In this document: positions 1-64,000 of the stretch, in pieces
Position numbering within the stretch: the first letter of the stretch is position 1
Layout of the letters: every line of letters starts with the position of its first letter
Virus record (IMG/VR): IMGVR_UViG_3300045988_147571
Reading direction: 5' to 3' (one strand)
Length of the DNA stretch: 64,000 nt
Source of the DNA: a virus
Program-made: the position numbers and the translations under genes
The notes under the pieces: generated by a model
What the model was told of the DNA's origin: nothing
The model's input: the letters and a program-made list of their open reading frames with translations, nothing else
Databases searched by the model: none

Positions 1-1
1 C

Positions 2-82
2 AATGCATTAAAAAATACGTTTGAAGGATGTATTTTTGATTTGGCAGTCACAGAAAAAACAGAGGTTCCTGTTGAGGAATGA
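2..82 (+). CDS. 3' end of an upstream gene (partial, runs off window start)
   Basis: Frame open from the window edge to TGA at 80-82 (...NALKNTFEGCIFDLAVTEKTEVPVEE*). No function assignable. Confidence 0.3.
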   Translation, partial: NALKNTFEGCIFDLAVTEKTEVPVEE

Positions 83-88
83 TGACAG

Positions 89-862
89 GTGCCCTGTGGT
101 ATATATTGCATTGAAAATAAAATAAATCATAAAAAGTATGTTGGTCAATCTATTGATATAAAATCAAGATGGACTCAGCATAGACATACAAGTTCTTTAG
201 TAAGAGATACATTTCTTTATAGGGCAATGGACAAATATGGTGTTGAAAACTTCGATTTTTATATACTCGAAGAATGTCATCCTAATGAACTGGATGATAA
301 AGAGATTTATTGGATAGCCACCTTAGATACATATAATCATGGGTATAATATGACTCTTGGTGGGTCAGGCTTAGCAGGTTATAAAGCCTACAATAGAAAC
401 TGCATTCCTAAGAATTTTGGGATGCTTTCCAACAATGTAGATGAAACTGTACCTATTATAAAGTTAGATACTAATTATGAAGTATTAGAGTATTATGTAA
501 GTGTTCAAGACTGTGCTAGAGCTAATAATATAGCTTCTACAAACATTTCTAAAACTGCATCAGGGAAAAATGGTACATGTCATGGTTATATATTTATGTA
601 TTTCAATGACATAAAAGATATGACTACTGATGAAATTATAAATTATAGAAAAAATCAAAGAAGTTCTTATAAAAAATCAATTTTAAAATCTGTAAATCTA
701 GTCTCCTCTTCCGGAGAAATTATCAATAATTATGAAAGTATTGCACAGGCAGCTAAAGAACTATGTTTAGATGCATCTTCTATTAGTAAGGTGTGTAAAG
801 GAAAACTAAAACAAACTAACGGCTATAAATTTAGATATGCCGTAGTAAATAATAAAGAATAA
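89..862 (+). CDS. GIY-YIG homing endonuclease (free-standing)
   Basis: N-terminal CGIYCIENKINHKKYVGQSIDIKSRWTQHR (GIY...YVG...R motifs). C-terminal SSISKVCKGKLKQTNGYKFRY resembles a NUMOD/IENR-type DNA-binding helix. Paralog of the ORF at 11061-11843. GTG start with GAGGAA upstream. Confidence 0.85.
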   Translation: MPCGIYCIENKINHKKYVGQSIDIKSRWTQHRHTSSLVRDTFLYRAMDKYGVENFDFYILEECHPNELDDKEIYWIATLDTYNHGYNMTLGGSGLAGYKAYNRNCIPKNFGMLSNNVDETVPIIKLDTNYEVLEYYVSVQDCARANNIASTNISKTASGKNGTCHGYIFMYFNDIKDMTTDEIINYRKNQRSSYKKSILKSVNLVSSSGEIINNYESIAQAAKELCLDASSISKVCKGKLKQTNGYKFRYAVVNNKE

Positions 863-879
863 AAGGAGAAATAATTATT

Positions 880-1152
880 ATGACAAAAGCAGAAGTTATT
901 ACAAAAGTAGCAGAAACAACAGGAATCACAAAGAAAGATACTGGAGCAATGGTTGACGCATTCCTTCAGACTATCACTAACGAACTGGCAAGCGGAGGAA
1001 AAGTAGCATTCTCAGGATTTGGTTCTTTCTCAGTTGTTGAAAGAGCAGCTAGAGAGTGTCGTAATCCACAGACAGGAGAAACTATGATGACAGAAGCTCG
1101 CCTCGCACCTAAATTTAAGGCTGGTAAAGCACTCAAAGATGCAGTGAAATAA
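880..1152 (+). CDS. HU/IHF-family DNA-binding protein
   Basis: 90 aa. Typical HU signature: GFGSFSVVERAARECRNPQTGE...KFKAGKALKDAV. Strong RBS AAGGAG. Confidence 0.9.
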   Translation: MTKAEVITKVAETTGITKKDTGAMVDAFLQTITNELASGGKVAFSGFGSFSVVERAARECRNPQTGETMMTEARLAPKFKAGKALKDAVK

Positions 1153-1201
1153 GCAAATAGATATTAAATTACTGACCTGGTGAATTCCAGGTTGGCGATT
1201 T

Positions 1202-1273
1202 GTCCGGTTAGTCTAGTGGTTAAGACACTGCGCTTTCAATGCAGTAACATGGGTTCGATTCCCGTACCGGATG
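1202..1273 (+). tRNA. tRNA-Glu (anticodon UUC)
   Basis: Manual cloverleaf. Acceptor GTCCGGT/ACCGGAT, D arm GTCT-AGTGGTTA-AGAC, anticodon arm CTGCG-CTTTCAA-TGCAG, T arm ATGGG-TTCGATT-CCCGT. Confidence 0.85.
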
Positions 1274-1363
1274 TTTGTATATTTGAGAGTTGTGGGTAAT
1301 CTCAAATGTCATTTTCCGTATAGTTGTTTCTTTGGGGAGAACTGGAACTCCCCCTCCTATTTT

Positions 1364-1446
1364 GCAAAGTAAATTCACTAGGTGTGGAACCGACCTGCTA
1401 AGTCGTGTGATCCGACAGGATTGAGTTTCGATTACTCTGCTTTGCG
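1364..1446 (+). tRNA. tRNA-Ser (anticodon GCU), type II
   Basis: Acceptor GCAAAGT/GCTTTGC, 3-bp D stem, anticodon loop CTGCTAA, long variable arm ATCC-GACA-GGAT, T loop TTCGATT (one mismatch in the T stem). Confidence 0.7.
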
Positions 1447-1525
1447 CTAGATAGTCAGATTGGTTCTGGTTGATAATTAGGAAATGGCTGCTGGGCGGCC
1501 TGACAATCTGGAAAGACAGATTAAT

Positions 1526-1609
1526 GTTGCGTGTCCGGCAGGTCGAGGGTGCAGTCTTGAAAACTGTCTGGGTGTAAAAGCCTCTGGGGTTCGAATCCCT
1601 AACGCAACG
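1526..1609 (+). tRNA. tRNA-Ser (anticodon UGA), type II
   Basis: Acceptor GTTGCGT/ACGCAAC, anticodon arm GCAGT-CTTGAAA-ACTGT, long variable arm, T arm TGGGG-TTCGAAT-CCCTA. Overall layout matches bacterial tRNA-Ser. Confidence 0.8.
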
Positions 1610-1612
1610 TCT

Positions 1613-1694
1613 GGGAGAACGGTAGAGATGGAGATCTACGGCGGTCTGTAAAACCGTTGCAATTGCTTTGAGTGTTCGAATCACTCTTCTCCCA
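1613..1694 (+). tRNA. tRNA-Tyr (anticodon GUA), type II
   Basis: Acceptor GGGAGAA/TTCTCCC, D arm GTAG...CTAC, anticodon arm GCGGT-CTGTAAA-ACCGT, long variable arm, T arm GAGTG-TTCGAAT-CACTC. Confidence 0.85.
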
Positions 1695-1835
1695 TGAGGT
1701 TGACAAATTAAATCAAAATTCCATAAAACAAAGTAGATAAGTTTTACTATGAGAAGTGCTTGCACTTAGATTAGGTTTATTAAAGGTTTTGTCTCTGATT
1801 GCAACAGATAATGAGCCTTTTGAGTCTACAAATAA

Positions 1836-1908
1836 AGCAGGTTACGTAGGATCGGCTCCTCGGAGCTTTCATAGGGCTTGTAGATGGGTTCAACTCCCAT
1901 ACCTGCTA
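1836..1908 (+). tRNA. tRNA-Met-like (anticodon CAU), non-canonical D region
   Basis: Perfect 7-bp acceptor AGCAGGT/ACCTGCT, perfect T arm ATGGG-TTCAACT-CCCAT, anticodon arm GAGCT-TTCATAG-GGCTT. The D arm only folds as AGGA-TCGGC-TCCT with abnormal spacing. Confidence 0.5.
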
Positions 1909-1913
1909 CTATT

Positions 1914-1937
1914 AAGATACTTCGGTATCTTTTTTTA
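1914..1937 (+). terminator. Rho-independent terminator after the tRNA cluster
   Basis: AAGATAC-TTCG-GTATCTT hairpin followed by a T run. Confidence 0.75.
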
Positions 1938-1960
1938 TTGGATGAAAAGGAGGTGCTCTA

Positions 1961-3163
1961 GTGGCACAAGAAGTTGAAAAAAAGCCTGTACCAAGAGCTA
2001 AACCTAAAGCACCTGCTCAAAAAGTTATTGATCGTGCTATTGATGAAGCTCTTTATGAAGTAGGGCGTACTAAATTTACATGTAATATGTGTGGAAAGCT
2101 GAAAGATGCTTCCGACTTTTATAAAAGTACAGATCCTCTATGTACTACTGGTGTGACAAGAATATGTAAAATGTGTGCAGCAAAGTTGGCATATTCTGAA
2201 GATTTAAAAGGCAATAAGAAAGCCCCTGATGAACAGAGTGTCCAGTTAGCGCTCAGATATTTAGACAAACCTTTCTTTCAAAAGCTTTATGATGAATCTA
2301 TTCTTGAAGCTGCTAACACTATGTCTGGTAGACCCAAAAATAATACTTGGACTAGTTATATAAAAAATATATCTATGCCACAATATAATACATTAACTTG
2401 GAAAGATGGTGATTGTGGTAATAGTTCTACTCTTCTACCGTCTATTGGGTCTGTAGATAACTCTGATGAAGTAAAAAAAATGTATAAAACCAATAAAAGA
2501 ACTGTTATTTCAGCTCTTGGTTATGATCCATTCGAATCTGCTGCTGATGCAGATAAACCATTAATGTATGGAAAATTAGTAGGTTTCCTTGATGAAAGTA
2601 CGCAAGACGATGAATTGAAGTTAGGTGCCTGTGTAGAGATTGTACATAGTCTTAATCAATCTGAAAAAATCAATACTGTAATTAATGCTCTGCAGAAAAC
2701 TCCAGAATCTATTATAAAAAATTCTGCTACTATTAAAGCTCTTGAAGCTACTAAAAAAGACATTATGAAAACTACTCTTGATTTGGCTCGTGATAATGGA
2801 ATTAGTATTAAGCATAGTAACAGGAATACTAAGGGTGCTCATACTCTTACTGGTAAACTTAAAATGCTTAAGCAGTCTGATCTTAGAAGTAAGGAAATGA
2901 ATCTTTTTGATATTAATACTGCTGAGGGTATGAAACAAGTTGCTGAATTAAGTTTTGAAGCAATTATGAAACAGATTAATCCTGATGAAAATGATTTCGC
3001 AGAAATGGTTCGTACTCAGGCTGAGATGATCAAGGAGCTACAGAATAAGTGTGATGTTGCAGAAGAAGAAGCGAGAGTTTACAGACGAGAAAATAATGAT
3101 TTGAAAGAATTTCTACAAGAGAAAAAGTTAATTAATGAATCCGGGGAGGTTATATATGAATAA
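1961..3163 (+). CDS. hypothetical protein, Cys4 zinc-finger plus C-terminal coiled coil (positional candidate for small terminase)
   Basis: GTG start after AAAGGAGGTG. CNMCGK...CKMCAAK motif. Charged helical C-terminus. Lies immediately upstream of the large terminase. Function inferred from position only. Confidence 0.35.
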   Translation: MAQEVEKKPVPRAKPKAPAQKVIDRAIDEALYEVGRTKFTCNMCGKLKDASDFYKSTDPLCTTGVTRICKMCAAKLAYSEDLKGNKKAPDEQSVQLALRYLDKPFFQKLYDESILEAANTMSGRPKNNTWTSYIKNISMPQYNTLTWKDGDCGNSSTLLPSIGSVDNSDEVKKMYKTNKRTVISALGYDPFESAADADKPLMYGKLVGFLDESTQDDELKLGACVEIVHSLNQSEKINTVINALQKTPESIIKNSATIKALEATKKDIMKTTLDLARDNGISIKHSNRNTKGAHTLTGKLKMLKQSDLRSKEMNLFDINTAEGMKQVAELSFEAIMKQINPDENDFAEMVRTQAEMIKELQNKCDVAEEEARVYRRENNDLKEFLQEKKLINESGEVIYE

Positions 3164-3181
3164 TATTTATACTCCTCAGTT

Positions 3182-6100
3182 ATGCAAAAGAGGTGCTCAA
3201 TTATGGTAAAAAACGATGCTGGTATTTGGGTGCCGGATTATAAAAATATATTTGTTCTCCCGTCTAAAGAAGTTATGGCTCAAAGAAAACTTGATGCCAT
3301 GGAAGAACTAGCGGAAATACGTGCCTGGGGACTACGTAACCCGGTAAAATGGATTGAAACCATGTTTGGTGTAGAACTACTGGACATACAGAAATATGCA
3401 ATTCAAATGTCATGGAATAAAAAATATGCATTATGGTTAGCAACCCGAAACATGGGAAAAGCTTTGGCTTTAGATACTCCTATTCCGACTCCTGATGGAT
3501 ATAAGCTTATGTCTGATCTTGAAGTTGGAGACTATGTATTTGGTGATGACGGGGAACCCACACAGATAGTAAATACCTCTCCTATTTTTTATAACCACAC
3601 TTGCTATAAAGTGTCATTTGAGGATGGAGAAGAAATAATTGCAGATGCAGATCATTTATGGGAGGTAAAAGCCAAAGATTATAGACCTACTATAAGAGTA
3701 CTAAATACCGAACAAATGTCTAATAATTTTGCACATAAGAGAAAAGATGGAAAAGGCATTGAGTACAAATATAGAGTAAAAATAAGTAAACCGTTAGAGT
3801 TTCCTGAAAAGGATCTTCCAATTCATCCGTATGTATTAGGTCTTTGGCTAGGAGATGGATGTTCCGAAGATGGGTATATTACTTCTTATATAAATGATTC
3901 TGTTGACATAATAAATAATATAGAATCTTTTGGCTATTTCGTTTCATCAGTCAAAGACGATTCTGGAAATAATTATAGATTACGAATTCAGGATGAATAT
4001 GGAGTACCGTTAAAGATTTTGTTGCGTGAAAATGACTTATTAAGTAATAAACATATCCCTTATATATATTTTATTGGTAGTACAGAACAACGATTACACT
4101 TGCTGCAAGGTTTAATGGATACTGATGGTTTTGTCGCAGCGAATTCTACTTACTGTGAGTTCTCGCAAAAAAGTGAACGATTAATTATTGATTTTTGTAA
4201 ATTACTTGATAGCTTATCAATTAAATATTCTAAAAAATATAGATCAACTATATGTAATGGTAAATATTTTGATTCTTATAGAATTACCTTCTACTCTTCT
4301 AAAGAATTTCCATGTGTAAAAATGCAAAGAAAATTTGACAGACTTCCTGATAAAACCAGTGAACGTCAGAAATATAAATCTATTGTTAATATAGAAAAAG
4401 TTTTTAGTGTGCCGACTAAATGTATAAGAGTTGATAACGATTCGCATTTATTTTTATGTGGAACTAAGAATACTGTAACGCACAACAGTACTCTTGTAGG
4501 TCTTTATATTATGGCACGTACAATGTTAGTAAATAACTGCCGCTGTTATATATGCTCCGGTACAGCTACTCAGTCTGCCGAGACATATTTGAAGATTGAG
4601 AATATAGCTAAAGATAAAATAGAAAGTTTTTTAGGGTTAACAGACATTTATTTAGGTGAAGTAGTTACAACCCCTAACAGTGATGGGTGGATTCATAATC
4701 CTGCAGGTTTTACATATTCTCTTTATAATGGATCTTTTGTAAAAACTATAAATAGTAATGTTGATGCGTCTCGTGGTTTCCGAGCTGAATTATGTGTACT
4801 AGATGAATGTGCGTTTTTAGGAGAAGAGGTATTTCAAGTTATTGAGCCATTTACTGCACAGGATAAAAACTTCAGACTTGGTAAGGATAAATCTGGCAAA
4901 GAAATTGATGTTAAAGCATTACCTAGAGAATTGCCAAACCAAATGTTATACTGCTCTTCTGCTGGAGAAAAAGATGGATTTTTCTATACAAAGTATAAAC
5001 AATACGCACTACAACAAATGTGTGGATCCAGGGATCATATGGTCCTTGATGTTAACTGTGATGTCATGATGAAAGCAACTAAAAATGGTCGTGGTTGTGA
5101 TTTTTCTCTGCTTGACAAACAAAAGGTTGACAATGCAATGCGTGAAAATAAAGAAAAAGCTCTTCGTGAGTATTATAATATATTCACTTCTGATGGCGGC
5201 GCAGATGCCATCTTCAAACGTTCTATGATAGTAAAAAATTCTACTATCCGTCCCCCAATTATGTTTAATGATACAAAAGACAGACTTTTTGCCTTCGCAT
5301 ATGATCCAGCTAGATCTATGGATAACTCTTTTGTCCTTGTTGGAGAATATTATAAAGATTCTTCAGACAATTGGAGAATGCGTATTGCTAATGGTATTAA
5401 TTTTATGGATCTTAGTAAAAAGAATAAAACTCCTATGCGTACGCCTGAACAGGTCAAGAAACTGAAACAACTGATCCTTGACTATAACGGTGATGGAGTC
5501 GATGACTATACAAACATAAGTAATATCTTTATAGATGCTGGTTCTGGTGGTGCCGGTGTTAATATTGCAGATTATCTTATGGAAGATTGGTATGAAGAAG
5601 GACATGAAGGTGAACAGAAATATTTACATAGAGGTCTTATAGATAAAGAACAATCGTCTGATTATGTCAAAAAATTTCCTAATGCTGTAGATAAAATTAA
5701 ATTATTACCGCCTACTATGTATAAATCTATTATCTATGAAGCTGCTATTGAAATGATGAGACTTGATCTCATAGATTTCACTGCTGAGTATGATAATAAA
5801 GGATATTTAACAATGCTAGATATAGACGAAAAAGAAATGGCAAAAGCAAAAAAAGATTTAATTGCTAAGTATAAAGATAAATCTATGTCTAAAGGTGAAT
5901 TAGATCGTTTAGTTGAAGAAGAACTTCAAGAAAGAAATTTGGCCTCAACTAAAATTTATAAACTATCTCCTGATGAGGAACTTGGTCTAGTACAGATTGA
6001 CTCGCTAAAGGAGGAAATGGTTAATATGGTACGAAAGAAACGAGAATCTGGTAAAGATGGCTTTGAACTGTCTACAGAGAAGCAAAACAAATTGCATGAT

Positions 6101-6247
6101 GATCGTTCGTATTGTTTCTCAATGCTCTGTTATGGACTCTCAGAACTTCGTAGAGAACATATTAAAAATAAGAAACGTCCCAAAAAAGAAAATATAGCTG
6201 CTGCTATGCCTATTCGTAAAGGTGTAGTAAGAAAAATGTTTAGTTAG
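3182..6247 (+). CDS. terL: terminase large subunit, intein-containing precursor
   Basis: After removal of the intein the P-loop reads ATRNMGK|ST (A-x4-GKS). Walker B is ELCVLDECAF. Lies upstream of the portal. The probable true start is ATG 3203 (AGAGGTG 7 nt upstream). Confidence 0.85.
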   Translation: MQKRCSIMVKNDAGIWVPDYKNIFVLPSKEVMAQRKLDAMEELAEIRAWGLRNPVKWIETMFGVELLDIQKYAIQMSWNKKYALWLATRNMGKALALDTPIPTPDGYKLMSDLEVGDYVFGDDGEPTQIVNTSPIFYNHTCYKVSFEDGEEIIADADHLWEVKAKDYRPTIRVLNTEQMSNNFAHKRKDGKGIEYKYRVKISKPLEFPEKDLPIHPYVLGLWLGDGCSEDGYITSYINDSVDIINNIESFGYFVSSVKDDSGNNYRLRIQDEYGVPLKILLRENDLLSNKHIPYIYFIGSTEQRLHLLQGLMDTDGFVAANSTYCEFSQKSERLIIDFCKLLDSLSIKYSKKYRSTICNGKYFDSYRITFYSSKEFPCVKMQRKFDRLPDKTSERQKYKSIVNIEKVFSVPTKCIRVDNDSHLFLCGTKNTVTHNSTLVGLYIMARTMLVNNCRCYICSGTATQSAETYLKIENIAKDKIESFLGLTDIYLGEVVTTPNSDGWIHNPAGFTYSLYNGSFVKTINSNVDASRGFRAELCVLDECAFLGEEVFQVIEPFTAQDKNFRLGKDKSGKEIDVKALPRELPNQMLYCSSAGEKDGFFYTKYKQYALQQMCGSRDHMVLDVNCDVMMKATKNGRGCDFSLLDKQKVDNAMRENKEKALREYYNIFTSDGGADAIFKRSMIVKNSTIRPPIMFNDTKDRLFAFAYDPARSMDNSFVLVGEYYKDSSDNWRMRIANGINFMDLSKKNKTPMRTPEQVKKLKQLILDYNGDGVDDYTNISNIFIDAGSGGAGVNIADYLMEDWYEEGHEGEQKYLHRGLIDKEQSSDYVKKFPNAVDKIKLLPPTMYKSIIYEAAIEMMRLDLIDFTAEYDNKGYLTMLDIDEKEMAKAKKDLIAKYKDKSMSKGELDRLVEEELQERNLASTKIYKLSPDEELGLVQIDSLKEEMVNMVRKKRESGKDGFELSTEKQNKLHDDRSYCFSMLCYGLSELRREHIKNKKRPKKENIAAAMPIRKGVVRKMFS
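3461..4486 (+). mobile_element. intein (342 aa) with LAGLIDADG homing endonuclease, class-3-like
   Basis: Block A ALALDTPIPTPDG (Ala1). Block B EIIADADHLWEV. Two LAGLIDADG motifs (LGLWLGDGC, LQGLMDTDGF). Block F TKCIRVDNDSHLF. Block G NTVTHN followed by +1 Ser. Inserted between GK and S of the Walker A motif. Confidence 0.85.
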
Positions 6248-6258
6248 GAGGTGAGACA

Positions 6259-7803
6259 TTGGCTATTAAAGAGGAAAAAACAACTCAAGAGATAAAAAAT
6301 TATGCTCTTAAACAACAGGCATTACAAGAAAAATTCGCTCAAGTAAAGCAAGCTGTACAGCTTATTGATTTAACTAAAACAGAAACAAGAACATTTACTG
6401 TATTTAGTAAAGATAAATTACGTCAATATATGCAAAACCCTAAAACCAATGAATCTAACCTTCGTAATTTGAGCAGATTCTTATATAGAGTTTCTCATAA
6501 TTACAGAAGACTTATCTCCTATCAGGCAGAAATGGTAGATTTAACAGCTCTTAATGTTATACCTCAGATAGATTTTATTGAGGATGCGCATGACGATGAA
6601 AAAATAAAGACTAGTTATTTTAATACTTTAGTACAACTTGATAAGATGAATATGCAGTCAGAGATTTTAAAATGCCTATTGATTGCATGGCGTGAAGATA
6701 CATTTTATGGTTATACATATGAAGATGATTCTGGTTTCTTTATTTATCCTCTTGATGGAGATTACTGTAAAGTATCTTCTGTTAATTACGATGGTACTCT
6801 TAATTGTGCTTTTGATTTTAGCTATTTCAGAAGTCATACTGCCGACTTGGAATACTGGGATTCCGAATTTAATTCTAAATACAATTCTTTTCAAAGTGAC
6901 AATACTCTTCGTTGGCAAGAGCTGGACCCAGAAAGAACTTTTGTTATAAAAGTTAATATTGATGATCCAACTCTTAACATGCCACCTCTTTCAGGTTTGT
7001 TCGAACCACTTATTGATCTTATTGATCTCCAAAGTATTCAGTCGGTGAAGGATGACTTATCGATTTATAAACTTCTGGTTGCAAGATTAGAAACACTTAC
7101 TAATTCTGATGAACCAGATGATTTCTCAGTAGATATTGATACAGCTATTGAATATTATAACAGATTGGTCGAATCTCTCCCAGACTGTGTATCTGCAGCT
7201 ATCTCCCCTCTTAAAATTGAACCTATAGAATTTCAAGGTGATCAAACTCAAGATGTTAATAGAATCGCTACTGCCACTTCGAACTTATTTAAAAATTCTG
7301 GTGGTGCACAGATTCTTGATAATGACAAAATCTCAGGTACTACTGCTTTTACTGCTGCTATTCTTTGTGACACAATGATGGCAATTAAAACTGTCCTTCC
7401 ACAGATTGAAGAACGAGTTAATAGATATCTTACTTATACAATTGGTGATGATCATGCAAGGGTAAAATATTTTGAAGTATCTCCTTATACCAAAGCTTCT
7501 AAAAAAGAAGAGCTTATGAAATCTGGAGAACGAGGTGTGCCAGTGAAATTAGCTGTTGCTGCCCTTGATGGTATTTCACCTCTTGAAGCTTTATCTATGG
7601 ATTATCTTGAAAATACTGTTTTGAAGCTCCATGAAACATGGATCCCATTTAGTACTTCTTTCACATTGAGCGGTTCTGCTTCACAACAAGTAATTGATGG
7701 AAAAACAGATGCTACCAATGGAGGAAGACCGGAATCTGATACTCTTACAGATGAAGGTGAGAAAAGTAGGGAATCTGGAAAATCAAGTGAGCAGGAAGGA
7801 TAA
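6259..7803 (+). CDS. portal protein (putative)
   Basis: 514 aa directly downstream of terL. TTG start 7 nt after GGAGG. Acidic, Ser/Gly-rich C-terminus. Call rests on position and size only. Confidence 0.6.
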   Translation: MAIKEEKTTQEIKNYALKQQALQEKFAQVKQAVQLIDLTKTETRTFTVFSKDKLRQYMQNPKTNESNLRNLSRFLYRVSHNYRRLISYQAEMVDLTALNVIPQIDFIEDAHDDEKIKTSYFNTLVQLDKMNMQSEILKCLLIAWREDTFYGYTYEDDSGFFIYPLDGDYCKVSSVNYDGTLNCAFDFSYFRSHTADLEYWDSEFNSKYNSFQSDNTLRWQELDPERTFVIKVNIDDPTLNMPPLSGLFEPLIDLIDLQSIQSVKDDLSIYKLLVARLETLTNSDEPDDFSVDIDTAIEYYNRLVESLPDCVSAAISPLKIEPIEFQGDQTQDVNRIATATSNLFKNSGGAQILDNDKISGTTAFTAAILCDTMMAIKTVLPQIEERVNRYLTYTIGDDHARVKYFEVSPYTKASKKEELMKSGERGVPVKLAVAALDGISPLEALSMDYLENTVLKLHETWIPFSTSFTLSGSASQQVIDGKTDATNGGRPESDTLTDEGEKSRESGKSSEQEG

Positions 7804-7806
7804 GAG

Positions 7807-7992
7807 ATGAAGAAAAATTTTATACAGACTGCCGATCGAGAAACAGCGGATATCTTAAAATCTATTGGCTTTCCTCAGATCAGTGATAAAAAAGGTATCT
7901 ATACATTTGCAAATTGCTCTTCTCTCTCATTTGCAAATGTAAATATAGATATAAATAAACTAACTTATACTGATATTTATTGTGCAAGTTAG
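7807..7992 (+). CDS. hypothetical protein (61 aa)
   Basis: Compact ORF packed between the portal and scaffold-like genes. Confidence 0.4.
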   Translation: MKKNFIQTADRETADILKSIGFPQISDKKGIYTFANCSSLSFANVNIDINKLTYTDIYCAS

Positions 7993-8040
7993 TGCTCCTC
8001 TTCTATGAGGATAAAAATATATGATAGAAAGGAGGCTAAC

Positions 8041-9618
8041 ATGAAGAAAAAAGTATTGACATTAGATGATCTCTATTCTTTTTTTGAGCAGAAAAACCAA
8101 ACTACTGTTTTTAGTGCAAAAGAATCTGGATTCAATATTGCGGTTCAGGTTCCTGCAAAATTTGAATTAGAAGACTCTAATGAAGACGATGGTTTTTTAC
8201 GAACTAAATTCAAAGTAAATCATTTATATGAAAATAGAAATAAGTCTTATATATCTGAAGAAGCTCAGTTAGAAGCTTTACCGTCTTTACATTATAGACC
8301 AGTTCTGGCCGCTATTACCACTTTATCTGATGGAACTACAGATTTTACTTCTCATGCTATGGAATTTGATGAAGAAGGAAATGTTACATATATTGAACAA
8401 CCTATAGGTGTTTTTGTTAATCCTGAAGGGTATCATCTCGAATACGATGAAGAGCATGACAAAACTTATGTTATTGCTGATGCAGTAATTTATAACGATT
8501 ATTGTGCTCCTGCTTGTGAAATTATTCAGCGTAAACAAGGAACTAAAGTAAGCTGTGAATTAAGTATTTCAGAACTATCTTTTGATACTAAAGATAAGGT
8601 GCTTCATTTAGATAAATTCAGATACAATGGCGTAACTTGCTTAGGTACTGATCCTATTACCGAAAAGCCTGTTGAAGAAGGTATGGAAGGCGCCAGATTA
8701 GATATTGCTGATTTTAGTGAAGAGAAAAATAGTCTTTTTACTAATACAGAAGAAAAATTGTTAAAAGTTATTCAGTCTTTGCAAGACACTCTTGCTAAGT
8801 TTGAAGTTACAAGTCCAACGAAAGGAGGAAACGAACTGTTGAAACTCAATGAACTATTAGAAAAATATTCTAAAACTGTAGAAGACCTTGATTTTGATTA
8901 TGAGTCAATGTCTGATGAAGAGTTAGAAGCTAAGTTTGCAGAATTATTTGATGAACCTGAGGCAGACCCAGAACCAGAAGTTACTACTGAGCCAGATCCG
9001 GAGCCGGAAGATAATTCTGATTTTAGCAAGAAAAAATACACAAAAAAAGATAATGGTAATACAGAAGTTACTTTTGAAATTAGCCATGAAGATGTGAGAG
9101 GTGCATTATATTCTCTTCTGTCTACTTGGGAAGAAAATGATAATGAGTGGTATTACATTAATGCTACATATGATGATCATTTTGTTTATAGCAACTGGGA
9201 TGAAAGTAAAATCTTCCGTCAGGGCTATACAAAAGATGGTGATGCAGTATCTCTTTCAGATGAAAGAACTGAGTTATTTAAAGAATATCTTACTACTTCA
9301 GAAAAAGCTGAATTAGAAGAACTCAGAAGTAACTATGCCGCTCTCCAGACTAAAGTTAACGAATACGAATCAAAAGATAAAGAGGTTGTTCTTAGTGCTG
9401 AAATCTACAATGAACTGAAAGATAGAGAAGATTTTAAAGACCTGATTAAAAATCAGGCTGTTTACAGTGTAGAAGAAGTACAGACAAAAGCTGATGCTAT
9501 TTTAGGTAAATATGTTAAAGAAAAAGGCACTTTCAACTATCAGCAGAAACCTAGTGCTATAGGTTTTACTGAACCTAAGAGAGCTAAGAAACCATATGGA
9601 AGTTTATTTAAGGATTGA
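8041..9618 (+). CDS. scaffolding-like or head morphogenesis protein
   Basis: ATG 8041 lies 5 nt after GGAGG (the ORF track start at 8005 is less likely). Very acidic PE-rich linker (EPEADPEPEVTTEPDPEPED). Coiled-coil C-terminal half. Lies between the portal and capsid genes. Confidence 0.45.
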   Translation: MKKKVLTLDDLYSFFEQKNQTTVFSAKESGFNIAVQVPAKFELEDSNEDDGFLRTKFKVNHLYENRNKSYISEEAQLEALPSLHYRPVLAAITTLSDGTTDFTSHAMEFDEEGNVTYIEQPIGVFVNPEGYHLEYDEEHDKTYVIADAVIYNDYCAPACEIIQRKQGTKVSCELSISELSFDTKDKVLHLDKFRYNGVTCLGTDPITEKPVEEGMEGARLDIADFSEEKNSLFTNTEEKLLKVIQSLQDTLAKFEVTSPTKGGNELLKLNELLEKYSKTVEDLDFDYESMSDEELEAKFAELFDEPEADPEPEVTTEPDPEPEDNSDFSKKKYTKKDNGNTEVTFEISHEDVRGALYSLLSTWEENDNEWYYINATYDDHFVYSNWDESKIFRQGYTKDGDAVSLSDERTELFKEYLTTSEKAELEELRSNYAALQTKVNEYESKDKEVVLSAEIYNELKDREDFKDLIKNQAVYSVEEVQTKADAILGKYVKEKGTFNYQQKPSAIGFTEPKRAKKPYGSLFKD

Positions 9619-9640
9619 GCTATCAAATAGCTCTTTTTTA
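9617..9640 (+). terminator. Rho-independent terminator
   Basis: GAGCTAT-CAA-ATAGCTC hairpin followed by TTTTTT. Confidence 0.7.
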
Positions 9641-9672
9641 TTGCCTAAAAATATTTAAAGGAGGAAATAAAA

Positions 9673-10146
9673 ATGGCATCTAATTTTCAGAAATTTATGG
9701 CTACTGCTGAAAAACATGCTGTAGCTGGCAGTTCTAAACTGAAAGCTACTATTGCAGGACATATTTATAATATCCAGATTGAAGAAGATCTGGATAATGG
9801 ATCAATTGTTGCAAAAGGCGATTATATCAAACCGGAGACTTATAAAGCAAAAGATTCTACTGGTTTTAAAGGTAAAGTGCTTGATAAAGCAGCTAATGGT
9901 AATTGGTATGTAGAAGTTGAAGAAGCTGGAGACGCTCTCCTGGTTCTGCAGGTACCGATGCTGTATGAGGAATACACTACTGCTCTTAAACACGAAAGTA
10001 ATTTCTACAATGCAAATGGAGATATTGTTCGTGCTTATGAACTGTATGCAGGTGACGTATTCGAAGTATCAGCTGAAGGATTCTCTGGAACACCTGCTAA
10101 AGAATCTGCTGTAACTGTAACAGGCAAAAAGCTGACAATTGGTTAA
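9673..10146 (+). CDS. hypothetical head protein (decoration or scaffold candidate)
   Basis: 157 aa. Strong RBS AAAGGAGGAA. Lies immediately upstream of the capsid gene. Confidence 0.35.
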   Translation: MASNFQKFMATAEKHAVAGSSKLKATIAGHIYNIQIEEDLDNGSIVAKGDYIKPETYKAKDSTGFKGKVLDKAANGNWYVEVEEAGDALLVLQVPMLYEEYTTALKHESNFYNANGDIVRAYELYAGDVFEVSAEGFSGTPAKESAVTVTGKKLTIG

Positions 10147-10164
10147 TGGAAGGAGGAATACATA

Positions 10165-10625
10165 ATGAAACTTAATTTTTCTAGTAATGAAGTAAGAAAC
10201 ATTTTTGCAGAAAATGATTATGCAGAGTACTCCCAGCTTATGTTTGACACAGCTATGGGAGAAGAAAAAGTATCTACAAAAGATGCTAATGACAAGATCA
10301 GAGAGATCATGTTCTCCGTACTTGGTGTAGATGAAAATTGCACTAAGAAAGAGCTTAGAAAAGCTATTCGTAGACATAAAATTGATGTATTTGAAATCAT
10401 CGAGGAAACAGTAGAGAATCTGCTTGTTTCTGGTTGGGGAGAAAACCCATTCTTCAATGAATTCGTAGAGATTAAATCTATGGCTGATGGTGATACTAAT
10501 GAGTTCTATGTACCGGATGAAGTTATTCTGACAGTGTCTGAACTTGCGGGCAATCACCATGATCTGATCAGACAGCGCCTGGCAGAAGGACAGACATTCT
10601 CTGTTAAAACTTCTTGGTATGGGAT
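10165..10625 (+). CDS. major capsid protein, exon 1
   Basis: Strong RBS GGAAGGAGGAA. The reading frame continues seamlessly in exon 2 after intron removal (...KTSWYG-I-KIYAEYELFMAGRIDW...). Unspliced, the ORF stops at 10635. The capsid call rests on position, expression signals and a downstream terminator. Confidence 0.65.
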
Positions 10626-11866
10626 TAACTTTTAGTCCCCTTAACATTGTGAAATGTTTTGAAATAAATAACGCATTGAATTGCTGGAAAACCTTAAAGC
10701 TAGTTAAACTACAACGTAATCTAAAAAGATAAGCGTGAATGTAACGAAAGTAGAAAAAATTAACTAGATGATACATGGTTCAATCCTAAATATCATGAGT
10801 AATTAGACACCTGTTTATAGGTGTTTTTTATTATGCTCAAAAATAGGCAATCAGCAGCTAAGACTTTTTAAAATGAGTAAAGTTCAACGACTATCTGGAG
10901 ACAGAGTACATATACAAGTGTTTGGTATATGGAAGTGGTGCGCACCCTCGATGGGTGAAGATATAGTCTAATCTTTAGCGAAAGTTAAAGGGCTTTAAGC
11001 CAACACGGAGTAGCGTCCGATTAATATCATTTTTCAAAATAATTATATAAGGAACTATGAATGCAAGAAAAATTATGTGGTATTTATTGTATAAAAAATA
11101 CTTTAAATAACAAAAAATATATTGGTATGTCAAGAGATATAAAACGAAGATGGTCCGAGCATAGAACAGAATTAAATAGCCACACTCATGTTAATCAATA
11201 TTTACAATCTGCATGGGATAAGTATGGTAAATCAAATTTTAAGTTCTATGTTATTGAGTTATGTGAAGAAGAAAAACTTAGTGAACGTGAATGTTATTAC
11301 ATACAATTATATAAATCTTTATCTCATGAAAATGGATACAATTTAACAACTGGTGGTGAAAATACATCTATTGGTAAATCTGTTATATATTTGAAAGATG
11401 GAACGATTTATAACTATGTAAACGAAGCTGCTCAAGAAGCTAATGTTCAGTCCGTAACTATGATTAGTTGGTGCCGCAAGAAACATAACTATATGTATTT
11501 AGATGAATATAACACTCTTTCTAAAACAGAAAAAGAATACTGGAAAAATTTTAATTGGGAAGAATTTGACCATCAAAAATTAAGTCAAGCACATTCTCGT
11601 GAAAATCTCTCAAGGGTCACAATAAACAAATTAAGTCAAGCTACATCTGGAGATAATAATCCAAGAGCACTTAAAGTTTATTGCCCACAGCTAGATGAAA
11701 CATTTGATTGTATAAAATATGCCTCTGACAAATATGGAGTTAATAGAAGTAGCATATCTTCGTGTCTTAAAGGAAGACTTAAAAGTGCCGGTAAGCATCC
11801 CGTTACCGGAGAAAAACTAACATGGGAAACAGTTGAAAAATGATATTGAATTGTTAAATATAAATG
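10626..11866 (+). mobile_element. group I intron in the capsid gene, carrying a GIY-YIG HEG
   Basis: P1: exon GGGAU (10621-10625) pairs with GUCCC (10635-10639), with a U-G wobble at the splice site. P10: UUUUA (10630-10634) pairs with exon 2 UAAAA (11867-11871). Omega-G at 11866. J8/7-P7 is GAAGAUAUAGUC (10957-10968), with the P7 partner GACUAU at 10889-10894. Confidence 0.85.
11061..11843 (+). CDS. intron-encoded GIY-YIG homing endonuclease
   Basis: MQEKLCGIYCIKNTLNNKKYIGMSRDIKRRWSEHR. C-terminal SSISSCLKGRLKSAG DNA-binding motif. Lies in the 3' (P9-side) part of the intron and ends 23 nt before the 3' splice site. Confidence 0.85.
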   Translation: MQEKLCGIYCIKNTLNNKKYIGMSRDIKRRWSEHRTELNSHTHVNQYLQSAWDKYGKSNFKFYVIELCEEEKLSERECYYIQLYKSLSHENGYNLTTGGENTSIGKSVIYLKDGTIYNYVNEAAQEANVQSVTMISWCRKKHNYMYLDEYNTLSKTEKEYWKNFNWEEFDHQKLSQAHSRENLSRVTINKLSQATSGDNNPRALKVYCPQLDETFDCIKYASDKYGVNRSSISSCLKGRLKSAGKHPVTGEKLTWETVEK

Positions 11867-12485
11867 TAAAATTTACGCAGAATATGAGCTGTTTATGGCA
11901 GGTCGTATTGACTGGGCTGGATTTGTACAGAAAATCTATGAAGCCTTTGATAAGAAAATCAACGATATGGTATATGCAGCTGTAATGGCAGCAGGTGAGA
12001 AGGTTCTCCCGTCTACACAGTTTAATAAGACAGGTACACTTTCATCAACAACAAAAGATGAGTTTATGACTCTGATTGAAGATGTACAGATGGCTACAGG
12101 TGATGAAGTAGTTGTTATGGGTACCAAATCTGCTCTTGCAAAACTTTCTGCTATGGAAGATATCACTTGGGTATCTAATGAGATGAAAAACGAAAGACAT
12201 ACTACAGGTCGTTTAGGTCTGTTTGAAGGTATTCGTCTTGTTGAAATTCCTCAGAGATTTGCAAATAATGATACAACTACTAAGTTAGTAGATAATACTA
12301 AGCTTTTGATTATGCCAGTAGCTGATAATAAATTTATCAAGATCTACAATGAAGGCGACGCTCAGATTAAAGAAGTATCTGATGGAAATACAAATATGGA
12401 TAAAACTATTGAGTATGAATATCAGCTTAAAATGGGTGTAGCTACAATTATTGGTAAACGATTTGGAGTTTGGACACTCAAATAA
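11867..12485 (+). CDS. major capsid protein, exon 2
   Basis: In frame with exon 1 (461 + 619 nt = 360 codons including the stop, 359 aa). The frame is open upstream of the ORF-track ATG (11895) back to 11850. Confidence 0.65.
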
Positions 12486-12495
12486 AAAACTACTT

Positions 12496-12521
12496 AAAGA
12501 GGTGGGGGCTTCCACCTCTTT
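12496..12521 (+). terminator. strong hairpin or terminator after the capsid gene
   Basis: AAAGAGGTGG-GGGCTT-CCACCTCTTT, a 10-bp stem. The U tract is short. Confidence 0.6.
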
Positions 12522-12545
12522 AATTGATTAAAAAGGAGTAATAAT

Positions 12546-13085
12546 ATGGCAACAACAAGAAGAGCTGCAACAAAAACTGTTGCTACTACTGAAAATACTG
12601 CAAAGGAAACAGCTCCTGTAAAGACTACTAAAAAGTTTGAACAGAACGAACTTATTGAGTGCCGTTCTTTGGTACAGGGAACATTGTTTATGCCTGGTAA
12701 ACAGAGTGATATTTTATATCGTTGGGACGGTTATGGAGATATCCGTGAAGTAGAATACAGAGATTTATATTCTCTTAAATCTAGTCGGTCACCATATATT
12801 TATGATCCATGTTTCCAAATTGAAAATGATGAATTATTAGAAGATCCTAGATGGAAAGATGTAAAAGATCTCTATGATAATCTTTATGATACTTCTGATA
12901 TTAATCAATTTCTTGCTCTCTCACCAGCTCAGTTTAAGAAAGCACTTGCTGAAGTTCCTAAGGGACTTAAGACAGCAATTAAAATTGAGGTGGCAACCAG
13001 ACTGGATAATGGTACATTTGATTCTATTCAGAAAGTACGTGCTGTAGATGAGATTTGTGGTACAGAGTTAGAAAAAATGATTTAG
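12546..13085 (+). CDS. hypothetical protein (head module)
   Basis: 179 aa, RBS AAAGGAG. No recognisable motif. Confidence 0.4.
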   Translation: MATTRRAATKTVATTENTAKETAPVKTTKKFEQNELIECRSLVQGTLFMPGKQSDILYRWDGYGDIREVEYRDLYSLKSSRSPYIYDPCFQIENDELLEDPRWKDVKDLYDNLYDTSDINQFLALSPAQFKKALAEVPKGLKTAIKIEVATRLDNGTFDSIQKVRAVDEICGTELEKMI

Positions 13086-13095
13086 GAGGTATCAT

Positions 13096-13545
13096 ATGAC
13101 CTCTTATGAAACAGTATTTAAACGATTTGAAAATAAAGTCGAAGACATAAAAGTATTGAAATTAGCATCTGATGACTGGACTGAATTGTGCTTAGAATGG
13201 CTAAATAGTGCTATTGCAATGATTGAGTTGGACAAGTTAAAAATAGAGCATGATTTAACTAAAAAGAATGATGTTTTGTTTGAGTTCGAGGAAACTCTTA
13301 CCAATGGAGAAATTGAAGTAATTGCTCTGTATATGGTCGTTGCATGGTATGACATTCGTTTGAACTCTTTAGAACATACTAACATGTTTTATGGTTCAAA
13401 GGATGAAAAATGGACCAGCCAAAAGGAACATGCTAATTATATTATGAGTATTCAAAAGAAATATAAAAAGGAAGCCAGAAAATATTTTAGGAATCACTCT
13501 TCCAGAAGTAATTCTTATCTGGATGGTGAACAAAATGAAATATAA
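13096..13545 (+). CDS. hypothetical protein (head-tail connector candidate)
   Basis: 149 aa, RBS AGGAGG. Function inferred from position only. Confidence 0.35.
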   Translation: MTSYETVFKRFENKVEDIKVLKLASDDWTELCLEWLNSAIAMIELDKLKIEHDLTKKNDVLFEFEETLTNGEIEVIALYMVVAWYDIRLNSLEHTNMFYGSKDEKWTSQKEHANYIMSIQKKYKKEARKYFRNHSSRSNSYLDGEQNEI

Positions 13546-13849
13546 ATATGGGACTTTTAATGACAATCAGTTTTCTGATTATATAAAAATACTACATAAT
13601 AAAATTCATTGGCTTTTAATATATCAAGAAAATGGCTATCCAAAATTAAGTATCTATTTTAATAGTTTACAATTATACATTGCAGGATTGGCTGAATTGA
13701 TTTCATCTCCTTATATAATTGATTTAGCAAACACTATAGAATGTGCAAAAATAGAATTTGAAAGTAATGATTTTAATCATGACAAATACAGAAAATTAAT
13801 ATTTGATGCACATACTATTATAGATAAGATAGGTGATAATCATGAGTGA
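13523..13849 (+). CDS. hypothetical protein (head-tail joining module)
   Basis: An alternative start ATG 13535 follows GGTGA. Overlaps its neighbours, typical of a coupled late operon. Confidence 0.35.
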   Translation: MVNKMKYKYGTFNDNQFSDYIKILHNKIHWLLIYQENGYPKLSIYFNSLQLYIAGLAELISSPYIIDLANTIECAKIEFESNDFNHDKYRKLIFDAHTIIDKIGDNHE

Positions 13850-14900
13850 TATCTTTAAAAAAAGAATGGCCTTATGCGGTAATACAGTATCTGATAGTAT
13901 TCGTATTCAATCAGATGAAATCATGCAAAAGACATTCACAAATGATCTAGGATATAGACAATGTAAGCTATATTCTAGGACGATGGAATACTTAGAAGAT
14001 GTCGAAATTAAATATCAGTATTCTCAAGTCTACACAATCAATAAAGACCAGGTTGAGTATCTGGCTCAATTCAGACCTGGCTATTTTCCTGAAAAAAAAT
14101 ATATGGAACCTGATGGAATTGAACGTTTTGGTTTTTATATAGAAATACCTGATAAGAATACAGGTGTACATGAAATGTGGTTAATCTTAGGAAAGAATGA
14201 TAAGAACTCTTTTATAAGATATAACATTCTTAAATGTAATTGGATGTTTAAATGGGTAAAAAATAAACAGATTTATAGTTGTCTCGGTATAATAAGAAAC
14301 CGCAATAACTACAACAGTGGCGTATGGAGTGATGGATTCTTTACGTCCGTAGATAATCAATCACAGTTTATTATTCCTACTACCCCAATTACAGAAACAA
14401 TTGATTATAATGATCGTTTTATGCTAAGTGACTCTATGATTAGACCTTTAGTTTTTGAAGTATCAAAACTAGAAGATACTTTCCCATGTGGAGTAACTAA
14501 AGTAACGCTTAAACAGGATCATTTCAATAAAGTTACAGATAATGTTGAATTAAAAATATGTGACTATTATGACTCTCCGGTTATTCCTCAAGAGCCAGAA
14601 ATAGAGGACATTGTTTTATCATGTTCAGGTACTAATAGAGCTTTACGTGTTGGAGGCTCTAAAAGAACTATTTCAGTTGCGAGTGATATTAAAGATAAAT
14701 CTGTCATTTGGTCTTATGAGTTCAATGGAAACAAATTATCTGTAGAAGAATTATCTAATGACTTTGAAATCTCTGAAGGTAAGAATACGTTAAGTATCAA
14801 AGCTTTGTTAAATTATAATAATTTAGGAAAAGTAATAAAGATTATTGCTACTCTTCCAAATAAGCAACCATCTTCTATTGAATTGGAGGTGATGCGATGA
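13842..14900 (+). CDS. hypothetical structural protein
   Basis: ATG 13842 lies 5 nt after AGGTGA. Overlaps the upstream stop. Confidence 0.4.
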   Translation: MSDIFKKRMALCGNTVSDSIRIQSDEIMQKTFTNDLGYRQCKLYSRTMEYLEDVEIKYQYSQVYTINKDQVEYLAQFRPGYFPEKKYMEPDGIERFGFYIEIPDKNTGVHEMWLILGKNDKNSFIRYNILKCNWMFKWVKNKQIYSCLGIIRNRNNYNSGVWSDGFFTSVDNQSQFIIPTTPITETIDYNDRFMLSDSMIRPLVFEVSKLEDTFPCGVTKVTLKQDHFNKVTDNVELKICDYYDSPVIPQEPEIEDIVLSCSGTNRALRVGGSKRTISVASDIKDKSVIWSYEFNGNKLSVEELSNDFEISEGKNTLSIKALLNYNNLGKVIKIIATLPNKQPSSIELEVMR

Positions 14901-15463
14901 ATCAAGAGCGTATTGATAGATTATTTTCTTGTAGAAATGAACAGGGATTTGACAGTATTTCTTATGATAAGAGAAAAATCTTAGAAGATTTATACAAAGA
15001 TTCAGATATTATTGAAATCTTAAATAATAAAGAACTTCAAGCAGTTAATGCGTGTCCGGAAGATTATTATAATGTAAATATTTATTCTTTTTTAAAGATT
15101 CCAGATGCACAAAGTAAAGTCAAAAACTTTATTTGCTTTGAAGTAAATGACACTGAAATTGTATACTCAAATAATATTATGGTTTCTAAACAAATTATTT
15201 TTAGAACTATAGCTCACCAGGATGATGTCAGTACTATTTGGGGTATTGATCGACAGGATTTACTAGCAGCTTTAGTTAAAGAAAGATTTCAATGGTCAAA
15301 CATATTAGGTACGCAGTTAATAAAAACATATGATTCTGGCAAAGTGGCTGAAAATGGTTATTACTATAGGAATATGTATTTTGAACAGACTGCTCCGAAT
15401 GATATTCAAAATAGGCTTAAGAGTAATCGCTTAGATAAGTTAGGTCGTGATTATTATGGATAA
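14897..15463 (+). CDS. hypothetical protein (head-tail joining module)
   Basis: ATGA start/stop overlap with the upstream gene. Confidence 0.35.
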   Translation: MNQERIDRLFSCRNEQGFDSISYDKRKILEDLYKDSDIIEILNNKELQAVNACPEDYYNVNIYSFLKIPDAQSKVKNFICFEVNDTEIVYSNNIMVSKQIIFRTIAHQDDVSTIWGIDRQDLLAALVKERFQWSNILGTQLIKTYDSGKVAENGYYYRNMYFEQTAPNDIQNRLKSNRLDKLGRDYYG

Positions 15464-16247
15464 ACTTCTCATTTATTTAGGTGAGAATCTTAAAATTAAT
15501 GATCAGATTACTATTTATCAACCTTCTATTCTTGATATAGCTAAATATGGAGAAAATCATTATTTTAATGTAGTTTATAAAATATGTTCTATACCTTCTG
15601 ATTATAAGTCTGAATTGTGGGATCTTGGTTATAACTATAGTAAGTTGGATGATTTTGATTTATTCATACTTCTTACTCGTGATATAGGTGTTGAAGATAC
15701 CTGTCTTCTTTTAGGTGATACTATTTCATTGAAAGATATGACACCTTTAGTCGATCCGGAAACTCATAATATAATGCTTTATGATGAAAATACTGAATTA
15801 ATAATTACTCGTGATATATACATAGAAATGATATCTTTCATTCGTGAAATGCACAATATTCATCCTAAGCGTGAACGAGCTGCAAACAAAGAAACCTTAC
15901 AGCTATTAGTAGATGAAGATAGAAGAAAAAAAATTCAAAGAGTAAAAGAAACTTCTCAAGAACCCTCTCCGGGTTCTTTTTTATTGCCTTTAATTTCATC
16001 TATGGTAAATAGTCCTGGTTTTAAATATGACATTAACAGTCTTAAAAGTCTTGGAATCTATGCATTTTTAGATTCTGTTCAAAGGATTCAGGCCATTAAT
16101 ACTGCTGCATCCATCTCTGCAGGAATGTACAGCGGAATGGTTGATATGTCTAAGAATCCAAATCTACTTAAACAATTAAATTGGTTGCGTGACTTATCTA
16201 ATGAGTACTCCTCTTCGAGCAATGTACGAGTCACTAAAACCGAATAA
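15456..16247 (+). CDS. hypothetical protein (tail completion candidate)
   Basis: Overlaps the upstream gene. The ORF-track GTG 15447 is an alternative start. Confidence 0.3.
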   Translation: MDKLLIYLGENLKINDQITIYQPSILDIAKYGENHYFNVVYKICSIPSDYKSELWDLGYNYSKLDDFDLFILLTRDIGVEDTCLLLGDTISLKDMTPLVDPETHNIMLYDENTELIITRDIYIEMISFIREMHNIHPKRERAANKETLQLLVDEDRRKKIQRVKETSQEPSPGSFLLPLISSMVNSPGFKYDINSLKSLGIYAFLDSVQRIQAINTAASISAGMYSGMVDMSKNPNLLKQLNWLRDLSNEYSSSSNVRVTKTE

Positions 16248-16268
16248 TAAATCAAGGAGGAAAATATT

Positions 16269-17069
16269 ATGGCAAATTTTGATTCTCTGGTTATTGATAG
16301 AGTCTTAGAAATTGTTGGTGAAAATAGCGATGGAGAATTACTCTATCTGTTAAACAATTTATCTAATGTTTCTATTAATACAACTTCTGAAAGTAAAGAT
16401 AAAACAGACGCTCTTGGCGTATTAATTAAGAGATTTTATACTTCCAAATCTGTAGAAGTATCTGCTGATTGTAACTTACTTTCATTCTCTATGCTGTCTC
16501 AGACTTTTGGTACAGATAAGATTGTTGCTTCAAAAGAATCTAAGATTCTTGCACCAAAAATCTTACATATTGATACTACAGGTATTAAAGAGTATACAAT
16601 TCCTGAGAAGCTGAAACCGAAAGCTCCACTTACAAAGCTTTATGCTCTGGAAGCAAATGGTACTTTAGGAAAAGCATATAGCGCTTCTTCTACTGCTGCT
16701 CCATCTGCAACTGAATTTGTATATGCTGAAGACAGTGGAAAAATCACTCTTCCAACTGGAGTAACAGGTACTCTTATTGCTAAATACGAGTATGAAACAG
16801 AAAATGGTGTTAAGGTTACTAATGAGTCTGATAAGTTCCCAACAACCTCTTCTCTGACAATGAAAGTTCTTGTTGCAGATACTTGTTCTGTAGATACTGT
16901 ACGTGCAGCTTATATTGTATTCCCAAGTTTCCAGGTATCTCCAGATTGCGACTTAACACTGGAAACAGATAGTACAATTTCTTTCTCAGGTGTAGCTCAG
17001 AAAGATTATTGCCAGACTGGTGCTCCACTGTATTACATTGTAATGACAGAGGATGATGTAGAGGAATAA
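16269..17069 (+). CDS. major tail (tube) protein, putative
   Basis: Strong RBS AAGGAGGAAA, a strong terminator downstream, 266 aa, located upstream of the chaperone-like/TMP block. Confidence 0.55.
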   Translation: MANFDSLVIDRVLEIVGENSDGELLYLLNNLSNVSINTTSESKDKTDALGVLIKRFYTSKSVEVSADCNLLSFSMLSQTFGTDKIVASKESKILAPKILHIDTTGIKEYTIPEKLKPKAPLTKLYALEANGTLGKAYSASSTAAPSATEFVYAEDSGKITLPTGVTGTLIAKYEYETENGVKVTNESDKFPTTSSLTMKVLVADTCSVDTVRAAYIVFPSFQVSPDCDLTLETDSTISFSGVAQKDYCQTGAPLYYIVMTEDDVEE

Positions 17070-17082
17070 TCCTTGAATTGTT

Positions 17083-17110
17083 ATACCCCGGATTCGTCCG
17101 GGGTATTTTT
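17083..17110 (+). terminator. Rho-independent terminator
   Basis: ATACCCCGGA-TTCG-TCCGGGGTAT hairpin followed by TTTT. Confidence 0.8.
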
Positions 17111-17130
17111 AAGAAAAGGAGGAATACTCA

Positions 17131-17448
17131 ATGAAATCAAAACCAAGAATTTGTGTAACTTGCGGCACTACTTATGAGTATTGTCCTAAGTGTTCAAAAG
17201 ATGCTGATAAACCTGTTTGGATGGTAGCTTTTCATACAGAAGAATGCAGAAAAACATACAATGTTATTGCAAAGTATAACACTGCCGACATATCCAAAGA
17301 GGAAGCAAAAAAAGAATTAATTGGTATTGTTTCTCATAATGTAAAATTTACTGCTCCTATTCAGGAAAAGGTTGATGAAATTATGAAAGAAGAAACAATG
17401 CAAGAGAAACCTACCGTAAAACGTAGAAAAATAGTGACGGAAAATTAA
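17131..17448 (+). CDS. hypothetical zinc-ribbon protein
   Basis: CVTCG...CPKC motif, basic C-terminus, RBS AAAGGAGGAA. Confidence 0.4.
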   Translation: MKSKPRICVTCGTTYEYCPKCSKDADKPVWMVAFHTEECRKTYNVIAKYNTADISKEEAKKELIGIVSHNVKFTAPIQEKVDEIMKEETMQEKPTVKRRKIVTEN

Positions 17449-17460
17449 ATACTTTATTAA

Positions 17461-17503
17461 GGGGAAAGCCGCACTATTTTTGCAGTTTCCCCTTATTTTT
17501 TTG
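17461..17503 (+). terminator. probable terminator
   Basis: GGGGAAA...TTTCCCC stem followed by TTATTTTTTT. Confidence 0.55.
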
Positions 17504-17513
17504 GAGGAATTAA

Positions 17514-17723
17514 ATGGAGATTGTAATACCTAACTTAAAAGGAGTTCCTTATGATCCTGTTCAAGCCGTAAGAATTATTGATCCACATCAACAGAAACTC
17601 TATCTCAAGCATGGGGTAAAACCATTAGATGTTTATTATAGTCCAGATGTGATCGTAATGGTGTTTGATAAGAAAGAAAGTTATCCGTATTACAAAGAAT
17701 ATCAAAATCATACTTTGGAGTGA
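17514..17723 (+). CDS. hypothetical protein (69 aa)
   Basis: RBS GGAGGAA. Confidence 0.4.
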   Translation: MEIVIPNLKGVPYDPVQAVRIIDPHQQKLYLKHGVKPLDVYYSPDVIVMVFDKKESYPYYKEYQNHTLE

Positions 17724-17727
17724 TAAC

Positions 17728-18210
17728 GTGAGGAACTATAAAAAAAGATCTAAATACGGTGTTGATCAAACAACTAAAGGTAAACAGAATCGTACTATTG
17801 TAGATAGAAAAACAGAAAAAGAAGTATGTTTCGATTCTCTATTAGAGAAAAAGTTTTATGAAGACATCATATGTACTGGGTTAGATTCCGGTGAAATTAT
17901 AGATTATGAACTACAAAAGAAATACAAATTACAACCATCTTTTAAACATAATGGAAAGACTATACGAGCAATAGACTATGTAGCAGATTTTTGGGTTAAA
18001 TACTCAGATGACAGCGAAAAAGTATTTGATACAAAAGGTGGAATGGTTGATCCTTCTGCTAAGATCAAACGAAAATTAATGTATTATATCTATCCTGATT
18101 TAGATTACGTATGGATTACTCATACTAAATCCACTGGTTGGATTGATTGGGATGAAAATGAAGCTTTAAAAAGAGCAAGGAAGAAAGAGGGAAAAAAGGA
18201 TGGAAATTAA
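17728..18210 (+). CDS. PD-(D/E)xK-type nuclease-like protein (DUF1064-like)
   Basis: GTG 17728 lies 7 nt after GGAG. The motif IDYVADFWV...VFDTKGG fits a D...(D/E)xK nuclease core. Confidence 0.4.
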   Translation: MRNYKKRSKYGVDQTTKGKQNRTIVDRKTEKEVCFDSLLEKKFYEDIICTGLDSGEIIDYELQKKYKLQPSFKHNGKTIRAIDYVADFWVKYSDDSEKVFDTKGGMVDPSAKIKRKLMYYIYPDLDYVWITHTKSTGWIDWDENEALKRARKKEGKKDGN

Positions 18211-18712
18211 TATTTTAGAATTTGTAAAAGAATATAAAGAAAACCCTATGGAAGCTTTAGGGAAACTTGAGGTTGAAAATTATGTGCCGTTTGCTACAAA
18301 AAGAGCACTTATAGATACAGTTATTGAAAGTATTCTCGAATACGATACTTCTCTTCTTACATACGAACCTATGAACAAACATTTAAACTTTGTTCTTTCC
18401 TGTGTAATCATTTATACGAATCTTGTTTATGAAGATGAAGAAGGACTTGATGCTTATGATGCATTAGTATCTTCTGGTCTTTTAGATAAAATTATTGAAA
18501 TGATTGGTGTAGATTACAGCGATATGGTCGCTATGTTCGAAGAAACACTCTCTGCCCGTATTTCATTTACTAATTCTATTTCTAATAGATTTAGTGCTTT
18601 TCTGGGTGTGCTAGAAAATGTTTTTAAAAATGCATCTCCAGAGCAGTTAGATTATTTACGAAAGTTGGCTGATACAGATGGGGACAATACCACAGCTAAG
18701 AGCGCTAATTAA
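18200..18712 (+). CDS. tail assembly chaperone candidate
   Basis: Acidic 170-aa protein two genes upstream of the TMP. Confidence 0.35.
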   Translation: MEINILEFVKEYKENPMEALGKLEVENYVPFATKRALIDTVIESILEYDTSLLTYEPMNKHLNFVLSCVIIYTNLVYEDEEGLDAYDALVSSGLLDKIIEMIGVDYSDMVAMFEETLSARISFTNSISNRFSAFLGVLENVFKNASPEQLDYLRKLADTDGDNTTAKSAN

Positions 18713-19142
18713 CGAAGGAATAACTATAGGCTTACAGCAGTTCGTTAATGAATATAAGCCTAAAATGGAACAAGATGCTCAGAAATCAGAAGAAAAATAT
18801 TACAATGACTATTCTTCCTGGGCTGACGGATATAGACATTTTGATTTAAAAAACATTCATACTATTACAGGTTTTGCTTTCAGTAGAAGCGCAGAGCTTA
18901 GGGCACGATTTGATTCAAGCAAAATGGCTGGAGGTCATGGAATCTGGAGACCTTTAAGTGATTATACTGCTGATCCAGAAACTGTTTTTTCATGGGGATT
19001 TGAAACAGGTAATCATGGATGGTATGTAGGAAAAACTCCTATTAGAACTTATTGGGAACAATATTTCCGAGCAAGAAAAACACAAGCCAAAGGGCAAGCT
19101 ACAAAATTTGTTATCAGCGGATTACATTCTGTTGGTTTATAA
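18678..19142 (+). CDS. hypothetical protein overlapping the chaperone candidate
   Basis: Overlaps the upstream gene by 35 nt in the +1 frame. That frame is open from 18651. Confidence 0.35.
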   Translation: MGTIPQLRALINEGITIGLQQFVNEYKPKMEQDAQKSEEKYYNDYSSWADGYRHFDLKNIHTITGFAFSRSAELRARFDSSKMAGGHGIWRPLSDYTADPETVFSWGFETGNHGWYVGKTPIRTYWEQYFRARKTQAKGQATKFVISGLHSVGL

Positions 19143-19159
19143 AAGTGAGGTGAGAAAAA

Positions 19160-21694
19160 ATGGCTGATTATACAATACAAGTAGGCGTAGAAGTTGAAGA
19201 TAGTAAATTGGATGCGCTGGAAACACGAATTAATTCATTAAAAGATAAACATGTTAAACTCAATGTGGATTTTGGTAATAGTAAGCAGTTGGCTAGAAAC
19301 GCTCAGACAGCGGTAAAAACTATTAATAAAGCTACTGTAAAAGCTGCCAAAAACAGTCCTTCAATTAAGGGGGCCAATCTTGTAGAACAAATGGTTGATC
19401 CCGAAAAAGCTTTAAAAGCAATGTCTAGTACAGTTGGCAAGCTATCTAAATATCAGGGAAAACTTGATTTAGGAGAAGTAAGACTTTCAGTTAATCAAGG
19501 GATTATGGGAGAACTAGATGGTCTTCTTAGTAAATTAAATGAAATTAAAGCAACTGCTAAGAACATGGGATCCATCAAACTTACTGTTGGTGATAATATT
19601 AAAACACAAGACGGTAAAATAGTTGTTGGATCAAATAGCAGTGCCTCTACTGGTTCTGTCAGATCATCTGGACTAACACTTAGACAAGCGCAGGCCGAAA
19701 TCAAAAAAAATATGAAAACCATTGGTACTTTACAAGAACAGTATATCAATGGTCATGTTGATGAATCTACATATAGACAGTCAAAAAAAACTATAGGACA
19801 AAGAAATGCTTATTTAGCAAGAATGGTGCAAACTCAAGGTACTGCTTCTGACTGGGTTACTTCTGCTACTGATTTTAGAGAAGCTCAAGCCAAGAATCGA
19901 GCTGCCTATAGAGAGATGATGTCTAGTGCTGATGCCTATGATAAAGTAATTAGTGATTTGGGTGAAAAACAAAAAACATTTAATGAAGCTGCTCAAGTAT
20001 ATAATTCTAACAGTAGAAGTCCATTAAATAAGACTTTAGGACCCGGATATCAAGCAAGGCTTACAGCTTTTAATGATGTCTATGGTCAATTAAAAGAGTC
20101 ACATGATAAAATCTCCACGCTTACTGGAGATGAAAAAGATCTTGAAAAAGTACGTTTCAGCGCTCTTAAATCTGAAGCTAATCGTCAAGCCAGACAGCTT
20201 AATAATGTGAGTCAGTTTTTCTCAAAAACTCCAAATAAATATAGTAGATCTGAATTTGTAGGTACAGACTTAGATGTGACTTCTGATAAAGTTCAGAATA
20301 AAATGTCACAAATGGTTGATAATCTTGCTAATGGCAGTAGATATACTAAAGAATTTAATGCAGCACAAGGAAAAATGTATGCTACAATAGACAGAGGCTC
20401 TGGTGTATTTGAAAAATATCAGCTTGCATACAAAAATGGGCCAGGTAATATCGATCAGTCTCTTAGCAAAGTCACTCAGAGCGTAAAACCTCTTTCTAGT
20501 TACATTTCTGAAATGGGACAAAAGTTCCGTAGTCTTAGCCAGTATCTTATCAGTAATTTCGGATTCCAAGCTTTAACAACAGGTATCAGATCAGGTGTTA
20601 CATCTATAAAAGAATTAGATTCAGCAATGACTGAATTAAAGAAAACCTCTGAAGGTACAAAACAGGAATATAGAGACTTTACTACTCAAGCTAGGAGTGA
20701 CGCTAAAGATATCGGTAGTACGACTACTCAGATTACTAATAGTGCTGCTGATTTCTCACGTCTTGACTACACACTTGGCGAATCTCAAACTCTAGCTAAA
20801 AATACTGGTATATTAAAAAATGTATCAGAATTTGAGTCTATAGATGATGCAACAACTGCTATGATTTCTATGATGAAAGCATATGATGTAAAAGTTGATG
20901 ATTCTATGGATCTCATTGATAAAATGAATCTTATTGGTAACAACTATGCAATTTCTACAGATGGAATTGCTACCGCTTTACAAGATTCAGGTTCAGCATT
21001 GGTAGCAGCGGGAAACGACTTTGACAAGTCAGTTGCTCTTGTGACGGCTGCTAATAGTGTAGTACAGGACCCATCAAAGGTAGGCGCTGGTCTTAGAACA
21101 ATTGCTTTACGACTTAGAGGCACTTCTGCTGAAGAATTATCTTCTATGGGTGAAGATACAGAAGGTCTTGTAGAGACCACTTCTAAACTTAATTCAAATA
21201 TTAAATCTCTTACTGCCGTTAACGGTAAGGCTGGAGTTTCTATTCTTGATATGAATGGAAACTATAGAGATACTTATGATATTTTAAAAGATATCTCTCA
21301 GGTTTGGGATGATATTGGTAAGCAAGATTTGGCAGATGGTCAGAATAGACAGGCTGCTCTGCTTGAAATGATGGCAGGAAAAAATAGAAGTAATATTCTT
21401 GCATCCATATTACAGCATCCTGAATTACTTACAGATGTTTATAATGATTCCGCAAATAATTATCAAAATTCAGCTCAGAACGAGCTTAATACATACCTTG
21501 ATTCTATCGAAGCAAAAACAACTAAAATTAAAGAATCTTGGTCACAGTTATGGCAATCAGAAGGTAGTACTAATACTTTTAAAGGATTGCTTGATATTGG
21601 CAACGGCGCTGTAGGACTCTTAAATGGTTTAGGACTCAATAAAACCTTAGCCGGAGTCGGCGGTATGCTTGTTAGCCATGCTATGAACTGGGGT
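19160..21694 (+). CDS. tape measure protein, exon 1
   Basis: TP901-type TMP core (DIGSTTTQITNSAADFSRL...GIATALQDSGSALVAAGNDFDKSVALVTAANSVVQDPSKVGAGLRTIALRLRG). Unspliced, the ORF ends at 21721 inside the P1 loop. Confidence 0.85.
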
Positions 21695-22114
21695 GGGACA
21701 AATTATCAGTTGGTCCTTTAGAAAACGCCCCATGTAACCTGGTGGTGACACGGAACGATCTCATATGAGAAAGGGGTTACTAAGCAAACAACCGAAACTG
21801 TCTTTATTCGAAGGAATAGAGAAATGCTTTTAATTTGGCATTCAGGGTGAACCGAAGTATATACTACTCCCCTATTACAGTAATGTAATAGGTATAGTAA
21901 CAACGTATATATATGGGTAATCTGCAGCGAAGCTTCTTTATTTTATAGAGAAGAACGTTCATCGACTATAATGGGAACTTGGTCTCCGGATCAAGAAGGA
22001 ATAGTCAGGACTGTTAGGCAGCTTACGCCGAATAAATTAAAGGGTAAATACATCTTACTCTTGTAAGCAATCTTACCTTATGTGCAAAGGTGATGTAAGC
22101 ACAAAAGCAAGAGA

Positions 22115-22225
22115 TTACTCTCCTGCTTCTTTATGTTTAATATAATATGTACAATCTTCATTTTCAAAGTAAGGACATTCCTCTTCCTTACATTCTTTGT
22201 AGAGAGGACATTCTAATATTTCCAT
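22115..22225 (-). CDS. 36-aa Cys-containing micro-ORF
   Basis: MEILECPLYKECKEEECPYFENEDCTYYIKHKEAGE. Perfect GGAGG 10 nt upstream of the ATG. Below the size cut-off of the ORF track. Confidence 0.45.
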   Translation of the reverse strand: MEILECPLYKECKEEECPYFENEDCTYYIKHKEAGE

Positions 22226-22300
22226 AATCTTTAAACCTCCATAGTATAGTTTTGTTGACTGTCTAAAAGAAATTATTGATTAATTTTCAGAATATAACCT

Positions 22301-22852
22301 TTAATGATTTAAAAAACATTGATCTAACTCTAATAATATTTTTTCCAAATCATCTATATTGATAATAAGAAAAAATTTTCCTTTATGATCTTCTCTAATA
22401 TCTTCGTCTTCAAATTGTATAGCTTTTATTTCAGTACTTGCGTTATGAGTTAATGGATGAATCATTAAACGATCATGGCAGACAGCATTCCTTAAATGTT
22501 TAATTACATTTCTTTCACAATTATTTTCTTTGTATGTGTTTTTATAGATCTCATTATACGTCTTATTAGTGAGTCTTTTTAATGTAGGCACATTCTGAAA
22601 ATTATCTTTTCTATTAGATAGATAATTAAAATATTTCTCTTTTGGAAAAACAAGTAACCCCAAAAAAGAATTTATTAATTGAGTGACCTCATAACATTTT
22701 TGATACTCAAATTCATTGGCAAACATAATTCTTTTTAAACAAGAAATCTCTTTATTTTTATTATGTCCAGCTAATTTTTGAATCATGAAATAATTCATTT
22801 GTGTCCTACAAATAAACTCTTTAACATAATCATCATCTTTAAAATTACTCAT
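22301..22852 (-). CDS. HEPN-like protein (Rx4H motif), predicted RNase
   Basis: The C-terminal half carries IKHLRNAVCHDRL (R-x4-H). About 180 aa, predicted helical. The start lies 6 nt after the upstream stop, with GGTGA inside the upstream gene. Confidence 0.5.
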   Translation of the reverse strand: MSNFKDDDYVKEFICRTQMNYFMIQKLAGHNKNKEISCLKRIMFANEFEYQKCYEVTQLINSFLGLLVFPKEKYFNYLSNRKDNFQNVPTLKRLTNKTYNEIYKNTYKENNCERNVIKHLRNAVCHDRLMIHPLTHNASTEIKAIQFEDEDIREDHKGKFFLIINIDDLEKILLELDQCFLNH

Positions 22853-22858
22853 AAACTA

Positions 22859-23362
22859 TCACCAAGTATATCCACAAGAGTTACACTTAAAGCTCTTGTT
22901 AATCTTCTTACTGAATAATCCCAATATTCCTACTGATACCATACGTTCTCCTGTAGAGATTTTACGAATATTGGTGGAACCACATGTTGGACACTTAGGC
23001 CCAGTAGAGAATTTCTGAGCATTCTGTTTGGCATACCACTGGTCTGTTATCCTGTTTTGCTCTTCTATTCCTTCAGGAGATTCACTATATTTTCTTTTTT
23101 TAACGGCAGAGTAATCTACTTCATTGTCTAACTTTCCATAAAAATATTTTTGCCTAAATATCTCAGATGATTCCAAATGACTAGGACAATGACCATCATG
23201 AGTTTTCTCATATTCTTTTGATAGCTCCATATATGCTGTAGACCAATCAATGCCAGTACCTATATAAGTTCCAGTTTCACAGGTATAACATTTATCTCCT
23301 ATTTTATAAGAAGAAGATGTACTAGTCTTTCCACATTTATTACAAAATAATAATTCTTCCAT
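22859..23362 (-). CDS. double zinc-ribbon protein
   Basis: CNKCGK...CYTCETG at the N-terminus. CPTCGSTN...hydrophobic VSVGILGLF...CNSCGYTW at the C-terminus. Confidence 0.55.
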   Translation of the reverse strand: MEELLFCNKCGKTSTSSSYKIGDKCYTCETGTYIGTGIDWSTAYMELSKEYEKTHDGHCPSHLESSEIFRQKYFYGKLDNEVDYSAVKKRKYSESPEGIEEQNRITDQWYAKQNAQKFSTGPKCPTCGSTNIRKISTGERMVSVGILGLFSKKINKSFKCNSCGYTW

Positions 23363-23403
23363 ATTGTTCCTTTTTATTATATATAGTAATTAAGATTAGC
23401 TAT

Positions 23404-23432
23404 ATTATATCACACAGTTTGGTTTTCGCCAA
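23404..23432 (-). promoter_or_regulatory. sigma-A/sigma-70-like promoter for the antisense cassette
   Basis: The minus strand reads TTGGCG-17 nt-TATAAT with a TG extension (TGaTATAAT). The -10 lies in the last 18 nt of the intron and the -35 in the first 11 nt of TMP exon 2. Confidence 0.45.
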
Positions 23433-26400
23433 GAATGAAGATGGAGAAATTTTACCGCAATCACGAAGAGCTCAACGTAATGCTGCTATAGCGAAAGGTT
23501 ATGTAGAAGCCAATAAAAATTGGCAAGCATATTCAGATGATTTAGAAGTTCTTAAAGAGCTTAACAAGCAACTTGATAATAATGGTCAGGCCATTACAGA
23601 CAACGAGCAACGTATGGCCAAAGCAAATGAAGTAACGAAGAATGCTAGTCAAAGAGCTAAAGATTATGGTAAACAAATGGCCACTAATGCTAAGACTCTC
23701 ACTGATTTTAAAAGAGAAAATGAGGTAGAGAAACCTGATCAACAGAAACAAGGGAAATGGTCCGATGGTCTAAAAAGTATGGCATCTGCAGGTCTCTCAA
23801 TGATTGGCAATGCTTTTATTTCCGCTGGTGTTGGAATGCTTGTGCAAGGAGCTTTCTCATTGCTTGGTAAAGGCATTGACGCTTTCGTTCATAAAAATGA
23901 GAACTTAATTGCTAAAGGTCAAGAAGCAAAAGAATCCATTCAATCCCAAACTAAAGCCTATGAAGACCAGAAAGCATCTCTTGGAGAACTTACTTCCAAA
24001 TACACAGAATTATCTAAAGGCGTAAAAATATCTGGTAATTCTATTAAAAATATTAGTCTTACAGATGATGAATATAAGGATTTCTTAAATACAAGTAATC
24101 AGATTGCTGCCGCAGCACCTAGTCTCACACGTTCATGGGACTCCCAGGGTAATGCCATTCTTAATGCTGGGACTAATGCTGAGGATTTAAACACTCAGAT
24201 TAATGATTACTTGAAGTTACAGAGGAACCTTACTTACTATGATACTAAGAAAAATATTAGTAATCAGTATGAGGGATATGAAACTGCTTTAGGTACTAAC
24301 GAGCGTCAAAAAAATGATTACAAAGATAAATATGATGCAGCAAAATTTAAAGTTAATTCTATGCAGAATTTTTCGAATATGCTTAAAAAGCAAAAAAAAG
24401 GAGAAGATACCTTTAGCTACACATTGGATCAAGCTGCATATGATGCACTCGGCAATACCTTTGGAAAAGCAATAAAAAACTATACACAATCTGCTGATGG
24501 TCAAACAATAACTTTGGAATTTGATGGCAAACAATTAGATTTTCTTAACAACGAAGCAGCCAACATATTAAGTTCTGATAGTAGTGAACTTCAAGAAGCT
24601 CATACCAATTTAGTTAATACACAAGAATCTATAGATGCAGCAAAAAGAGAAATGGTTTCTTCTATCAAGTCAATGGCAAGCACTATTGATTCTTTTGATA
24701 GCTGGGACGATCAAGATAAAGCATCAGAATTTCAATCACAGTTGAATAGTATGCTTAATTCTACGGACAATACCAGATTGCTTAATGATTTTAAAGAATC
24801 CGGTAAAGATATGGACACATGGCTTCGCAATAACATTGTGAACCCTATGTCAACTGCAAATTCAGATGAACAAAAACTTTGGGAACAAGCATTTGAAATG
24901 GAGCCTAAAGATAAAGAAACAGTTCAAGAATTTGCCGCTCGTAGAAATAATCTTTTCGATCAGATTGCTGCTATTTCTGACAGTGATTTTTGGGATAGAG
25001 ATACACTTGGAGAAGCTTTTGGCTTTAACCATACAGAATATGATGATAATGGAAAAGCTGAATTTGTATGGGAAAATCAAGATAAGTTAAATCGAATACA
25101 AGACGCATTGAAAAATGCAAAAGCCAGTAAAACAAAAGGCGATGCTTCTGATGTAAGAACAGATCTTAATAATATGACCCCTGATGAGTTGGACATAGCT
25201 GTACAAGTTATTACTGACTCAGATGCTTTAACTTCTATAGATTCTTTTTATGAGGCATTCGAAAAGGCTAAACAAGCAGCTAAAAATATGAGTGATCAGG
25301 CAGCCGTTTCTTTAGATTCAATGGAAACTAAAGTATCAACTGCTAAGTCTACTCTTTCTTCTATGGGAACTATTCTTACAGAGACTACTTCTGCAGGCGG
25401 AGTTTCTAAAGACAATGTTAAGATTCTTTCTACTGCTTTCAAAAATGTGAAAGACCCTCGTGGCATTGAGCAAAATGTTAATGATTTATTCACCACTACT
25501 TCTGATGGTATCAAACTAAACATAGATGCTTTGAAAACCTTTACGGAATATCAGACTGAAGCCACTGATGGAGATTTCGAAAAGGGTATTAAGTTACAGA
25601 CTAAAGCTATTGCCGAGCAAGCAGAAGAAACAGATAAAGCTTGGAAAGCTATTGCTAAAGCCGATGACAAGGAAGCAGCTAGAGCAACTTATAACGCAGA
25701 AAAAGATAAATTAAAAGATGCTAGAAACGAATATTTATCTTATATGCAATCTCAGTCTGAATGGCAAGCAACTAAGAAACAGCAACAGGAACTTCTTTCT
25801 TATTATTCTCAGTGGCAACGTGCCCAGAGTACGGAGAATGCCGGAGATAAATATAATAACATTGTTGCCGGACTAAAAAATGCTAAAGATGCATATGATA
25901 AAGGTCTTGTAGGTACAGATGATTTTAAATCATTTGCTGCTCTTATTTCTCCTACAGGTTCAGATGATAGAGCAAACTTTGCAGAGAATTATGGTAAAGC
26001 TGTAAGATACCTCACAGAAGATAAGACAGGTGTTAATAATTTCTTAGCTGATCTTAAATCTAAGGGTATGGCATCTTATGATGATGCAAGTAAAAGATGG
26101 TCATTTGACATAGATGATATGAGTAAAGCCGCTCGATCAATGGGAATCAGCAAAGAATTCATGAGTGCTAACTTCGGTCGTCTTCGTGATTATGGCATTG
26201 ATAATAATTTTATATCATCTACAGAAGAAGGTATAGATAGGGTTCAGGAACTTACTTCTGCTCTTTCAGACGAACAAAAACGACTTGAAGAATTAAAGAA
26301 TACGGATAGCACCAATACTACTGCTATTACTGCTTCTGAGGACAAAGTTAATAAATATAAACAGGATTTAAAAGAAACCTATGATAATATGGGTGACTAC

Positions 26401-29400
26401 TCTGAAGATGCTGCACAGACTGCTGTTGATAATTTTAATTCGGCAGCAATGGGTGTACAATCATATCAGAATGCAATAGAAAATGTTAAAAAGAATGAGA
26501 ATCTGACAGAAGCTCAAAGAACTTCTGCAATTAATCAATTAATAGCTAAACAGGAAGAATTAGCTGCCACTTACGGTACTACTGTTAAAGAATTATTAGG
26601 AGCAGATGTATCTTCATTAATGGATGGCATTATAACAGATTCTGCTTCTGTTACTACTGCTCTTGATGGTATCAATAAAGCATATGAAGAACAGAACACA
26701 GATGTTACTTCTTTAGTTGACACTCTTGGAAAATATACTTCTGAACAGTTAGAAGGTATAGATTTCAATGATGGTAAGTGGGATACTGAATTAGGCGATG
26801 CTGAAAAAGCTGTTGAGTCTTTATGTGAGAAGCTTGGTTTAACAAAAGACCAAGCTCGTTCTGTTATTGAGGCTTTAAAAGAAGCTGGTAAATTAAAAGA
26901 TTCTGAGGAAAGTAGTGATTCCTCTAAAGAAACTACTAAGGGGTCTTGGGAGAAACCACAGACTGCTGAACAGATGGGATTCGGTGATGATCCTGACAGA
27001 GCTGCTGAATATACACATTCATTGGAAGCTCTTACTGCTGCCCATAAAGAAAATGATGCCGCTACTGAAAAGTCATTTGAAACCCTTTCTAAATATAATC
27101 GTACACAATTAGAGGGTATCAAATTAAATGATGGTGCTTATAATGTTGAGGGTATAGAACAGGCTGAAGATGCCATACAACAGTTAGCAGATAAGACTCA
27201 GTTGTCTAAAGATCAGATTCTTACTGCTCTTGAAGGTCTTGGTGTTTTGAAAGTTAATGCTCCTACTATGGATGCGACAAAAGGTTTGGAAGATTTAGTT
27301 TCTGAGGCTAAAGATGCACAGGACGAATTGTCTGATCTTACTGGTAAAACATACACATTTGATTTTGATACTACTGATTTAGATACTGCTCATAAACAGG
27401 TAGCTGACCTGCAGGAAGAAGTAAATAAATATAGAGATCGTGATGGTAAATACCATCCAGAGATTACTGGCGGAGAACAGGTGCAATCAATGTACAAAGC
27501 CGCTATTGCTCAAGAACAGAATGCTGAATATAGTTCTTCTGCTATTGGACAGTCTAGTTTATCATCAGATGTCGTACAAGCTGCTCAAGATTTTATGACA
27601 GCTAAGAATGAAATGGATCAGCAAACTCAACTTTATCAAAATGGAATGGATAATACTCTTGATAAAGCTACAGAGAAAGCTAACGCCGCATTTGAATCTT
27701 TACAACAAGCTCAAACTGATTCGGGTATTGAACTTGTAGATACTAATAATATTCAAAAAGCTGAAAATCAGTTACTTTCTATGACTGATAAAGATTTACA
27801 GGCTAAAATAGATGTTCAAGCAGATACAAGCGATGCCGAAGCAGAATTAGATGTCCTAGAAGAATTGGACGGATCTACACTTAAGCTTACTTGCGAATTA
27901 TCGGATGAAGATAGTTTTGAACGAGCTAAATCTGCTATTGAATCTATGCCAGCTAACACCGTTACAACCGTAGATATGGAAGTTAATGGTGAAGAGGATG
28001 TAGAGAAAGCAACAGAGCTTATTGAATCGGCACCTACTGATGGTACTGAGCTAGTTGTTAACTGTCATGTTGATAATGCTGAAGACTTAGATAAAATAAA
28101 TGAAGCTGCTGCAACTGCCAAAGCAAACGGAGCAAATATTAAAATAAACGCTACTGTTGGTGAAGTGGATGCTTCAACTGCTACGAGTACAGAACCTGTT
28201 AAAATGACAGGTGAAATAGAAAGTGCAGAATATACTGGCGCTCCAGTTGAAATAGAAGCTACAGCAAATATTACTAATGTGACTAATGGTGATTCCGCAG
28301 AAGTTAATCCTACAATAAATACGGATGAAGTGGATAACTATACTGTCGATGACAAAGAAGTAAATGTTGATTTTAAAAAGAATTCAGATGAAGTTGATAA
28401 TTATCAACCGGACGATAAAGATGCAACTGCCTATTATGGAGTAGATTCTTCAGCACCAGATAGTTATCAGCCGAGTGATAAAGATGCATATATCACGTAT
28501 CATATACGTGTTGAAGGAGGAATAGCTGCTGGCATTCCAAATAGTCCTTCTGGAGGATCTGGTGGTTCTTTTGCTACAGGTACAATGGCATCAGTTGCTC
28601 GTGCAGATGGTACAATGTACAATGCACCTTGGAACTATCAACTTCTCTCTTCTGCTTTTGCAAAAGGAGATGCTGCTTTACATAAAGACGAAAAAGCGTT
28701 AGTAAACGAAGTCGGGACCGAATCTATTGTGCGTGACGGTACTTGGTTTACGATTCCTGGCGGAGCACATCTTGAGAATCTTAAAAAAGGAGATATTATT
28801 TTCTCTGCTCAACAGACTAAAGATTTACTTGAACATGGCGCAACACCGGGACATGCTAGAACTTATGCACAAGGCACAGCCCCAGGATTAAGTATCTCTC
28901 CTGCTTTCTCATCTGGTTCTAGTTCTTCTACTAACACAGAATTAGATAACAAAATCAAAGAAGTTAGTACTCAGGCAAAAGACTGGATAGACGTAGCTCT
29001 TGATCGTTTAGAGAGAATCGTTGAAAAATACAAAGACACTGCTGAAAGTGACTATTCCAACTATAGAGCTTCTATTAAGGCTTACAATTCAGCACTTAAA
29101 AATCTTAAAAACCAATTAAAGACTCAAAAAGATTCCAGAGCAAAGTATGTAACTAAAGCAGACGAAGTCGCTTCTGCTGTCGGATTGTCTGACGATTTAA
29201 AAAAGAAGGTTCAAAATGGTACTATCAATATAGAGAACCTGTCAGAAGATGATAAAAAACGTGTTGATGCATATCAGGAATGGTATGAAAAAATCTTAGA
29301 CTGTGACAAAGCTATACGTCAGCTCACTATTTCGCAGAAAGATTTAGCTAAAGCTAAAGTTGATCGGGTTACTGAAGCTTATGACACTGTTATAGGCAAA

Positions 29401-32094
29401 CGTGAAAGTAAAGCTGAATATTACAAAGCAAAACAGGAATTAAGAATCACTCAAGGTTACAATCAGAAACCTGGATCTATTTATGAGAAGTATATAAAAA
29501 ATGAACTTTCTTATACTAATAAACAGAAGAAACTTACTGATAAGGAAATAAAAACCTATAAAGGTAAGATGAAAGAATATCTTGCAGAAAATGGTCATAA
29601 AACTGTTGATCCTGAATATCAGAAAATGAAGAAACAGCTTTATGATCTGGAAACCTCAGCTGTTAAATTAGAGAATGAAGCCGCACAGTTAAGACAGGCT
29701 CTACAAGATAATCGTGAACAGATTAAACAATGGGCGGTTGACCGTTGGGAAAGAGCTGGTAGTAAACAAGATGCAGTAATTAATTATAAGACTGTTTCTG
29801 ATGATCCAAACTATCAGATCAAGGAAAAGGATTACACTGAGAGAATCAAAACAAATAATCGTCAGATTATAGCTTTACAGAAGTTGAGAGCAGAAAAAGC
29901 TGAGTACTATGACAGTTATTTTAAGAGCGGAAACAACGAAGAAGCTCAGAAATATCTTGAAGCTATTGCTCAGATTGACGAACAGATTCTAAAACTTGGA
30001 GCTAGTACAGAAGAGTTAAAGAATCAAATCATGGAACTTCGTTGGAAGCCATTTGAAGATATTCAAGATGACCTTTCTAATGTAATCAGTGAGTATCAAA
30101 CCATGCAGAAGCTTCTTGGTGATACAGAAAGTTTCTACAATGACGATGGATCTTTCACTGAAAATGGTTTGACAAATATCCTTCTTTTACAGGAATCTAT
30201 TGATGTTACTAAGCAGAAAATAGCTAACTATAGAGAAGCTTTAGACAAACTAGATGAACAGTATAAGAATGGTTGTTATAGTCAGGAAGAATATACTGAG
30301 AAATCTAAAGAGCTATTAAACGGATTACAGCAAGAGTCTGCTGCCCTCTCTGATTTGCAACAGAATATGCTTACAATGTATGAGACTCAGGTTAAAACTG
30401 AGAATGATCTCTTACAGAAAAATATTGATAAGCGTTTGGAAGCTCTTGATGCTAAAGAGAAGTATTATGAGTATGATAAGACTTTGAAAAAGAAGTCTAA
30501 AGATATTAATACTCTGAAGGCACAGATAGCAGCCCTTGAAGGAACAAGCAATGCTGCTGCCAAAGCCCGTTTAGAAAAATTAAAGGCTGAATTAGCAGAA
30601 TCTGAAGAGGATATGCAAGATACTGTTCATAATCATGAAACTGAAATGAAGAAAACAGGTTTTGAGAATCTTCAATCAGATGCTGAGAAAGCTCTTGATA
30701 ATACCTTAGATGCACTGAAAAAGAATACCAATTTTCAGCAAGCAGTTATTGGTAATATGTTATCCAATGTAACTGCTAATTATGATAGTACCTATAGTCA
30801 TCTGCATGATGTTATGGATCAATATGGAGTACAGGTGTCTACTACATTTGATAAGATGATTACTAAGTCTGCTAATTTTAATACGTCCTTAGTAGCACAG
30901 ACTAAAGCTATGCAAGATGTTATTAATATGGCTACTAAACTTCCTGCCAATCTTGGCGGGACTGCTACTGACATTGTAAATAATACTGCTAAAGTTAATG
31001 GTACTTCAACCGGAGCCGGTAATGTAACGCCGGGAAAAGTAAATGATACGACTTACTCTCTGAAGTTAAATGCATCAGAAATTTATCTAACATACAGTCA
31101 TTTGAAATATTCATTGAAAGCTACATGGTCTCCAAGTAAACCGGAACACTCTGATATTGAATGGTCGAGTACAGATAAATCAGTTGCAAAGGTCTCAACT
31201 TCTGGTGTTGTTACAGGTGTAGCTGCGCCACTTAGTAAACTTGGATTAATGTCAAGAGATGAATCTTTGACTAGAAAATGTAAGATTATTGCAAATGGTG
31301 GTCCGGGTCTTGCAAAAGCTGAGTGTACGGTACATATTATGCCAGATGAACATTATAATGCCATTAAGCAATATGCTGATAAAGTTGGCATCGATACTTC
31401 TAAAGAAGGCAATAATCTTAGAGATGCTATGGAATACGCTTATAAAAATGGTGCATTCCGAAGCAATCAGTCAAGTACCGCTGTTGAAGGATTCCAGAAA
31501 GCTTATCTAAAAGACTGGTTTAATGCTCTTCCAGACCGTCCTAACGGTGCAACGGATGTTCCTAGTGGAGTTAGTCAGCTAGCTGGATATTTCTATTCCA
31601 AAGGTAAACAAGTCACACGTAATGATATGCAGAAACTTGCTGATATCCTTCAGATTAAAACTCCGGGAGTTGGAAGTTATGATACCTGGGGTGGCACACT
31701 TAAAAATAAGATTCTGAAAGCATACAAAGCTTATGGTTATGCTACTGGTGGCGTAATCAATAGACTTGTTCCTGCCAATATGGAAACACTCTTAGGTAAA
31801 GCAATCATCTCCAATGGAGATCAAGGTTTTATTGGCGCTAAAGTTGGAGAAACCGTAATGACTGAAGAGTTCACTCGTTTGCTCAAACCTTCTATTGCTG
31901 CAATGAGCGACTTTACCAATATGTTTAACCCAACTACTCCTATTGCTACCACAAATAATGATTATTCTATCAACAATGAGGTAAACATTAATGTAGCAAG
32001 TATGAGCAGTGATTTAGACATCCAAGATGTCGCCAATAAAGTCTCTACAATTATTAATAAGAATATGACTAGAGACTGGAGAAAACTTAGATGA
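23422..32094 (+). CDS. tape measure protein, exon 2
   Basis: 2890 codons in frame with exon 1. No credible RBS or ATG at the ORF-track start (TTG 23419). Long coiled-coil regions, a Big_2-like Ig domain (DIEWSSTDKSVAKVSTSGVVTGV) and a hydrophobic Gly-rich segment near the junction. Confidence 0.85.
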   Translation, partial: VFAKNEDGEILPQSRRAQRNAAIAKGYVEANKNWQAYSDDLEVLKELNKQLDNNGQAITDNEQRMAKANEVTKNASQRAKDYGKQMATNAKTLTDFKRENEVEKPDQQKQGKWSDGLKSMASAGLSMIGNAFISAGVGMLVQGAFSLLGKGIDAFVHKNENLIAKGQEAKESIQSQTKAYEDQKASLGELTSKYTELSKGVKISGNSIKNISLTDDEYKDFLNTSNQIAAAAPSLTRSWDSQGNAILNAGTNAEDLNTQINDYLKLQRNLTYYDTKKNISNQYEGYETALGTNERQKNDYKDKYDAAKFKVNSMQNFSNMLKKQKKGEDTFSYTLDQAAYDALGNTFGKAIKNYTQSADGQTITLEFDGKQLDFLNNEAANILSSDSSELQEAHTNLVNTQESIDAAKREMVSSIKSMASTIDSFDSWDDQDKASEFQSQLNSMLNSTDNTRLLNDFKESGKDMDTWLRNNIVNPMSTANSDEQKLWEQAFEMEPKDKETVQEFAARRNNLFDQIAAISDSDFWDRDTLGEAFGFNHTEYDDNGKAEFVWENQDKLNRIQDALKNAKASKTKGDASDVRTDLNNMTPDELDIAVQVITDSDALTSIDSFYEAFEKAKQAAKNMSDQAAVSLDSMETKVSTAKSTLSSMGTILTETTSAGGVSKDNVKILSTAFKNVKDPRGIEQNVNDLFTTTSDGIKLNIDALKTFTEYQTEATDGDFEKGIKLQTKAIAEQAEETDKAWKAIAKADDKEAARATYNAEKDKLKDARNEYLSYMQSQSEWQATKKQQQELLSYYSQWQRAQSTENAGDKYNNIVAGLKNAKDAYDKGLVGTDDFKSFAALISPTGSDDRANFAENYGKAVRYLTEDKTGVNNFLADLKSKGMASYDDASKRWSFDIDDMSKAARSMGISKEFMSANFGRLRDYGIDNNFISSTEEGIDRVQELTSALSDEQKRLEELKNTDSTNTTAITASEDKVNKYKQDLKETYDNMGDYSEDAAQTAVDNFNSAAMGVQSYQNAIENVKKNENLTEAQRTSAINQLIAKQEELAATYGTTVKELLGADVSSLMDGIITDSASVTTALDGINKAYEEQNTDVTSLVDTLGKYTSEQLEGIDFNDGKWDTELGDAEKAVESLCEKLGLTKDQARSVIEALKEAGKLKDSEESSDSSKETTKGSWEKPQTAEQMGFGDDPDRAAEYTHSLEALTAAHKENDAATEKSFETLSKYNRTQLEGIKLNDGAYNVEGIEQAEDAIQQLADKTQLSKDQILTALEGLGVLKVNAPTMDATKGLEDLVSEAKDAQDELSDLTGKTYTFDFDTTDLDTAHKQVADLQEEVNKYRDRDGKYHPEITGGEQVQSMYKAAIAQEQNAEYSSSAIGQSSLSSDVVQAAQDFMTAKNEMDQQTQLYQNGMDNTLDKATEKANAAFESLQQAQTDSGIELVDTNNIQKAENQLLSMTDKDLQAKIDVQADTSDAEAELDVLEELDGSTLKLTCELSDEDSFERAKSAIESMPANTVTTVDMEVNGEEDVEKATELIESAPTDGTELVVNCHVDNAEDLDKINEAAATAKANGANIKINATVGEVDASTATSTEPVKMTGEIESAEYTGAPVEIEATANITNVTNGDSAEVNPTINTDEVDNYTVDDKEVNVDFKKNSDEVDNYQPDDKDATAYYGVDSSAPDSYQPSDKDAYITYHIRVEGGIAAGIPNSPSGGSGGSFATGTMASVARADGTMYNAPWNYQLLSSAFAKGDAALHKDEKALVNEVGTESIVRDGTWFTIPGGAHLENLKKGDIIFSAQQTKDLLEHGATPGHARTYAQGTAPGLSISPAFSSGSSSSTNTELDNKIKEVSTQAKDWIDVALDRLERIVEKYKDTAESDYSNYRASIKAYNSALKNLKNQLKTQKDSRAKYVTKADEVASAVGLSDDLKKKVQNGTINIENLSEDDKKRVDAYQEWYEKILDCDKAIRQLTISQKDLAKAKVDRVTEAYDTVIGKRESKAEYYKAKQELRITQGYNQKPGSIYEKYIKNELSYTNKQKKLTDKEIKTYKGKMKEYLAENGHKTVDPEYQKMKKQLYDLETSAVKLENEAAQLRQALQDNREQIKQWAVDRWERAGSKQDAVINYKTVSDDPNYQIKEKDYTERIKTNNRQIIALQKLRAEKAEYYDSYFKSGNNEEAQKYLEAIAQIDEQILKLGASTEELKNQIMELRWKPFEDIQDDLSNVISEYQTMQKLLGDTESFYNDDGSFTENGLTNILLLQESIDVTKQKIANYREALDKLDEQYKNGCYSQEEYTEKSKELLNGLQQESAALSDLQQNMLTMYETQVKTENDLLQKNIDKRLEALDAKEKYYEYDKTLKKKSKDINTLKAQIAALEGTSNAAAKARLEKLKAELAESEEDMQDTVHNHETEMKKTGFENLQSDAEKALDNTLDALKKNTNFQQAVIGNMLSNVTANYDSTYSHLHDVMDQYGVQVSTTFDKMITKSANFNTSLVAQTKAMQDVINMATKLPANLGGTATDIVNNTAKVNGTSTGAGNVTPGKVNDTTYSLKLNASEIYLTYSHLKYSLKATWSPSKPEHSDIEWSSTDKSVAKVSTSGVVTGVAAPLSKLGLMSRDESLTRKCKIIANGGPGLAKAECTVHIMPDEHYNAIKQYADKVGIDTSKEGNNLRDAMEYAYKNGAFRSNQSSTAVEGFQKAYLKDWFNALPDRPNGATDVPSGVSQLAGYFYSKGKQVTRNDMQKLADILQIKTPGVGSYDTWGGTLKNKILKAYKAYGYATGGVINRLVPANMETLLGKAIISNGDQGFIGAKVGETVMTEEFTRLLKPSIAAMSDFTNMFNPTTPIATTNNDYSINNEVNINVASMSSDLDIQDVANKVSTIINKNMTRDWRKLR

Positions 32095-32096
32095 TA

Positions 32097-32124
32097 AAAG
32101 GACTGTTCCGACAGTCCTTTTATT
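32097..32124 (+). terminator. Rho-independent terminator after the TMP
   Basis: AAAGGACTGT-TCCG-ACAGTCCTTT hairpin followed by TATT. Confidence 0.65.
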
Positions 32125-32155
32125 GTACAAAAATATAAATGAAAGAGGTGAATAA

Positions 32156-33100
32156 ATGTTACAATTTGAATTTGATGGACACAATTCTAATGAATACGGG
32201 ATTATAGTAACCGCTATTACAGATAATGATAATCTTGAGAGCAGATCTTTGCAGCTAGGAGAAAAGAACCGATATAGAGCAAGGGAAAATCATTTTGGTG
32301 CACTTTATGATGGAAACTACTCTTTTACTCTAAGTATTATGAAAAATCCTTGTAGAACTGTAAATGTTGTGCCAAATTTAGTAGAAGGAATAGTTAAATA
32401 TCCAGAACAATGTAGACCTACTATGGAAAACAATATTCTTACTTTCCCATTGGATTATACTCCAGATATTAAACAGGGTACAATGCAAATGAATAATACT
32501 GATTATTTATCTTCAAGCAATATTCGTATAATAAACAGTTGGCTAACTTCTCCGCAAACCCCAAGACTGTTTAAAATAATTGGTGGAGACTATTTTTATG
32601 AAGAAATAGAATTTTTTGTTACTTTTACAGAAATTAATACTGATCATGTGATATTTCCATATGAAATGAACTTTACAGTAACTTGTGATAGTCCTTATGG
32701 ATACACTCCAGAATTTACGCATAGTATCACCTCTTCTTCCACTCTTACAAAAACTCATGTAATTAATAACACTTCTGATTGCCATGAAGATTATATTTAT
32801 CCTCTTATCAAAATTTCTCCTAAAAGTCATGGTACTATAACAATCCAAAATGTAACAGATAATAATGGTACAATGAAAATTGACGCATTGAAGAATGACA
32901 ATTTTTATATTGATTGTCAGCATTTAAAAATATATGACACAACTAATTCTATTATAAGTTTTGAGAGTCTAGGTGTAAAAGATACAGATAATATATACTG
33001 GCCTAGATTAGCTTATGGTGAAAATATATTAAAATTTACTGGTGATGCAACATTTGAAATTATTTATAGAGAGCCAAGAAAGGTAGGTGCGTTCGCATGA
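32156..33100 (+). CDS. distal tail protein (Dit), putative
   Basis: Directly after the TMP. The N-terminus MLQFEFDGHNSNEYGIIV resembles the siphovirus Dit or tail-family start. Confidence 0.55.
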   Translation: MLQFEFDGHNSNEYGIIVTAITDNDNLESRSLQLGEKNRYRARENHFGALYDGNYSFTLSIMKNPCRTVNVVPNLVEGIVKYPEQCRPTMENNILTFPLDYTPDIKQGTMQMNNTDYLSSSNIRIINSWLTSPQTPRLFKIIGGDYFYEEIEFFVTFTEINTDHVIFPYEMNFTVTCDSPYGYTPEFTHSITSSSTLTKTHVINNTSDCHEDYIYPLIKISPKSHGTITIQNVTDNNGTMKIDALKNDNFYIDCQHLKIYDTTNSIISFESLGVKDTDNIYWPRLAYGENILKFTGDATFEIIYREPRKVGAFA

Positions 33101-36100
33101 AAATAAACCATAAATATGATGTTTATGGACGCACTGAGCCTTCAATTATATATTTAGCCAAACCAGGCAAAAGATTATTCTGTGCTCTTGGTGGAATTGA
33201 CAGTTCTACTGTCTCACTATCATTAAAAACAAATAATACAGCAGAGCTAACATTCACAGTAGATAAGTATATAAATAATGCCCTTACTGATGGATATGAA
33301 GAATTAGATGAATTGATGGAATTATACTGTGATGGAATTTGGTTCAAAATTGTAGATCCGCCCACGATTAGCAACAATGGAATGCGTGAAACCAAAGAAA
33401 TCACTGCTGAATCTTATGAGATTATGCTTACCCAGTATAAATTGAAAAACTTTAAAATCAATATGGGTGAAGAAGATTCATATGAAATGATGTATCAAGC
33501 TACTCATGACAAAAGCAAGTTTTATCAAATTAAATTCTACGACCCAGACAATGAAGATTTAAGTTTTCTTCATTTAGTCTTAAAACATGCAGATGTTCCT
33601 GGATGGAAAATAGGATATGTAGATAATATTACTCCTGATGATGACGGAAAACTACTTCCTAATAATATTTGTAACTTTGAAGTAGACGACCAGAATGTGT
33701 ATGCATTTTTAACTCAAGAAGCTGCTCAAGGTTATAAGTGTGTATTTGAATTTGATACTGTCAATATGACTATAAATGTTTATAGACCTGACAGCTTAGG
33801 AAAAGATACAAATGTAGTCTTGGGATTTAGGAATATACAAAATAGCGTAACCATTTCCAGAGATGAAAATTTAGTTACACAATTTTATGTTGAAGGCTTA
33901 GATGATTATAATATTGATGCAGTCAATTTTGGTGATTCTGTAATTACTGATCTTTCCTATTTTATACGTGAGCCTTACATGGATACTTCACTACAAGAAA
34001 AATATAATGCATGGCAAAGCTACCGGGAGTCCCGCAGAGAAGAGTTTATTAATTTATCCAAAGAATATAATAAAAATCTGGAAGTTCTTACTGAATTAAT
34101 GAATAGAGTCCCAATTGATACTGCTCAAACAAATTGGTTCGGGAAAAAAGTTGAAGATTTAAAAGATGCATATAATGCTAACATGGCAATCATTAAGGGT
34201 TTAGAAGCTCTATATGTTGACGATGAAAAGAATTTTGATTTAGAAGCTTTAAAAAAGTCACATGATTGGCCTTTATATGAATCAATTATGAACTACACTC
34301 TTCCATCTATTGTGGCTGCATTACAAGCTCAAGACGAAACCGTAGAAGGATTCGGTAAAGGAAATATTATTTCATGTGTAAATCCGATTGTATTGGGCCA
34401 AGATTGGTATATGGTAAACCCTGGAACTTCTTCTTTTCAAACTATACAAATTGATGATGCTCCTGCTTATGGAATCACTCGTGGAGTTAAAGTAACTGGT
34501 ACTAATGGAGGAATTTATCAACACAATATTAGTATTGAACCATCTCAGAGATATACTCTTAGTTGTTTTGTAAAAGGATCCGGTACATTTTATCTTGGTT
34601 ATAATAACACCGGAGAGGACAGAAAGAATATTTCTTATAACATCACATCTTCTTGGACCAGAGTTTATACTTCTTTCAATCTTTCTTCTCGTTTAATTGA
34701 TGTAGCATTCACTGGAACTAATGATTTCACTATATGCGGTATGCAATTAGAGATGGGCGATTCACCTAGCCAGTTTGGGTATTTCACGCAATCTGAAAAT
34801 ATTATAAAAGCTTATGAGACTGATTGGAAGTTATACGGAATCTCAGAATTAAAAGTAAAGATTTCAACTTACGATAGCTGTATTAAAGAATTAAAAAAGA
34901 GTGGTTATGCAGATGGGTATAATCCTTTATCTGGATATGAAGAAGCATATTTTACTCAGATGCATCAAAAATATCTGGATTATCTGAATTTAAAAGATCA
35001 GGCTGAGGCTGCTTTAAAAGAACGCCAGGCTGAATATGATAAGGCTAAGAAACCTGAAATTCAAGAGAAACGAAATCAGATTGCAAAAGATGTATTACTT
35101 GAAAATTTTGGTAAAATACAGAACAAATATTCAGCATTTACTGATAAAGAAACATATATTATTAAGAGTTTATATAGCCAATCCACTTATACAAATGAAA
35201 ATATTATTGTTACTACTCTTGACAGTACTGCTGATGCCGTAGATAAGTCTAAAGTTCTTTATGATGATGCATTGGAAGAATTGTATGTGGAATCACATCC
35301 ACAATATACATATACTGATGATGTAGAGAATGTATACGCTCTTCCAGAGTTTAAGGAGTACCATGAACAGCTTGCAGTAAATGATTTTGTACGTGTAGGA
35401 ATCACTGATACTAATTATATTAAACTAAGAGTAATTGAGATCACATATAATCCTTGTGATTTAGATGAATCTATGGAAATTACTTTTAGCAATATGATTC
35501 AGTACAAAGCTAAAAGGAATGATTATAATACTCTTTTAAACGATGCTCTTAATACTTCCAACCGTAATGGTGGTCGTGTTAATTCAGTCAACAAATCTAC
35601 TACTTCTGACTATGTAATCACTTCTGATGCTATTAAGCAGATTTTCTCAAATCCTCTCTTCAATTCAATGTTAGGTGGAGCTACTACCGGAGGAACTGGA
35701 TCAGGAGGCACTATTACTGCTGGTATGATCGTTGCAGAACTCGTGAAAGCAAAAGAAGGTGTATTTGATAAGCTTACTGTTGATACTGCTTTCATGAAAT
35801 ATCTCGATGTAAAACTTGTTTCCGCAGATAAGATTACAACTCGTATTCTCGAAGCGGAACAGGCAAATATTGAAAAGCTGTCAGCTAAGATTATAGAATC
35901 TAATCAGATTAATGCTGATATGATCAATGTGAAAAATCTCCTGGCAGGAAATGCTGGTGTAGGTAATCTCCAGGCAGTACATCTTACTGCTCAGAATGTA
36001 ACTATTGACCAAGCAGTAATCACGGATCTTATTGCTAAGAAGATGACTGTAGCTGACTTAAATACTCATACTGCTACTGCTGATGAGTTTATGATCATCT

Positions 36101-39100
36101 CTAGTGGAAAAGCTGGTATTGCCTTTAAGAATAGCACTCAGCAGTTCTATGATTCAACAGGAGCTGTTAGGGTACAGATTGGTCAGGATGGTACCGGAAA
36201 GTTTAATTTTGTTGTCAAGAACGGTGATAAGACAGCATTATTTGATGAAAATGGTATCACTCAAACAGGTATTCCTGATAACACTATTGTCAATAATATG
36301 ATCTCTGATGGAACAATCAATAAAGAAAAACTAAGTTTTACTATGGTAGAACCGAATGAACAAGGTGGAATTGATATCAGTCAGGTATACCTTGATGGTA
36401 AAAAGTTCGGTCAGCAATATACTTCATTTAAAGACCAGACAACTGAGCAGATTACTAACATTACTGATCCTCAAAAGGGTCAAATCGTACAGAGTATACA
36501 AAACAGTTTGTTTAATGAGGACGGATCATCTATCTATACAAAATATACAGAGTATAAACAAACTGTTGATGGAATTACTCAGACGGTTTCAAATAATAAG
36601 CTTGATACGGACAAAAAGCTTGATGCAGCTTCTACTTCTATAACACAGACTGCTGATAAGTTGAATCTTATTGCTACTGGTGGGACTGGAGAATCTAAAT
36701 TAGAGCTGACCCCAGATTTTATAAATCTTGTTTCATCTAAAGTTGTAGGTATTAAAGCAGATCAGATCAATATTGATGGTGTGATTACAGCAATCAATAC
36801 CAATGGCACAACTGCAGGTAAGACTCAGATTGATGCTGGAGCTATCAGTACAGAGAATGTTAATGCTCTCTTGATCAAAACAGGAAAACTGAAATCTAAT
36901 AATTATAAAGATCCTTCAAACACTTCTCCTCTTTATTCCCAGGCAGGAACATTGATTGACATGGAGAACGGCGCTATTACTTCGAAGAACTTTAGTATAG
37001 ATACTTCAGGGGAAGCTCATTTCAAAGGTAACGGAGAGTTTGGTGGAAAGATTTCTGCTAATTCCGGTTATATTGGTGGCGAAAAAGGTTTCGTTATTGA
37101 AGCTGGAAAATTGTATTCTGGATTAAAAGATTTTCCTACTCAATACCCATCTTCTATTTCAACGAATAAAAATGTATATGTAGGAATCAATGGCATTGCT
37201 CTTGGTGACGGTAATTTTATGGTTGATTCTAACGGTAAGATGTATGCTAATCAAGGTGAGTTTACAGGTAAGATTGCAGCTAATGATGGATTTATTGGTG
37301 GATGGATTATTTCAAGTAATTCTTTAACTGCTAATAATGGAAGCATAAGTATAAGTCCAGATGGTATTCATTGGGGTGATTACCTAAACATTAATAGTCA
37401 AGGCGCTACATTTAAAGGTCATATTACAGCCACTTCAGGGAGCTTTACGGGAGATGTAATTGCTAATTCACTTACACTTGGACCAGGTTCAACTGTTAAC
37501 GGACTAAGTTATAATGATCTTAACGATAGACCTAATATTCCATCTGATCTTAGTGGGTATATTACTGTTGATGGAAAAATTGGTATTATTCAAAATGAAG
37601 ATCAAGAAATACCCTCTGGAGCAACTGGATTTAAAGTATCAAAAAATGGTTTGTTACAAGCAAGTAATGCTATTATTTCTGGAACTATTTACGCTTCTTC
37701 TGGTACTTTCGCCGGAAATGTAACCGCAAGAACAATGACTGCAAAAAGAAGTTATAGCATTTATTATAATGATGTAAACGGTAACCCTACTGATTCAAGA
37801 GAAATCATCTCTGCTACTAATTGGGGACTTACAAGCGGTGATTTAAGATTCGGGCTAAATGATGATTGCGGATATATGATATCTACAGATGTTGGTGGCA
37901 AGAACACCTTGCGAATAATGGGAGATACTCTCCTTGTTACCGCGCCTATGCAAATACAAAGCAATTGTTTAGTACAAAGTCAATTTGTTATAGATACTAA
38001 AACAGGATCTATTCCTTATCAGAATATGAAATGGACACCATATGAAGTTAATAGTTCTGGAAATCCAATCTATCTTGATTATGATAATCAAAAATATTTT
38101 TCATATAATGGATATGGACATAATCATACGTTGCTTCCAAATACAGAAGGCGGTTGTGCAATTGGTATTGGTAACGTAGATAAGCAAGATGCTGATGTTA
38201 CCGCTACATGGTGTATTATGCCTTATAATATTTATACTGAAAAAAAAACTGATGAGAATACAAACGGAATCCCGGTTATAACAAGTATCAAAAGAGATGC
38301 AAGTGCAACTATGAATATTGGTTCTAAAAATAATAAATTTAATTGTTTGTATGTAAACGCAATTCATATGGGTGGACACACATACACATCTTTAAATTCT
38401 GGTGGCGGAAAGATTGCTTCTTACAAAGCAACTGCCAGTCAAGTTAATTATAACGATGATCCTAAAGTAGAGACTTCTGTAAACACTGCCGGAGATACTT
38501 TGACATTTAAATTTAGTATCCCTAAGGGAAAAGACGGAACCAATGGTATAGATGGTGCTCGTGGTCCGAGAGGATATCAAGGAGATCCTGGACCAGCTGG
38601 ACCACGGGGAGAAAAAGGTGAACCTGGTTCAAGCGGGATTTTTGATAGCTCTCAAGGTGGAATTGGAGCAAGTTATAATGGAACTCATAAAATTTTACCA
38701 AAATTAAATGGTTCGTGGACTAAAAATGTAATTAATTTAGGATCATCTAATTATCTATTTGCATCTGTTTGGGTTAATGGAGGTACTTGCAGTGGCTCTG
38801 ATAGAAATATTAAAGAAGAAATTAATCTATATCATGAAAATATAGAAAAAGCATATATGGAATTTCAACCTGTATCATACAAATTTAAAAATTTCGTTAG
38901 TACAGATAGCCATGATAGAATCCATTATGGATTGATTGCACAAGATGTAGAAGATACTTTGCACAAATATAATATCACGAATGAAGAGGCTGGTTTTTTA
39001 TTAATTGATTATCTTGATAAGCCAAACGAGGCAGGGAAATTAGTAAATTATGGACTTAGATATGGCGAATTTATTCCACTTAATATGCATATGACACAGA

Positions 39101-39249
39101 AAGCTCATCGCAGAATAGACTCTCTTGAAGAACAAAACACATCTCTCAAATCTGAGAATCAATCCCTTAGAAACGAAATTCTTATGCTCCAGGGACAACT
39201 ATCTCTTATAAATCAACGATTACAAAAATTGGAGGAAAAGGCATGTTAA
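33097..39249 (+). CDS. tail-associated (Tal-like) fibre protein with collagen-like segment and C-terminal S74 chaperone domain
   Basis: ATGA overlap with Dit. The N-terminal region resembles a siphovirus tip or minor structural protein. G-X-Y repeats. The C-terminus GSDRNIKEE...HYGLIAQDVE... matches the intramolecular chaperone auto-processing (peptidase S74) signature. Confidence 0.7.
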   Translation: MKINHKYDVYGRTEPSIIYLAKPGKRLFCALGGIDSSTVSLSLKTNNTAELTFTVDKYINNALTDGYEELDELMELYCDGIWFKIVDPPTISNNGMRETKEITAESYEIMLTQYKLKNFKINMGEEDSYEMMYQATHDKSKFYQIKFYDPDNEDLSFLHLVLKHADVPGWKIGYVDNITPDDDGKLLPNNICNFEVDDQNVYAFLTQEAAQGYKCVFEFDTVNMTINVYRPDSLGKDTNVVLGFRNIQNSVTISRDENLVTQFYVEGLDDYNIDAVNFGDSVITDLSYFIREPYMDTSLQEKYNAWQSYRESRREEFINLSKEYNKNLEVLTELMNRVPIDTAQTNWFGKKVEDLKDAYNANMAIIKGLEALYVDDEKNFDLEALKKSHDWPLYESIMNYTLPSIVAALQAQDETVEGFGKGNIISCVNPIVLGQDWYMVNPGTSSFQTIQIDDAPAYGITRGVKVTGTNGGIYQHNISIEPSQRYTLSCFVKGSGTFYLGYNNTGEDRKNISYNITSSWTRVYTSFNLSSRLIDVAFTGTNDFTICGMQLEMGDSPSQFGYFTQSENIIKAYETDWKLYGISELKVKISTYDSCIKELKKSGYADGYNPLSGYEEAYFTQMHQKYLDYLNLKDQAEAALKERQAEYDKAKKPEIQEKRNQIAKDVLLENFGKIQNKYSAFTDKETYIIKSLYSQSTYTNENIIVTTLDSTADAVDKSKVLYDDALEELYVESHPQYTYTDDVENVYALPEFKEYHEQLAVNDFVRVGITDTNYIKLRVIEITYNPCDLDESMEITFSNMIQYKAKRNDYNTLLNDALNTSNRNGGRVNSVNKSTTSDYVITSDAIKQIFSNPLFNSMLGGATTGGTGSGGTITAGMIVAELVKAKEGVFDKLTVDTAFMKYLDVKLVSADKITTRILEAEQANIEKLSAKIIESNQINADMINVKNLLAGNAGVGNLQAVHLTAQNVTIDQAVITDLIAKKMTVADLNTHTATADEFMIISSGKAGIAFKNSTQQFYDSTGAVRVQIGQDGTGKFNFVVKNGDKTALFDENGITQTGIPDNTIVNNMISDGTINKEKLSFTMVEPNEQGGIDISQVYLDGKKFGQQYTSFKDQTTEQITNITDPQKGQIVQSIQNSLFNEDGSSIYTKYTEYKQTVDGITQTVSNNKLDTDKKLDAASTSITQTADKLNLIATGGTGESKLELTPDFINLVSSKVVGIKADQINIDGVITAINTNGTTAGKTQIDAGAISTENVNALLIKTGKLKSNNYKDPSNTSPLYSQAGTLIDMENGAITSKNFSIDTSGEAHFKGNGEFGGKISANSGYIGGEKGFVIEAGKLYSGLKDFPTQYPSSISTNKNVYVGINGIALGDGNFMVDSNGKMYANQGEFTGKIAANDGFIGGWIISSNSLTANNGSISISPDGIHWGDYLNINSQGATFKGHITATSGSFTGDVIANSLTLGPGSTVNGLSYNDLNDRPNIPSDLSGYITVDGKIGIIQNEDQEIPSGATGFKVSKNGLLQASNAIISGTIYASSGTFAGNVTARTMTAKRSYSIYYNDVNGNPTDSREIISATNWGLTSGDLRFGLNDDCGYMISTDVGGKNTLRIMGDTLLVTAPMQIQSNCLVQSQFVIDTKTGSIPYQNMKWTPYEVNSSGNPIYLDYDNQKYFSYNGYGHNHTLLPNTEGGCAIGIGNVDKQDADVTATWCIMPYNIYTEKKTDENTNGIPVITSIKRDASATMNIGSKNNKFNCLYVNAIHMGGHTYTSLNSGGGKIASYKATASQVNYNDDPKVETSVNTAGDTLTFKFSIPKGKDGTNGIDGARGPRGYQGDPGPAGPRGEKGEPGSSGIFDSSQGGIGASYNGTHKILPKLNGSWTKNVINLGSSNYLFASVWVNGGTCSGSDRNIKEEINLYHENIEKAYMEFQPVSYKFKNFVSTDSHDRIHYGLIAQDVEDTLHKYNITNEEAGFLLIDYLDKPNEAGKLVNYGLRYGEFIPLNMHMTQKAHRRIDSLEEQNTSLKSENQSLRNEILMLQGQLSLINQRLQKLEEKAC
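38527..38637 (+). repeat. collagen-like G-X-Y repeat (37 aa)
   Basis: GKDGTNGIDGARGPRGYQGDPGPAGPRGEKGEPGSSG. Confidence 0.9.
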
Positions 39250-39467
39250 AAATTAGTGAAACAAGAAATGTATCCGGTCAGGTTATGATCGGTTCTGACG
39301 AAAATGCAAAACAGGTTGCTTATCTTAATGCTTCTGTTAGCAAGGATGGCAATGTAAATATCAATAAATCTATTCAAGATAGCGAAACATTTAAAACAAA
39401 TAAAGAAGCTGTGCTGAAAGATTTTACAGAGTTTGAAACATACGTATATGGAATTATTCCTGAATAA
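39243..39467 (+). CDS. hypothetical protein (74 aa)
   Basis: Overlaps the Tal stop by 7 nt. A terminator lies downstream. Confidence 0.4.
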   Translation: MLKISETRNVSGQVMIGSDENAKQVAYLNASVSKDGNVNINKSIQDSETFKTNKEAVLKDFTEFETYVYGIIPE

Positions 39468-39472
39468 ATAAG

Positions 39473-39498
39473 AGGCCTGAGCAATCAGGTCTTTTATT
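39473..39498 (+). terminator. Rho-independent terminator
   Basis: AGGCCTGA-GCAA-TCAGGTCT hairpin followed by TTTATT. Confidence 0.65.
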
Positions 39499-39509
39499 AT
39501 ACAAAGAAG

Positions 39510-39893
39510 GTGAAATATTTGACCAGTCGAGAATATGAACTTGAATTAAAGAAAATCAAAGCAAAAAATCGACAGATTGAAATGAAACGAAATCTGAAGG
39601 CGGCAAAAGTTAAAAGATTCAATATTCCAAGAGTCTCTACAAGTAAATTAATACTTGTCGCTGTACTTTTACTTAATCTACAGATTATTCATTTTGTAGA
39701 AAAAGCAATTATGACCTATGGAGATTTATCTGCTCTCTACGCTCTCATTGCTATCCCAGCAACACTCGTCCCTACAGTTTGGGCTTATTATGCAAAGGCT
39801 CGTGCAGAAAACTGCACAGGAGGCATTACTTATGATTCTGCAATGGAACAACTTAGACAGCAAGACTCTTCAGATGATGAAGCAGTCGGTTAG
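39510..39893 (+). CDS. membrane protein with two TM helices (holin candidate)
   Basis: LILVAVLLLNLQIIHFV and LYALIAIPATLVPTVWAYYA are hydrophobic spans. The start is ambiguous: GTG 39510, or TTG 39519 after AAGGTGA. Confidence 0.4.
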   Translation: MKYLTSREYELELKKIKAKNRQIEMKRNLKAAKVKRFNIPRVSTSKLILVAVLLLNLQIIHFVEKAIMTYGDLSALYALIAIPATLVPTVWAYYAKARAENCTGGITYDSAMEQLRQQDSSDDEAVG

Positions 39894-39904
39894 GAGGAAA
39901 AATT

Positions 39905-40303
39905 ATGGACATTAAACAGGGTATTCAGGATGTATTATATCTGATCATTACTGGTATTCTCCCACTTCTTATTACATATGGAGTCCTTTTTCTTAAAGTA
40001 AAGATCAAGGAACAGGAGAAACAGCTTGAGAATGATCAGCTCGTAAAATATATTGATGCTGCTACTGATGCTATCAGTAAAGCTGTACTTACAGTAAATC
40101 AGACGTATGTAGATTCATTGAAGAAACAAGGTAAGTTTGATGAAGCGGCGGCTAAAACAGCAAAACAGATGGCAATTGATAAAGCTAAGGCTCTTATTAC
40201 GGAGAATTCAAAAAAAGCCATCGAAACATTGTATTCTGACTTTGAAGCATATCTCAATGATGCTATAGAAGAACTTGTCAGAGAAAATAAATTTACAGTT
40301 TAA
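39905..40303 (+). CDS. LL-H-family holin-like membrane protein
   Basis: A single N-terminal TM (VLYLIITGILPLLITYGVLFL) followed by a hydrophilic helical tail (AISKAVLTVNQTYVDSLKKQGKFDEAAAK). This resembles LL-H-type holins. Confidence 0.45.
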   Translation: MDIKQGIQDVLYLIITGILPLLITYGVLFLKVKIKEQEKQLENDQLVKYIDAATDAISKAVLTVNQTYVDSLKKQGKFDEAAAKTAKQMAIDKAKALITENSKKAIETLYSDFEAYLNDAIEELVRENKFTV

Positions 40304-40324
40304 ATAAAAAGGAGAACAAGGATT

Positions 40325-40762
40325 ATGAAGAAAACTATCGTAAATGCAGACGTTGTGGCTATGTATAAAACATTAAATACTATGAAAAGTCGTTCAGATA
40401 TTGTGCCAGGAGATGTTGACGTATTCTGGGCTAATACAATGAATCTGAAAACATTAAAAGCGCAGGCAGATAAGATTGCTGAGTTCGAACAGGAGCTTAT
40501 TAACTCCTTTTTTACAGAAGAAAACTCTCATGTTGTTACAGATGAAAGTGGTAATGAAACTGGACGTGCTCTTAACGATGATATAAAAGACACTGTTGTC
40601 CCTGAGATTCAGGAAGGTCTGCAGAAAATTTATGATAAGACTTGCGAGCTTGATATCGAGATGATTCCTAAAGAGTCTCTTAAGAAGATGCTCAAAGCAA
40701 ATGAAGATAAGCTGTCAATGCTCGACATGACAGTAATGTACAATTTTGTAGAAGGTGAATAA
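40325..40762 (+). CDS. hypothetical protein
   Basis: 145 aa, RBS AAAGGAG. Confidence 0.4.
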   Translation: MKKTIVNADVVAMYKTLNTMKSRSDIVPGDVDVFWANTMNLKTLKAQADKIAEFEQELINSFFTEENSHVVTDESGNETGRALNDDIKDTVVPEIQEGLQKIYDKTCELDIEMIPKESLKKMLKANEDKLSMLDMTVMYNFVEGE

Positions 40763-40764
40763 TA

Positions 40765-41232
40765 ATGGCAACATACATTCAGGGAATCCAAACCTCTGTT
40801 GGTGTTGTTAAGTATGATTATAATTATTTGGCGAATCTCCCTGAATCAGATGCAACATTATCTAAACAGGGAGGATTTGCTGATGCTCTTATTGTAGGAA
40901 GAAAATTTGTTCAGTTAGGTGCTGATGTTGATAAATTGAAAGAATCTATGACTAATGCACAGAAAGCAATATCAGATCTTCAGACTGCAGATGGTTCTAC
41001 CAATACAGCTATAGAACAAATTAATACATCATTACTTGACATTACTAACAGTATTGAAACTATTCAGAGCAATATCACATCTCTGCAGAGCAGTGTTAAT
41101 ACACTAAACAAAAATGCTACAGAGATTAAAAATACTGCGAATACTGCTAACACTGCAGTTACCGCTTTACAGAAAACTGTCTCTTCTCTTCAGACAAGAA
41201 TTGAGACATTAGAAAAAGCCCAGACTAAATAA
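40765..41232 (+). CDS. coiled-coil fibre-associated protein
   Basis: The C-terminal half is a Thr/Asn/Ser-rich heptad-like coiled coil (SLLDITNSIETIQSNITSLQSSVNTL...). Confidence 0.4.
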   Translation: MATYIQGIQTSVGVVKYDYNYLANLPESDATLSKQGGFADALIVGRKFVQLGADVDKLKESMTNAQKAISDLQTADGSTNTAIEQINTSLLDITNSIETIQSNITSLQSSVNTLNKNATEIKNTANTANTAVTALQKTVSSLQTRIETLEKAQTK

Positions 41233-41246
41233 GAAAGGAGGATGTT

Positions 41247-41954
41247 ATGTATACACTAAAAATTTCAGATGATAATACCGTTACTACTACGGTAAAAGAA
41301 ACTCTTATTGAAAGAAGCAATTATGTAGATAGAATTCAGATCGTGACAAATAAATTATACAGAGAACAGATCGATATGTCTGATACTACTGTTTATATGA
41401 AATATAAGCTTCCGGTATCAAATAAGATCAAAATGACACAGCTCACTGTAAATGATCTTGAATATGAAACAAACTACATACAGTATCTGATTCCTGTTGA
41501 TGCAGGATTAACAGCCGAAGCTGGAGATATTGAAGTATCATTCACATTTCTGAAACTTGTTGCTAATGACGACGGAACTTACACTTCTTATATTCGAAAG
41601 ACCACATCTGGTGTTATTCATATTACTCCACTTACACAATTTGATAAATATGAACCTTCTGAGATGTTCACTGAAATTGATCAGAGACTGCTTGCAATAG
41701 AAGGATACATAAAAGATCTGGATGCTCTTAACAAGGCGACATATGAAAATGCAGTAAAAGATATTCGTCTTGATACAGAAAAAAGAAAAGTAACTTTAAC
41801 AAATAATGATGGTGAGGATACCGGTGAAGGTATTGCTATGACAGATCTTTCTAAGATGGTTGGCGAAGACCTCACAGGAAAAGATCCTGATGGAGTTCAG
41901 GATGGTGTCGTACATCTCGATCAGGTTATTGACCTGGATAAATTACTAATGTAA
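41247..41954 (+). CDS. hypothetical structural protein
   Basis: 235 aa, RBS AAGGAGGA. Confidence 0.4.
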   Translation: MYTLKISDDNTVTTTVKETLIERSNYVDRIQIVTNKLYREQIDMSDTTVYMKYKLPVSNKIKMTQLTVNDLEYETNYIQYLIPVDAGLTAEAGDIEVSFTFLKLVANDDGTYTSYIRKTTSGVIHITPLTQFDKYEPSEMFTEIDQRLLAIEGYIKDLDALNKATYENAVKDIRLDTEKRKVTLTNNDGEDTGEGIAMTDLSKMVGEDLTGKDPDGVQDGVVHLDQVIDLDKLLM

Positions 41955-41968
41955 AGGAGTCATGTATT

Positions 41969-44900
41969 ATGTCGTTTAAAGATGCTAAGAAACTTGCTGC
42001 AGCTAACTCAGCAAACACGACTTTGATGACCGCTGAGTTGGCCGCAGTCACCATTGATGATGATTATACGTTATGTACTGATGGACGCTATGAAGTATAT
42101 AACAAATATAGCGATGATAATTTTTCATCAGTGGACAATTTAAAAAATATAACCGTTGACTCTTCACAGATCAATATCATGCAGGAAGAAAACAGTCAGT
42201 ATATGCCATTCAGAATTCCAAGATACTGGGATGGAATGGATCTTATGGATATGTTGATTCAGGTAAGATATCAGTCTGTGGCTCAGAGCAAAGGTCAGAT
42301 TGCAAATGTGATCAATGTTGCATCAAGTTCTACTCATATTACTTTTGGATGGCTAATTGATGCAAATGTTACTGCTTCTGCAGGTGATATTATATTTGAA
42401 ATCACAGCAACTGGCTTAAATGAAAAAGGAAAAAACTATATTTGGAGAACCAGACCAAATGGTAAGTTTACTGTTCTGGAAGGTCTGAATTATGATGGCA
42501 TCATTGAACCATCTGATGATTGGTATACAAGCTTTGTCAATATGGTCTTAGGACATGTAGCCGAAGCAAAACAGTATGCAGATGAAGCCAAAGCTTCTGC
42601 CGCTTCTATTAATGTAGATGATATTAAGGCAGATGTAACTTCTTCTGTTACAAAAAATCTAAATCAGACCGTAGCTGAGTCTCTGAAAGATTATTATACA
42701 AAAACAGAAATTGATCAGACTGTAAATGAATTAAATACTGCTATCTCCAGTATTGACAGTCTGAAAAACTTAAAAGTTGAATATGATAATACAACTGGAC
42801 ATCTCGTATTTAAAGATAAAGAGGAACAGATTGGCGAAATTACAATCAACAGTCTTTCCAATCTTGTCGTTGAATATTCTGTAGTCAATGGCAAAGGTTC
42901 ACTCGTGTTTAAGAATGGAGAAACAGAGATCCAGACTGTAGAACTTAGTTCTATTGAACCGTCTGCCGCATGGACTTCTGCTCTTAAAGAGGACATTTCT
43001 AAGAGTACAGATGAAAAGCTCTCTCCTGTTGTAGATCGTGTGTCTGCTCTTGAGACTGCAAAAGATGATCTGGCAGGCAAAGTTGAAACAAATACAACTG
43101 ATATTTCAGGTCTGAAAACAGATGTAGCTGGATTAAAAGAATCTAACGAAACAATTTCTGCTACTACTACAGAAACCAAAAATACGGTAGATATTCTGAA
43201 GCAGAATGTTTCTGGTTATGATTCTCAGTTTGAATCCATCAATAGTGACATTACTGCGATCAATGAATCTATTAAGGATTTAGGTAAAAATACAGGTCAT
43301 GAGTATGACGTTTCTTATGAAGAAAATGTTTTTACTCTGTATGAAGATGATGTAATTAAGAAACAGTTTACAATCACTGGTGGCTCTGGACCATCTGACA
43401 CTACTACGGTCACAATCGAGAGAATTACAAGTTCTGATGCGATCTTCTTAGCAGGAAACTCTGCAGTGATCGAATATAACTTTACCTCTGTAGATAATAC
43501 AGGAGATACAACCGGTAATGGTACTGCTACATGGCGTGTCGGAAGTACAACAGTTGCTACTACTGTAGCTGCTCAGGGTAAGAATAGTTTTGATATTACA
43601 CAATATCTGAAAAATGGTGCAAACTCTATTAGACTTTCTATCACTGATAGTTTTGGTACAATCGCTACTAAGACTTGGACCATTACAATTGTTGACTTTA
43701 AAATTGAGAGTATTTTTGATGATACACTCTTCTATTCAGACGAGGTAACATTTAGATATACTCCATATGGTGATATTAATAAGACTGTACATTTTGTTCT
43801 TGATGAAAAAGAAATTGCAGGAGTTGAAACAACTGCTTCTGGTAGACAGATGACTTATACTTTGGCAAAACAGAGTCATGGTGCTCACCTTCTGAAAGTG
43901 TATATGACTGCAAGTATCAATAATCAGGACGTAACTTCTGAGTCAGTATATAAAGATATTATCTGGGTTGAACAAGGAAATACTACTCCTATTATTGGAT
44001 GTTCTATGGTTGAATTTACTGCAAAACAGTACAATACAACAAGCATCAAATATGTTGTATATGATCCAGAACATAATCCTGCTACTGTAAAACTCTTTGT
44101 TGATGGCAAAGTTGCTTCTACTCTTACTGTTGGAAGAACTGCTCAGATCTGGAGCTACAAGTCTACCGAAATAGGCAAACAGTCTCTTACTATCAGTTGC
44201 CGTAGAATCACAAAGATTCTTACTGCTACTATTGAGAAACTGGATATCAATGTATCTCCGGTAACTACAAACCTTGCATTTGACTTTAATCCATCTGGTA
44301 AAAACAATGGTGAAGCTGACTGGCTGAAGATCAATGATAATCTTACAATTGAAGTGTCAGATAACTTTGATACAACAAATGGTGGTTATCAGGTCGATGA
44401 AGATGGAGATACTTATTTCTGCGTAAAAGCAGGAACTGCTGCTACTATCCCATATCAGTTATTTGCTGATGATGCAAAGAAAACTGGCAAGAACTTTAAA
44501 TTCATTTATAAATGTACAAATGTAAAGAACTATGAAGCTCAAGTACTCTCCTGTTTTGCAGATAATCTTGGTTATACTGTAAAAGCTCAGGAAGCAACAC
44601 TGAAATCTGAACAGAACGAAATCTCTGTCCCATATTGTGAAGATTACTATATGGAGCTGGAATTTAATATTCTGCCGGACAGTGAATATACAGAAATGGT
44701 TATGTGGGTTGATGGCATTCCTACAAGAGTAAAACTGTATGCCACTTCTGATAGTTTCACGCAGACAAATCCTGTAGGTATTACAATCGGTTCTGATGAC
44801 TGCGACGTTATTGTATACAGAATAAAAGCTTATACAATGAACCTCACTGATGATGAGATTCTGGATAACTTCATTGCTGATGCAAAAAATGCAAATGAAA

Positions 44901-47900
44901 TTATCAACCGATACAACCGCAATGATATTCTTGATTCTTCTGGTGGACTTGATCCTGATGTACTGGCCGAAAAATGTCCAGACTTGAGAATCATTAAACT
45001 GGAAGTACCAGTATTTACAACTGGTAAGAAAAATAAAGTACCATTTACATCTGTACAGCAGATCTATAAGAATGGTCGTCCTGTTGATAACTGGATCTCT
45101 CGTGATGGTATTCATAATGGACAGGGAACCTCTTCTGAATATTATGGTGATTCTGGTCGAAATCTGGAACTTAACTGTAAGAATGGATTTACATTCGCAA
45201 ATGATACAACTGCCGATGTTTATTCTATGGATGAAAATGCTATTGGAATCAACTATTTCAATGTCAAAGTAAATATTGCTTCTTCTGAGAATATCAATAA
45301 TGCAGGTCTTCAAGGAGAATATCAGGAATTCAACCCATATATCCGTCCTGCTAGAAAGAAAGATCCTCGTGTACGTGATACTATGCAGTTCTATCCTTGT
45401 GTTGTATTCTTAAAAGAAACAGATGTAGATAATGCTGTAGAGTTCAAAGACGGTCAGTGGCACTTCTATGCTGCAGGTGATATTGGTAACAGTAAGAAGA
45501 ATACAGTTGCACAGGGAATGGATCCAGAGAATCACAAAGAATTCATTGTTGAAGTGTCAAATAATACTGATCCTCAGTGCCGTTTCTTATCTGATGACTT
45601 ATCAAATGAAGAATGGGGTGGAGATACTTCATTCGAAATGAGATATCAGAATCCAAATTGTACAAAAGAAGAAATTCAGGCTGGCAGACAGGCTTGGAAC
45701 GATCTTTTGACTTGGGTTGTAAATGCTGATTCTGAAACATTTGTAAAAGAGTTTGAACAGCACTTTATTAAAGACTCATTACTCTTCTATTACTTATTTA
45801 CCGAAAGACATACTATGGTAGATAACAGAGCAAAAAATACTTTCTGGCATACAGAAGATTTGGTTCACTGGGATTTATGTATGGATTATGATAACGATAC
45901 TGCAATGGGTAATGATAATGAAGGTGGATTAACTCTTACTTACGGATATGAAGATACTGATACTATTGGAACAAAATCAGTCTTTAATGCATCTGATAGT
46001 AAAGTGTTCTGTTATATCAGAGATTACATGTTTGATGATCTGCAGAGTATGTTCCTTCAGATGGAGGCCAAACTTACATGGTCTGCAAACCGTATCTTAA
46101 ATAAATTCGAAACTCTTCAGAATTATAAACCGGAACGTCTCTGGATCGCTGATATGAGAAGAAAGTATTTCAGACCTTACGAGGATAAAGGTACGACTTC
46201 TTATCTGGAAATGATGAACGGAAGCAAGAAACAGCAGAGACGACAGTTCCAGAAATATCAAGAGAAATATATTGCATCTAAATATGTAGGTTCTACTACT
46301 ACCTCAGATGTAATCACAATCCGTGGTTACACTCCAACAAACTGGACTGGTGTAAAACCGGATGGTACATTCCATATTGTTCCTTATGCTGATTCTTATG
46401 TTGATGTAAGATTTGGTTCTAACCTTGTTCGTCAAAGAGCTAAGAGAGGTCAGACTTATACAGTCAAATCTCCTATTGCTGCTATGAACGATACAGAGGT
46501 CTATGTATATAATGCATCTTTGATGCAATCCATTGGTGATATTGCGCCATTCTATCCGGGATATACAAATTTCAATCAGGGTGTAAAAATGACAGACATT
46601 CTTATTGGTTCTGATGTTGAAGGATATCAGAATACAAATATGAATGATTTCTCAATCGGACAGAATGTTCTTCTGGAACGACTGAATCTTGAGAATCTGC
46701 CAAACCTGAAAAAGACAATCGACCTTTCTAACTGTAAAAATCTCGAAGAGTTTCTAGCAGAAGGATCTGGTATTACAGGTGTTATCTTTGCTCCTGGCGG
46801 AAAGATTGAAACTGCTCATCTTCCTGCCATCGCATCTCTTACCGGAAAGAACCTGTATAGATTGACCGATCTTACTATAACAAGTTATGCAAATCTTACT
46901 ACTCTGTCTCTTGATAACTGCAATACTTTGGATGCAAAAGACATTATCAATAAAGCTACTGGATTAACCAGAGTTCGTGTAACTGGCATCAATTGGGAAC
47001 TGGACGATACTACTCTGCTTGACAGATTAGCAAAAATGACTGGTATTGATGATAACGGATATAACTCTGTACATTCTGTTCTTATAGGAACTGTACACAT
47101 TCCTGTTATGAGACAGCAAAGACTGGATGAATTCGCTGAATTATGGCCAGATTTAGAGATTACCTACGATTCAATTATCACTCAGTTCAAAGTAACATTT
47201 GTCAACGACGATGAAGAAAATACAGTTCTTGATATCCAGTACGTTGATAAAGGTGCAAATGCAGTTGATCCTATTACAAGAGAAATTGATCCGATTCCTA
47301 CTCCTACCAAAGAAAGCACAATCAAACTTGATTATACATTCAAAGGCTGGAATGGATCTCTAACTGGAATCTTCGCTGACAGAACTATCAAAGCTGTATA
47401 CAATAGCAAAGTGCGTGAATATACAGTAAAATATGTTTCTAAAGGATTAACTCTACAGGAGTCTACTGGACAGTATGGTTCTTATATTAAGTATGAAGGT
47501 GACACTCCTACTTATACTGCTGAGGAATCTGCTTATAAATATAATCTATTCAAAGGTTGGGACAAATCTGGATTCGTTGATGGTGAGAAAACTATCAATG
47601 CTGTGTATGAAACCTGCGAATATGTAGATGGATACTTTGACGGAAAAGATCTGTCAAATATGACTCAGGTTGAGCTTTATACTCTTATGAAAATGGGACT
47701 TGAAACAAAAGCTCTGTCTCTTAAAGATACATTAGATTTTAAGCTTGGTGTTGATTATTCCTATGGAGATATTGAAGAACATGAAGTAATCTCTGCTTCT
47801 ACTAAGTTTGATGGAACAAATTATATTGACACTGGACTGAAAATCATGGAGAAAGATAGAGACTTTACTGTTGCTATTGACTTTGAATTTGATGCAGGAA

Positions 47901-48859
47901 ATAATGTCAATGCTACTCTTGCTCAGTGCTTCCAAAGCGATGGTTCTAATGGATTCAGACTGTGGTATTCTCAAGAACCTAGATTTTCATGGAATACTGA
48001 TAGTGTATCTCCTTCTGCTGGAACAAACAGAGAAATCGTAGTATTCCGTCATGAAGCTGGAAGTCAGAAGCTTTATGTGTACAATTCAAACATGACTGGG
48101 AAAGAAGTATCTTCTACTACTCTGAATGCGATCAGGATTCCAGAGCATAGTTCCACTCTCGTATTTGGATGTTCTAAAGCTGACGACGGAGCATATGAAA
48201 ACTTTGCAAAAGGCACTGTACATTGGGCTAAGGTTTGGTATGCGGATCTTGGTGAAGAACAATGTATGGATATTGCTTCTTGGATTCATGAAATTATTCC
48301 AATGGAAGTGGCTAAGTTTAAAGGATATTATCTGTCTGACGTTGCTTCAAAGAGAGCTAACATTACATTTGTTGCTTCTAATCTACTTGGTACAGAAAAA
48401 CCTTATAATAATAAGAGCACAAATGCAGGTGGATGGGCTGATTCTACATTGAATACTTGGCTGAATACCAGACTGCTTAAAGCGATCTCTCCTTTATGGA
48501 AAGCATTGATTAAACCAGTCAAAGTATACTCTTCTATCGGTAATAAATCCAATGACACATCTGTATCTAACTGTAGATTCTATATTCCGTCTTTATATGA
48601 AGTTGATCCTACATCTGCTTCTGAACCATATATCTCTGAAACAAATGCTCCTATTGTTTATTTCACAGATGATGATACCAGAAAGAAAGCAAAATCTTCT
48701 GCTCCTACGGAGTATAAATCTTACTGGACCAGATCTCCGAATGCTACAGTTGCAAATTGGTTATATACAGTCAATGAAGCCGGTGGAACATATGGATTCT
48801 CTTATCCAGGACAGAATTCTGGAATCTTACTTATGTTCTCAATTTCAAGTGAGGGGTAA
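41969..48859 (+). CDS. giant multidomain fibre or receptor-binding protein (2296 aa)
   Basis: Coiled-coil stretch, Ig-like repeats, leucine-rich repeats (LERLNLENLPNLKKTIDLSNCKNLEEF...), two FKGW-type Listeria-Bacteroides repeats, and a LamG-like segment (FDGTNYIDTGLKIMEKDRDFTVAIDFEF). Confidence 0.6.
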   Translation: MSFKDAKKLAAANSANTTLMTAELAAVTIDDDYTLCTDGRYEVYNKYSDDNFSSVDNLKNITVDSSQINIMQEENSQYMPFRIPRYWDGMDLMDMLIQVRYQSVAQSKGQIANVINVASSSTHITFGWLIDANVTASAGDIIFEITATGLNEKGKNYIWRTRPNGKFTVLEGLNYDGIIEPSDDWYTSFVNMVLGHVAEAKQYADEAKASAASINVDDIKADVTSSVTKNLNQTVAESLKDYYTKTEIDQTVNELNTAISSIDSLKNLKVEYDNTTGHLVFKDKEEQIGEITINSLSNLVVEYSVVNGKGSLVFKNGETEIQTVELSSIEPSAAWTSALKEDISKSTDEKLSPVVDRVSALETAKDDLAGKVETNTTDISGLKTDVAGLKESNETISATTTETKNTVDILKQNVSGYDSQFESINSDITAINESIKDLGKNTGHEYDVSYEENVFTLYEDDVIKKQFTITGGSGPSDTTTVTIERITSSDAIFLAGNSAVIEYNFTSVDNTGDTTGNGTATWRVGSTTVATTVAAQGKNSFDITQYLKNGANSIRLSITDSFGTIATKTWTITIVDFKIESIFDDTLFYSDEVTFRYTPYGDINKTVHFVLDEKEIAGVETTASGRQMTYTLAKQSHGAHLLKVYMTASINNQDVTSESVYKDIIWVEQGNTTPIIGCSMVEFTAKQYNTTSIKYVVYDPEHNPATVKLFVDGKVASTLTVGRTAQIWSYKSTEIGKQSLTISCRRITKILTATIEKLDINVSPVTTNLAFDFNPSGKNNGEADWLKINDNLTIEVSDNFDTTNGGYQVDEDGDTYFCVKAGTAATIPYQLFADDAKKTGKNFKFIYKCTNVKNYEAQVLSCFADNLGYTVKAQEATLKSEQNEISVPYCEDYYMELEFNILPDSEYTEMVMWVDGIPTRVKLYATSDSFTQTNPVGITIGSDDCDVIVYRIKAYTMNLTDDEILDNFIADAKNANEIINRYNRNDILDSSGGLDPDVLAEKCPDLRIIKLEVPVFTTGKKNKVPFTSVQQIYKNGRPVDNWISRDGIHNGQGTSSEYYGDSGRNLELNCKNGFTFANDTTADVYSMDENAIGINYFNVKVNIASSENINNAGLQGEYQEFNPYIRPARKKDPRVRDTMQFYPCVVFLKETDVDNAVEFKDGQWHFYAAGDIGNSKKNTVAQGMDPENHKEFIVEVSNNTDPQCRFLSDDLSNEEWGGDTSFEMRYQNPNCTKEEIQAGRQAWNDLLTWVVNADSETFVKEFEQHFIKDSLLFYYLFTERHTMVDNRAKNTFWHTEDLVHWDLCMDYDNDTAMGNDNEGGLTLTYGYEDTDTIGTKSVFNASDSKVFCYIRDYMFDDLQSMFLQMEAKLTWSANRILNKFETLQNYKPERLWIADMRRKYFRPYEDKGTTSYLEMMNGSKKQQRRQFQKYQEKYIASKYVGSTTTSDVITIRGYTPTNWTGVKPDGTFHIVPYADSYVDVRFGSNLVRQRAKRGQTYTVKSPIAAMNDTEVYVYNASLMQSIGDIAPFYPGYTNFNQGVKMTDILIGSDVEGYQNTNMNDFSIGQNVLLERLNLENLPNLKKTIDLSNCKNLEEFLAEGSGITGVIFAPGGKIETAHLPAIASLTGKNLYRLTDLTITSYANLTTLSLDNCNTLDAKDIINKATGLTRVRVTGINWELDDTTLLDRLAKMTGIDDNGYNSVHSVLIGTVHIPVMRQQRLDEFAELWPDLEITYDSIITQFKVTFVNDDEENTVLDIQYVDKGANAVDPITREIDPIPTPTKESTIKLDYTFKGWNGSLTGIFADRTIKAVYNSKVREYTVKYVSKGLTLQESTGQYGSYIKYEGDTPTYTAEESAYKYNLFKGWDKSGFVDGEKTINAVYETCEYVDGYFDGKDLSNMTQVELYTLMKMGLETKALSLKDTLDFKLGVDYSYGDIEEHEVISASTKFDGTNYIDTGLKIMEKDRDFTVAIDFEFDAGNNVNATLAQCFQSDGSNGFRLWYSQEPRFSWNTDSVSPSAGTNREIVVFRHEAGSQKLYVYNSNMTGKEVSSTTLNAIRIPEHSSTLVFGCSKADDGAYENFAKGTVHWAKVWYADLGEEQCMDIASWIHEIIPMEVAKFKGYYLSDVASKRANITFVASNLLGTEKPYNNKSTNAGGWADSTLNTWLNTRLLKAISPLWKALIKPVKVYSSIGNKSNDTSVSNCRFYIPSLYEVDPTSASEPYISETNAPIVYFTDDDTRKKAKSSAPTEYKSYWTRSPNATVANWLYTVNEAGGTYGFSYPGQNSGILLMFSISSEG

Positions 48860-48888
48860 CCATTCCCCTCTTCTAAGGAGGATATCAC

Positions 48889-49131
48889 ATGTATTATAAA
48901 GTAATCAAAAATGATGAAGTTGTAGATGTCCTTGAACATATCCTGTATATCAAATATCAGGAAAAACATAGTCTGTTGCTTCTATGTGATATCACAGAGG
49001 CGCAGGCTATTTTAAGTTCAGACGGAAAATATGGATGGCACATTGAAGGTCTCTATAATTTTCCGCCTGATAATGACATCTATACAATAAAAGAAATTTC
49101 AAAATATGAATATGACAAATTAAAGAGGTGA
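48889..49131 (+). CDS. hypothetical protein (80 aa)
   Basis: RBS AAGGAGGA. Confidence 0.4.
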   Translation: MYYKVIKNDEVVDVLEHILYIKYQEKHSLLLLCDITEAQAILSSDGKYGWHIEGLYNFPPDNDIYTIKEISKYEYDKLKR

Positions 49132-49138
49132 TCACAGC

Positions 49139-50002
49139 ATGGCGTTAATTCCAACCTGGTATTCTGCATCAACTAAACAAATTGCAGAAAAGGCTTTACA
49201 AAGAGGGGTGCTGAAGTACCCAGGACTTTGTTACATCCAAGACAGTAAGAGTATAGCGTGGGTGACCATCGACAATACATTAGAATATGTTAAAGGGGAC
49301 AAACAGATCACAGATGTAAAATGCATCGGATCAAACCTTATGTTTTTCTCTGGAGATAAACTACTTTTCTCTTACGACATATCTATGACTGACGAAGATA
49401 AAGGTCATATTGTTGAAGAAGTCAAGAAAACAATTGGATTAGATAATTATGTCAAATCTTCTGAGCTTTCTACTCTTTTAGATAATATAATCGGTAATCT
49501 TGAAGATAAGTCCACTGTTGTAGACTATATCAACAGCTTATCTTATAACAAATTATCTGATGTACCTATTGTAAATCTTATAGGTACACTTACTGTTCCT
49601 GTGAAGATATTATCACTTGATGATGGTATTTATAAAGTAAAAGGCCAATGTATCATTGGCGGAAACAATACTACTGTTCAATCTTCTGCAGACGACGTTC
49701 TGTATCTTGTATCTCATGACGCTGATACTTCCAGCACAACAATCACAAAAATGCAAGGAAAATCAATTACATTGTATTTCATTCAGCAAGATGGTGAATA
49801 TACGACTGATCGTTATGTCACTGAAAGCTGGATTAATGAACAGAATTTTGCAAGTGCTGATTCTGTAAAAGAATACGTTTCAAATATCATTGAGGAAACC
49901 GTTTTAAATGTTTTAGATGATCATATTGATGCTGCTTTAGATCGAAAACTTGGAGGTATTGATTCCGAAGATTTAACAAATATATTTCAAGGAGGAAACT
50001 AA
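49139..50002 (+). CDS. hypothetical structural protein
   Basis: 287 aa in the fibre module. Confidence 0.4.
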   Translation: MALIPTWYSASTKQIAEKALQRGVLKYPGLCYIQDSKSIAWVTIDNTLEYVKGDKQITDVKCIGSNLMFFSGDKLLFSYDISMTDEDKGHIVEEVKKTIGLDNYVKSSELSTLLDNIIGNLEDKSTVVDYINSLSYNKLSDVPIVNLIGTLTVPVKILSLDDGIYKVKGQCIIGGNNTTVQSSADDVLYLVSHDADTSSTTITKMQGKSITLYFIQQDGEYTTDRYVTESWINEQNFASADSVKEYVSNIIEETVLNVLDDHIDAALDRKLGGIDSEDLTNIFQGGN

Positions 50003-50004
50003 TT

Positions 50005-51075
50005 ATGGCAAAATTACAGTTCGCTACACTTTCTAATCTTCAGGAGTTCTTAAATCTGCATAATGTACAGATTGACTCTAAAATCAGTGAAGCTGTTAAA
50101 AGCTCAATTAAAACAGTATCTCAGTCAGAAGACGGATACACACTTTATTTCTACACAAAAACTGCTCCAGTAACTATTGATGAAGCAGCATTTACTATTA
50201 CTATTCCTCAGCCGACAGGAAAAGCTGACAAAGTAAAAGGCGCAGTAAAAGGTCATATTGCAGGTCTTGATGCAAACGGCAACCTTACTGATTCTGGTAA
50301 GTCAGTTGCTGATTTTGAAGTAGCTGGTGCTGCTGAAAAAGCAAAAACAGAAGTGATGGGATATGTTGGTACTATTCCTGCTGATGCTAAAGCTAAAAAT
50401 GTAGTTGCTTATATCAAAGAAGCTGTTACAGCTGGTCAGTATGATGATTCTGAATTAAAAGCAAACGTAGCTGCTAATACAGCTGCTATTGGAACTCTTA
50501 ACGGTACTGGCGAAGGCTCTGTAAAGAAAGCTGTTGCTGATGCTGTAGCTTCTATTGTTGCTGATGCACCAGAAGCATACGACACACTGAAAGAGATTTC
50601 TGACTGGATTTCAAGTCATGCATCTGATGCCGCAACAATGAACAGTCAGATTAAAACAAATAAGACGGATATTGCTAATCTGAAAACTTTGATTGGTACT
50701 CTTCCAGATACAGCTACATCCAAAGATATTGTAAGCTATATCGCTGAATATGTATCTAAAGCTCTTGCTGATTCTGACCTTTCTCAGTATGCAAAAGCTG
50801 CTGATCTTAAAGCTGCTGTAGGAAGAATTGATGCTATTGAAAAGAAATTACCTACATTAGAAGCTGCTGATAAAACAAACGCCGATAATATCGCAGCTAT
50901 AACAACAAGAGTAACTACTGCCGAAGGTAAGATTACTGCTCTTGAAAAAGACCTTGCTGCTGAAAAACCGAAGATTGCTAAGAATACATCTGACATCACC
51001 GCTCTTAAGGGGCTTGTTGGAGATGGATATGAAGCAATTCCAAGTGCATCTATCAAAGGTTTATTTACTGCGTAA
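50005..51075 (+). CDS. Ala-rich coiled-coil fibre protein
   Basis: Long Ala/Lys/Thr-rich helical repeats (AADLKAAVGRIDAIEKKLPTLEAADKTNADNIAAITTRVTTAEGKITALEKDL). Confidence 0.45.
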   Translation: MAKLQFATLSNLQEFLNLHNVQIDSKISEAVKSSIKTVSQSEDGYTLYFYTKTAPVTIDEAAFTITIPQPTGKADKVKGAVKGHIAGLDANGNLTDSGKSVADFEVAGAAEKAKTEVMGYVGTIPADAKAKNVVAYIKEAVTAGQYDDSELKANVAANTAAIGTLNGTGEGSVKKAVADAVASIVADAPEAYDTLKEISDWISSHASDAATMNSQIKTNKTDIANLKTLIGTLPDTATSKDIVSYIAEYVSKALADSDLSQYAKAADLKAAVGRIDAIEKKLPTLEAADKTNADNIAAITTRVTTAEGKITALEKDLAAEKPKIAKNTSDITALKGLVGDGYEAIPSASIKGLFTA

Positions 51076-51082
51076 AAGAAAA

Positions 51083-51102
51083 AGAGGGCATTTCTGCCCT
51101 CT
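51083..51102. terminator. hairpin shared by convergent genes (good terminator on the minus strand)
   Basis: AGAGGGCA-TTTC-TGCCCTCT hairpin. A T run follows on the minus strand only. Confidence 0.6.
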
Positions 51103-51113
51103 AAAATATTACT

Positions 51114-51452
51114 TTATTTTGCTTCTAACATATATTTAATAAATGAACCTATAGAAGCATTCTTCATATCTTCAATGGATAATAACTTATGTCCATCTGA
51201 TATGAGTTGTCTCATGTAATCAAATACATGAGCATTATGTATAATATTCTGGATTTCATCGAAAGTTATCATATCCATTGTGTTCATTTCGAAAAGCAAT
51301 ATTTTTGTTCCTTTTCTATTTTTATGTGTATCAATGAATTTTTTAATCGTTTCTTCGTCTGTAGTATTAACTTCATCTACTACATAACTTTCAAAGTGAT
51401 CCAGACGAATACATAATAATTTAATATAGCTTTTTATTTCAAAGTTAGCCAT
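51114..51452 (-). CDS. hypothetical protein, antisense moron in the fibre module
   Basis: 112 aa. Perfect RBS AAAGGAGGTGA. Has its own terminator. No recognisable motif. Confidence 0.6.
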   Translation of the reverse strand: MANFEIKSYIKLLCIRLDHFESYVVDEVNTTDEETIKKFIDTHKNRKGTKILLFEMNTMDMITFDEIQNIIHNAHVFDYMRQLISDGHKLLSIEDMKNASIGSFIKYMLEAK

Positions 51453-51541
51453 AATTCACCTCCTTTCCAATAACATTATATATTAATATTATCGAAATTT
51501 CTGCAGGTAAATTATGGAAATAGGAAGGATGTGAATAAAAA

Positions 51542-54500
51542 ATGAAGCAACAATTTCTTGATCTTAATGGATTAACAGAATTAGTTACATATTTAAAAAA
51601 GAGTATAACAGAACAAAAAGAAATACTTCCATATGCTTCCAATAAGCTGTTTCCTTCTACAGGTAATGTAAATACAATTTACATAGATACAGCAACAAAT
51701 ATCATTTATCGTTGGGACTCATCGAACAAGAAATATGAAATATTGGCTAAAGCAGTGAAATCAGTATCTATCTCAGAAAGTACTGAAAACGGAAAAATCA
51801 CACTCACTGTAGATGGTAATAAAACTACTGTTCCTATTCATGGATTGGGATCTGCTGCATATACAAATTCAAGTGCTTACTCTCCTGCCGGGCATACTCA
51901 TACAAAAGCTCAGGTGGGGCTTGGCAATGTAGATAATACTGCTGATGCTAATAAAAGTGTAAAACATGCAATTACTGCTGATAGTGCAACTACTGCAGGA
52001 ACAGCTACAAATGTATCCGCTGGAGAAGGTACTGCTGATGCAGCTAGACATGTTTGGTTTTCTGACTCTGCTACGGAGACAAAGCGAGCATACAGCAATA
52101 AGTTTAAATATAATCCTGTTACTAATAATCTGACGGTAAATGTTACAGGAAATGCTGCAACTGCAAGTAGTGTCGCATGGGGTAACGTTACAGGGAAACC
52201 TTCTACCTATGCTCCTTCTGCTCATAATCATGATGATTCTACTATCACTTCTCTCAATGCATCAAAGCTTTTTGGAACAATTGACATAGCAAGACTTCCA
52301 CATGGAGCATTAGAAAGATGTGTAATTGTTGCAGATGATACTGCGAGATTTGCTCTTACTACTGCTAAAATTCAACTTGGTGATACAGTCAAAGTAAATA
52401 AGACTCAGAAAATGTATTTTGTTATTGATGATAGTAAATTGAATTCTGAGGCTGGTTATACAGTTTATACTGCAGGATCTGCTACTTCTGTACCTTGGTC
52501 AGGTGTAACAGGAAAACCTACAACATTCACACCAAGTTCTCATACTCATCCATATCTTAGTGCTTTGAGTGTTTCTGGAAAAACTATTACTTATACAAAA
52601 GGTGATGGAACTACTGGGACTATTACTACGCAAGATACATGGAGAGGTATTCAGAATAATTTAACAAGTACAAGCACAACTGATTCTTTGAGTGCCGCTC
52701 AAGGTAAGATTTTGAAAGGATTAGTTGATGAAAAACTGTCATTGAGTGGTGGCACTATGACTGGAAATATTGCTTATAAAGGTTCTAAAGCTACTTATGA
52801 AATGATTAAATTCATAGATAATTCAAGTGATACATATGGTAATGGTATTGCTATTGGCGGCGGTGGTCTTACTATTATCGGAGGCGGAGAATCTTCTGAT
52901 GTTATAAAAAATGCTGCCAGTAGTGGCGGGGAAGAGCGATTAGTTCTTGCAAATGATGGTGCAATTGAATTTTATACCAATTGTCAGGATGGTATAGATA
53001 AATCTGTACATACAACCATTGATAATACTGGACTTTTTTCAGGTACTGCTGCCAATGCAAAAGCCGTACCATGGAGCGGAGTTACTGGAAAACCTACAAG
53101 TTATCCGCCAAGTAGTCATACTCATGCTTATTTGCCATTGTCTGGGGGAACTATGACTGGCGCTCTTAACTTCGCAAACGGCATTTGGAATGTAGTTGGC
53201 GATGATGTTGCGATCGGTGATATGAATATTAGTGGTACATTAGGTGTTATGGGTAAGAATGGTAATACAGCTATTAAATTGGTTCAATATGGTGCGTCTA
53301 CAACATCTGGATCAGCTGCTCCTGGAGTCACATGGATTTGTACAGGTGCTAATGCTTCTACTATTTCTGGAACTTTGTCTGGTACATTTTCTGGTAATTT
53401 GAGTGGTACTGCTACTTCGGCTAACGCTGCTCCGTGGTCTGGTATTACGGGGAAACCAAGTACATATCCACCATCAAGTCATACACATAATTACGCTGGC
53501 TCCTCTACAGCTGGTGGAATTGCTTATAATGCTAATGCACTATATAAAAATTCATCAACAAGACAAACTTCTGCAAATTATGATTTAACAAACGATAATA
53601 TTTATGCTCATAGGGTTACTTATTCTGTTGCTTCAAGCACTATGACAACAGCAAAACCACCTACTGATGCACATATCCTTACATTTGGTTGGGACACTAA
53701 TGCTGGTTACGGCGCACAGTTTGCAGTTGGTAATTCATTTTCAAACCATTTATATATTCGAGGAGCAAAATCTGAAACGAAAGATAACAAAAATGTATGT
53801 ACGTGGGAATCTAGTTGGAGAACTGTTTTGGATTCTGGAAACTATACTTCATATACAGTTACAAAAACTGGTTCTGGTGCATCTGGTACATGGGGAATTA
53901 ATGTCTCTGGAGGCGCTGCTTATCCTACAGGTTTTAATTCAAGGGTTACTTCGGCTACTTGGGGAAATCAAACAGGTACTTTAATCACAGACTGGCATAC
54001 AAGTAATGGTGGAGATATTCAATTTCGTGATAACAGTGGCCAGTTAAATGTAATTACCGATGGATTCTTTTACCAAAACGAAGGTAGAAATTTAGTTCTT
54101 GATTCATCGAATTATAGCAACTATGCTGCAACAAAAGGACATACGCATAACTATGCAGGATCAGCGTCAGCAGGTGGAAATGCGAACGCAGCTGTAAAAT
54201 TGGCTAATGCAAGAAAAATTGGTAATGCTTCATTCGATGGTACTGCTAATATTACCTTATCTCAGATGGGACTTAACGTTCCTGTTGAAATTACAAAAGC
54301 TGACTATCTTGCAAAAAAGAAAGCTGGAACTTTAAATGCAAATACCTATTACAATGTTATTGATGAATATGATTCTGCAAATGTTATTAACGACTCATCT
54401 GTAACAGCCAACAGTGCATTTTCAAGTACTAAATCGGAAAAAACATATGCAAAGAAAAGCGCCATAATTAATACTACTCTTACAGCTAGTAAATGGACTG

Positions 54501-54724
54501 GTTCCTCTGCCCCGTATACATATGTATTACCTGTATCTGGTGCAACTACTTCAAATATAGTAGAAATTAATTATGCTTCTAATGCATCATCTCAAGCAAT
54601 AGAGGCATATCAGAACGCTATGTTAGCAGATGGAGGACAGACTACAAATCAGATTACTATAAAAGCAACCGAGAAACCAACTGTAGATATTCCTATTACT
54701 ATTGTTATAAGAAATGATTTATAA
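51542..54724 (+). CDS. tail fibre with repeated W-G-x-(V/I)-TGKP...SSH-x-H motifs
   Basis: Six H-x-H sites (GHTHTK, SAHNHD, SSHTHPY, SSHTHAY, SSHTHNY, GHTHNY). QVGLGNVDNTAD and FDGTANIT fibre motifs. Confidence 0.7.
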   Translation: MKQQFLDLNGLTELVTYLKKSITEQKEILPYASNKLFPSTGNVNTIYIDTATNIIYRWDSSNKKYEILAKAVKSVSISESTENGKITLTVDGNKTTVPIHGLGSAAYTNSSAYSPAGHTHTKAQVGLGNVDNTADANKSVKHAITADSATTAGTATNVSAGEGTADAARHVWFSDSATETKRAYSNKFKYNPVTNNLTVNVTGNAATASSVAWGNVTGKPSTYAPSAHNHDDSTITSLNASKLFGTIDIARLPHGALERCVIVADDTARFALTTAKIQLGDTVKVNKTQKMYFVIDDSKLNSEAGYTVYTAGSATSVPWSGVTGKPTTFTPSSHTHPYLSALSVSGKTITYTKGDGTTGTITTQDTWRGIQNNLTSTSTTDSLSAAQGKILKGLVDEKLSLSGGTMTGNIAYKGSKATYEMIKFIDNSSDTYGNGIAIGGGGLTIIGGGESSDVIKNAASSGGEERLVLANDGAIEFYTNCQDGIDKSVHTTIDNTGLFSGTAANAKAVPWSGVTGKPTSYPPSSHTHAYLPLSGGTMTGALNFANGIWNVVGDDVAIGDMNISGTLGVMGKNGNTAIKLVQYGASTTSGSAAPGVTWICTGANASTISGTLSGTFSGNLSGTATSANAAPWSGITGKPSTYPPSSHTHNYAGSSTAGGIAYNANALYKNSSTRQTSANYDLTNDNIYAHRVTYSVASSTMTTAKPPTDAHILTFGWDTNAGYGAQFAVGNSFSNHLYIRGAKSETKDNKNVCTWESSWRTVLDSGNYTSYTVTKTGSGASGTWGINVSGGAAYPTGFNSRVTSATWGNQTGTLITDWHTSNGGDIQFRDNSGQLNVITDGFFYQNEGRNLVLDSSNYSNYAATKGHTHNYAGSASAGGNANAAVKLANARKIGNASFDGTANITLSQMGLNVPVEITKADYLAKKKAGTLNANTYYNVIDEYDSANVINDSSVTANSAFSSTKSEKTYAKKSAIINTTLTASKWTGSSAPYTYVLPVSGATTSNIVEINYASNASSQAIEAYQNAMLADGGQTTNQITIKATEKPTVDIPITIVIRNDL

Positions 54725-54739
54725 AAAGGAGGCGATAAC

Positions 54740-55282
54740 ATGGCAATTTACAAAGGTGAACAATGTCTTGCCGGAGTTGGTAAGAATGCAACTATTAAAA
54801 TCGGTACTGCTAAAACAGGTACTTCAGCTGCAGTAACCAATTCTGGTACAGATACAGATGCAATATTAAATTTTACACTGCCCAAAGGTGATCAGGGAGT
54901 TGGAATTTCAAGTGTTATCCCTCATTATCTTGCAAGTCCTAAATCACAGGGAGTAACCAGATCAACTACTGGATGGGCGACTTCCGCTCAGGTTATGACA
55001 TCTACAAACAAATATTTGTGGTGCTATCATGAATTTGTTTTGACAAACAATAATCATTTGTACACTACTCCAACAGTTATAGGTGTTTATGGAGATAAAG
55101 GTGATCCGGGTACAACTGATTATAATGGATTACAGAATAAACCGGTCGTTAATGGAGCTGTAACTGCTTATCAGTCAGATATTATGAAATCTCAGTTAAG
55201 AAATGTGACATTCTCTACTGAAGAACCTAAGACATCTGATGGTAAGCCTGGTGATATGTGGGTGGTGTATGTCGATGAGTAA
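54740..55282 (+). CDS. small fibre or adaptor protein
   Basis: GDKGDPG collagen-like bit. The C-terminus is EEPKTSDGKPGDMWVVYVDE. Stop/start overlap ATGAGTAA with the next gene. Confidence 0.45.
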   Translation: MAIYKGEQCLAGVGKNATIKIGTAKTGTSAAVTNSGTDTDAILNFTLPKGDQGVGISSVIPHYLASPKSQGVTRSTTGWATSAQVMTSTNKYLWCYHEFVLTNNNHLYTTPTVIGVYGDKGDPGTTDYNGLQNKPVVNGAVTAYQSDIMKSQLRNVTFSTEEPKTSDGKPGDMWVVYVDE

Positions 55283-57983
55283 TATTAAAACTGGTGATAT
55301 TTTAAACTTTGGTTATACTGGTGCTGTTCAGAGTGTAACATTGCCTAAAGGAACATATAAATTGGAGTGTTGGGGCGCTCAGGGTGGAAATAGCAATCAA
55401 TCAAACGGAACTTATGGTAATGGTGGAAAAGGTGGATATTCTACTGGTATTTTAAATGTTTCAACTAATACCACTATATATATAACAGTAGGAGGGCAAG
55501 GTCAAAATGGTGCCCTTAATACTAGAACTGCTGGTGGTTTTAACGGTGGTGGTGATGGTTATGGTACTAACAACTCTGGCGTAGGTGGCGGAGGTGGTGG
55601 AGCTTCTGATATTTCTTTAATGCATCCTGTATTTTCACAGTCATCTTATTTTATAAATAAAATTCGAGATACAAACTCACTATTAAGTAGAATTATCGTA
55701 GCAGGTGGCGGAGGATCTGCAGGATATGATGTTAGTAATAATGCAGCTAATGGTGGTGCTGGCGGAGGTACTACAGGACAAGATGGATTATCAAACCGCG
55801 TTTATCATGGCACTGGCGGAAAACAAACTACTTTTGGTACAGGAGGATCATCAGAGGAATCTAATAGGTATTCCGTCCAAGCTAAATTCGGATGTGGAGC
55901 ATCAGCCAGTAATTCTACAGATGTAGCGCCTGGTGGAGGCGGTGGCTGGTATGGAGGTGGATTACATTGTGATTCTGCTGGTGGCGGTTCTGGTTATGTC
56001 TACACCTCTTCTACAGCCTCTAATTACCCATCAGGTTGTTTATTAAACTCTTCTTATTACTTAACCGATGCCAAAACCATAGCAGGCAATAATTCTTTTG
56101 TTTCTCCCACAGGTTCATCTGAAACCGGACACTCAGGCAATGGATATTGTCGAATTACTGTTATTAAATGTAAGAGTACTGCGCTATATACCAGAATAAA
56201 TAATTCAATGAAAAAGGCTATTGCTTTTTATTTTAAATTAAATAATAACAAAATGTACGGTGTTGGTTCTGCTAATTTTAATGGTACTGTTATGAATTTT
56301 GATTATACTGGTTCAGTTCAAACTGCTACATTGGCTCCTGGAACATATAAGTTAGAATGCTGGGGTGCTCAAGGCGGGAATTGCTATTGGAGTAGCGTGG
56401 AACGCCCTGGAAGTTTAGGCGGGTATAGTTCGGGCATTTTAAAAATCACTTCTAAAACAAATTTATTTTGTTACGTTGGTGGCGCCGGTGAAAGACGGAC
56501 AATTGTTTCGATGGGTGGTGGTGGCTTCAATGGTGGAGGTCATGCATATAGTTATACATCTTCTAATCCGTCAGGAGCTGGTGGAGGAGGTTCAGATATA
56601 AGGATTGGAACCGATTCTCTATATTCAAGAGTTATCGTAGCAGGTGGAGGAGGCGGAGCAGGATATGATAATTCTGGAAATTATGGGTATGGTGGAGGAA
56701 CAGTTGGGGGCACTCAAACTGTTAACAGTAATTCCGAACGACAGGCAAATGGTGGTTCTCAAACTAACGGTGGTATAAATAAATCTGGATATACTACTTC
56801 AGGAGCTTTTGGTGTCGGAGGAAATGGAACTCAACAATGGACTTCCGGCGGCGGTGGCGGCTGGTATGGAGGAGCTGGTTGTTACTGTGATTATGCTGGC
56901 GGAGGTTCAGGTTATGTATATACTTCATCTACAGCTAAAAACTATCCATCTGGATGTTTGTTAAACTCTTCTTACTATCTCACTAATGCTTCTACTATTG
57001 CTGGCAACAAATCATTCCCTTCTCCTACAGGTTCTACAGAAACAGGACACTCAGGTAACGGCTATGTAAGAATCACTAAATTAACAGATGTAATATATCT
57101 CACTCATGCTAATAACGACATAATGAATTTTGATTACACAGGTTCCACACAATCTAAAACTCTAAAACCAGGTACATATACAATAGAATGCTGGGGTGGC
57201 CAAGGAGGAAGTTATAGTAGTTACATAGGCGGATACGGTGGTTATTCCAAAGGCACAATTACTCTTACTAAGGTGACTACTGTTTATGTGTCTGTTGGCG
57301 GAGCTGGATCTTCCTCTTCTACTACTGCAGGATTCAATGGTGGAGGAGCTGGTATTTCTTCTGGTAGAGGTGGCGGCGGCGCCACAGATGTTCGTATAGG
57401 TCAAAATTCTCTATATTCAAGAGTTATCGTGGCTGGGGGCGGAGGAGGCGCTGGAGTTACAGGTGCTAATGTTAATCCTTGTGGTTGTGGCGGTGGAGAA
57501 TATGGTGGAGATGGCTATAATAATAATACCACTGGTTCCTATACTACTGGTCAAAACAGATCTGGTGGTAGCGCTTCTCAAACTGCAGGTGGAATAACTT
57601 GGAATACAGGCGCTCAGGCTACTTTTGGTCAAGGCGGAAATGCTTCTGGCTACTCTTGTGGAGGAGGTGGTGGCGGCTGGTACGGTGGAGGCGGTGCATA
57701 TGATAGTGACTCTGACTCTGATGGACGTTGGGGTGGAGGTGGATCTGGATATGTTTATACCTCTTCTACAGCTAAAAATTATCCTAACGGATGCCTACTC
57801 AATTCCACTTATTATTTAACGAATGCTCAAACAATAGCCGGAAACACTTCTTTCACTTCTCCTACAGGATCAGCAGAAACTGGACATACAGGTAACGGAT
57901 TCTGCAGAATTACAAATTTGAACCCAACACAATATGGATTATACGTAAAAACTAACTCAGGTTGGAAACACATAGATTTATAA
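55275..57983 (+). CDS. protein with three tandem glycine-rich-domain (GRD) modules
   Basis: Three copies of about 270-290 aa. Each reads NFDYTG..Q..TL.PGTYKLECWGAQGG ... GGFNGGG ... GGGGGASDIR ... SRVIVAGGGGGAG ... GGGGGWYGG ... GGGSGYVYTSS ... GHSGNGYCRIT. Confidence 0.7.
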   Translation: MSNIKTGDILNFGYTGAVQSVTLPKGTYKLECWGAQGGNSNQSNGTYGNGGKGGYSTGILNVSTNTTIYITVGGQGQNGALNTRTAGGFNGGGDGYGTNNSGVGGGGGGASDISLMHPVFSQSSYFINKIRDTNSLLSRIIVAGGGGSAGYDVSNNAANGGAGGGTTGQDGLSNRVYHGTGGKQTTFGTGGSSEESNRYSVQAKFGCGASASNSTDVAPGGGGGWYGGGLHCDSAGGGSGYVYTSSTASNYPSGCLLNSSYYLTDAKTIAGNNSFVSPTGSSETGHSGNGYCRITVIKCKSTALYTRINNSMKKAIAFYFKLNNNKMYGVGSANFNGTVMNFDYTGSVQTATLAPGTYKLECWGAQGGNCYWSSVERPGSLGGYSSGILKITSKTNLFCYVGGAGERRTIVSMGGGGFNGGGHAYSYTSSNPSGAGGGGSDIRIGTDSLYSRVIVAGGGGGAGYDNSGNYGYGGGTVGGTQTVNSNSERQANGGSQTNGGINKSGYTTSGAFGVGGNGTQQWTSGGGGGWYGGAGCYCDYAGGGSGYVYTSSTAKNYPSGCLLNSSYYLTNASTIAGNKSFPSPTGSTETGHSGNGYVRITKLTDVIYLTHANNDIMNFDYTGSTQSKTLKPGTYTIECWGGQGGSYSSYIGGYGGYSKGTITLTKVTTVYVSVGGAGSSSSTTAGFNGGGAGISSGRGGGGATDVRIGQNSLYSRVIVAGGGGGAGVTGANVNPCGCGGGEYGGDGYNNNTTGSYTTGQNRSGGSASQTAGGITWNTGAQATFGQGGNASGYSCGGGGGGWYGGGGAYDSDSDSDGRWGGGGSGYVYTSSTAKNYPNGCLLNSTYYLTNAQTIAGNTSFTSPTGSAETGHTGNGFCRITNLNPTQYGLYVKTNSGWKHIDL

Positions 57984-57998
57984 AAGGAGGGCTTAACT

Positions 57999-58277
57999 AT
58001 GCCAATTATATTTCATGGAACAGGTAGTGGCGGCTCTGCTAAAAAACTAAAAACCGCACGAACTATTAATGGTACGAATTTTGATGGTACAGCTAATATT
58101 ACTACTTCTAGTTGGGGAACAACAAGAACCGTTACTGTAGGAAATACAAGTAAATCTGTAAATGGTTCTGGAAATGTAAGTTGGTCTATGGATGAAATAG
58201 GTATTCATGTGTCTAGTTCTGAGCCTACTGCTTCTCAGGGAAAGAATGGTGATATTTGGATTGTTTATGATAGTTAA
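57999..58277 (+). CDS. small fibre or adaptor protein
   Basis: FDGTANIT motif. The C-terminus SSSEPTASQGKNGDIWIVYDS is paralogous to the end of 54740-55282. Confidence 0.45.
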   Translation: MPIIFHGTGSGGSAKKLKTARTINGTNFDGTANITTSSWGTTRTVTVGNTSKSVNGSGNVSWSMDEIGIHVSSSEPTASQGKNGDIWIVYDS

Positions 58278-58288
58278 AAATAGAAAGG

Positions 58289-60697
58289 ATGGTGAGAGTT
58301 ATGGCTTGTAGTTCTGGATGCGGTACAAGTTGCTCTACGAATTGTTCTACTACTTCGTCTGGAAACTGCGGTGGATGTGGTACTGCGTGTTCTACAAGTT
58401 GCCAAACCACTGCTAGTGGTCAAAGTTGTAGTGGATGTGGAACATTGTGCTCAAGTAGTTGTGGTGATAGTTGTCATGGCACCTGTAGCGGTAGTTGCGT
58501 CGGTACTTGTAGTGATACCTGCACCGCTGGTTGTAACACTACTTGTTATTATACTTGCACCGGCACTTGTGATAGCACTTGTTCTGCAAGTTGCGCAAAT
58601 GATTGTTCCGGTACTTGCTCAGGAGGCTGTCAAGGTTGTACTGCTTCATGTCAAAATGATTGTTCTGGTTGTTCTGGTTGCGGAGGATCTTGTTCACACA
58701 GCTGTTCAGGCGATTGCGAAGGCGGCTGTTACGGATCATGCAATACTACTTGTACCGCTGATTGTCAAAATGACTGTAGCTCTGGATGTAATGATGGATG
58801 TAAAGATTCTTGCAAAAACACTTGTAAAGATACATGTACCGGTACATGCGTAGGCGGATGCGGTGCTTCTTGTGATAATACCTGTAACACTGGATGTGAA
58901 AACTCTTGTAGCTCTAATTGCACATCATTATGTAGCATAGCTGGTACTTATGGTGAATCAGAAACCAATATATTAAACTTTGATTACACTGGTGCTGTTC
59001 AGAGTGTAACATTGAAACCCGGGAGATATGTGCTTGAATGTTGGGGTGCTCAAGGTGGTAATGGATGTACGGGAAATTCATATAAAGGCGGTGCCGGAGG
59101 ATATTCCAAAGGTACTCTCACACTAGCCAAAACAGAAACTTTATACATATATGTTGGTGGACAAGGAGTTAGCGCTGCAGCTTCTGGCAATGGAAATATT
59201 CGAGAAGGTGGATTCAACGGTGGTGGATCTGGACGTGATTGGGGTAGTACTGGTCATGGCGGTGGCGGAGGTGGTGGCGCCTCTGATATTCGAATTATAA
59301 CTGATAGCTTCTATGCTCGTGTTATAGTCGCCGGCGCTGGTGGTGGAGCTTCTGATAATGGAGCAGGCGGTGCTGGCGGCGGCACTTCTGGGATTTCATC
59401 ATCCTCTTCCGCTGGAACAGCAACTGGAGGCAGCGGTTTTGGTCAAGCGGCGGCATCAAGTTGCACTTCCTATGAATGTGGTGGCGGTGGCGGTGGCTGG
59501 TATGGCGGCTATGGCGGATCTTCAGAAAACTATCCTGGCGGTGGTGGATCAGGTTACGTATATACATCTTCTTCTGCTTCTAACTACCCTTCTGGGTGTC
59601 TCTTAAATTCTTCATACTATCTCACCGATGCTCAAACCATTGCAGGAAATCAAACTTTTAAATCACCTACCAATACAAATGAAACGGGTCATTATGGTAA
59701 TGGCTATTGTCGAATTACATGTTATGTTCCTAAGAAATCATATTTCTGCAAAGTGGGTAATACTATAAAACAATCTCCTGTTGTAATTGCAAAAGCAAAT
59801 AATAAATTATTCGACACAGGAGCCGCAGTAATGAATCTTAGTTATACAGGAACTTCTCAAAATGTAGTCCTTCCAGCAGGTACGTATAAATTTGAATGCT
59901 GGGGAGCACAGGGAGGTTATAGATCATCTTCTACTTATGGCGGTAAAGGTGGTTACTCCGTCGGAACTATTACGCTTACACAAACAACTAATCTATTTGT
60001 ATATGTTGGAGGTTCAGGTAACTCTGCTACTGCTTATACTAATGGTATATATGCTGGTGGATTTAACGGCGGTGGTTATAGATATGGATATAAAGGTGGC
60101 GGTGGTGCTACTGATATTCGTATTGGTAAAGATGATCTTTATGCAAGAATAATTGTTGCAGGCGGTGGAGGTTCTGATGGTGCTAGTAATAAAACAGGTA
60201 TGTATGGTGGAGGACTCGAAGGTGGAACTACTACTGAAAGTTGTGGTTCTGGTGGATATGGAGGAACACAAACAGGAAATACGTGGCTAACTACTACTCG
60301 AACCACTTCTGCTACATCTACTTCTAACTGTTATGCTGGATTTGGATTCGGCGGAAATGGATGTTATAGTTCTTCTGGCTATGCAGGTGCTGGCGGTGGA
60401 GGCTGGTATGGAGGTTCCGGTTCATATCCAGATGGCTCTGGCGATGATGACAGAGGAGGAGGCGGCGGCTCAGGTTATGTTTACACTGCAAAAACTGCTG
60501 CAAATTATCCTTCTGGAAATTACGTCAACTCTTCTTATTATCTCACTGACGCTTCCACTGTCGCAGGAAATCAATCATTTACTGCTCCAGATGGATCAAC
60601 TGAAACTGGTCATTCCGGTGATGGATTTTGTCGTATTACAAGGCTCAAAAATGCGACAGTATATGTAAAACAAAATAATGTATGGATCAAGAGCTAA
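58289..60697 (+). CDS. Cys-every-fourth-residue domain fused to two GRD modules
   Basis: The N-terminal 209 aa hold about 52 Cys, mostly C-x3-C. Two modules of the same family as 55275-57983 follow. An alternative start is ATG 58301. Confidence 0.7.
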   Translation: MVRVMACSSGCGTSCSTNCSTTSSGNCGGCGTACSTSCQTTASGQSCSGCGTLCSSSCGDSCHGTCSGSCVGTCSDTCTAGCNTTCYYTCTGTCDSTCSASCANDCSGTCSGGCQGCTASCQNDCSGCSGCGGSCSHSCSGDCEGGCYGSCNTTCTADCQNDCSSGCNDGCKDSCKNTCKDTCTGTCVGGCGASCDNTCNTGCENSCSSNCTSLCSIAGTYGESETNILNFDYTGAVQSVTLKPGRYVLECWGAQGGNGCTGNSYKGGAGGYSKGTLTLAKTETLYIYVGGQGVSAAASGNGNIREGGFNGGGSGRDWGSTGHGGGGGGGASDIRIITDSFYARVIVAGAGGGASDNGAGGAGGGTSGISSSSSAGTATGGSGFGQAAASSCTSYECGGGGGGWYGGYGGSSENYPGGGGSGYVYTSSSASNYPSGCLLNSSYYLTDAQTIAGNQTFKSPTNTNETGHYGNGYCRITCYVPKKSYFCKVGNTIKQSPVVIAKANNKLFDTGAAVMNLSYTGTSQNVVLPAGTYKFECWGAQGGYRSSSTYGGKGGYSVGTITLTQTTNLFVYVGGSGNSATAYTNGIYAGGFNGGGYRYGYKGGGGATDIRIGKDDLYARIIVAGGGGSDGASNKTGMYGGGLEGGTTTESCGSGGYGGTQTGNTWLTTTRTTSATSTSNCYAGFGFGGNGCYSSSGYAGAGGGGWYGGSGSYPDGSGDDDRGGGGGSGYVYTAKTAANYPSGNYVNSSYYLTDASTVAGNQSFTAPDGSTETGHSGDGFCRITRLKNATVYVKQNNVWIKS
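58307..58933 (+). repeat. protein-level C-x3-C periodic low-complexity region
   Basis: CSSGCGTSCSTNC...CKDSCKNTCKDTCTGTCVGGCGASCDNTCNTGCENSCSSNCTSLC. Codons are degenerate, so it is not a clean DNA tandem repeat. Confidence 0.9.
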
Positions 60698-60716
60698 GGA
60701 AACTTAGCTCTTATTT
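60691..60716 (+). terminator. Rho-independent terminator or attenuating hairpin
   Basis: GAGCTAAG-GAAA-CTTAGCTC hairpin followed by TTATTT. Confidence 0.6.
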
Positions 60717-60735
60717 AAATTAAGGAGGATTTTCT

Positions 60736-61107
60736 ATGAAACTTATTTTAAAAGACAATACTGAAATTACAGTAACTCGTATGAACAATACTTATGCATA
60801 CGAAAATTTCGTAGATGGTATGGGTTATGACATGAATAAAAATATTTCTGCAAGTTTTACTATTTTCGACTCCGATAAAAGCTTTGAAGAATTAAAAACT
60901 ATTTTATCAGGAGAAAATAGAGAAGGATTTAGACTTGCTTATGGCGTAACAGAAAAAGATTTCCCAGGAATGAAAATCGAATCTATTTCTGAGGATATTG
61001 CCAATGATAGAAGTATTATCACAATTTCTATGAATGGAACTAAAGTAGAAGAAAAAACAGAGAACTCAGCTACAGATGCTGAAAAAGATACAAATAAAGA
61101 AGTTTAA
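60736..61107 (+). CDS. hypothetical protein (123 aa)
   Basis: RBS AAGGAGGA. First gene of the radical SAM operon. Confidence 0.45.
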   Translation: MKLILKDNTEITVTRMNNTYAYENFVDGMGYDMNKNISASFTIFDSDKSFEELKTILSGENREGFRLAYGVTEKDFPGMKIESISEDIANDRSIITISMNGTKVEEKTENSATDAEKDTNKEV

Positions 61108-61141
61108 TTAGTCAACAAAGGATAGAAAGGAATAAACAGAT

Positions 61142-61471
61142 ATGAGAAGAATTATTGTAAAAATTGATCGTGACAAAGCAGTTGAACTTGAAAGAGTTAA
61201 CTTTGAATTAAGTTTTACAAAGGATGTTATACAAAGACTTATTGAGTCCCATCCGAATGATACAGAGCTTATTAATGGAGAAGTATTCCAGAAATATAAT
61301 CGTCAGGGCGCAGAACTTCAGGCTAAATACTCTCTCCTTGCTGCCGAAATTGAAAGAGAATATATCCCTGAGAAATTAAAAGGTCATAAGTATACATGGA
61401 ATATTCCTAATGGTACAAATGACTTTATAATTGATATTCAGTGTAATTGTGAAATCGAGGGAATTGAATGA
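61142..61471 (+). CDS. hypothetical protein translationally coupled to the radical SAM enzyme
   Basis: ATGA stop/start overlap with 61468. The C-terminus is DIQCNCEIEGIE. Confidence 0.45.
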   Translation: MRRIIVKIDRDKAVELERVNFELSFTKDVIQRLIESHPNDTELINGEVFQKYNRQGAELQAKYSLLAAEIEREYIPEKLKGHKYTWNIPNGTNDFIIDIQCNCEIEGIE

Positions 61472-62802
61472 GAAAACATGAACAATATTCTGATCAGATA
61501 GCTAGGTTGTATCCGCCAGAGAAGCCTGAGACCGATGACGGACAACGAATTTTAACTCAAAGCGTTACTTTTCAAGTAACTGATGATTGCAATCTCGCAT
61601 GCAAATATTGTTATCAAACCTGCAGAAATAAGCGTTCGATGTCATTTGAAACTGCAAAGAAATTTGCTGATTTAATTATTTCAGGAGATAAAGGCTTTTC
61701 TAAGTATATCAACCCAGAGAAATCTCCAGGATTAGTTGTGGATTTTATTGGAGGAGAACCTTTTCTTGAAATAGAATTGATTGACCAGATTTGCACATAT
61801 ATCATGGATCGATTGATAGAACTTGATCATCCATGGGCCATGAAAACTAAATTTTCTATATGTTCTAATGGTACTCTTTATAGAGAACCTAAAGTGCAGG
61901 ATTTCTTACGTAAATGGGCCAATAGATTATCTTTTTCAGTCACTATAGATGGTAACAAGGAATTACATGATTCTTGTAGAGTATTCCCTGATGGAAGTCC
62001 AAGTTATGATCTTGCAGTTGATGCAGCTACAGACTGGATGAAAAAAGGTTATTATATGGGAAGTAAGATTACTATAGCTCCTGGCAATATAAGTTATCTT
62101 TATGATGCAATAGTTCATATGACAGAACTTGGCTATAATGAAATTAATGCTAACTGTGTATTTGAAGAGGGATGGACTACTATGCATGCTACTGTTCTTT
62201 ATGATCAAATGAAACGTATATCTGATTATTTCTTAGAAAAAGATTATGATTTCGAACATGACTTTTTCTGCTCTTTATATAATGATGATTTCTTTAAACC
62301 AAAAGATGTGGCAGAGATTCAAAATTGGTGCGGTGGGACAGGTTCCGCTATGATTTCATGTGATCCTGATGGACATATTTTTCCTTGCATCAGATATATG
62401 GAATCTTCTCTTAATGGACAACAAGAACCTTATTCTATTGGAGATGTAGATAATGGGATAGGCTACTGTGATTGTTATAAATGCAGACTTAATTGCCTTA
62501 ATTCTATTGATCGTAGAACTCAGAGTACAGATGAGTGCTTCTACTGCCCTATTGCAGAAGGCTGTGCATGGTGTTCAGCTTACAACTATCAAGTATTTGG
62601 AACTCCGGATAAAAGAGCGACATTTATCTGTGTTATGCACAAAGCTCGTGCTTTAGGTAATTATTACTTCTGGAATAAATATTATAGAAAACATGATCTG
62701 AAAAAACGTATGGAGATTTTTGTGCCTGATGAATGGGCACTTGAGATTATCTCTGAATCAGAACTTAATATGTTGAAAGAATTGGAAAGAGAGGACGATT
62801 AG
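61468..62802 (+). CDS. radical SAM enzyme with SPASM domain (anSME or peptide-maturase family)
   Basis: CxxxCxxC in DDCNLACKYCY. SPASM-type motifs WCGGTGSAMISCDPDGHIFPC and CFYCPIAEGCAWC. Confidence 0.85.
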   Translation: MRKHEQYSDQIARLYPPEKPETDDGQRILTQSVTFQVTDDCNLACKYCYQTCRNKRSMSFETAKKFADLIISGDKGFSKYINPEKSPGLVVDFIGGEPFLEIELIDQICTYIMDRLIELDHPWAMKTKFSICSNGTLYREPKVQDFLRKWANRLSFSVTIDGNKELHDSCRVFPDGSPSYDLAVDAATDWMKKGYYMGSKITIAPGNISYLYDAIVHMTELGYNEINANCVFEEGWTTMHATVLYDQMKRISDYFLEKDYDFEHDFFCSLYNDDFFKPKDVAEIQNWCGGTGSAMISCDPDGHIFPCIRYMESSLNGQQEPYSIGDVDNGIGYCDCYKCRLNCLNSIDRRTQSTDECFYCPIAEGCAWCSAYNYQVFGTPDKRATFICVMHKARALGNYYFWNKYYRKHDLKKRMEIFVPDEWALEIISESELNMLKELEREDD

Positions 62803-62816
62803 TCCTCTCTCTTTTT
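62788..62816 (+). terminator. Rho-independent terminator
   Basis: AGAGAGGAC-GATTA-GTCCTCTCT hairpin followed by CTTTTT. Confidence 0.7.
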
Positions 62817-62902
62817 AATATCCATAGTCTATATTTACATTTCTATTTTAAGAACAATCAGTTCTTATCTTTAATTCACATCTACGAAGGAGGCTTGATA
62901 TT

Positions 62903-64000
62903 ATGACAGAAATCAAAGGTATTGATGTTTCCCGTTGGAACGGAACAATTGATTGGAAAACTGTTGCTAATTATGGCATGGGCTTTGCTATCCTAAGAAT
63001 CACAGAAAAAGGAAATATTGTTGATAGCACATTCGAACCAAACTACAAAGGCTGCATTGAGAATAAGATTCCTGTTGGAGTCTATAAATACAGCTATGCT
63101 ACTACTATTGCTCAGATTGAAGATGAAGCAAATGTAGTTATTAAAACATTGAATAAAAGAAAACTGGATTATCCAGTATTTCTTGATATAGAGGATAAAT
63201 GTCAGGAGAATTTATCTGACAGTTTAATGATGAAAATGATTGAAACGTTTAGAGCTATTATTGTCAAAGCTGGATATAAATTTGGTATTTATTGCGGTTA
63301 TTCTTGGTATCAGAACCAGTTACCAGAGGGCGCGAAAAAGTACGATTGCTGGGTTGCTCGATATCCTAATAATGATACCGGTGAATTACAGGAAAGATTA
63401 AGAGTTCCTGCTTCTACTGGTGTTATTGGATGGCAATATTCTAGTAAGGCAACCATTCCTGGAATGCCAACAAAAACCGATCGAAGTGTATTCTATAAAG
63501 ACTATTCTAAATCTTCTACTACTTCTACAAACTCTCCCAAACCAACAACTACACAAGGAAGTGATGCTATGAACAAAGAAAAGGCTATTGATGCTCTTAT
63601 TGCTTGCGCTGAAAATGAGGTTGGATATTTAGAAAAGAAATCTAACTCTCAGCTTGATGATAAGACTGCAAATGCGGGTTATAATAACTATACTAAGTAC
63701 TGGAGAGACGTATATCCAGAATATCAGGGACAGGCATGGTGTGCTGCATTTGTGAGCTGGTGTATGATGAAAACATTCGGTCTTGAGACAGCTAAAAAGC
63801 TCCTTAAACATTGGCCTTATGTATATTGTCCTACTCTTGGAAATCTCTTTACAAAGTATGCAAATCCACAGCGAGGAGATATTGTAATCTTCTATCGTAA
63901 TGGCACATTTACACATACAGGATTAGTTACTAAAGTTGAAGGGGATAAGTTCTACACAATTGAAGGTAATACCTCAGGAGGATCTTCTATCGTTCCAAAT
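62903..64000 (+). CDS. endolysin, GH25 muramidase plus C-terminal CHAP/NlpC-like domain (partial, runs off window end)
   Basis: Not in the ORF track because it has no stop in the window. RBS GAAGGAGG. MTEIKGIDVSRWNGTIDWKTVANYGMGFAILRITEKG...FLDIED is a GH25 signature. After a Ser/Thr linker, QAWCAAFVSW...FTHTGLV...IEGNTSGG fits a Cys-His amidase or peptidase. Confidence 0.8.
   Translation, partial: MTEIKGIDVSRWNGTIDWKTVANYGMGFAILRITEKGNIVDSTFEPNYKGCIENKIPVGVYKYSYATTIAQIEDEANVVIKTLNKRKLDYPVFLDIEDKCQENLSDSLMMKMIETFRAIIVKAGYKFGIYCGYSWYQNQLPEGAKKYDCWVARYPNNDTGELQERLRVPASTGVIGWQYSSKATIPGMPTKTDRSVFYKDYSKSSTTSTNSPKPTTTQGSDAMNKEKAIDALIACAENEVGYLEKKSNSQLDDKTANAGYNNYTKYWRDVYPEYQGQAWCAAFVSWCMMKTFGLETAKKLLKHWPYVYCPTLGNLFTKYANPQRGDIVIFYRNGTFTHTGLVTKVEGDKFYTIEGNTSGGSSIVPN

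Follow-up and report, generated by a model that had tools for sequence, protein, structure and literature searches.

The window analysed here is a 64,000-nt stretch of viral DNA (IMG/VR record IMGVR_UViG_3300045988_147571), in which two plus-strand open reading frames, 19160-21721 and 23419-32094, flank an insert at 21695-23421. Both specify tape measure sequence, and they are mutually in frame. A first-pass annotation had read them as the two halves of one tape measure gene split by a group I intron, and all the coordinates it gave for the ORFs, guide, splice sites, P7 and P8 were found in the sequence. The insert has a ribozyme core of ~410 nt at its 5' end and an invariant G as its last base; between the core and a short 3' segment lie ~1.3 kb of cargo, with genes on the minus strand. 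The three main elements of the locus are as follows.

19160-21694, plus strand: tape measure exon 1, 845 codons (ORF list, PF10145)
21695-23421, plus strand: predicted group I intron of 1727 nt, made up of the ribozyme core, cargo in antisense and a short 3' terminal segment
23422-32094, plus strand: tape measure exon 2, 2890 codons plus stop (ORF list, alignments of relatives)

The TP901-type tape measure core had been placed in the first ORF, and Pfam matched PF10145 (PhageMin_Tail) there, at aa 513-723. Left unspliced, this ORF reaches a stop at 21719-21721, 27 nt inside the intron, and the exon 1 ORFs of relatives also terminate in the translated 5' end of the intron, reading (G/R)(T/I)NYQ(L/F)(V/I)L and then a stop. 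Joining 21694 to 23422 is in frame, as had been proposed, and gives ...AMNWG/VFAKNEDG... (the slash marks the junction); the predicted ligated exons read ...ATGAACTGGGGT followed directly by GTTTTCGCCAAG... In alignments with relatives each half breaks precisely at this junction, exon 2 beginning from V23422, even at 34-52% identity. The uninterrupted tape measure protein of Enterococcus phage VRE9_4 gave one alignment that spans the junction (query residues 15-296, E 1e-16), and the same site is read through as ...GGVFAK... in distant fragments, P0067 among them. A close allele without the intron was not found in a search of 5.8 billion proteins, in an all-against-all HMMER search of 1.84 billion representatives, or in IMG/VR; these searches gave just weak junction-crossing fragments (P0067, P0057, P0063, P0035, P0102, P0105), and the exact junction therefore rests on the frame, P1, the terminal G and distant homologues. 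With 21000-24200 as the query, megablast returned no match among 50,697 phage records, and tblastn matches were limited to distant Enterococcus and Brevibacillus tape measure genes.

The same observations bear on a different reading, in which there are two separate tape measure genes with an accessory island and a relic intron between them, and the polypeptides are made independently and assemble non-covalently. The split is present in every relative found, down to 34% identity, with no close continuous allele, and ORF 2 of the window opens precisely with a TTG at the splice site, the sole start candidate of exon 2 there, all of which would suit two genes. However, no Shine-Dalgarno-like sequence was seen by eye upstream of this TTG, and in three types of relative (L017/L026, L024 and L029) in-frame ATG, GTG and TTG are all absent upstream of exon 2. 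Together with the frame and the colinearity with VRE9_4, the missing start codon in these relatives argues for halves of one gene, as first annotated.

An insert at the same site was found in ~60 related gut phage or prophage loci (26 from IMG/VR, 27 from metagenomes and several Logan/ENA contigs). Its length in the measured loci is 1085-3846 nt, with L031 at ~1076 nt by its coordinates, and that of the cargo, under the same layout, about 0.7 to 3.4 kb. One contig, L001, was excluded as chimeric (it carries a T-box leader and acetyltransferases). A 255-aa HTH ORF in L063 was considered as an endonuclease inserted in P5 and rejected; it corresponds to the N-terminal portion, cut short, of a 377-aa HTH/HNH-like ORF from another, upstream interruption in L021-type phages, so that a deletion or a chimeric assembly seems likely for L063.

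The elements that would define the splice sites are listed below.

21689-21694, plus strand: P1 5' strand, UGGGGU, the last 6 nt of exon 1; pairs with 21727-21732, U21694 being the wobble U
21695-21717, plus strand: hairpin in the P1 loop (GGGAC...GUCCU), from the minimum-energy fold
21721-21726, plus strand: P10 part of the guide, GAAAAC, complementary to 23422-23427 (GUUUUC)
21727-21732, plus strand: P1 part of the guide, GCCCCA, pairs with 21689-21694
23421, plus strand: terminal G (omega-G), invariant among variant 3' ends

The 12-nt guide, GAAAACRCCCCA, occurs as a single copy in the 64-kb window, both strands counted, 27 nt 3' of the proposed 5' splice site; with one mismatch allowed, 0.23 guide sites would be expected in the whole window. 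By itself this count is weak evidence, because the junction was picked after the sequence had been seen. What places the guide far beyond chance is that ~60 related loci have retained it along with the 5' splice site, the U-G pair and the terminal G, and that P1 covaries. In all 16 distinct cores, 6/6 P1 pairs can form and the U-G is retained, and three of the six pairs show compensatory changes (UGGGGU/GCCCCA in the window, UUGGGU/GCCCAA in L062, CUGGAU/GUCCAG in L031 and L087), which bears out the earlier claim of a guide complementary to the end of exon 1 with a U21694-G21727 wobble. The hairpin within the P1 loop shows one compensatory change, C-G to U-A in L032, with 97.5% of cells paired.

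The guide had also been said to continue into a P10 pairing with exon 2. This stands for the window (6/6 pairs) and is conserved, the L002 type (exon 2 GUUUUU) having 6/6 pairs with one G-U, but there are no compensatory changes, and L031 and L087, with 5/6 pairs, have a mismatch; the exon bases concerned are also constrained by a conserved Phe codon. At the other end, the last base of the intron fits the omega-G proposed for G23421: it is invariant, while the 2-4 bases ahead of it drift (UUUG, UCUG, AACG, UUCG, UCUG).

The helices of the core were assigned as follows.

21734-21780, plus strand: P2 (GUAACCU/GGGUUAC) with an inner hairpin; two compensatory pairs, 100% paired
21798-21819, plus strand: P2.1 hairpin, aligned by Rfam to the first hairpin of the model
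21834-21840, plus strand: P3 5' strand, pairs with 21972-21977 (Rfam alignment)
21843-21924, plus strand: P4 and an extended P5 arm (P5, P5a, P5b, P5c), from Rfam alignments
21927-21958, plus strand: P6 and P6a; U-G to C-G and C-G to U-A among relatives
21964-21969, plus strand: P7 5' strand, GACUAU, pairs with 22001-22006
21978-21995, plus strand: P8 hairpin, CUUGGUC-UCCG-GAUCAAG; 4/7 pairs compensatory, 100% paired
22001-22006, plus strand: P7 3' strand, AUAGUC, with J8/7 AAGGA just before it
22017-22029, plus strand: P9 (GGC...GCC); C-G to A-U in L031 and to U-G in L028
22042-22060, plus strand: P9.1 hairpin (GGGUA/UACUC), from the minimum-energy fold; 100% paired
22073-22093, plus strand: P9.2 hairpin (UUACCUU/AAGGUGA), from the minimum-energy fold; three compensatory pairs

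A P1-P9.2 model (21689-22093) was tested for covariation on the 16 cores. It left 98.9% of cells paired, against 41-46% when partners were slid by 1-3 columns, and 22 pairs were changed on both sides yet still paired, compared with 1-4 in the slid controls and 2.6 +/- 1.5 in shuffles, none of which (0/500) reached 22. The covarying helices are P1, P2, P6a, P8, P9, P9.1 and P9.2. In P2, C-G is replaced by U-A in L024 and L062, and by G-C in L031 and L032; one pair of P9.1 occurs as G-C, G-U or A-U and another as G-U or G-C. A hairpin at 22054-67 had been a candidate in this region and was dropped for P9.1, which covaries. P3, P4 and P7 are fully paired and show no changes on both sides, so that they depend on the model and on conservation: P3 has one one-sided change (A-U to G-U) and no compensatory ones, while P7 is identical in 16/16 cores and agrees with the Rfam consensus GACUA...UAGUC. 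The core-like elements noted at first sight (P7, J8/7 AAGGA and P8) are thus present, P8 covarying and P7 invariant. The periphery is less constant. P2.1 is retained with different sequence in L031 and L032; the P5 arm is a single short hairpin in L031 and L087 and has a different tip hairpin, with a GNRA loop, in L032; and P5c includes some unpaired cells in close relatives (93% paired).

The Rfam covariance search suggested in the first-pass annotation recovered the core, though weakly. In a sensitive search of 21500-23600, Intron_gpI (RF00028) matched 21794-22028 with 25.4 bits (E 7.7e-4), a significant score but below the Rfam gathering cut-off of 50 bits. The alignment spans model positions 1-253 and contains the helices P3-P8 in canonical order, the P3/P7 pseudoknot and the strands J8/7 and J6/7, and the core of L031, 66% identical to that of the window, matched with 29 bits (E 3.6e-5). 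Runs at E 0.1 on the whole loci L001-L003 left the intron unreported, because the larger search space hides a 25-bit match. A scan of a collection of genome contigs with a P7-P8-P7 pattern gave no matches. The P7.1/P7.2 insertion between P7 and P3 is absent from the tape measure intron.

A score under the cut-off is what a relic intron between two genes would give. A relic, however, would be expected to lose its exon-pairing P1, with the three compensatory changes and the invariant U-G, as well as its 22 covarying pairs, and would hardly keep the terminal G and the frame while adjoining bases drift. The two-gene reading is accordingly judged very unlikely. P1 covariation, the invariant G and an exon 2 without a start codon all support the main claim, and 21695-23421 is, as far as sequence can tell, very probably a genuine group I intron, with an antisense cassette as cargo, in the tape measure gene of a siphophage or prophage from the gut that resembles SPbeta. 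The cassette comprises the following features.

23404-23432, minus strand: predicted sigma-70-type promoter (TTGGCG, 17 nt, TATAAT with TG extension)
22859-23362, minus strand: first cassette gene, for a 167-aa double zinc-ribbon protein that has CxxC pairs at either end
22301-22852, minus strand: 183-aa HEPN protein, pEK499_p136 family (PF18736; R-x4-H motif RNAVCH)
22115-22225, minus strand: 36-aa Cys-rich ORF (ECPxYxECKExECxYFxxEDC), for which relatives have gene calls
22104-22129, minus strand: terminator-like hairpin at the cassette end, then UUUUGUGCUU

The 167-aa protein has weak Pfam zinc-ribbon matches and 329 unnamed homologues, and its gene was found in every complete insert examined. 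This gene is constant among relatives while its partners differ, the exchangeable partners being the HEPN RNase-like protein, a small membrane-like protein, and unknown proteins of 225 aa and 305 aa; the alternative partner ORFs are of 102, 225 and 305 aa. Some relatives also have an uncharacterised plus-strand ORF of 154 aa after the core. The 183-aa protein belongs to the HEPN pEK499_p136 family (PF18736, with 56.9 bits where the cut-off is 26.6, E 2.6e-15, and positions 5-144 of the 152-position profile covered), its R-x4-H motif was read from the translation, and by family it is a predicted RNase toxin. The 36-aa ORF keeps 4/4 Cys in L031, with 15, 2 and 19 differences at the three codon positions. 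A homing endonuclease was not found in the window intron, there being no plus-strand ORF of at least 50 aa with a family match, and the minus-strand ORFs are not nucleases of known homing families. The first-pass annotation had left out that the cargo is antisense, of a non-endonuclease kind, equipped with its own predicted promoter and terminator, and variable among relatives.

The predicted promoter has its -10 box within the last 20 nt of the intron and its -35 box in exon 2. It ties for top among four sites with 10 of 12 matches in 21600-23600 and is the sole one with a TG extension; L031 likewise has a -10 box with TG, and the region overall is not enriched in promoter-like sites. The hairpin at the other end (-16.9 kcal/mol, z = -3.2) was not listed by a consensus terminator scan. 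A terminator hairpin and convergent transcription at this position could, as a counterpoint, hinder transcription of the tape measure gene.

None of the three cassette ORFs, and none of the variable partners tested, matched a defence-system model in PADLOC, and searches of PHROGs, NCBIfam and PDB sequences were likewise negative for the cargo, the HEPN assignment and the weak zinc-ribbon matches coming from Pfam alone. The role of the cassette is thus a matter of conjecture; a toxin-antitoxin or abortive-infection pair is hinted at only by the gene order (constant zinc-ribbon gene, then variable partner) and the HEPN assignment. Anantharaman et al. (2013, PMC3710099) describe HEPN pEK499_p136 proteins as predicted RNase toxins that are associated with conflict systems such as restriction-modification and Pgl. 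The window protein shares the family match and the R-x4-H motif with them, but the restriction-modification, ART, Macro, NamA and Pgl partners described for that family (PMC3710099) are absent here, the partner being an uncharacterised double zinc-ribbon protein, inside an intron.

Given this cargo, the 3' splice site lies 1.3 kb from the core, and how it might be recruited was considered in terms of two candidate pairings.

22010-22013, plus strand: ACUG, within J7/9, could form the 5' half of P9.0 by pairing with CAGU (23415-23418)
23415-23418, plus strand: CAGU, could form the 3' half of P9.0; present at every variant 3' end
22070-22075, plus strand: AUCUUA, candidate partner of UAAGAU; overlaps P9.2 at 22073-75
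23391-23396, plus strand: UAAGAU, invariant in all 3' terminal segments

CAGU and ACUG are invariant in all variants, CAGU standing 2-4 nt upstream of the terminal G in each, while the bases between CAGU and that G vary. The hexamers are kept in divergent loci with varying flanks (UAAGAU in L030, both in L031 and L087) and show no covariation, nor do the proposed recruiting pairings as a whole. A longer helix closing the cargo, GCAAUCUUA (22067-75) with UAAGAUUAGC (23391-400), had been put forward as possible; it can form in the window, but just its 6-bp AUCUUA/UAAGAU core is conserved, and the helix is unproven. Its 5' arm shares nucleotides with a covarying local hairpin.

Short, AU-rich recruiting pairings, a convergent promoter overlapping the 3' splice site, and a terminator-like hairpin directly after the core would also be compatible with an intact ribozyme that splices inefficiently or conditionally, as a regulatory valve in which cassette transcription or an antisense duplex sets the amount of full-length mRNA. 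Nothing in the sequence demands regulation, however, the same layout is maintained across cargo of about 0.7 to 3.4 kb, and other phage introns, such as T4 sunY/nrdD, tolerate a 3' splice site far from the core. A valve is therefore considered unlikely, and removal of the insert by a group I ribozyme is the preferred reading.

We infer that splicing would proceed as follows. A late transcript would run through exon 1, intron and exon 2; the core (P1-P9.2, 21689-22093) would fold, and the guide (21721-21732) would pair with the end of exon 1, placing U21694-G21727 at the cleavage site, where guanosine would attack after U21694. The remote 3' segment would be returned to the core, probably via CAGU/ACUG (P9.0) and P10 and perhaps via UAAGAU/AUCUUA, and ligation after G23421 would yield a single mRNA for a tape measure protein of 3735 aa. 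The minus-strand operon would specify the zinc-ribbon protein, the HEPN pEK499_p136 RNase-like protein and the 36-aa peptide. Its putative promoter would straddle the 3' splice site and its terminator adjoin the core, and from this placement the predicted cassette transcript would be wholly intronic; it could be made while late genes are silent, and would have no sequence in common with the spliced tape measure mRNA. The in-frame layout of the two ORFs, and nothing further, could also be explained if the gap were bridged by translational bypassing, protein splicing or DNA rearrangement. The stop 27 nt into the insert is followed by 1.7 kb rich in stops, the intervening ORFs are on the other strand and so cannot form an intein, and the evidence for a group I intron accounts for all the features, which makes bridging of these kinds exceedingly unlikely.

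The intron has a structural parallel in T4 sunY (nrdD), where the core likewise comes first, P9 is followed by a long insertion, and a short 3' segment has to pair back with the core. The sunY insertion is a same-strand homing endonuclease ORF (I-TevII), whereas that of the window intron is an antisense operon with a predicted promoter and terminator. The window itself contains a second group I intron, at 10617-10990, with an Rfam score of 71.3 bits, above the cut-off. It is a group I ribozyme of the same phage, on the same strand and also in the structural gene block, but it has the P7-P3 insertion typical of subgroup IA, which the tape measure intron does not, and downstream of it lies a GIY-YIG/NUMOD homing endonuclease ORF on the same strand (11061-11843), of which the tape measure intron has no counterpart.

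Introns in tape measure genes as such are already known from prophages, and it is the cargo that is unusual here. Those of Bacillus cereus-group prophages hold the group I introns TMP-IVS1, IVS2 and IVS3 (Tourasse and Kolsto 2008, PMC2504315). Like the window intron, these interrupt the tape measure gene of Firmicutes siphophages or prophages, have a P1/P10 guide adapted to the site, and are conserved beyond the host phage and common to different phages, and some of them are also without a complete homing endonuclease gene (PMC2504315). They were reported as IA1 or IA2, with a homing endonuclease gene, a remnant or nothing as cargo (PMC2504315); the window intron differs, by description, in having no P7.1/P7.2, a long P5 arm and an antisense multi-gene cassette. 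Opposite-strand genes have a reported precedent in nuclear rDNA group I introns, some of which carry homing endonuclease genes in antisense (PMC9548176), and non-endonuclease cargo has one in giant mitochondrial group I introns reported to enclose other genes (PMC6545197). In those accounts the introns are eukaryotic and their cargo consists of homing endonucleases or host housekeeping genes, while the tape measure intron is in a phage and carries toxin-like accessory genes.

If introns of this type are missed, thousands of gut phage contigs would show the tape measure gene as two ORFs, and spurious N-terminal extensions such as 'MNYIISQYL...' are to be expected; the Rfam cut-off does miss this one. 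Phage group I introns are usually viewed as vehicles of homing endonucleases, yet the window intron bears antisense, modular, toxin-like genes with predicted independent transcription. This suggests that self-splicing introns can be insulated integration sites for accessory or conflict genes within essential genes. More specifically, and tentatively, since we hold it to be somewhat less than an even chance, the group I intron may, in this lineage of SPbeta-like gut phages, turn an essential tail gene into a safe harbour for an antisense cassette with its own promoter at the 3' splice site, a constant zinc-ribbon gene and swappable partners, a lysogen-expressed system of the exclusion or toxin type, and at the same time as a recombination boundary between tape measure modules. 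The cassette would then be freely swappable because splicing takes it out of the tape measure mRNA, and it would presumably act in conflicts between phages or between phage and host. For ribozyme studies, the combination of an invariant P1, U-G and terminal G with a cargo of widely varying length provides a natural series on how a ribozyme reaches a remote 3' splice site.

On its plus strand the window has two long ORFs, at 19160-21721 (853 aa) and at 23419-32094 (2891 aa), the first of which encodes the PhageMin_Tail/TP901 tape measure core (PF10145) at aa 513-723. The first-pass annotation read them as one tape measure gene split by a group I intron at 21695-23421. Every sequence string it quoted was found in place, joining 21694 to 23422 was verified to keep the frame, and the 12-nt guide (21721-21732, GAAAACGCCCCA), proposed to form both P1 and P10, occurs once in the 64-kb window. 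That observation is confirmed and its interpretation supported: judged on sequence comparison, this is very probably a functional group I intron, the splicing of which would yield one tape measure protein. Neighbouring genes in relatives encode YomW and YomU_Tube domains, indicating an SPbeta-like siphophage or prophage, and the related contigs originate from human gut metagenomes.

At the Rfam gathering threshold, the only group I match in the whole window was a different intron (10617-10990), with none in the gap between the two ORFs, but a sensitive-mode search matched 21794-22028 over the whole Intron_gpI model (25.4 bits, E 7.7e-4). This alignment placed P7 (GACUA/UAGUC), J8/7 and P8 where the first-pass annotation had them. 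A 66%-identical homologue, the Logan/ENA locus L031, gave an independent local match to the same model (29 bits, E 3.6e-5). The Rfam alignment and the sequence variants were used to draw up a P1-P9.2 model by hand, and its pairs were counted across 16 distinct, aligned cores. Standard pairs filled 98.9% of cells, compared with 41-46% when partners were slid by 1-3 columns. Both-sided changes occurred at 22 pairs, against 2.6 +/- 1.5 in shuffled alignments (0/500 reached 22) and 1-4 in the slid versions.

In these comparisons P1 is the decisive case. It is UGGGGU/GCCCCA in the window, UUGGGU/GCCCAA in the metagenome locus L062, and CUGGAU/GUCCAG in L031 and a second Logan/ENA locus, L087; it thus has three compensatory pairs, and the U-G wobble predicted at the cleavage site (U21694-G21727) is retained in every sequence. 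Covarying pairs were also found in P2 (2), P8 (4), P9 (1), P9.1 (1) and P9.2 (3), and P6a and the P1-loop hairpin covary too. P3, P4 and P7 had no both-sided changes, P7 being invariant, and these helices depend on the model. The P5 arm varies as peripheral RNA elements do: L031 and L087 have one short hairpin in its place, the Logan/ENA locus L032 has another tip, capped by a GNRA loop, and a few cells are unpaired among close relatives.

The terminal G of the intron, proposed as omega-G, is the invariant last base of all variant 3' ends, while the preceding bases differ (slash, splice site): ...CAGUUUG/GUUUUC, ...CAGUAUCUG/GUUUUU, ...CAGUUAACG/GUUUUC, ...CAGUUCG/, ...CAGUAUUCG/, ...CAGUCUG/GCUUUC and ...CAGUUUG/UUUUUC. 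CAGU lies 2-4 nt upstream in each, and is complementary to an invariant ACUG in J7/9 (22010-13); we propose this pairing as a candidate P9.0. The P10 pairing is perfect in the window, tolerates an exon C-to-U change as G-U, and is mismatched at one position in L031 and L087; the data are consistent with P10, which does not covary. A further helix, suggested to close the cargo insertion, is present in the window, but elsewhere only AUCUUA (22070-75) and UAAGAU (23391-96) are conserved; as its 5' arm also overlaps P9.2, which covaries, it is possible but unproven. Conservation of UAAGAU could reflect its position in the 5' untranslated region of a minus-strand operon.

Several observations suggest that splicing is needed. 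In the IMG/VR loci L017/L026, L024 and L029, the stretch from the upstream stop to exon 2 has no in-frame ATG, GTG or TTG, and the sole candidate in the window is a TTG overlapping the splice site, upstream of which no Shine-Dalgarno-like sequence was seen by eye. In relatives, translation of the intron's 5' end supplies the C-terminus of exon 1-type ORFs, and translation of its 3' end supplies the N-terminus of exon 2-type ORFs ('YIISHSL'). Enterococcus phage VRE9_4 has an annotated tape measure protein that is continuous, and one alignment matched it to residues 15-296 of the spliced junction peptide (E 1e-16); protein searches found no closely related intron-less allele. The ORFs of two distant tape measure homologues, P0057 and P0063, cross the junction site and end about 25 aa later in a shared tail, ...(V/I)IGKLITHQ..., which resembles a translated insert; a different clade may therefore have an intron of its own close to this site.

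Searches at the protein and DNA level yielded about 60 related loci, from IMG/VR (L004-L029), metagenomes (L056-L082) and Logan/ENA (L002, L003, L030-L032, L087). All hold the insert at the same codon boundary, with a length of 1085-3846 nt where measured. Over the first ~410 nt, identity is 96% or more in most loci and drops to 77% in L032 and 66% in L031. Some phages have a core ~99% identical to that of the window and an exon 2 only ~51% identical in protein, so that the intron marks a mosaic boundary and is conserved much more strongly than the exon downstream of it. When L002-L029 were compared with window 21095-24000, phages with only ~51% identity in exon 2 protein were 98-100% identical in the exon 1 end and core. 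Such strong mosaicism would fit horizontal spread, or recombination, at a boundary formed by the intron. Contig L001, of 1.8x coverage, is almost certainly a chimera made in assembly: acetyltransferases and a T-box leader lie upstream, and the start of a tape measure exon 2 runs into a glycosyltransferase.

Between the core and the 3' end the intron carries a minus-strand cassette.

Cargo genes of the window
22859-23362, minus strand: zinc-ribbon protein, 167 aa, two zinc ribbons
22301-22852, minus strand: HEPN pEK499_p136 protein, 183 aa (Pfam E 2.6e-15; R-x4-H motif)
22115-22225, minus strand: Cys-rich ORF, 36 aa

Of the promoter-like sites in the region, the best runs from 23432 to 23404 on the minus strand (TTGGCG, 17 nt, TATAAT with a TG extension), with its predicted -10 box within the final 20 nt of the intron and its -35 box in exon 2; the same arrangement is readable in L031 and L017. 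Just past the core, at 22104-22129 on the minus strand, is a strong hairpin with a U-run after it, so the predicted transcript would remain inside the intron. Between the window and L031, all four Cys of the 36-aa ORF are unchanged, and differences by codon position number 15, 2 and 19. The HEPN pEK499_p136 family is a predicted RNase toxin tied to conflict systems (PMC3710099); the cargo had no matches in PADLOC, PHROGs or NCBIfam.

Across relatives the zinc-ribbon gene adjoining the 3' splice site is constant, and the genes after it vary: HEPN (183 or 198 aa), 102-aa membrane-like, 305-aa or 225-aa ORFs, 108-aa plus 145-aa ORFs, or the 36-aa ORF alone. In about half of the relatives the core is followed directly by a plus-strand module of a 154-aa ORF (L002 3363-3827, for example) and a 51-aa ORF; the window does not have it, and its equivalent insertion point there lies between 22105 and 22119. 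A 59-aa ORF occurs in other relatives. The 154-aa ORF is phrog_33355, of unknown function, without a Pfam match, and to judge from where it sits it may be a homing or maturase-like gene that has gone unrecognised. The zinc-ribbon protein belongs to a family with 329 unnamed homologues, including a distant branch outside any intron, beside a resolvase on a plasmid-like contig. On the plasmid-like contigs L084-L086, a 42%-identical homologue and its tandem paralogue adjoin a resolvase, a RepB-type regulator and an SprT-like gene; given this setting outside introns, the zinc-ribbon module is mobile in its own right. We infer that the cargo is an insulated, swappable conflict cassette, and it is the interesting part of the finding.

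The intron itself is of an already known type, since Bacillus cereus group prophages likewise have group I introns in tape measure genes, at three sites and of subgroups IA1/IA2, some without a complete endonuclease gene (PMC2504315). Precedents for unusual cargo are nuclear rDNA introns with antisense endonuclease genes (PMC9548176) and giant mitochondrial introns enclosing other genes (PMC6545197). A literature search found no phage group I intron with an antisense, non-endonuclease, toxin-like cassette and its own promoter, an absence that is no proof of novelty.

Other interruptions occur in this phage group. The second, canonical intron of the window (10617-10990, plus strand; Intron_gpI 71.3 bits, E 4e-16) precedes an ORF for a GIY-YIG/NUMOD homing endonuclease of 260 aa (11061-11843, plus strand; Pfam GIY-YIG 5e-12), and the unit (10617-11843) lies between ORFs 10165-10635 and 11895-12485 in a structural gene block. 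Five IMG/VR loci (L021, L022, L025, L028, L029) have an extra ~1.7-kb interruption in exon 1 (L021 1400-3205), equivalent to about 21380-21430 of the window, which lacks it. Its 377-aa ORF contains HTH repeats and is HNH-like at the C-terminus. The interruption had no Rfam match at E 0.01, and may be another intron or a free-standing endonuclease insertion. In the metagenome locus L063 (581-1550), the first 255 aa of this 377-aa ORF are joined directly to the 3' strand of P5 in the tape measure intron, and neither the exon segment nor that intron's 5' half is there; L063 is either a defective prophage derived by deletion or a chimera made in assembly. The window also has a tRNA gene at 1202-1273 (plus strand; Rfam tRNA, 65.2 bits).

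Follow-up and report, generated by a model that had tools for sequence, protein, structure and literature searches.

Organization of the TMP locus

All coordinates refer to the window, the whole 64,000-nt (64-kb) stretch of viral DNA that was analysed (IMGVR_UViG_3300045988_147571). Within it, the TMP gene is split into two exons by a group I intron, of which the first ~415 nt would form the ribozyme core and the stretch running from the P9 hairpins to the 3' terminus would act as a cargo bay (Table 1). The initial annotation, made on the premise that TMP contains an intron, had placed three minus-strand ORFs here, encoding a protein with two zinc ribbons (ZnR), a HEPN-like protein with an Rx4H motif and a four-Cys peptide, and these were found as described, including the 6-nt spacing between the first two and the GGAGG RBS of the third; the premise was likewise borne out, with the intron boundaries now set at 21695-23421. 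The phage hosting the TMP intron is a gut phage, and its relatives are gut Clostridia phages.

Table 1. Coordinates of genes, RNA elements and predicted regulatory features at the TMP locus.
Feature	Position	Strand	Description and basis
TMP exon 1	19160..21694	+	845 codons; PhageMin_Tail domain PF10145, Pfam E = 6e-17
P1/P1a/internal guide	21689..21732	+	Covariation, RNAalifold
Group I intron	21695..23421	+	1,727 nt; covarying P1/P1a/P10, terminal G, Rfam Intron_gpI, RNAalifold
Ribozyme core	21695..~22110	+	P1 to P9 hairpins; P7 = GACUAU/AUAGUC
Four-Cys peptide gene	22115..22225	-	Last operon gene; 36 aa; GGAGG RBS; dN/dS
Candidate long-range helix	22134..22162 (5' strand), partner 23388..23416	+	29-nt inverted repeat, 76% complementary
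HEPN gene	22301..22852	-	Occupant of the variable slot; 183 aa; Pfam PF18736; 9/26 loci; model pLDDT 87
Zinc-ribbon (ZnR) gene	22859..23362	-	First, constant operon gene; 167 aa; 26/26 loci; model pLDDT 83
Predicted antisense promoter	23404..23432	-	TTGGCG-17 nt-TG-n-TATAAT; top-scoring site in promoter scan
TMP exon 2	23422..32094	+	2,890 codons plus stop; P10 pairing

Almost every other gene in the window has a start codon and a Shine-Dalgarno sequence; exon 2 has neither and joins exon 1 in frame (...AAC TGG GGT/GTT TTC GCC..., translated as ...NWG/VFAKNE..., with the slash marking the junction). The predicted ligated junction reads ...AACTGGGGT/GTTTTCGCC... (the intron-less junction is also given as GAACTGGGGT/GTTTTCGCC) and the predicted ligated product contains ...AACTGGGGTGTTTTCGCC.... 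Two uninterrupted TMPs, P0238 and P0170, cross the junction or continue beyond it, with the 3,300-aa P0238 aligning through it. Because the true intron boundaries lie at 21695 and 23421, the final eight codons of the called 853-aa ORF (GTNYQLVL, then a stop) are intron sequence. The intron interrupts TMP after the Gly845 codon and is probably spliced out in vivo, such that self-splicing would yield a single TMP of about 3,735 aa.

A group I intron with covarying splice-site helices

The 5' splice site is defined by P1, in which exon positions 21689-21694 and G21695 pair with 21726-21732, and the end of exon 1 is fixed by the U·G pair of this helix, which is invariant. P1a forms a hairpin (21696-99/21713-16), and the internal guide (5'-AAAAC-G-CCCCA, 21722-21732) also forms P10 with exon 2. 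Amongst 8 distinct sequences, the 7 pairs of P1 are 100% paired, with compensatory changes in 4 pairs. The 5 pairs of P10 are 97.5% paired and show G-C to A-U covariation. Taken together, P1, P1a and P10 are 98% paired with 5 compensatory pairs, a result matched by none of 500 shuffles; the compensatory changes are present in the related loci L032, L033 and L035, and one base of the guide covaries three ways, with intron position +1 and exon-2 position +1. A terminal G precedes exon 2 in all 28 loci (28/28), and intron length ranges from 1,711 to 4,924 nt across loci. The TAG at 21719-21721, or a position close to it, was rejected as the 5' splice site because no consistent P1 resulted and the L032 sequence spoke against it.

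The Rfam model Intron_gpI (RF00028) matched the intron at 25.4 bits (local E = 7.7e-4) relative to a gathering score of 50, such that a search at the gathering threshold missed it, and for L028, L032 and the MAG prophages Rfam returned no group I match in the gap within TMP. RNAalifold recovered P1, P2, P4-P8 and P9, with 31 pairs carrying compensatory changes and P3 not among them. Identity of the core is 76% with L032 and about 70% with L035, although the cargo differs; core homology was established by alignment in these two loci, and in L045 the motifs were seen by eye only. The boundaries of the TMP intron are regarded as established, and its core is probably that of a group I ribozyme. 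Additionally, a 29-nt inverted repeat represents a candidate helix that would close the cargo loop; its AAUCUU/AAGAUU part is invariant in all loci and its AU-rich part is out of register in L032. A pairing of AAUCUUA (22071-77) with the 3' UAAGAUU was also considered and rejected, as RNAalifold pairs that stretch locally with covariation.

The antisense operon

The length of an antisense ORF alone proves nothing here, because chance antisense ORFs in this AT-rich window are also long (e.g., 44459-45313). The estimates of dN/dS, which are 0.06-0.42 for the peptide, 0.10-0.26 for HEPN and 0.27-0.70 for ZnR, are below 1 throughout and, with 27 homologues for HEPN and >329 for ZnR, indicate that the three minus-strand genes are real, conserved and under purifying selection, at odds with the gene decay that had been raised as a means of refuting the initial annotation. 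Real genes are also supported by GC skew and AT skew, which both flip sign over 22000-23400, where GC drops to 25-28%. No sense-strand ORF of at least 50 aa is present in the TMP intron, and no terminal repeats mark the cargo as a discrete transposon.

The cargo operon would be transcribed independently from an extended -10 promoter that spans the 3' splice junction, with the -35 element within exon 2 and the extended -10 within the final 18 nt of the intron. All loci (28/28) have the TATAAT at one fixed offset, with invariant -10 columns, and 26/28 have the TG extension. Because promoter-like sites in the region are no more numerous than in shuffled sequence, this site gains its weight solely from being conserved, and RNA structure at the intron 3' end could instead account for that conservation. 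The promoter is predicted to be active.

ZnR, the first gene, carries CxxC...CxxC motifs at residues 7/10/25/28 and 124/127/160/163 and matched no known fold or family in Pfam, PHROGs, NCBIfam, PDB sequences or Foldseek comparisons to PDB and BFVD. Foldseek matches of the structural model in PDB and BFVD were confined to generic zinc ribbons and a single member of the family that carries the automatic name 'RNA polymerase I-like', and the ribbons weakly resemble nucleic-acid-binding ribbons of transposases and of the TFIIS type. A search of INPHARED with the protein gave only a 39% partial match to an unannotated faecal contig. The antisense position is kept in L035 at 46% identity and in a prophage of a Roseburia MAG at 34% identity, in which TMP is interrupted at the homologous Gly codon, and distant Clostridia prophages also have antisense ZnR genes in their TMP gaps. 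ZnR belongs to a very widespread double zinc-ribbon family whose members occupy TMP gaps in virulent-looking phages as well as in prophages, and the family and its C-terminal module are also found outside introns in tandem arrays of 2-4 paralogues and on small contigs with a resolvase or SprT.

The last gene, with its RBS 7 nt ahead of the ATG, encodes a peptide with four Cys residues, the pattern of which (MEILECPLYxECxExEC...CxY) is kept in phages with a ZnR only 46% identical. The peptide was found in every locus spanning its position, including L032 and L035. Any role of ZnR or the peptide is putative.

The middle gene had been described as HEPN-like and, by its profile match and conserved motif, is a genuine member of the HEPN pEK499_p136 family (Pfam PF18736; 56.9 bits, cut-off 26.6, E = 2.6e-15), with the same domain recorded for 25 of its 27 homologues. 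In the motif R121-N-A-V-C-H126, an alignment of 21 sequences shows R121 to be at least 90% conserved and N122 and H126 to be invariant. The model consists mainly of helices and has a beta region at its C terminus, and the best PDB match has E = 0.35. A search of INPHARED phages with the HEPN protein gave no match, nor did a DNA search, and no cultured relative was recovered there. Bacterial homologues were found within a type I R-M operon and beside a WYL regulator, contexts that match the R-M and defence loci described for HEPN proteins (Anantharaman et al. 2013, PMC3710099). HEPN domains are classic toxins of toxin-antitoxin (TA) and abortive-infection systems (PMC3710099), and the HEPN here is a predicted RNase toxin. 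As in known members of the family, the Pfam match exceeds the curated cut-off, the RNx3H motif is conserved and homologues lie in R-M or defence contexts; in contrast to known members, this HEPN is phage-encoded, intron-borne and downstream of a ZnR gene, with no R-M, ART, Macro or Pgl partner. The protein would most likely act in phage-phage or phage-host conflict, of the exclusion or abortive-infection type, and the upstream ZnR may restrain or regulate it.

An exchangeable slot between constant ends

Across 26 related loci, the ZnR gene is always present (26/26) and HEPN occurs in nine (9/26), with the slot otherwise occupied by a 102-aa membrane protein, a 225-aa HExxH protein, a 305-aa Cys-rich protein or a sense-strand 154-aa ORF. 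In the largest example, L032, eight genes separate the two TMP parts and the intron reaches 4.9 kb; the layout of L035 is the same but its middle genes are different ones. The cargo is, on this comparison of loci, variable. The three genes had been proposed to form an antisense cassette; the antisense arrangement holds and the fixed three-gene set does not, with the HEPN slot being swappable. The operon would consist of constant ends (ZnR first, peptide last) and an exchangeable middle slot, filled by HEPN in this phage. Some HEPN alleles bear a ZnR-gene tail, which looks like a recombination scar.

Inserts in the cargo bay would be removed from the TMP mRNA by splicing, and accessory genes that are swapped quickly would therefore be harboured in the intron without phenotypic effect. 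This safe-harbour reading, in which exchangeable conflict genes are carried inside TMP as an antisense operon, is considered moderately probable. Of the roles suggested initially, the one that best suits the HEPN gene is a conflict module carried by the intron. The 'conflict' label rests on one family and on analogy, because the PADLOC defence models assigned no family to the three window proteins (and gave only coiled-coil noise for one L035 protein) and most alternative slot genes are ORFans. The initial annotation had also suggested looking for TMP alleles without the intron or the cassette; no close allele lacking either was found amongst the relatives, and an IMG/VR search with the predicted ligated junction returned 51 matches, all chance and without TMP homology. 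Because such alleles were not found, the dispensability and mobility of the cargo are read only from its mosaicism.

Possible roles in mobility, cassette exchange and addiction

The cargo contains no motif or fold of a homing endonuclease by Pfam, PHROGs, NCBIfam, PDB sequence and Foldseek searches (families considered: GIY-YIG, HNH, LAGLIDADG, His-Cys box, PD-(D/E)xK and EDxHD), which gave only generic zinc ribbons or HEPN, in agreement with the lack of such motifs noted initially. The structure predictions for ZnR and HEPN, compared by Foldseek, likewise gave no homing-endonuclease fold. As a positive control, the sense-strand ORF of the capsid intron, which had been called a homing endonuclease, matched GIY-YIG at 5e-12. 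Within the scope of these searches, the TMP intron is devoid of any known homing-endonuclease gene. The suggestion that a moron replaced an ancestral homing-endonuclease gene is compatible with the data; no relative with such a gene at this site was found.

The idea of a new homing machinery fails for HEPN and is possible only for the constant ZnR, which might be a new intron mobility factor, either a homing endonuclease or the DNA-binding partner of a nuclease encoded elsewhere, with HEPN and the other slot genes hitch-hiking. This explanation, considered unlikely, draws on ZnR being the sole protein-size gene in all 26 loci, on the antisense position retained at 46% identity in L035 and at 34% in the Roseburia-MAG prophage at the homologous Gly codon, and on the weak likeness of its ribbons to those of transposases and TFIIS. 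Further, L022-L026 match the window at 95-98% identity over the intron and about 260 nt of adjoining exon and at about 75% over the rest of exon 1, a pattern that resembles co-conversion, though ordinary phage recombination could produce such mosaicism. ZnR, however, has no nuclease motif, family or fold, its family occurs outside introns (paralogue arrays, resolvase/SprT contigs), unlike known homing-endonuclease genes, and no empty target site was found amongst the relatives.

A related and speculative proposal, also held at low probability, is that the intron is an integron-like cassette platform in an essential phage gene, in which ZnR, perhaps with the peptide, would be a new class of intron-borne mobility or cassette-exchange factor and the ZnR coding sequence a recombination site at which effectors (HEPN RNase, membrane, metallopeptidase-like) would be swapped among Clostridia phages and prophages.

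It is quite improbable that ZnR and HEPN form a TA (addiction) pair, in which ZnR would neutralise the HEPN RNase and the pair would keep the intron or the phage genome stable. The gene order, putative antitoxin then toxin, with a gap of 6 nt (window, L005 and L022) or 17 nt (L032), the ZnR gene directly upstream of HEPN whenever HEPN is present in these loci, and the standing of HEPN domains as classic TA or abortive-infection toxins (PMC3710099) fit such a pair. However, 17 of the 26 loci keep ZnR without HEPN, and because HEPN is missing from these the 'antitoxin' is not dedicated to it; additionally, an MNT or other known antitoxin domain was absent by Pfam, and bacterial homologues of the HEPN family have no ZnR neighbour. 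The dispensability of HEPN (9/26 loci) in this way weakens the stabilising TA pair offered as one initial reading.

The absence of a working intron, with TMP-N and the 2,891-aa ORF as separate genes and the cassette as an intergenic moron island beside an intron relic, would suit the Rfam score under the gathering threshold and the missing group I match in the TMP gaps of more distant relatives, but is highly improbable given that P1, P1a and P10 are kept by compensatory changes, including a three-way covariation, that the terminal G is invariant and the junction in frame, and that exon 2 has no start codon or RBS and uninterrupted TMP homologues exist.

Relationship to known introns and accessory-gene sites

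Phage group I introns are usually regarded as vehicles for homing endonucleases, and those with an ORF 3' of the core (e.g., T4 nrdD/sunY) encode one sense-strand homing endonuclease. The TMP intron shares with this type a compact 5' core, a long ORF-bearing insertion in the P9 region, an essential phage host gene and a short 3' terminus that gives the terminal G and P10, but bears an antisense multi-gene operon with its own predicted promoter, variable genes and no recognisable endonuclease. IStrons, in which a group I intron is fused to an IS200/605 element in Clostridia, similarly have a 5' group I core, foreign 3' cargo, splicing of the whole element and a Clostridia host clade; TnpA and TnpB were absent from all cargo proteins by Pfam and, in contrast to an IStron, the cargo here is antisense, varies gene by gene and occupies a fixed insertion site in a phage TMP gene. 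Nuclear rDNA group I introns carry antisense homing-endonuclease genes of the His-Cys box type and, as here, have an ORF opposite in strand to the host gene, but no His-Cys box motif or fold is present in the TMP-intron cargo. Phage accessory and defence hot spots (P2/P4 hot spots, morons) lie between genes with conserved flanks and resemble this locus in having conserved flanking genes around quickly exchanged small toxin-like or membrane genes and in autonomous transcription, whereas the TMP hot spot would lie inside a self-splicing intron of an essential structural gene.

The new element is a well-supported intron without a homing-endonuclease gene that, across the lineage, holds an antisense operon with an exchanged middle gene. 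If the reading as a safe harbour is true, self-splicing introns would provide a neutral landing pad on which conflict genes can be added or swapped within a tightly packed essential structural operon without breaking it, and introns would be a new place to seek phage defence, counter-defence and exclusion genes. The predicted promoter, built across the splice junction, exists only in intron-containing alleles, and the locus also supplies a conserved 36-aa Cys4 peptide.

An intron in the TMP gene

The tail tape-measure protein (TMP) gene is interrupted by a group I intron of 1,727 nt (21695-23421), as supported by helix covariation, an in-frame junction, the features of exon 2, uninterrupted homologues and a conserved terminal G. 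At the gathering threshold Rfam missed this intron and found only the capsid intron (10617-10990) in the window; a local Rfam search matched 21794-22028 to Intron_gpI (25.4 bits, E = 7.7e-4), with characteristic J6/7-P7 (GUUCAUCGACUA) and J8/7-P7' (GGAAUAGUC) strings. Related loci were collected from IMG/VR with the exon-1 protein as query (n = 28), with the distant loci L032-L035 obtained via cargo homologues, and the splice sites were derived from an alignment of the window with L032/L033 (core 76% identical) and L035 (~70%). Across eight distinct sequences, 98% of cells in the splice-site helices are paired, five pairs show compensatory changes, and the U·G pair at the 5' splice site is invariant. 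The observed covariation was matched by none of 500 shuffles, and slid registers were only 38-65% paired. Covariation links guide base C21726 (U in L032 and L035) to intron position +1 and, in L032/L033, to exon-2 position +1 (a U-U mismatch in L035), as would be expected for a group I guide sequence. RNAalifold applied to five cores independently recovered P1, P1a, P2, P4-P6, P7 (GACUAU/AUAGUC), P8, and the P9 hairpins, with compensatory changes in 31 pairs.

The predicted spliced message is in frame (...AAC TGG GGT/GTT TTC GCC..., encoding NWG/VFAKNE; slash, junction). Exon 2 lacks a start codon and a strong Shine-Dalgarno sequence, the latter found in nearly all other genes of the window, uninterrupted giant TMPs exist (P0238, 3,300 aa, aligning over the junction as KNKGLF-KLIDDE; P0170, 2,944 aa, with 50% identity at the end of exon 1 and then ~2,100 further uninterrupted residues), and a G immediately precedes exon 2 in 28/28 loci, all of which argues for a single spliced TMP gene. 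The antisense cassette is thus inside the intron, 3' of the P9 hairpins.

The called 853-aa TMP-N ORF ends with eight codons of intron sequence. This stretch (GTNYQLVL and stop, 21695-21721) is the P1a hairpin plus loop, its conservation, including the invariant AAATTATCAG, acts at the RNA level, and unspliced TMP RNA would stop translation eight codons inside the intron. A 29-nt inverted repeat (76% complementary) joins micro-ORF coding sequence (22134-22162) and the intron 3' terminus (23388-23416), with an AAUCUU/AAGAUU portion invariant in all loci; this candidate helix might close the loop that carries the cargo and place the 3' splice site next to the core.

Features of the TMP intron and alternative cargo at related loci
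Feature	Position	Strand	Details
P1	exon 21689-21694 (UGGGGU) with 21727-21732 (GCCCCA)	+	5' splice-site pair U21694·G21727
P1 extension	intron G21695 with C21726	+	alignment
P1a hairpin	21696-99 with 21713-16	+	alignment
P10	exon 2 GUUUU (23422-26) with AAAAC (21722-26)	+	alignment
Intron 3' end	terminal G23421	+	alignment
Zinc-ribbon gene	22859-23362	-	167 aa; CxxC...CxxC close to both ends
HEPN gene	22301-22852	-	183 aa; starts 6 nt past zinc-ribbon stop; R121-N-A-V-C-H126
Micro-ORF	22115-22225	-	36 aa, four Cys; GGAGG 7 nt 5' of ATG
Alternative cargo	other loci		102-aa membrane protein
Alternative cargo	other loci	sense	59-aa ORF
Alternative cargo	other loci		225-aa HExxH protein
Alternative cargo	other loci		305-aa Cys-rich protein
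Alternative cargo	630-bp insertion between 22105 and 22119	sense	154-aa ORF

The antisense genes and their products

ORF calling returned the three minus-strand ORFs exactly as placed by the initial annotation, and no sense-strand ORF ≥50 aa between the two TMP ORFs. Length alone is no evidence of a gene, because antisense ORFs of similar size arise by chance elsewhere in the AT-rich window (e.g., 44459-45313). Other evidence favours the three ORFs as genes. Over 22000-23400, GC skew and AT skew reverse sign, and GC content drops to 25-28%. Searches gave 27 homologues of the HEPN-like protein and >329 of the zinc-ribbon protein. Values of dN/dS are 0.10-0.26 (HEPN gene), 0.27-0.70 (zinc-ribbon gene), and 0.06-0.42 (micro-ORF), and the micro-ORF pattern (MEILECPLYxECxExEC...CxY) is kept in phages with a zinc-ribbon protein at only 46% identity; the decay that the initial annotation had allowed for is not seen. 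The other antisense ORF named there (51114-51452, 112 aa) has a strong GGAGGTG RBS and no match in Pfam.

The top promoter-like site of the region lies on the minus strand (23432-23404; TTGGCG, 17 nt, TG-n-TATAAT), with the -35 in exon 2 and the extended -10 within the final 18 nt of the intron. All 28 loci have a perfect TATAAT at an identical offset and the 17-nt spacer, and 26 of them also have the TG extension. Promoter-like sites in the region are no more numerous than in shuffled sequence, so the case for a promoter rests on this conservation, which could instead serve the RNA structure of the intron terminus. In a Roseburia prophage, TTGAAA-17-TATAAT is visible by eye at the equivalent place.

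The 183-aa protein is a member of Pfam PF18736 'HEPN pEK499_p136' (56.9 bits, cut-off 26.6), and among 21 homologues, down to ~29% identity, residues N122 and H126 do not vary and R121 hardly does, bearing out the earlier HEPN-like assignment. The AlphaFold model is confident (pLDDT 87), and comparison with solved structures found no relative. The family has been linked to R-M, ART/Macro, and Pgl operons (Anantharaman et al., PMC3710099). A Geomonas homologue is placed between both methylase genes of a type I R-M operon, and another adjoins a WYL regulator and a resolvase. In the model of the 167-aa protein, the N-terminal zinc ribbon packs on a four-helix domain (pLDDT >90, residues 1-110) and the C-terminal ribbon is interrupted by a Gly/hydrophobic loop; Pfam, PHROGs, NCBIfam, PDB sequence/profile, and Foldseek (PDB, BFVD) searches returned only generic zinc ribbons (IS1595 transposase, Lar, and TFIIS/RPA12 types). 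A family search with the 36-aa Cys4 peptide gave no match. None of the three genes matches GIY-YIG, HNH, LAGLIDADG, His-Cys box, or PD-(D/E)xK, with the capsid-intron ORF (GIY-YIG, 5e-12) as a positive control. The initial reading that these ORFs lack a known homing-endonuclease motif held under profile and structure (Foldseek) searches for a hidden endonuclease fold, which gave only generic zinc ribbons or HEPN.

A variable bay

The intron interior 3' of the ribozyme core (the bay) was compared across the 26 loci with both intron ends present, where the core and both junctions are conserved and the interior is variable (intron length, 1,711-4,924 nt). The zinc-ribbon gene is present in all 26 and always adjoins exon 2, the micro-ORF is present in all loci spanning its position and always adjoins the core, and the HEPN gene is present in nine; the 'three-gene cassette' of the initial annotation therefore describes the antisense genes of this phage, but not a fixed set. 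Most of the alternative cargo genes had no match in Pfam or PADLOC. Among the eight genes of the L032 bay are those for a longer HEPN (273 aa), for a second zinc-ribbon protein of small size, and for a protein weakly matching the metallopeptidase-like DUF6782; the L035 bay is laid out in the same way, with two unrelated genes in the middle. Swaps have recurrent breakpoints at 22254 and at 22955/22987, and the 22955/22987 pair falls at the start of the C-terminal ribbon coding sequence; this ribbon exists in two versions shuffled against the N-terminal domain. Some HEPN alleles (P0010, P0011, and L022:10841-10895) end in CPHLGKTxQCxxCGAKF, which duplicates the second knuckle of the alternative ribbon and looks like a recombination scar left when a cassette inserted into the zinc-ribbon gene. 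On this reading, the ribbon coding sequence would be the site of cassette exchange.

In the best-supported model, an essential late gene contains a functional group I intron whose P9 peripheral region would have been colonised by an autonomous antisense operon; the bay would tolerate insertions and swaps because the intron RNA is spliced out. The exchangeable slot in this phage holds a predicted HEPN RNase gene of defence type, for which a role in conflict between phages or between phage and host is most plausible. The zinc-ribbon protein and Cys4 peptide may act for the intron itself, or as regulators or partners of any effector in the slot. It is attractive to see the zinc-ribbon protein as a new homing or cassette-exchange factor, given that its gene is always present, but it lacks any nuclease feature and its family has tandem, non-intron copies. 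A dedicated toxin-antitoxin addiction pair is weakened by the optional HEPN gene, and that the region is not an intron is essentially excluded. Phage introns with an ORF 3' of the core and IStrons resemble the TMP intron in architecture; the TMP intron differs in having neither a homing endonuclease nor a transposase and in its antisense, multi-gene, variable cargo; the bay behaves like phage accessory-gene hot spots but is located inside an intron. A literature search turned up no publication that connects group I introns to HEPN or defence cargo.

The zinc-ribbon family beyond this intron

When species-representative genomes were scanned with the zinc-ribbon alignment, MAGs of Lachnospiraceae, Oscillospiraceae, and other Clostridia proved to carry the C-terminal module joined to many N-termini. 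Of the 40 loci, at least 11 have the module genes antisense beside TMP-like sequence, sometimes as 2-3 tandem paralogues, and in five (L040, L045, L049, L051, and L053) the gene lies between TMP-N-like and TMP-C-like ORFs. L045, a Roseburia MAG, has its TMP split at the corresponding Gly codon (KNLG/IFK), with group-I-like P7 strings visible in the gap, where Rfam gave no score. Outside TMP genes, tandem members of the family are found on small contigs that also carry resolvase, SprT, and RepB genes.

The module consensus is KCPTCGS...G(L/I)FSKKINK(S/T)FKCNxCGYTW. Diverse N-termini, arrays of 2-4 paralogues, and resolvase/SprT/RepB contigs are represented by L039, L042-L044, L047, L056-L057, and L065, and by L029-L031 and L036; in L047 the module follows PhageMin_Tail-like ORFs on their own strand. 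A skipping-rope RNA motif (RF02924, 81 bits), a member of an orphan RNA class, immediately adjoins a module gene within the TMP gap of one Oscillospiraceae MAG (L053:8194-8272).

Possible mobility and other introns

Five related loci (L022-L026) share ~75% identity with the window across most of exon 1 and 95-98% from 21434 through the intron core, with 89-94% continuing into exon 2 in L023, L025, and L026. This jump in identity resembles co-conversion after intron transfer, though it could be ordinary recombination instead. The initial annotation had proposed looking for intron-less TMP alleles among relatives; an IMG/VR search with the predicted junction found none. Among relatives that are otherwise close, ~750 nt at the start of exon 2 (23422-24164) occur as two very different alleles, 67-75% or 88-94% identical to the window, with the switch located at the intron.

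In this lineage, the TMP gene is a hot spot for introns. A group I intron lies inside TMP exon 1 at L021:5145-5502 (61.9 bits), and L022-L026 have a ~1.7-kb insertion in the same exon (L022:6843-8586) with a 377-aa HTH-domain ORF. The Roseburia prophage has another group I intron (L045:16163-16429, 40.6 bits) ~6 kb upstream of its split TMP. The intron in the capsid-region gene of the window (Rfam 71 bits) is followed by a sense-strand GIY-YIG endonuclease ORF (11061-11843, Pfam 5e-12) with a NUMOD-like tail, a conventional arrangement in the same genome as the TMP intron. Close to the left end of the window is a tRNA gene (1202-1273, Rfam 65 bits).

Follow-up and report, generated by a model that had tools for sequence, protein, structure and literature searches.

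A PF18736 HEPN gene in an antisense operon within a predicted group I intron of a phage tape-measure gene

Locus and source phage

What is the function of a small HEPN-like gene that lies on the opposite strand inside what appears to be an intron of a late structural gene? The question was raised by the gene at 22301..22852 (-) in a stretch of 64,000 nt of viral DNA (the window), and the possibilities weighed here include a toxin with its antitoxin, a factor serving the intron or the phage, and an exchangeable conflict gene housed in the intron. The source phage is an uncultured siphophage of roughly 90-150 kb. Megablast of the region and tblastn of the HEPN protein and of the spliced junction gave no match among 50,697 known phage records, so this phage lineage is taken to be known from metagenomes only. 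A search of the GTDB representative genomes found no close homologue and no prophage copies, and the window contained no integrase and no lysogeny genes.

Family assignment and selection on the HEPN gene

The gene is an ORF running from ATG to stop that encodes 183 aa. Comparison with profile HMMs of the HEPN clan, the check that had been suggested by a first-pass annotation made from the sequence, gave a match with the Pfam profile PF18736 (HEPN pEK499_p136) at E 2.6e-15 and 56.9 bits, well above the curated gathering cut-off of 26.6 bits and covering profile positions 5-144 of 152. The same profile was matched by 21/21 HEPN homologues, with a best E value of 3e-25. Together with an intact catalytic-type RNxxxH motif, this upholds the HEPN-like product of 183 aa put forward in that annotation, and the product is clearly a genuine member of PF18736. 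No significant match for the HEPN protein was obtained in PADLOC, NCBIfam or PHROGs, and no PADLOC model fitted the locus. The dN/dS of the gene was 0.04-0.27 against eight relatives, and the ORF is a real gene under purifying selection. Its GC content was 24.1% compared with 35.4% for the window.

The pEK499_p136 family has been reported in R-M, Pgl and ART/Macro operons and on plasmids as well as chromosomes, many HEPN proteins are toxins, and the substrate of HEPN enzymes is RNA (Anantharaman et al. 2013, PMC3710099). The distant PF18736 members found here adjoined other genes (WYL regulator, resolvase and serine recombinase), and no Zn-ribbon neighbour was present beside them.

Rx4H motif and predicted structure

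The codons of the Rx4H catalytic-type motif (R121-N-A-V-C-H126) are at 22475..22492 (-). The motif stretch, IKHLRNAVCHDRL, covers residues 117-129 and includes both R121 and H126; it falls in the C-terminal third of the protein and hence within the C-terminal half where it had been placed before. The bare Rx4H pattern is weak evidence, because about 0.3 occurrences are expected by composition alone at this protein length, and another, unconserved copy is present at R114..H119. Alignments of 21 and 23 HEPN members, the latter diverse and reaching down to 22% identity, showed N122 and H126 to be invariant and R121 to be at least 90% conserved. Residues E55, T57, Q58, L59 and N61 of the EVTQLIN motif in predicted helix 2 were also invariant among the 23 members. 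Two features of the HEPN superfamily were thus recovered. The first, Rx4-6H with a polar residue (N, D or H) right after the Arg (PMC3710099), corresponds to R121-N122, and the second, a conserved acidic residue in helix 2, corresponds to the invariant E55 within predicted helix 55-68.

The AlphaFold (AF2) model of the HEPN protein (pLDDT 87) had four long helices and a three-stranded beta insert after the motif, so that the earlier wording "apparently helical" holds for the former and misses the latter. The order in the model was H7-27, H55-68, an insert, H113-125 ending in the motif, the beta insert and H166-182. This predicted order fits the published description of HEPN proteins, with a four-helix up-down core, an insert between helices 2 and 3 and the motif at the end of helix 3 (PMC3710099). 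The phage subfamily of PF18736 has an extra helix at residues 33-45 that the distant members lack. Foldseek of the model against PDB and BFVD produced no significant match, known HEPN folds included, and PDB sequences searched with profiles from a narrow and a broad alignment yielded none either. By analogy with characterised HEPN enzymes, the protein is most likely a metal-independent endoribonuclease that would use R121, N122 and H126.

Group I intron in the tape-measure gene

The tape-measure gene is split by a predicted group I intron of 1727 nt at 21695..23421 (+). Exon 1 is at 19160..21694 (+) (845 codons; PhageMin_Tail, Pfam PF10145, E 6.2e-17) and its annotated ORF continues to a TAG at 21719-21721, within the intron. 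Exon 2 is at 23422..32094 (+) (2890 codons) and its frame is continuous with exon 1; its ORF as called starts at a TTG a short way before the predicted junction. The in-frame junction GGT/GTT would give ...AMNWG/VFAKNEDG... in a joined tape-measure protein of roughly 3735 aa, and the spliced RNA is predicted to read ...CUGGGGU/GUUUUCGCC..., alternatively written ...AACTGGGGT/GTTTTCGCCAAG... (the slash marks the junction).

The intron has its catalytic core at the 5' side, followed by a 3' extension of ~1.3 kb with three antisense genes. The ribozyme core from P2 to P9, with P7 strands GACUA and UAGUC, was placed at 21794..22028 (+) by Rfam alignment, and conserved hairpins extend beyond it to about 22100. 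Core identity was 95-99% in at least 30 related loci and 75-76% in the two more divergent loci L002 and L003. Among 128 predicted intron pairs 19 were compensatory compared with 0-3 in slid controls, and 99% of cells were paired compared with ~40% in those controls, the covariation coming from essentially two lineages.

The splice sites were placed by P1 and P10. In P1 with the internal guide sequence (21688..21732 (+)), exon bases CUGGGGU (21688-21694) pair with the 3' part of GAAAACGCCCCA (21721-21732), and the 5' splice site has the U·G wobble U21694·G21727 (columns 15/48) at a codon boundary. A compensatory change from G-C to A-U was present at columns 16/47. In P10, GAAAAC of the guide can pair with bases 1-6 of exon 2, and three exon-2 alleles covaried with the guide: GAAAAC was found with GUUUUC or GUUUUU, and GAAAAU with AUUUUU in L002. 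The intron ends with a terminal G (omega-G) at 23421, and the G before exon 2 was conserved in all alleles. Other candidate sites, a 5' splice site after CAGUU or GGU near 21711-21717 and a 3' site after CACACAG at 23417, gave no P1/P10 pairing and were rejected; sites 21694/23421 were preferred since both helices form there, with covariation.

It could be argued that there is no intron and that two tape-measure-like genes flank an accessory ("moron") island, the ribozyme-like segment being a relic or a chance occurrence. The full-model match to Rfam RF00028, from a search of 3 kb, scored only 25.4 bits (E 0.0011) where the gathering score is 50, gene callers gave two ORFs in every contig, and no uninterrupted close homologue was found in INPHARED or in a set of 5.8 billion proteins. 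Two apparent intron-less alleles, P0153 and P0162, were rejected, as their gene calls reach into the 3' end of the intron. However, the structured segment was more conserved than the coding flanks and carried the 19 compensatory pairs, the U·G of P1 sits at a codon boundary, P10 covaried in three alleles, the second ORF has neither an ATG nor a ribosome-binding site, and a distant uninterrupted fragment, P0197, reads straight through the junction as G-GVFAK. An arrangement of two separate genes is therefore considered very unlikely. An Rfam scan of four related loci found nothing, despite the same core at 95-98% identity; this silence was ascribed to filters and E-value scaling and was not counted against the intron. 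With P1, P10, the compensatory pairs and the in-frame tape-measure junction, the first-pass placement of the HEPN gene in an intron that splits a late structural gene is well supported. The window also has a second, canonical intron at 10617-10990 with a GIY-YIG homing endonuclease gene and the same core-first layout.

Antisense operon

Three genes are arranged as an operon on the strand opposite the intron, in the order Zn-ribbon protein (ZnR), HEPN protein and a 36-aa Cys-rich peptide (pep36). ZnR (22859..23362 (-), 167 aa) had a weak match to Zn_ribbon_IS1595 and comprises an N-terminal Zn ribbon with a helical domain and a C-terminal Zn ribbon, each ribbon of the CxxC...CxxC type, and the gap between its stop codon and the HEPN ATG is 6 nt. 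The upstream neighbour thus encodes two zinc ribbons, as the first-pass annotation had recognised. A total of 329 ZnR homologues were found. Foldseek of its AF2 model (pLDDT 83) against PDB and BFVD returned generic Zn ribbons only and nothing significant, and no antitoxin-like fold or family was identified for ZnR. Pfam, NCBIfam and PHROGs gave no NTase domain in either neighbour of the HEPN gene, which confirms that no MNT nucleotidyltransferase accompanies it.

The last gene, pep36 (22115..22225 (-)), encodes a peptide with four Cys (MEILECPLYKECKEEECPYFENEDCTYYIKHKEAGE) and was present in every related locus. It has the ribosome-binding site GGAGG 8 nt upstream and its dN was far below dS, and no family match was found in NCBIfam or PHROGs. 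A σ70-type promoter-like site, recognised by promoter scan and conservation, lies at 23404..23432 (-) and spans the 3' splice site. It has a -35 of TTGGCG, a 17-nt spacer and an extended -10 of TGaTATAAT. This site was the best of the scan, with 10/12 matches plus the TG, while the region as a whole had no more sites than expected from shuffled sequence. In all alleles, including L002 (TGcTATAAT), the extended -10 was conserved, and we infer that the site drives the antisense operon.

Exchangeable cargo slot

For comparison, 22 related viral contigs were gathered via the ZnR gene, without regard to the HEPN gene. The ZnR and pep36 genes were present in 22/22 of the related introns and the HEPN gene in 8/22. 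The HEPN-less loci had other cargo instead, namely p100 (predicted transmembrane segment), p305 (a 305-aa protein of unknown nature) and HExxH proteins. Searches of this alternative cargo against PADLOC gave no credible match, the sole one being GajA at E 0.015 on a protein of locus L037, and searches against PHROGs and Pfam gave little, except for an acetyltransferase-like 196-aa sense ORF in L002 and an HTH/NUMOD-like 377-aa ORF.

Pairwise blastn breakpoints delimited an exchangeable block at 22255..22954 (-), which consists of the C-terminal "v1" tail of ZnR, the HEPN gene and 46 nt downstream. One breakpoint is within the 3' end of the ZnR gene and the other is 29 nt upstream of the pep36 gene. 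HEPN-less relatives had a "v2" ZnR tail and other cargo at the position of the block, and a 60-nt scar was left at the block site in L014. Most of the close phages, with intron cores 96-99% identical, had no HEPN gene and unrelated cargo in its place, and the identities of ZnR, HEPN and exon 2 were uncorrelated across loci. Overall, these comparisons indicate that the HEPN gene is low-GC (24%) exchangeable cargo in the middle slot of the operon. The first-pass annotation had recognised neither the antisense orientation to the intron, nor the operon of three genes with its own predicted promoter, nor the variability of this slot.

The distribution bears directly on whether the locus is a toxin-antitoxin or addiction module, in which a HEPN toxin would be neutralised by ZnR (or pep36) and the pair would stabilise the intron or the phage. 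The tight operon linkage with its 6-nt gap would suit such a module, as would the toxin activity of many HEPN proteins (PMC3710099). In the close clade, moreover, HEPN accompanied the v1 tail in 15/15 loci and was missing from 18/18 loci with the v2 tail, and this perfect association could still reflect a functional link between the HEPN protein and the Zn ribbon. However, 14/22 introns keep ZnR and pep36 without HEPN, HEPN occurs together with a v2-like ZnR in L002-L004, and, as noted, distant PF18736 members have no Zn-ribbon neighbour and no fold or family match of ZnR points to an antitoxin. A search of the locus for tandem RNA repeats such as those of type III antitoxins found none. In addition, HEPN in L005 and L006 is followed by a fused remnant of the v2 tail, and since this remnant is accompanied by breakpoints inside the 3' end of ZnR, the association of v1 with HEPN is better explained by physical co-transfer. 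Because ZnR and pep36 are constant while HEPN is found in only 8/22, ZnR is regarded as a neighbour and not as a dedicated antitoxin. The Zn-ribbon protein had been annotated as the partner of the HEPN protein; its distribution, the separate block breakpoints and the other neighbours of distant members speak against this. A toxin-antitoxin module is accordingly judged unlikely, and HEPN and ZnR are not treated as a classical pair of this kind, single-gene cargo being preferred.

HEPN might alternatively serve the intron that carries it, as a homing nuclease, maturase or mobility factor. The gene does occupy the same place 3' of the core as the GIY-YIG homing endonuclease gene of the other intron in the window. 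Against this, the gene runs antisense to the intron, RNA is the substrate of HEPN enzymes (PMC3710099), and 14/22 near-identical introns persist without it. No homing-endonuclease domain (GIY-YIG, HNH, LAGLIDADG, His-Cys box, PD-(D/E)xK or EDxHD) was detected in HEPN, ZnR or pep36. A function for the intron is thus extremely improbable.

Proposed role and mechanism

We infer that the HEPN protein is most likely a conflict RNase carried by the phage, related to Tha by analogy and not by homology. Tha, from S. aureus prophages, is a tail-activated HEPN system directed against phages, in which an antisense "noncontiguous operon" balances immunity against autoimmunity (Rostol et al. 2024, PMC11087260). 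The points in favour are the R-M, Pgl and ART/Macro contexts of the family (PMC3710099), the recombinase and WYL neighbours of distant members and the Tha precedent (PMC11087260). In the proposed mechanism, the σ70-type promoter at the 3' edge of the intron would transcribe the operon independently of the late genes and probably earlier, and the HEPN RNase, as a conflict effector, would be directed at competing phages or act on host or foreign RNA. Splicing would render the insertion harmless to the tape-measure protein. Late transcription through the intron may then turn the cassette down by convergent transcription and sense/antisense pairing, which would limit self-damage as has been shown for the unrelated prophage system Tha. 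As a whole, a HEPN cargo of an antisense intron operon that works as a phage-borne conflict RNase and is self-limited by late transcription is held with moderate confidence.

A housekeeping or host-takeover RNase, which would cut host or early phage transcripts or process RNAs of the locus and so time expression, was weighed against this. T4 RegB is comparable in role to such an enzyme. In its favour are the intact catalytic-type motif and the purifying selection on the protein, and the phage may be purely lytic, with no lysogeny genes seen and no prophage copies in the GTDB representatives, so that a prophage-style defence gene would be less useful to it. However, the gene is dispensable, being absent from most close phages with near-identical intron cores, its GC content marks it as foreign, and the family is reported in conflict-system contexts (PMC3710099). 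A takeover function is improbable on these grounds, and the conflict RNase remains the preferred reading.

The intron seems to be a safe parking bay for phage conflict genes. A more far-reaching version, possible but rather doubtful, is that the 3' extension is a dedicated and recombination-prone "cargo bay", where a fixed frame of promoter, ZnR and pep36 would hold interchangeable conflict genes, be it HEPN, a membrane protein, HExxH proteins or p305. The late pre-mRNA would shut the cargo off, and splicing would clear both the insertion and the antisense complementarity from the tape-measure mRNA. HEPN would then act like Tha, in abortive infection or in superinfection exclusion, with self-harm prevented by its intron location and not by an antitoxin. 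To our knowledge, the group I introns of bacteria and phages encode either a homing endonuclease or no protein at all. If the proposal is true, introns would be a further safe harbour where phages gather and swap conflict genes with their essential genes unbroken, and the avoidance of autoimmunity by the "noncontiguous operon" of Tha would be extended to a new setting. The poorly studied PF18736 family would also gain a tractable natural context, its function being directly testable because HEPN-plus and HEPN-minus phages with near-identical introns exist.

Comparison with known systems

The HEPN protein resembles other members of PF18736 in its full-length profile match, the invariant RNxxxH, the conserved acidic residue of helix 2 and its form as a small stand-alone protein on mobile elements. 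Unlike in the contexts reported for the family, it is phage-borne and encoded antisense inside a predicted group I intron of a structural gene. With HEPN-MNT (HepT-MntA) modules it shares a small Rx4H HEPN protein and a compact operon in which a small gene lies upstream, but here that gene encodes a double Zn-ribbon protein without a nucleotidyltransferase domain and occurs independently of HEPN.

The intron can be compared with that of T4 nrdD/sunY, a phage group I intron with an ORF 3' of the catalytic core. Introns of this type and the one at 10617-10990 in the window have, like the present intron, a 5' core, a coding 3' extension and a remote 3' splice site, and the insertion is likewise in frame in an essential phage gene. 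In the known phage group I introns with a 3' ORF, however, the ORF is one sense-strand homing endonuclease, whereas the present intron has an antisense operon with a predicted promoter, non-endonuclease genes and a variable middle slot. A literature search gave no report of an antisense operon with a variable slot inside a group I intron.

Homology to Tha was rejected, as hhalign against Tha-1 of 80alpha gave a probability of 0.15 and Tha-1 matches DUF4145/HepT-like profiles and not PF18736. Tha has 301 aa with an N-terminal sensor region, is located in the lysogeny module and has an overlapping antisense inhibitor gene (ith), whereas the HEPN protein described here has 183 aa and is encoded in the late region, with no conserved overlapping antisense ORF noted. 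What the two have in common is a phage-borne single-effector HEPN protein with RNxxxH, no MNT partner and an antisense arrangement.

Group I intron in the tape-measure gene

The plus-strand ORFs flanking the HEPN gene are two parts of one tape-measure protein, the first at 19160..21721 (+; 853 aa, PhageMin_Tail) and the second at 23419..32094 (+; 2891 aa; 'start' codon TTG, no ribosome-binding site). The first-pass annotation had placed the HEPN gene inside an intron of a structural gene, which was borne out by splice-site pairing, covariation and in-frame exon joining. The group I intron was delimited by P1/P10 pairing to 21695..23421 (+; 1727 nt). Its core at 21794-22028 (+) gave a full-length Rfam match with the characteristic P7 strands, although the score of 25.4 bits (E 0.0011) was well below the gathering score of 50. 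More than 30 related contigs shared the segment 21695-22100 at 95-99% identity, and the divergent clade (loci L002 and L003) shared it at 75-76%. RNAalifold on a six-sequence alignment predicted 128 pairs, with 99% of cells paired and 19 pairs preserved by changes in both partners, compared to 0-3 compensatory pairs and about 40% pairing in slid controls; this covariation comes from essentially two lineages.

The helix including the exon end is a textbook P1, in which exon CUGGGGU pairs with GCCCCA, the wobble pair is U21694·G21727 and the pair next to it is A-U in the divergent clade instead of G-C. The sequence GAAAAC, which adjoins the guide on its 5' side, was complementary to the six bases that follow G23421. 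Exon 2 started with GUUUUC or GUUUUU where the guide was GAAAAC and with AUUUUU where it was GAAAAU (L002), and a G directly preceded exon 2 in all alleles. Joining at the 21695/23421 boundaries was in frame (AMNWG followed by VFAKNEDG) and gives a predicted product of ~3735 aa. Searches of INPHARED and of a set of 5.8 billion proteins did not recover a close relative that lacks the intron; one distant uninterrupted fragment read G-GVFAK across the junction. Weighing the low Rfam score against the pairing and the restored frame, an intergenic island with no intron was considered very improbable.

A second group I intron at 10617-10990 (+; Rfam 71.3 bits, above the gathering score) interrupts a gene starting at 10165 (phrog_4088, function unknown) and has a sense-strand GIY-YIG/NUMOD homing endonuclease (11061-11843, +) 3' of its core; the core-first intron layout is therefore native to this phage. 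Among L001-L036, the last 245 aa of exon 1 were 99-100% identical in loci with uninterrupted exon 1 and the first 300 aa of exon 2 were 51-96% identical (19160-21694 versus 23422-24320), a strong asymmetry suggestive of a recombination boundary or of a co-conversion tract within the intron. In addition, exon 1 was interrupted a second time in L005, L007, L011-L014, L016, L020, L023, L031 and L033 (e.g. L011 7444-9160), where a 760-aa piece was followed by ORFs of 57 aa and 377 aa with HTH/NUMOD/HNH-like PHROG matches and then by a 98-aa piece ending at the studied intron. Another intron or an inserted endonuclease gene is the probable cause.

Antisense cassette

Three minus-strand genes filled the 3' extension of the intron: the zinc-ribbon gene ZnR (22859..23362, -; 167 aa, two zinc ribbons), the HEPN gene (22301..22852, -) and pep36 (22115..22225, -), which encodes a 36-aa peptide with four Cys and is preceded by a GGAGG ribosome-binding site. 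A gap of 6 nt separates the ZnR stop from the HEPN ATG. The best promoter-like site of the scanned region (23432-23404, -; TTGGCG, 17-nt spacer, extended -10 TGaTATAAT) overlapped the 3' splice site, and its -10 element was conserved in every allele. Since the number of sites in the scan was not above that in shuffles, the site is treated here as a putative promoter. If it is used, the cassette transcript would be complementary to intron sequence only.

HEPN family assignment and predicted structure

The predicted 183-aa ORF was present with an ATG start, and its Rx4H motif was located in IKHLRNAVCHDRL (residues 117-129, with R121 and H126). The pattern alone is weak evidence for HEPN identity, because composition by itself would give about 0.3 occurrences and the same protein has another copy (R114..H119) that is not conserved. 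The profile-HMM check against HEPN families, proposed earlier, produced a match with PF18736 'HEPN pEK499_p136' (E 2.6e-15, 56.9 bits; curated cut-off 26.6 bits) that spanned profile positions 5-144 of 152 in the Pfam search, and all 21 homologues matched PF18736 and no other family. At the sequence level, this profile evidence is strong. Alignments of 21 and later 23 members, with identity down to 22%, showed that R16, N20, E55, T57, Q58, L59, N61, P70, N122 and H126 were invariant and that R121 was at least 90% conserved. An N straight after the motif R is typical of HEPN (PMC3710099), and N is the residue behind R121. Comparison with eight relatives of 79-96% nucleotide identity gave dN/dS values of 0.04-0.27, which shows that the gene is under purifying selection. 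Overall, membership in PF18736 is established, which adds a new protein to a known family.

The AlphaFold2 model (pLDDT 87, pTM 0.82) showed helices at 7-27, 33-45, 55-68, 89-94 and 113-125, then three strands and a helix at 166-182. The RNAVCH motif lies at the end of predicted helix 113-125, a modelled position that agrees with the HEPN survey, which puts the motif at the end of core helix 3 (PMC3710099), and the invariant glutamate is in the helix expected to correspond to core helix 2. Foldseek of the model against PDB and BFVD gave no significant match and profile searches of PDB sequences gave none, so the HEPN fold, although consistent with the model, is treated as putative.

Exchange of cargo among related loci

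HEPN homologues were scarce, with 27 clusters, and those of ZnR were numerous, with 329 homologues. A total of 22 IMG/VR contigs were fetched through ZnR alone and were thus sampled independently of HEPN. All 22 had the same layout: exon 1, core, an optional sense ORF (p154), pep36, variable genes, ZnR, 3' splice site and exon 2. The variable slot held HEPN in eight contigs. In the other 14 it held a 100-aa protein predicted to have a transmembrane segment, in some cases together with an unknown protein of 305 aa. Proteins of 215-225 aa that have an HExxH motif occupied it in other loci. Though the gene sits in an intron, a role as intron mobility factor is extremely unlikely given that 14 of the 22 introns lack it. 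Identities were mosaic (core 96-99%, exon 1 end 99-100%, exon 2 start 51-96%, ZnR 52-98%, HEPN 73-98%), and those of exon 2 start, ZnR and HEPN were uncorrelated across loci. The HEPN gene had a GC content of 24.1%, compared to 35.4% in the window.

The 154-aa p154 (e.g. L011 6544-7008, -; phrog_33355, function unknown) was found in about half of the introns, where it is located between the core and pep36. Its presence went along with a separate pep36 allele (83-86% versus 97-100% identity), and the ORF could encode a degenerate or novel homing endonuclease. More distant phages (L037-L042, e.g. L037 5647-10663) had larger antisense islands adjoining the tape-measure gene. These encoded two HExxH proteins as well as multiple paralogues of the C-terminal ribbon of ZnR, among them a stand-alone version of 51 aa; a 379-aa ORF in one island looks, by sequence, like IS200/IS605 TnpB.

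ZnR had been proposed as the partner of HEPN, and this was not upheld, as 14 of 22 ZnR introns were without HEPN. The ZnR C-terminal ribbon had two versions in the close clade, v1 (ending CGYTW) and v2 (ending CGAKF), and HEPN accompanied v1 in 15/15 cases and v2 in 0/18. This association resembles coupling; however, three findings favour physical co-transfer. When loci with and without HEPN were compared, homology stopped in the ZnR C-terminal ribbon (~22955-22987) and restarted at 22254, and therefore the v1 tail and HEPN form one block. L005 and L006 retained a remnant of the v2 tail fused to HEPN (CPHLGKTYQCCKCGAKF), and L014 had a 60-nt scar (v1 end and HEPN start) behind its 305-aa cargo. 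Finally, HEPN was paired with a v2-like ZnR in the divergent clade. More distant PF18736 genes adjoined a large serine recombinase, or a resolvase and WYL regulator, and never a zinc ribbon in the loci examined; family and structure searches with ZnR found nothing past generic zinc ribbons. The linkage was read as a co-transferred block, and a toxin-antitoxin pair in which ZnR or pep36 serves as the antitoxin was considered rather unlikely.

Other features of the window

The terminase large subunit (3182-6247, +; PHROG E 1.7e-45) may contain an intein, as suggested by a LAGLIDADG_3 domain at residues 303-375. A GIY-YIG and I-HmuI-NUMOD homing endonuclease at the window edge (89-862, +) was free-standing or intron-associated, and a tRNA gene was found at 1202-1273 (+). 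Two large proteins (55239-57983 and 58289-60697, both +) matched the ALK/LTK glycine-rich domain PF12810 (E 1.8e-153 and 2.5e-97) and adjoined tail-fibre-like genes, and a radical-SAM/4Fe-4S protein (61468-62802, +) stood at the end of the structural region. ORFs 51114-51452 (-) and 1220-1765 (-), in gaps of the otherwise plus-strand array, matched no family and could represent additional antisense accessory genes.

Role and comparison with known systems

On the best-supported reading, HEPN would be an exchangeable conflict effector, probably an RNase, in an intron-embedded antisense operon. The family has been reported in the neighbourhood of R-M, Pgl and ART/Macro systems. An RNase for housekeeping or host takeover would also fit purifying selection and, with the gene absent from most of the surveyed introns, was judged fairly improbable. 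No integrase was found in the window, and the search of GTDB representative genomes did not recover a close homologue.

An antisense, putatively promoter-bearing, variable-cargo operon in a phage group I intron stands out as a setting, and no described precedent was found in the literature searched. Its main value lies in the idea of the intron as a cargo bay and in the natural HEPN-plus/HEPN-minus phage pairs which make the idea testable. The closest functional precedent, although not homologous to the protein described here, is Tha, the tail-activated anti-phage system of S. aureus prophages, in which tail proteins trigger a HEPN RNase and an antisense 'noncontiguous operon' prevents this RNase from damaging the phage that carries it (PMC11087260). 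By analogy with Tha, the cassette may be expressed before late transcription and would be damped once the late pre-mRNA crosses it.
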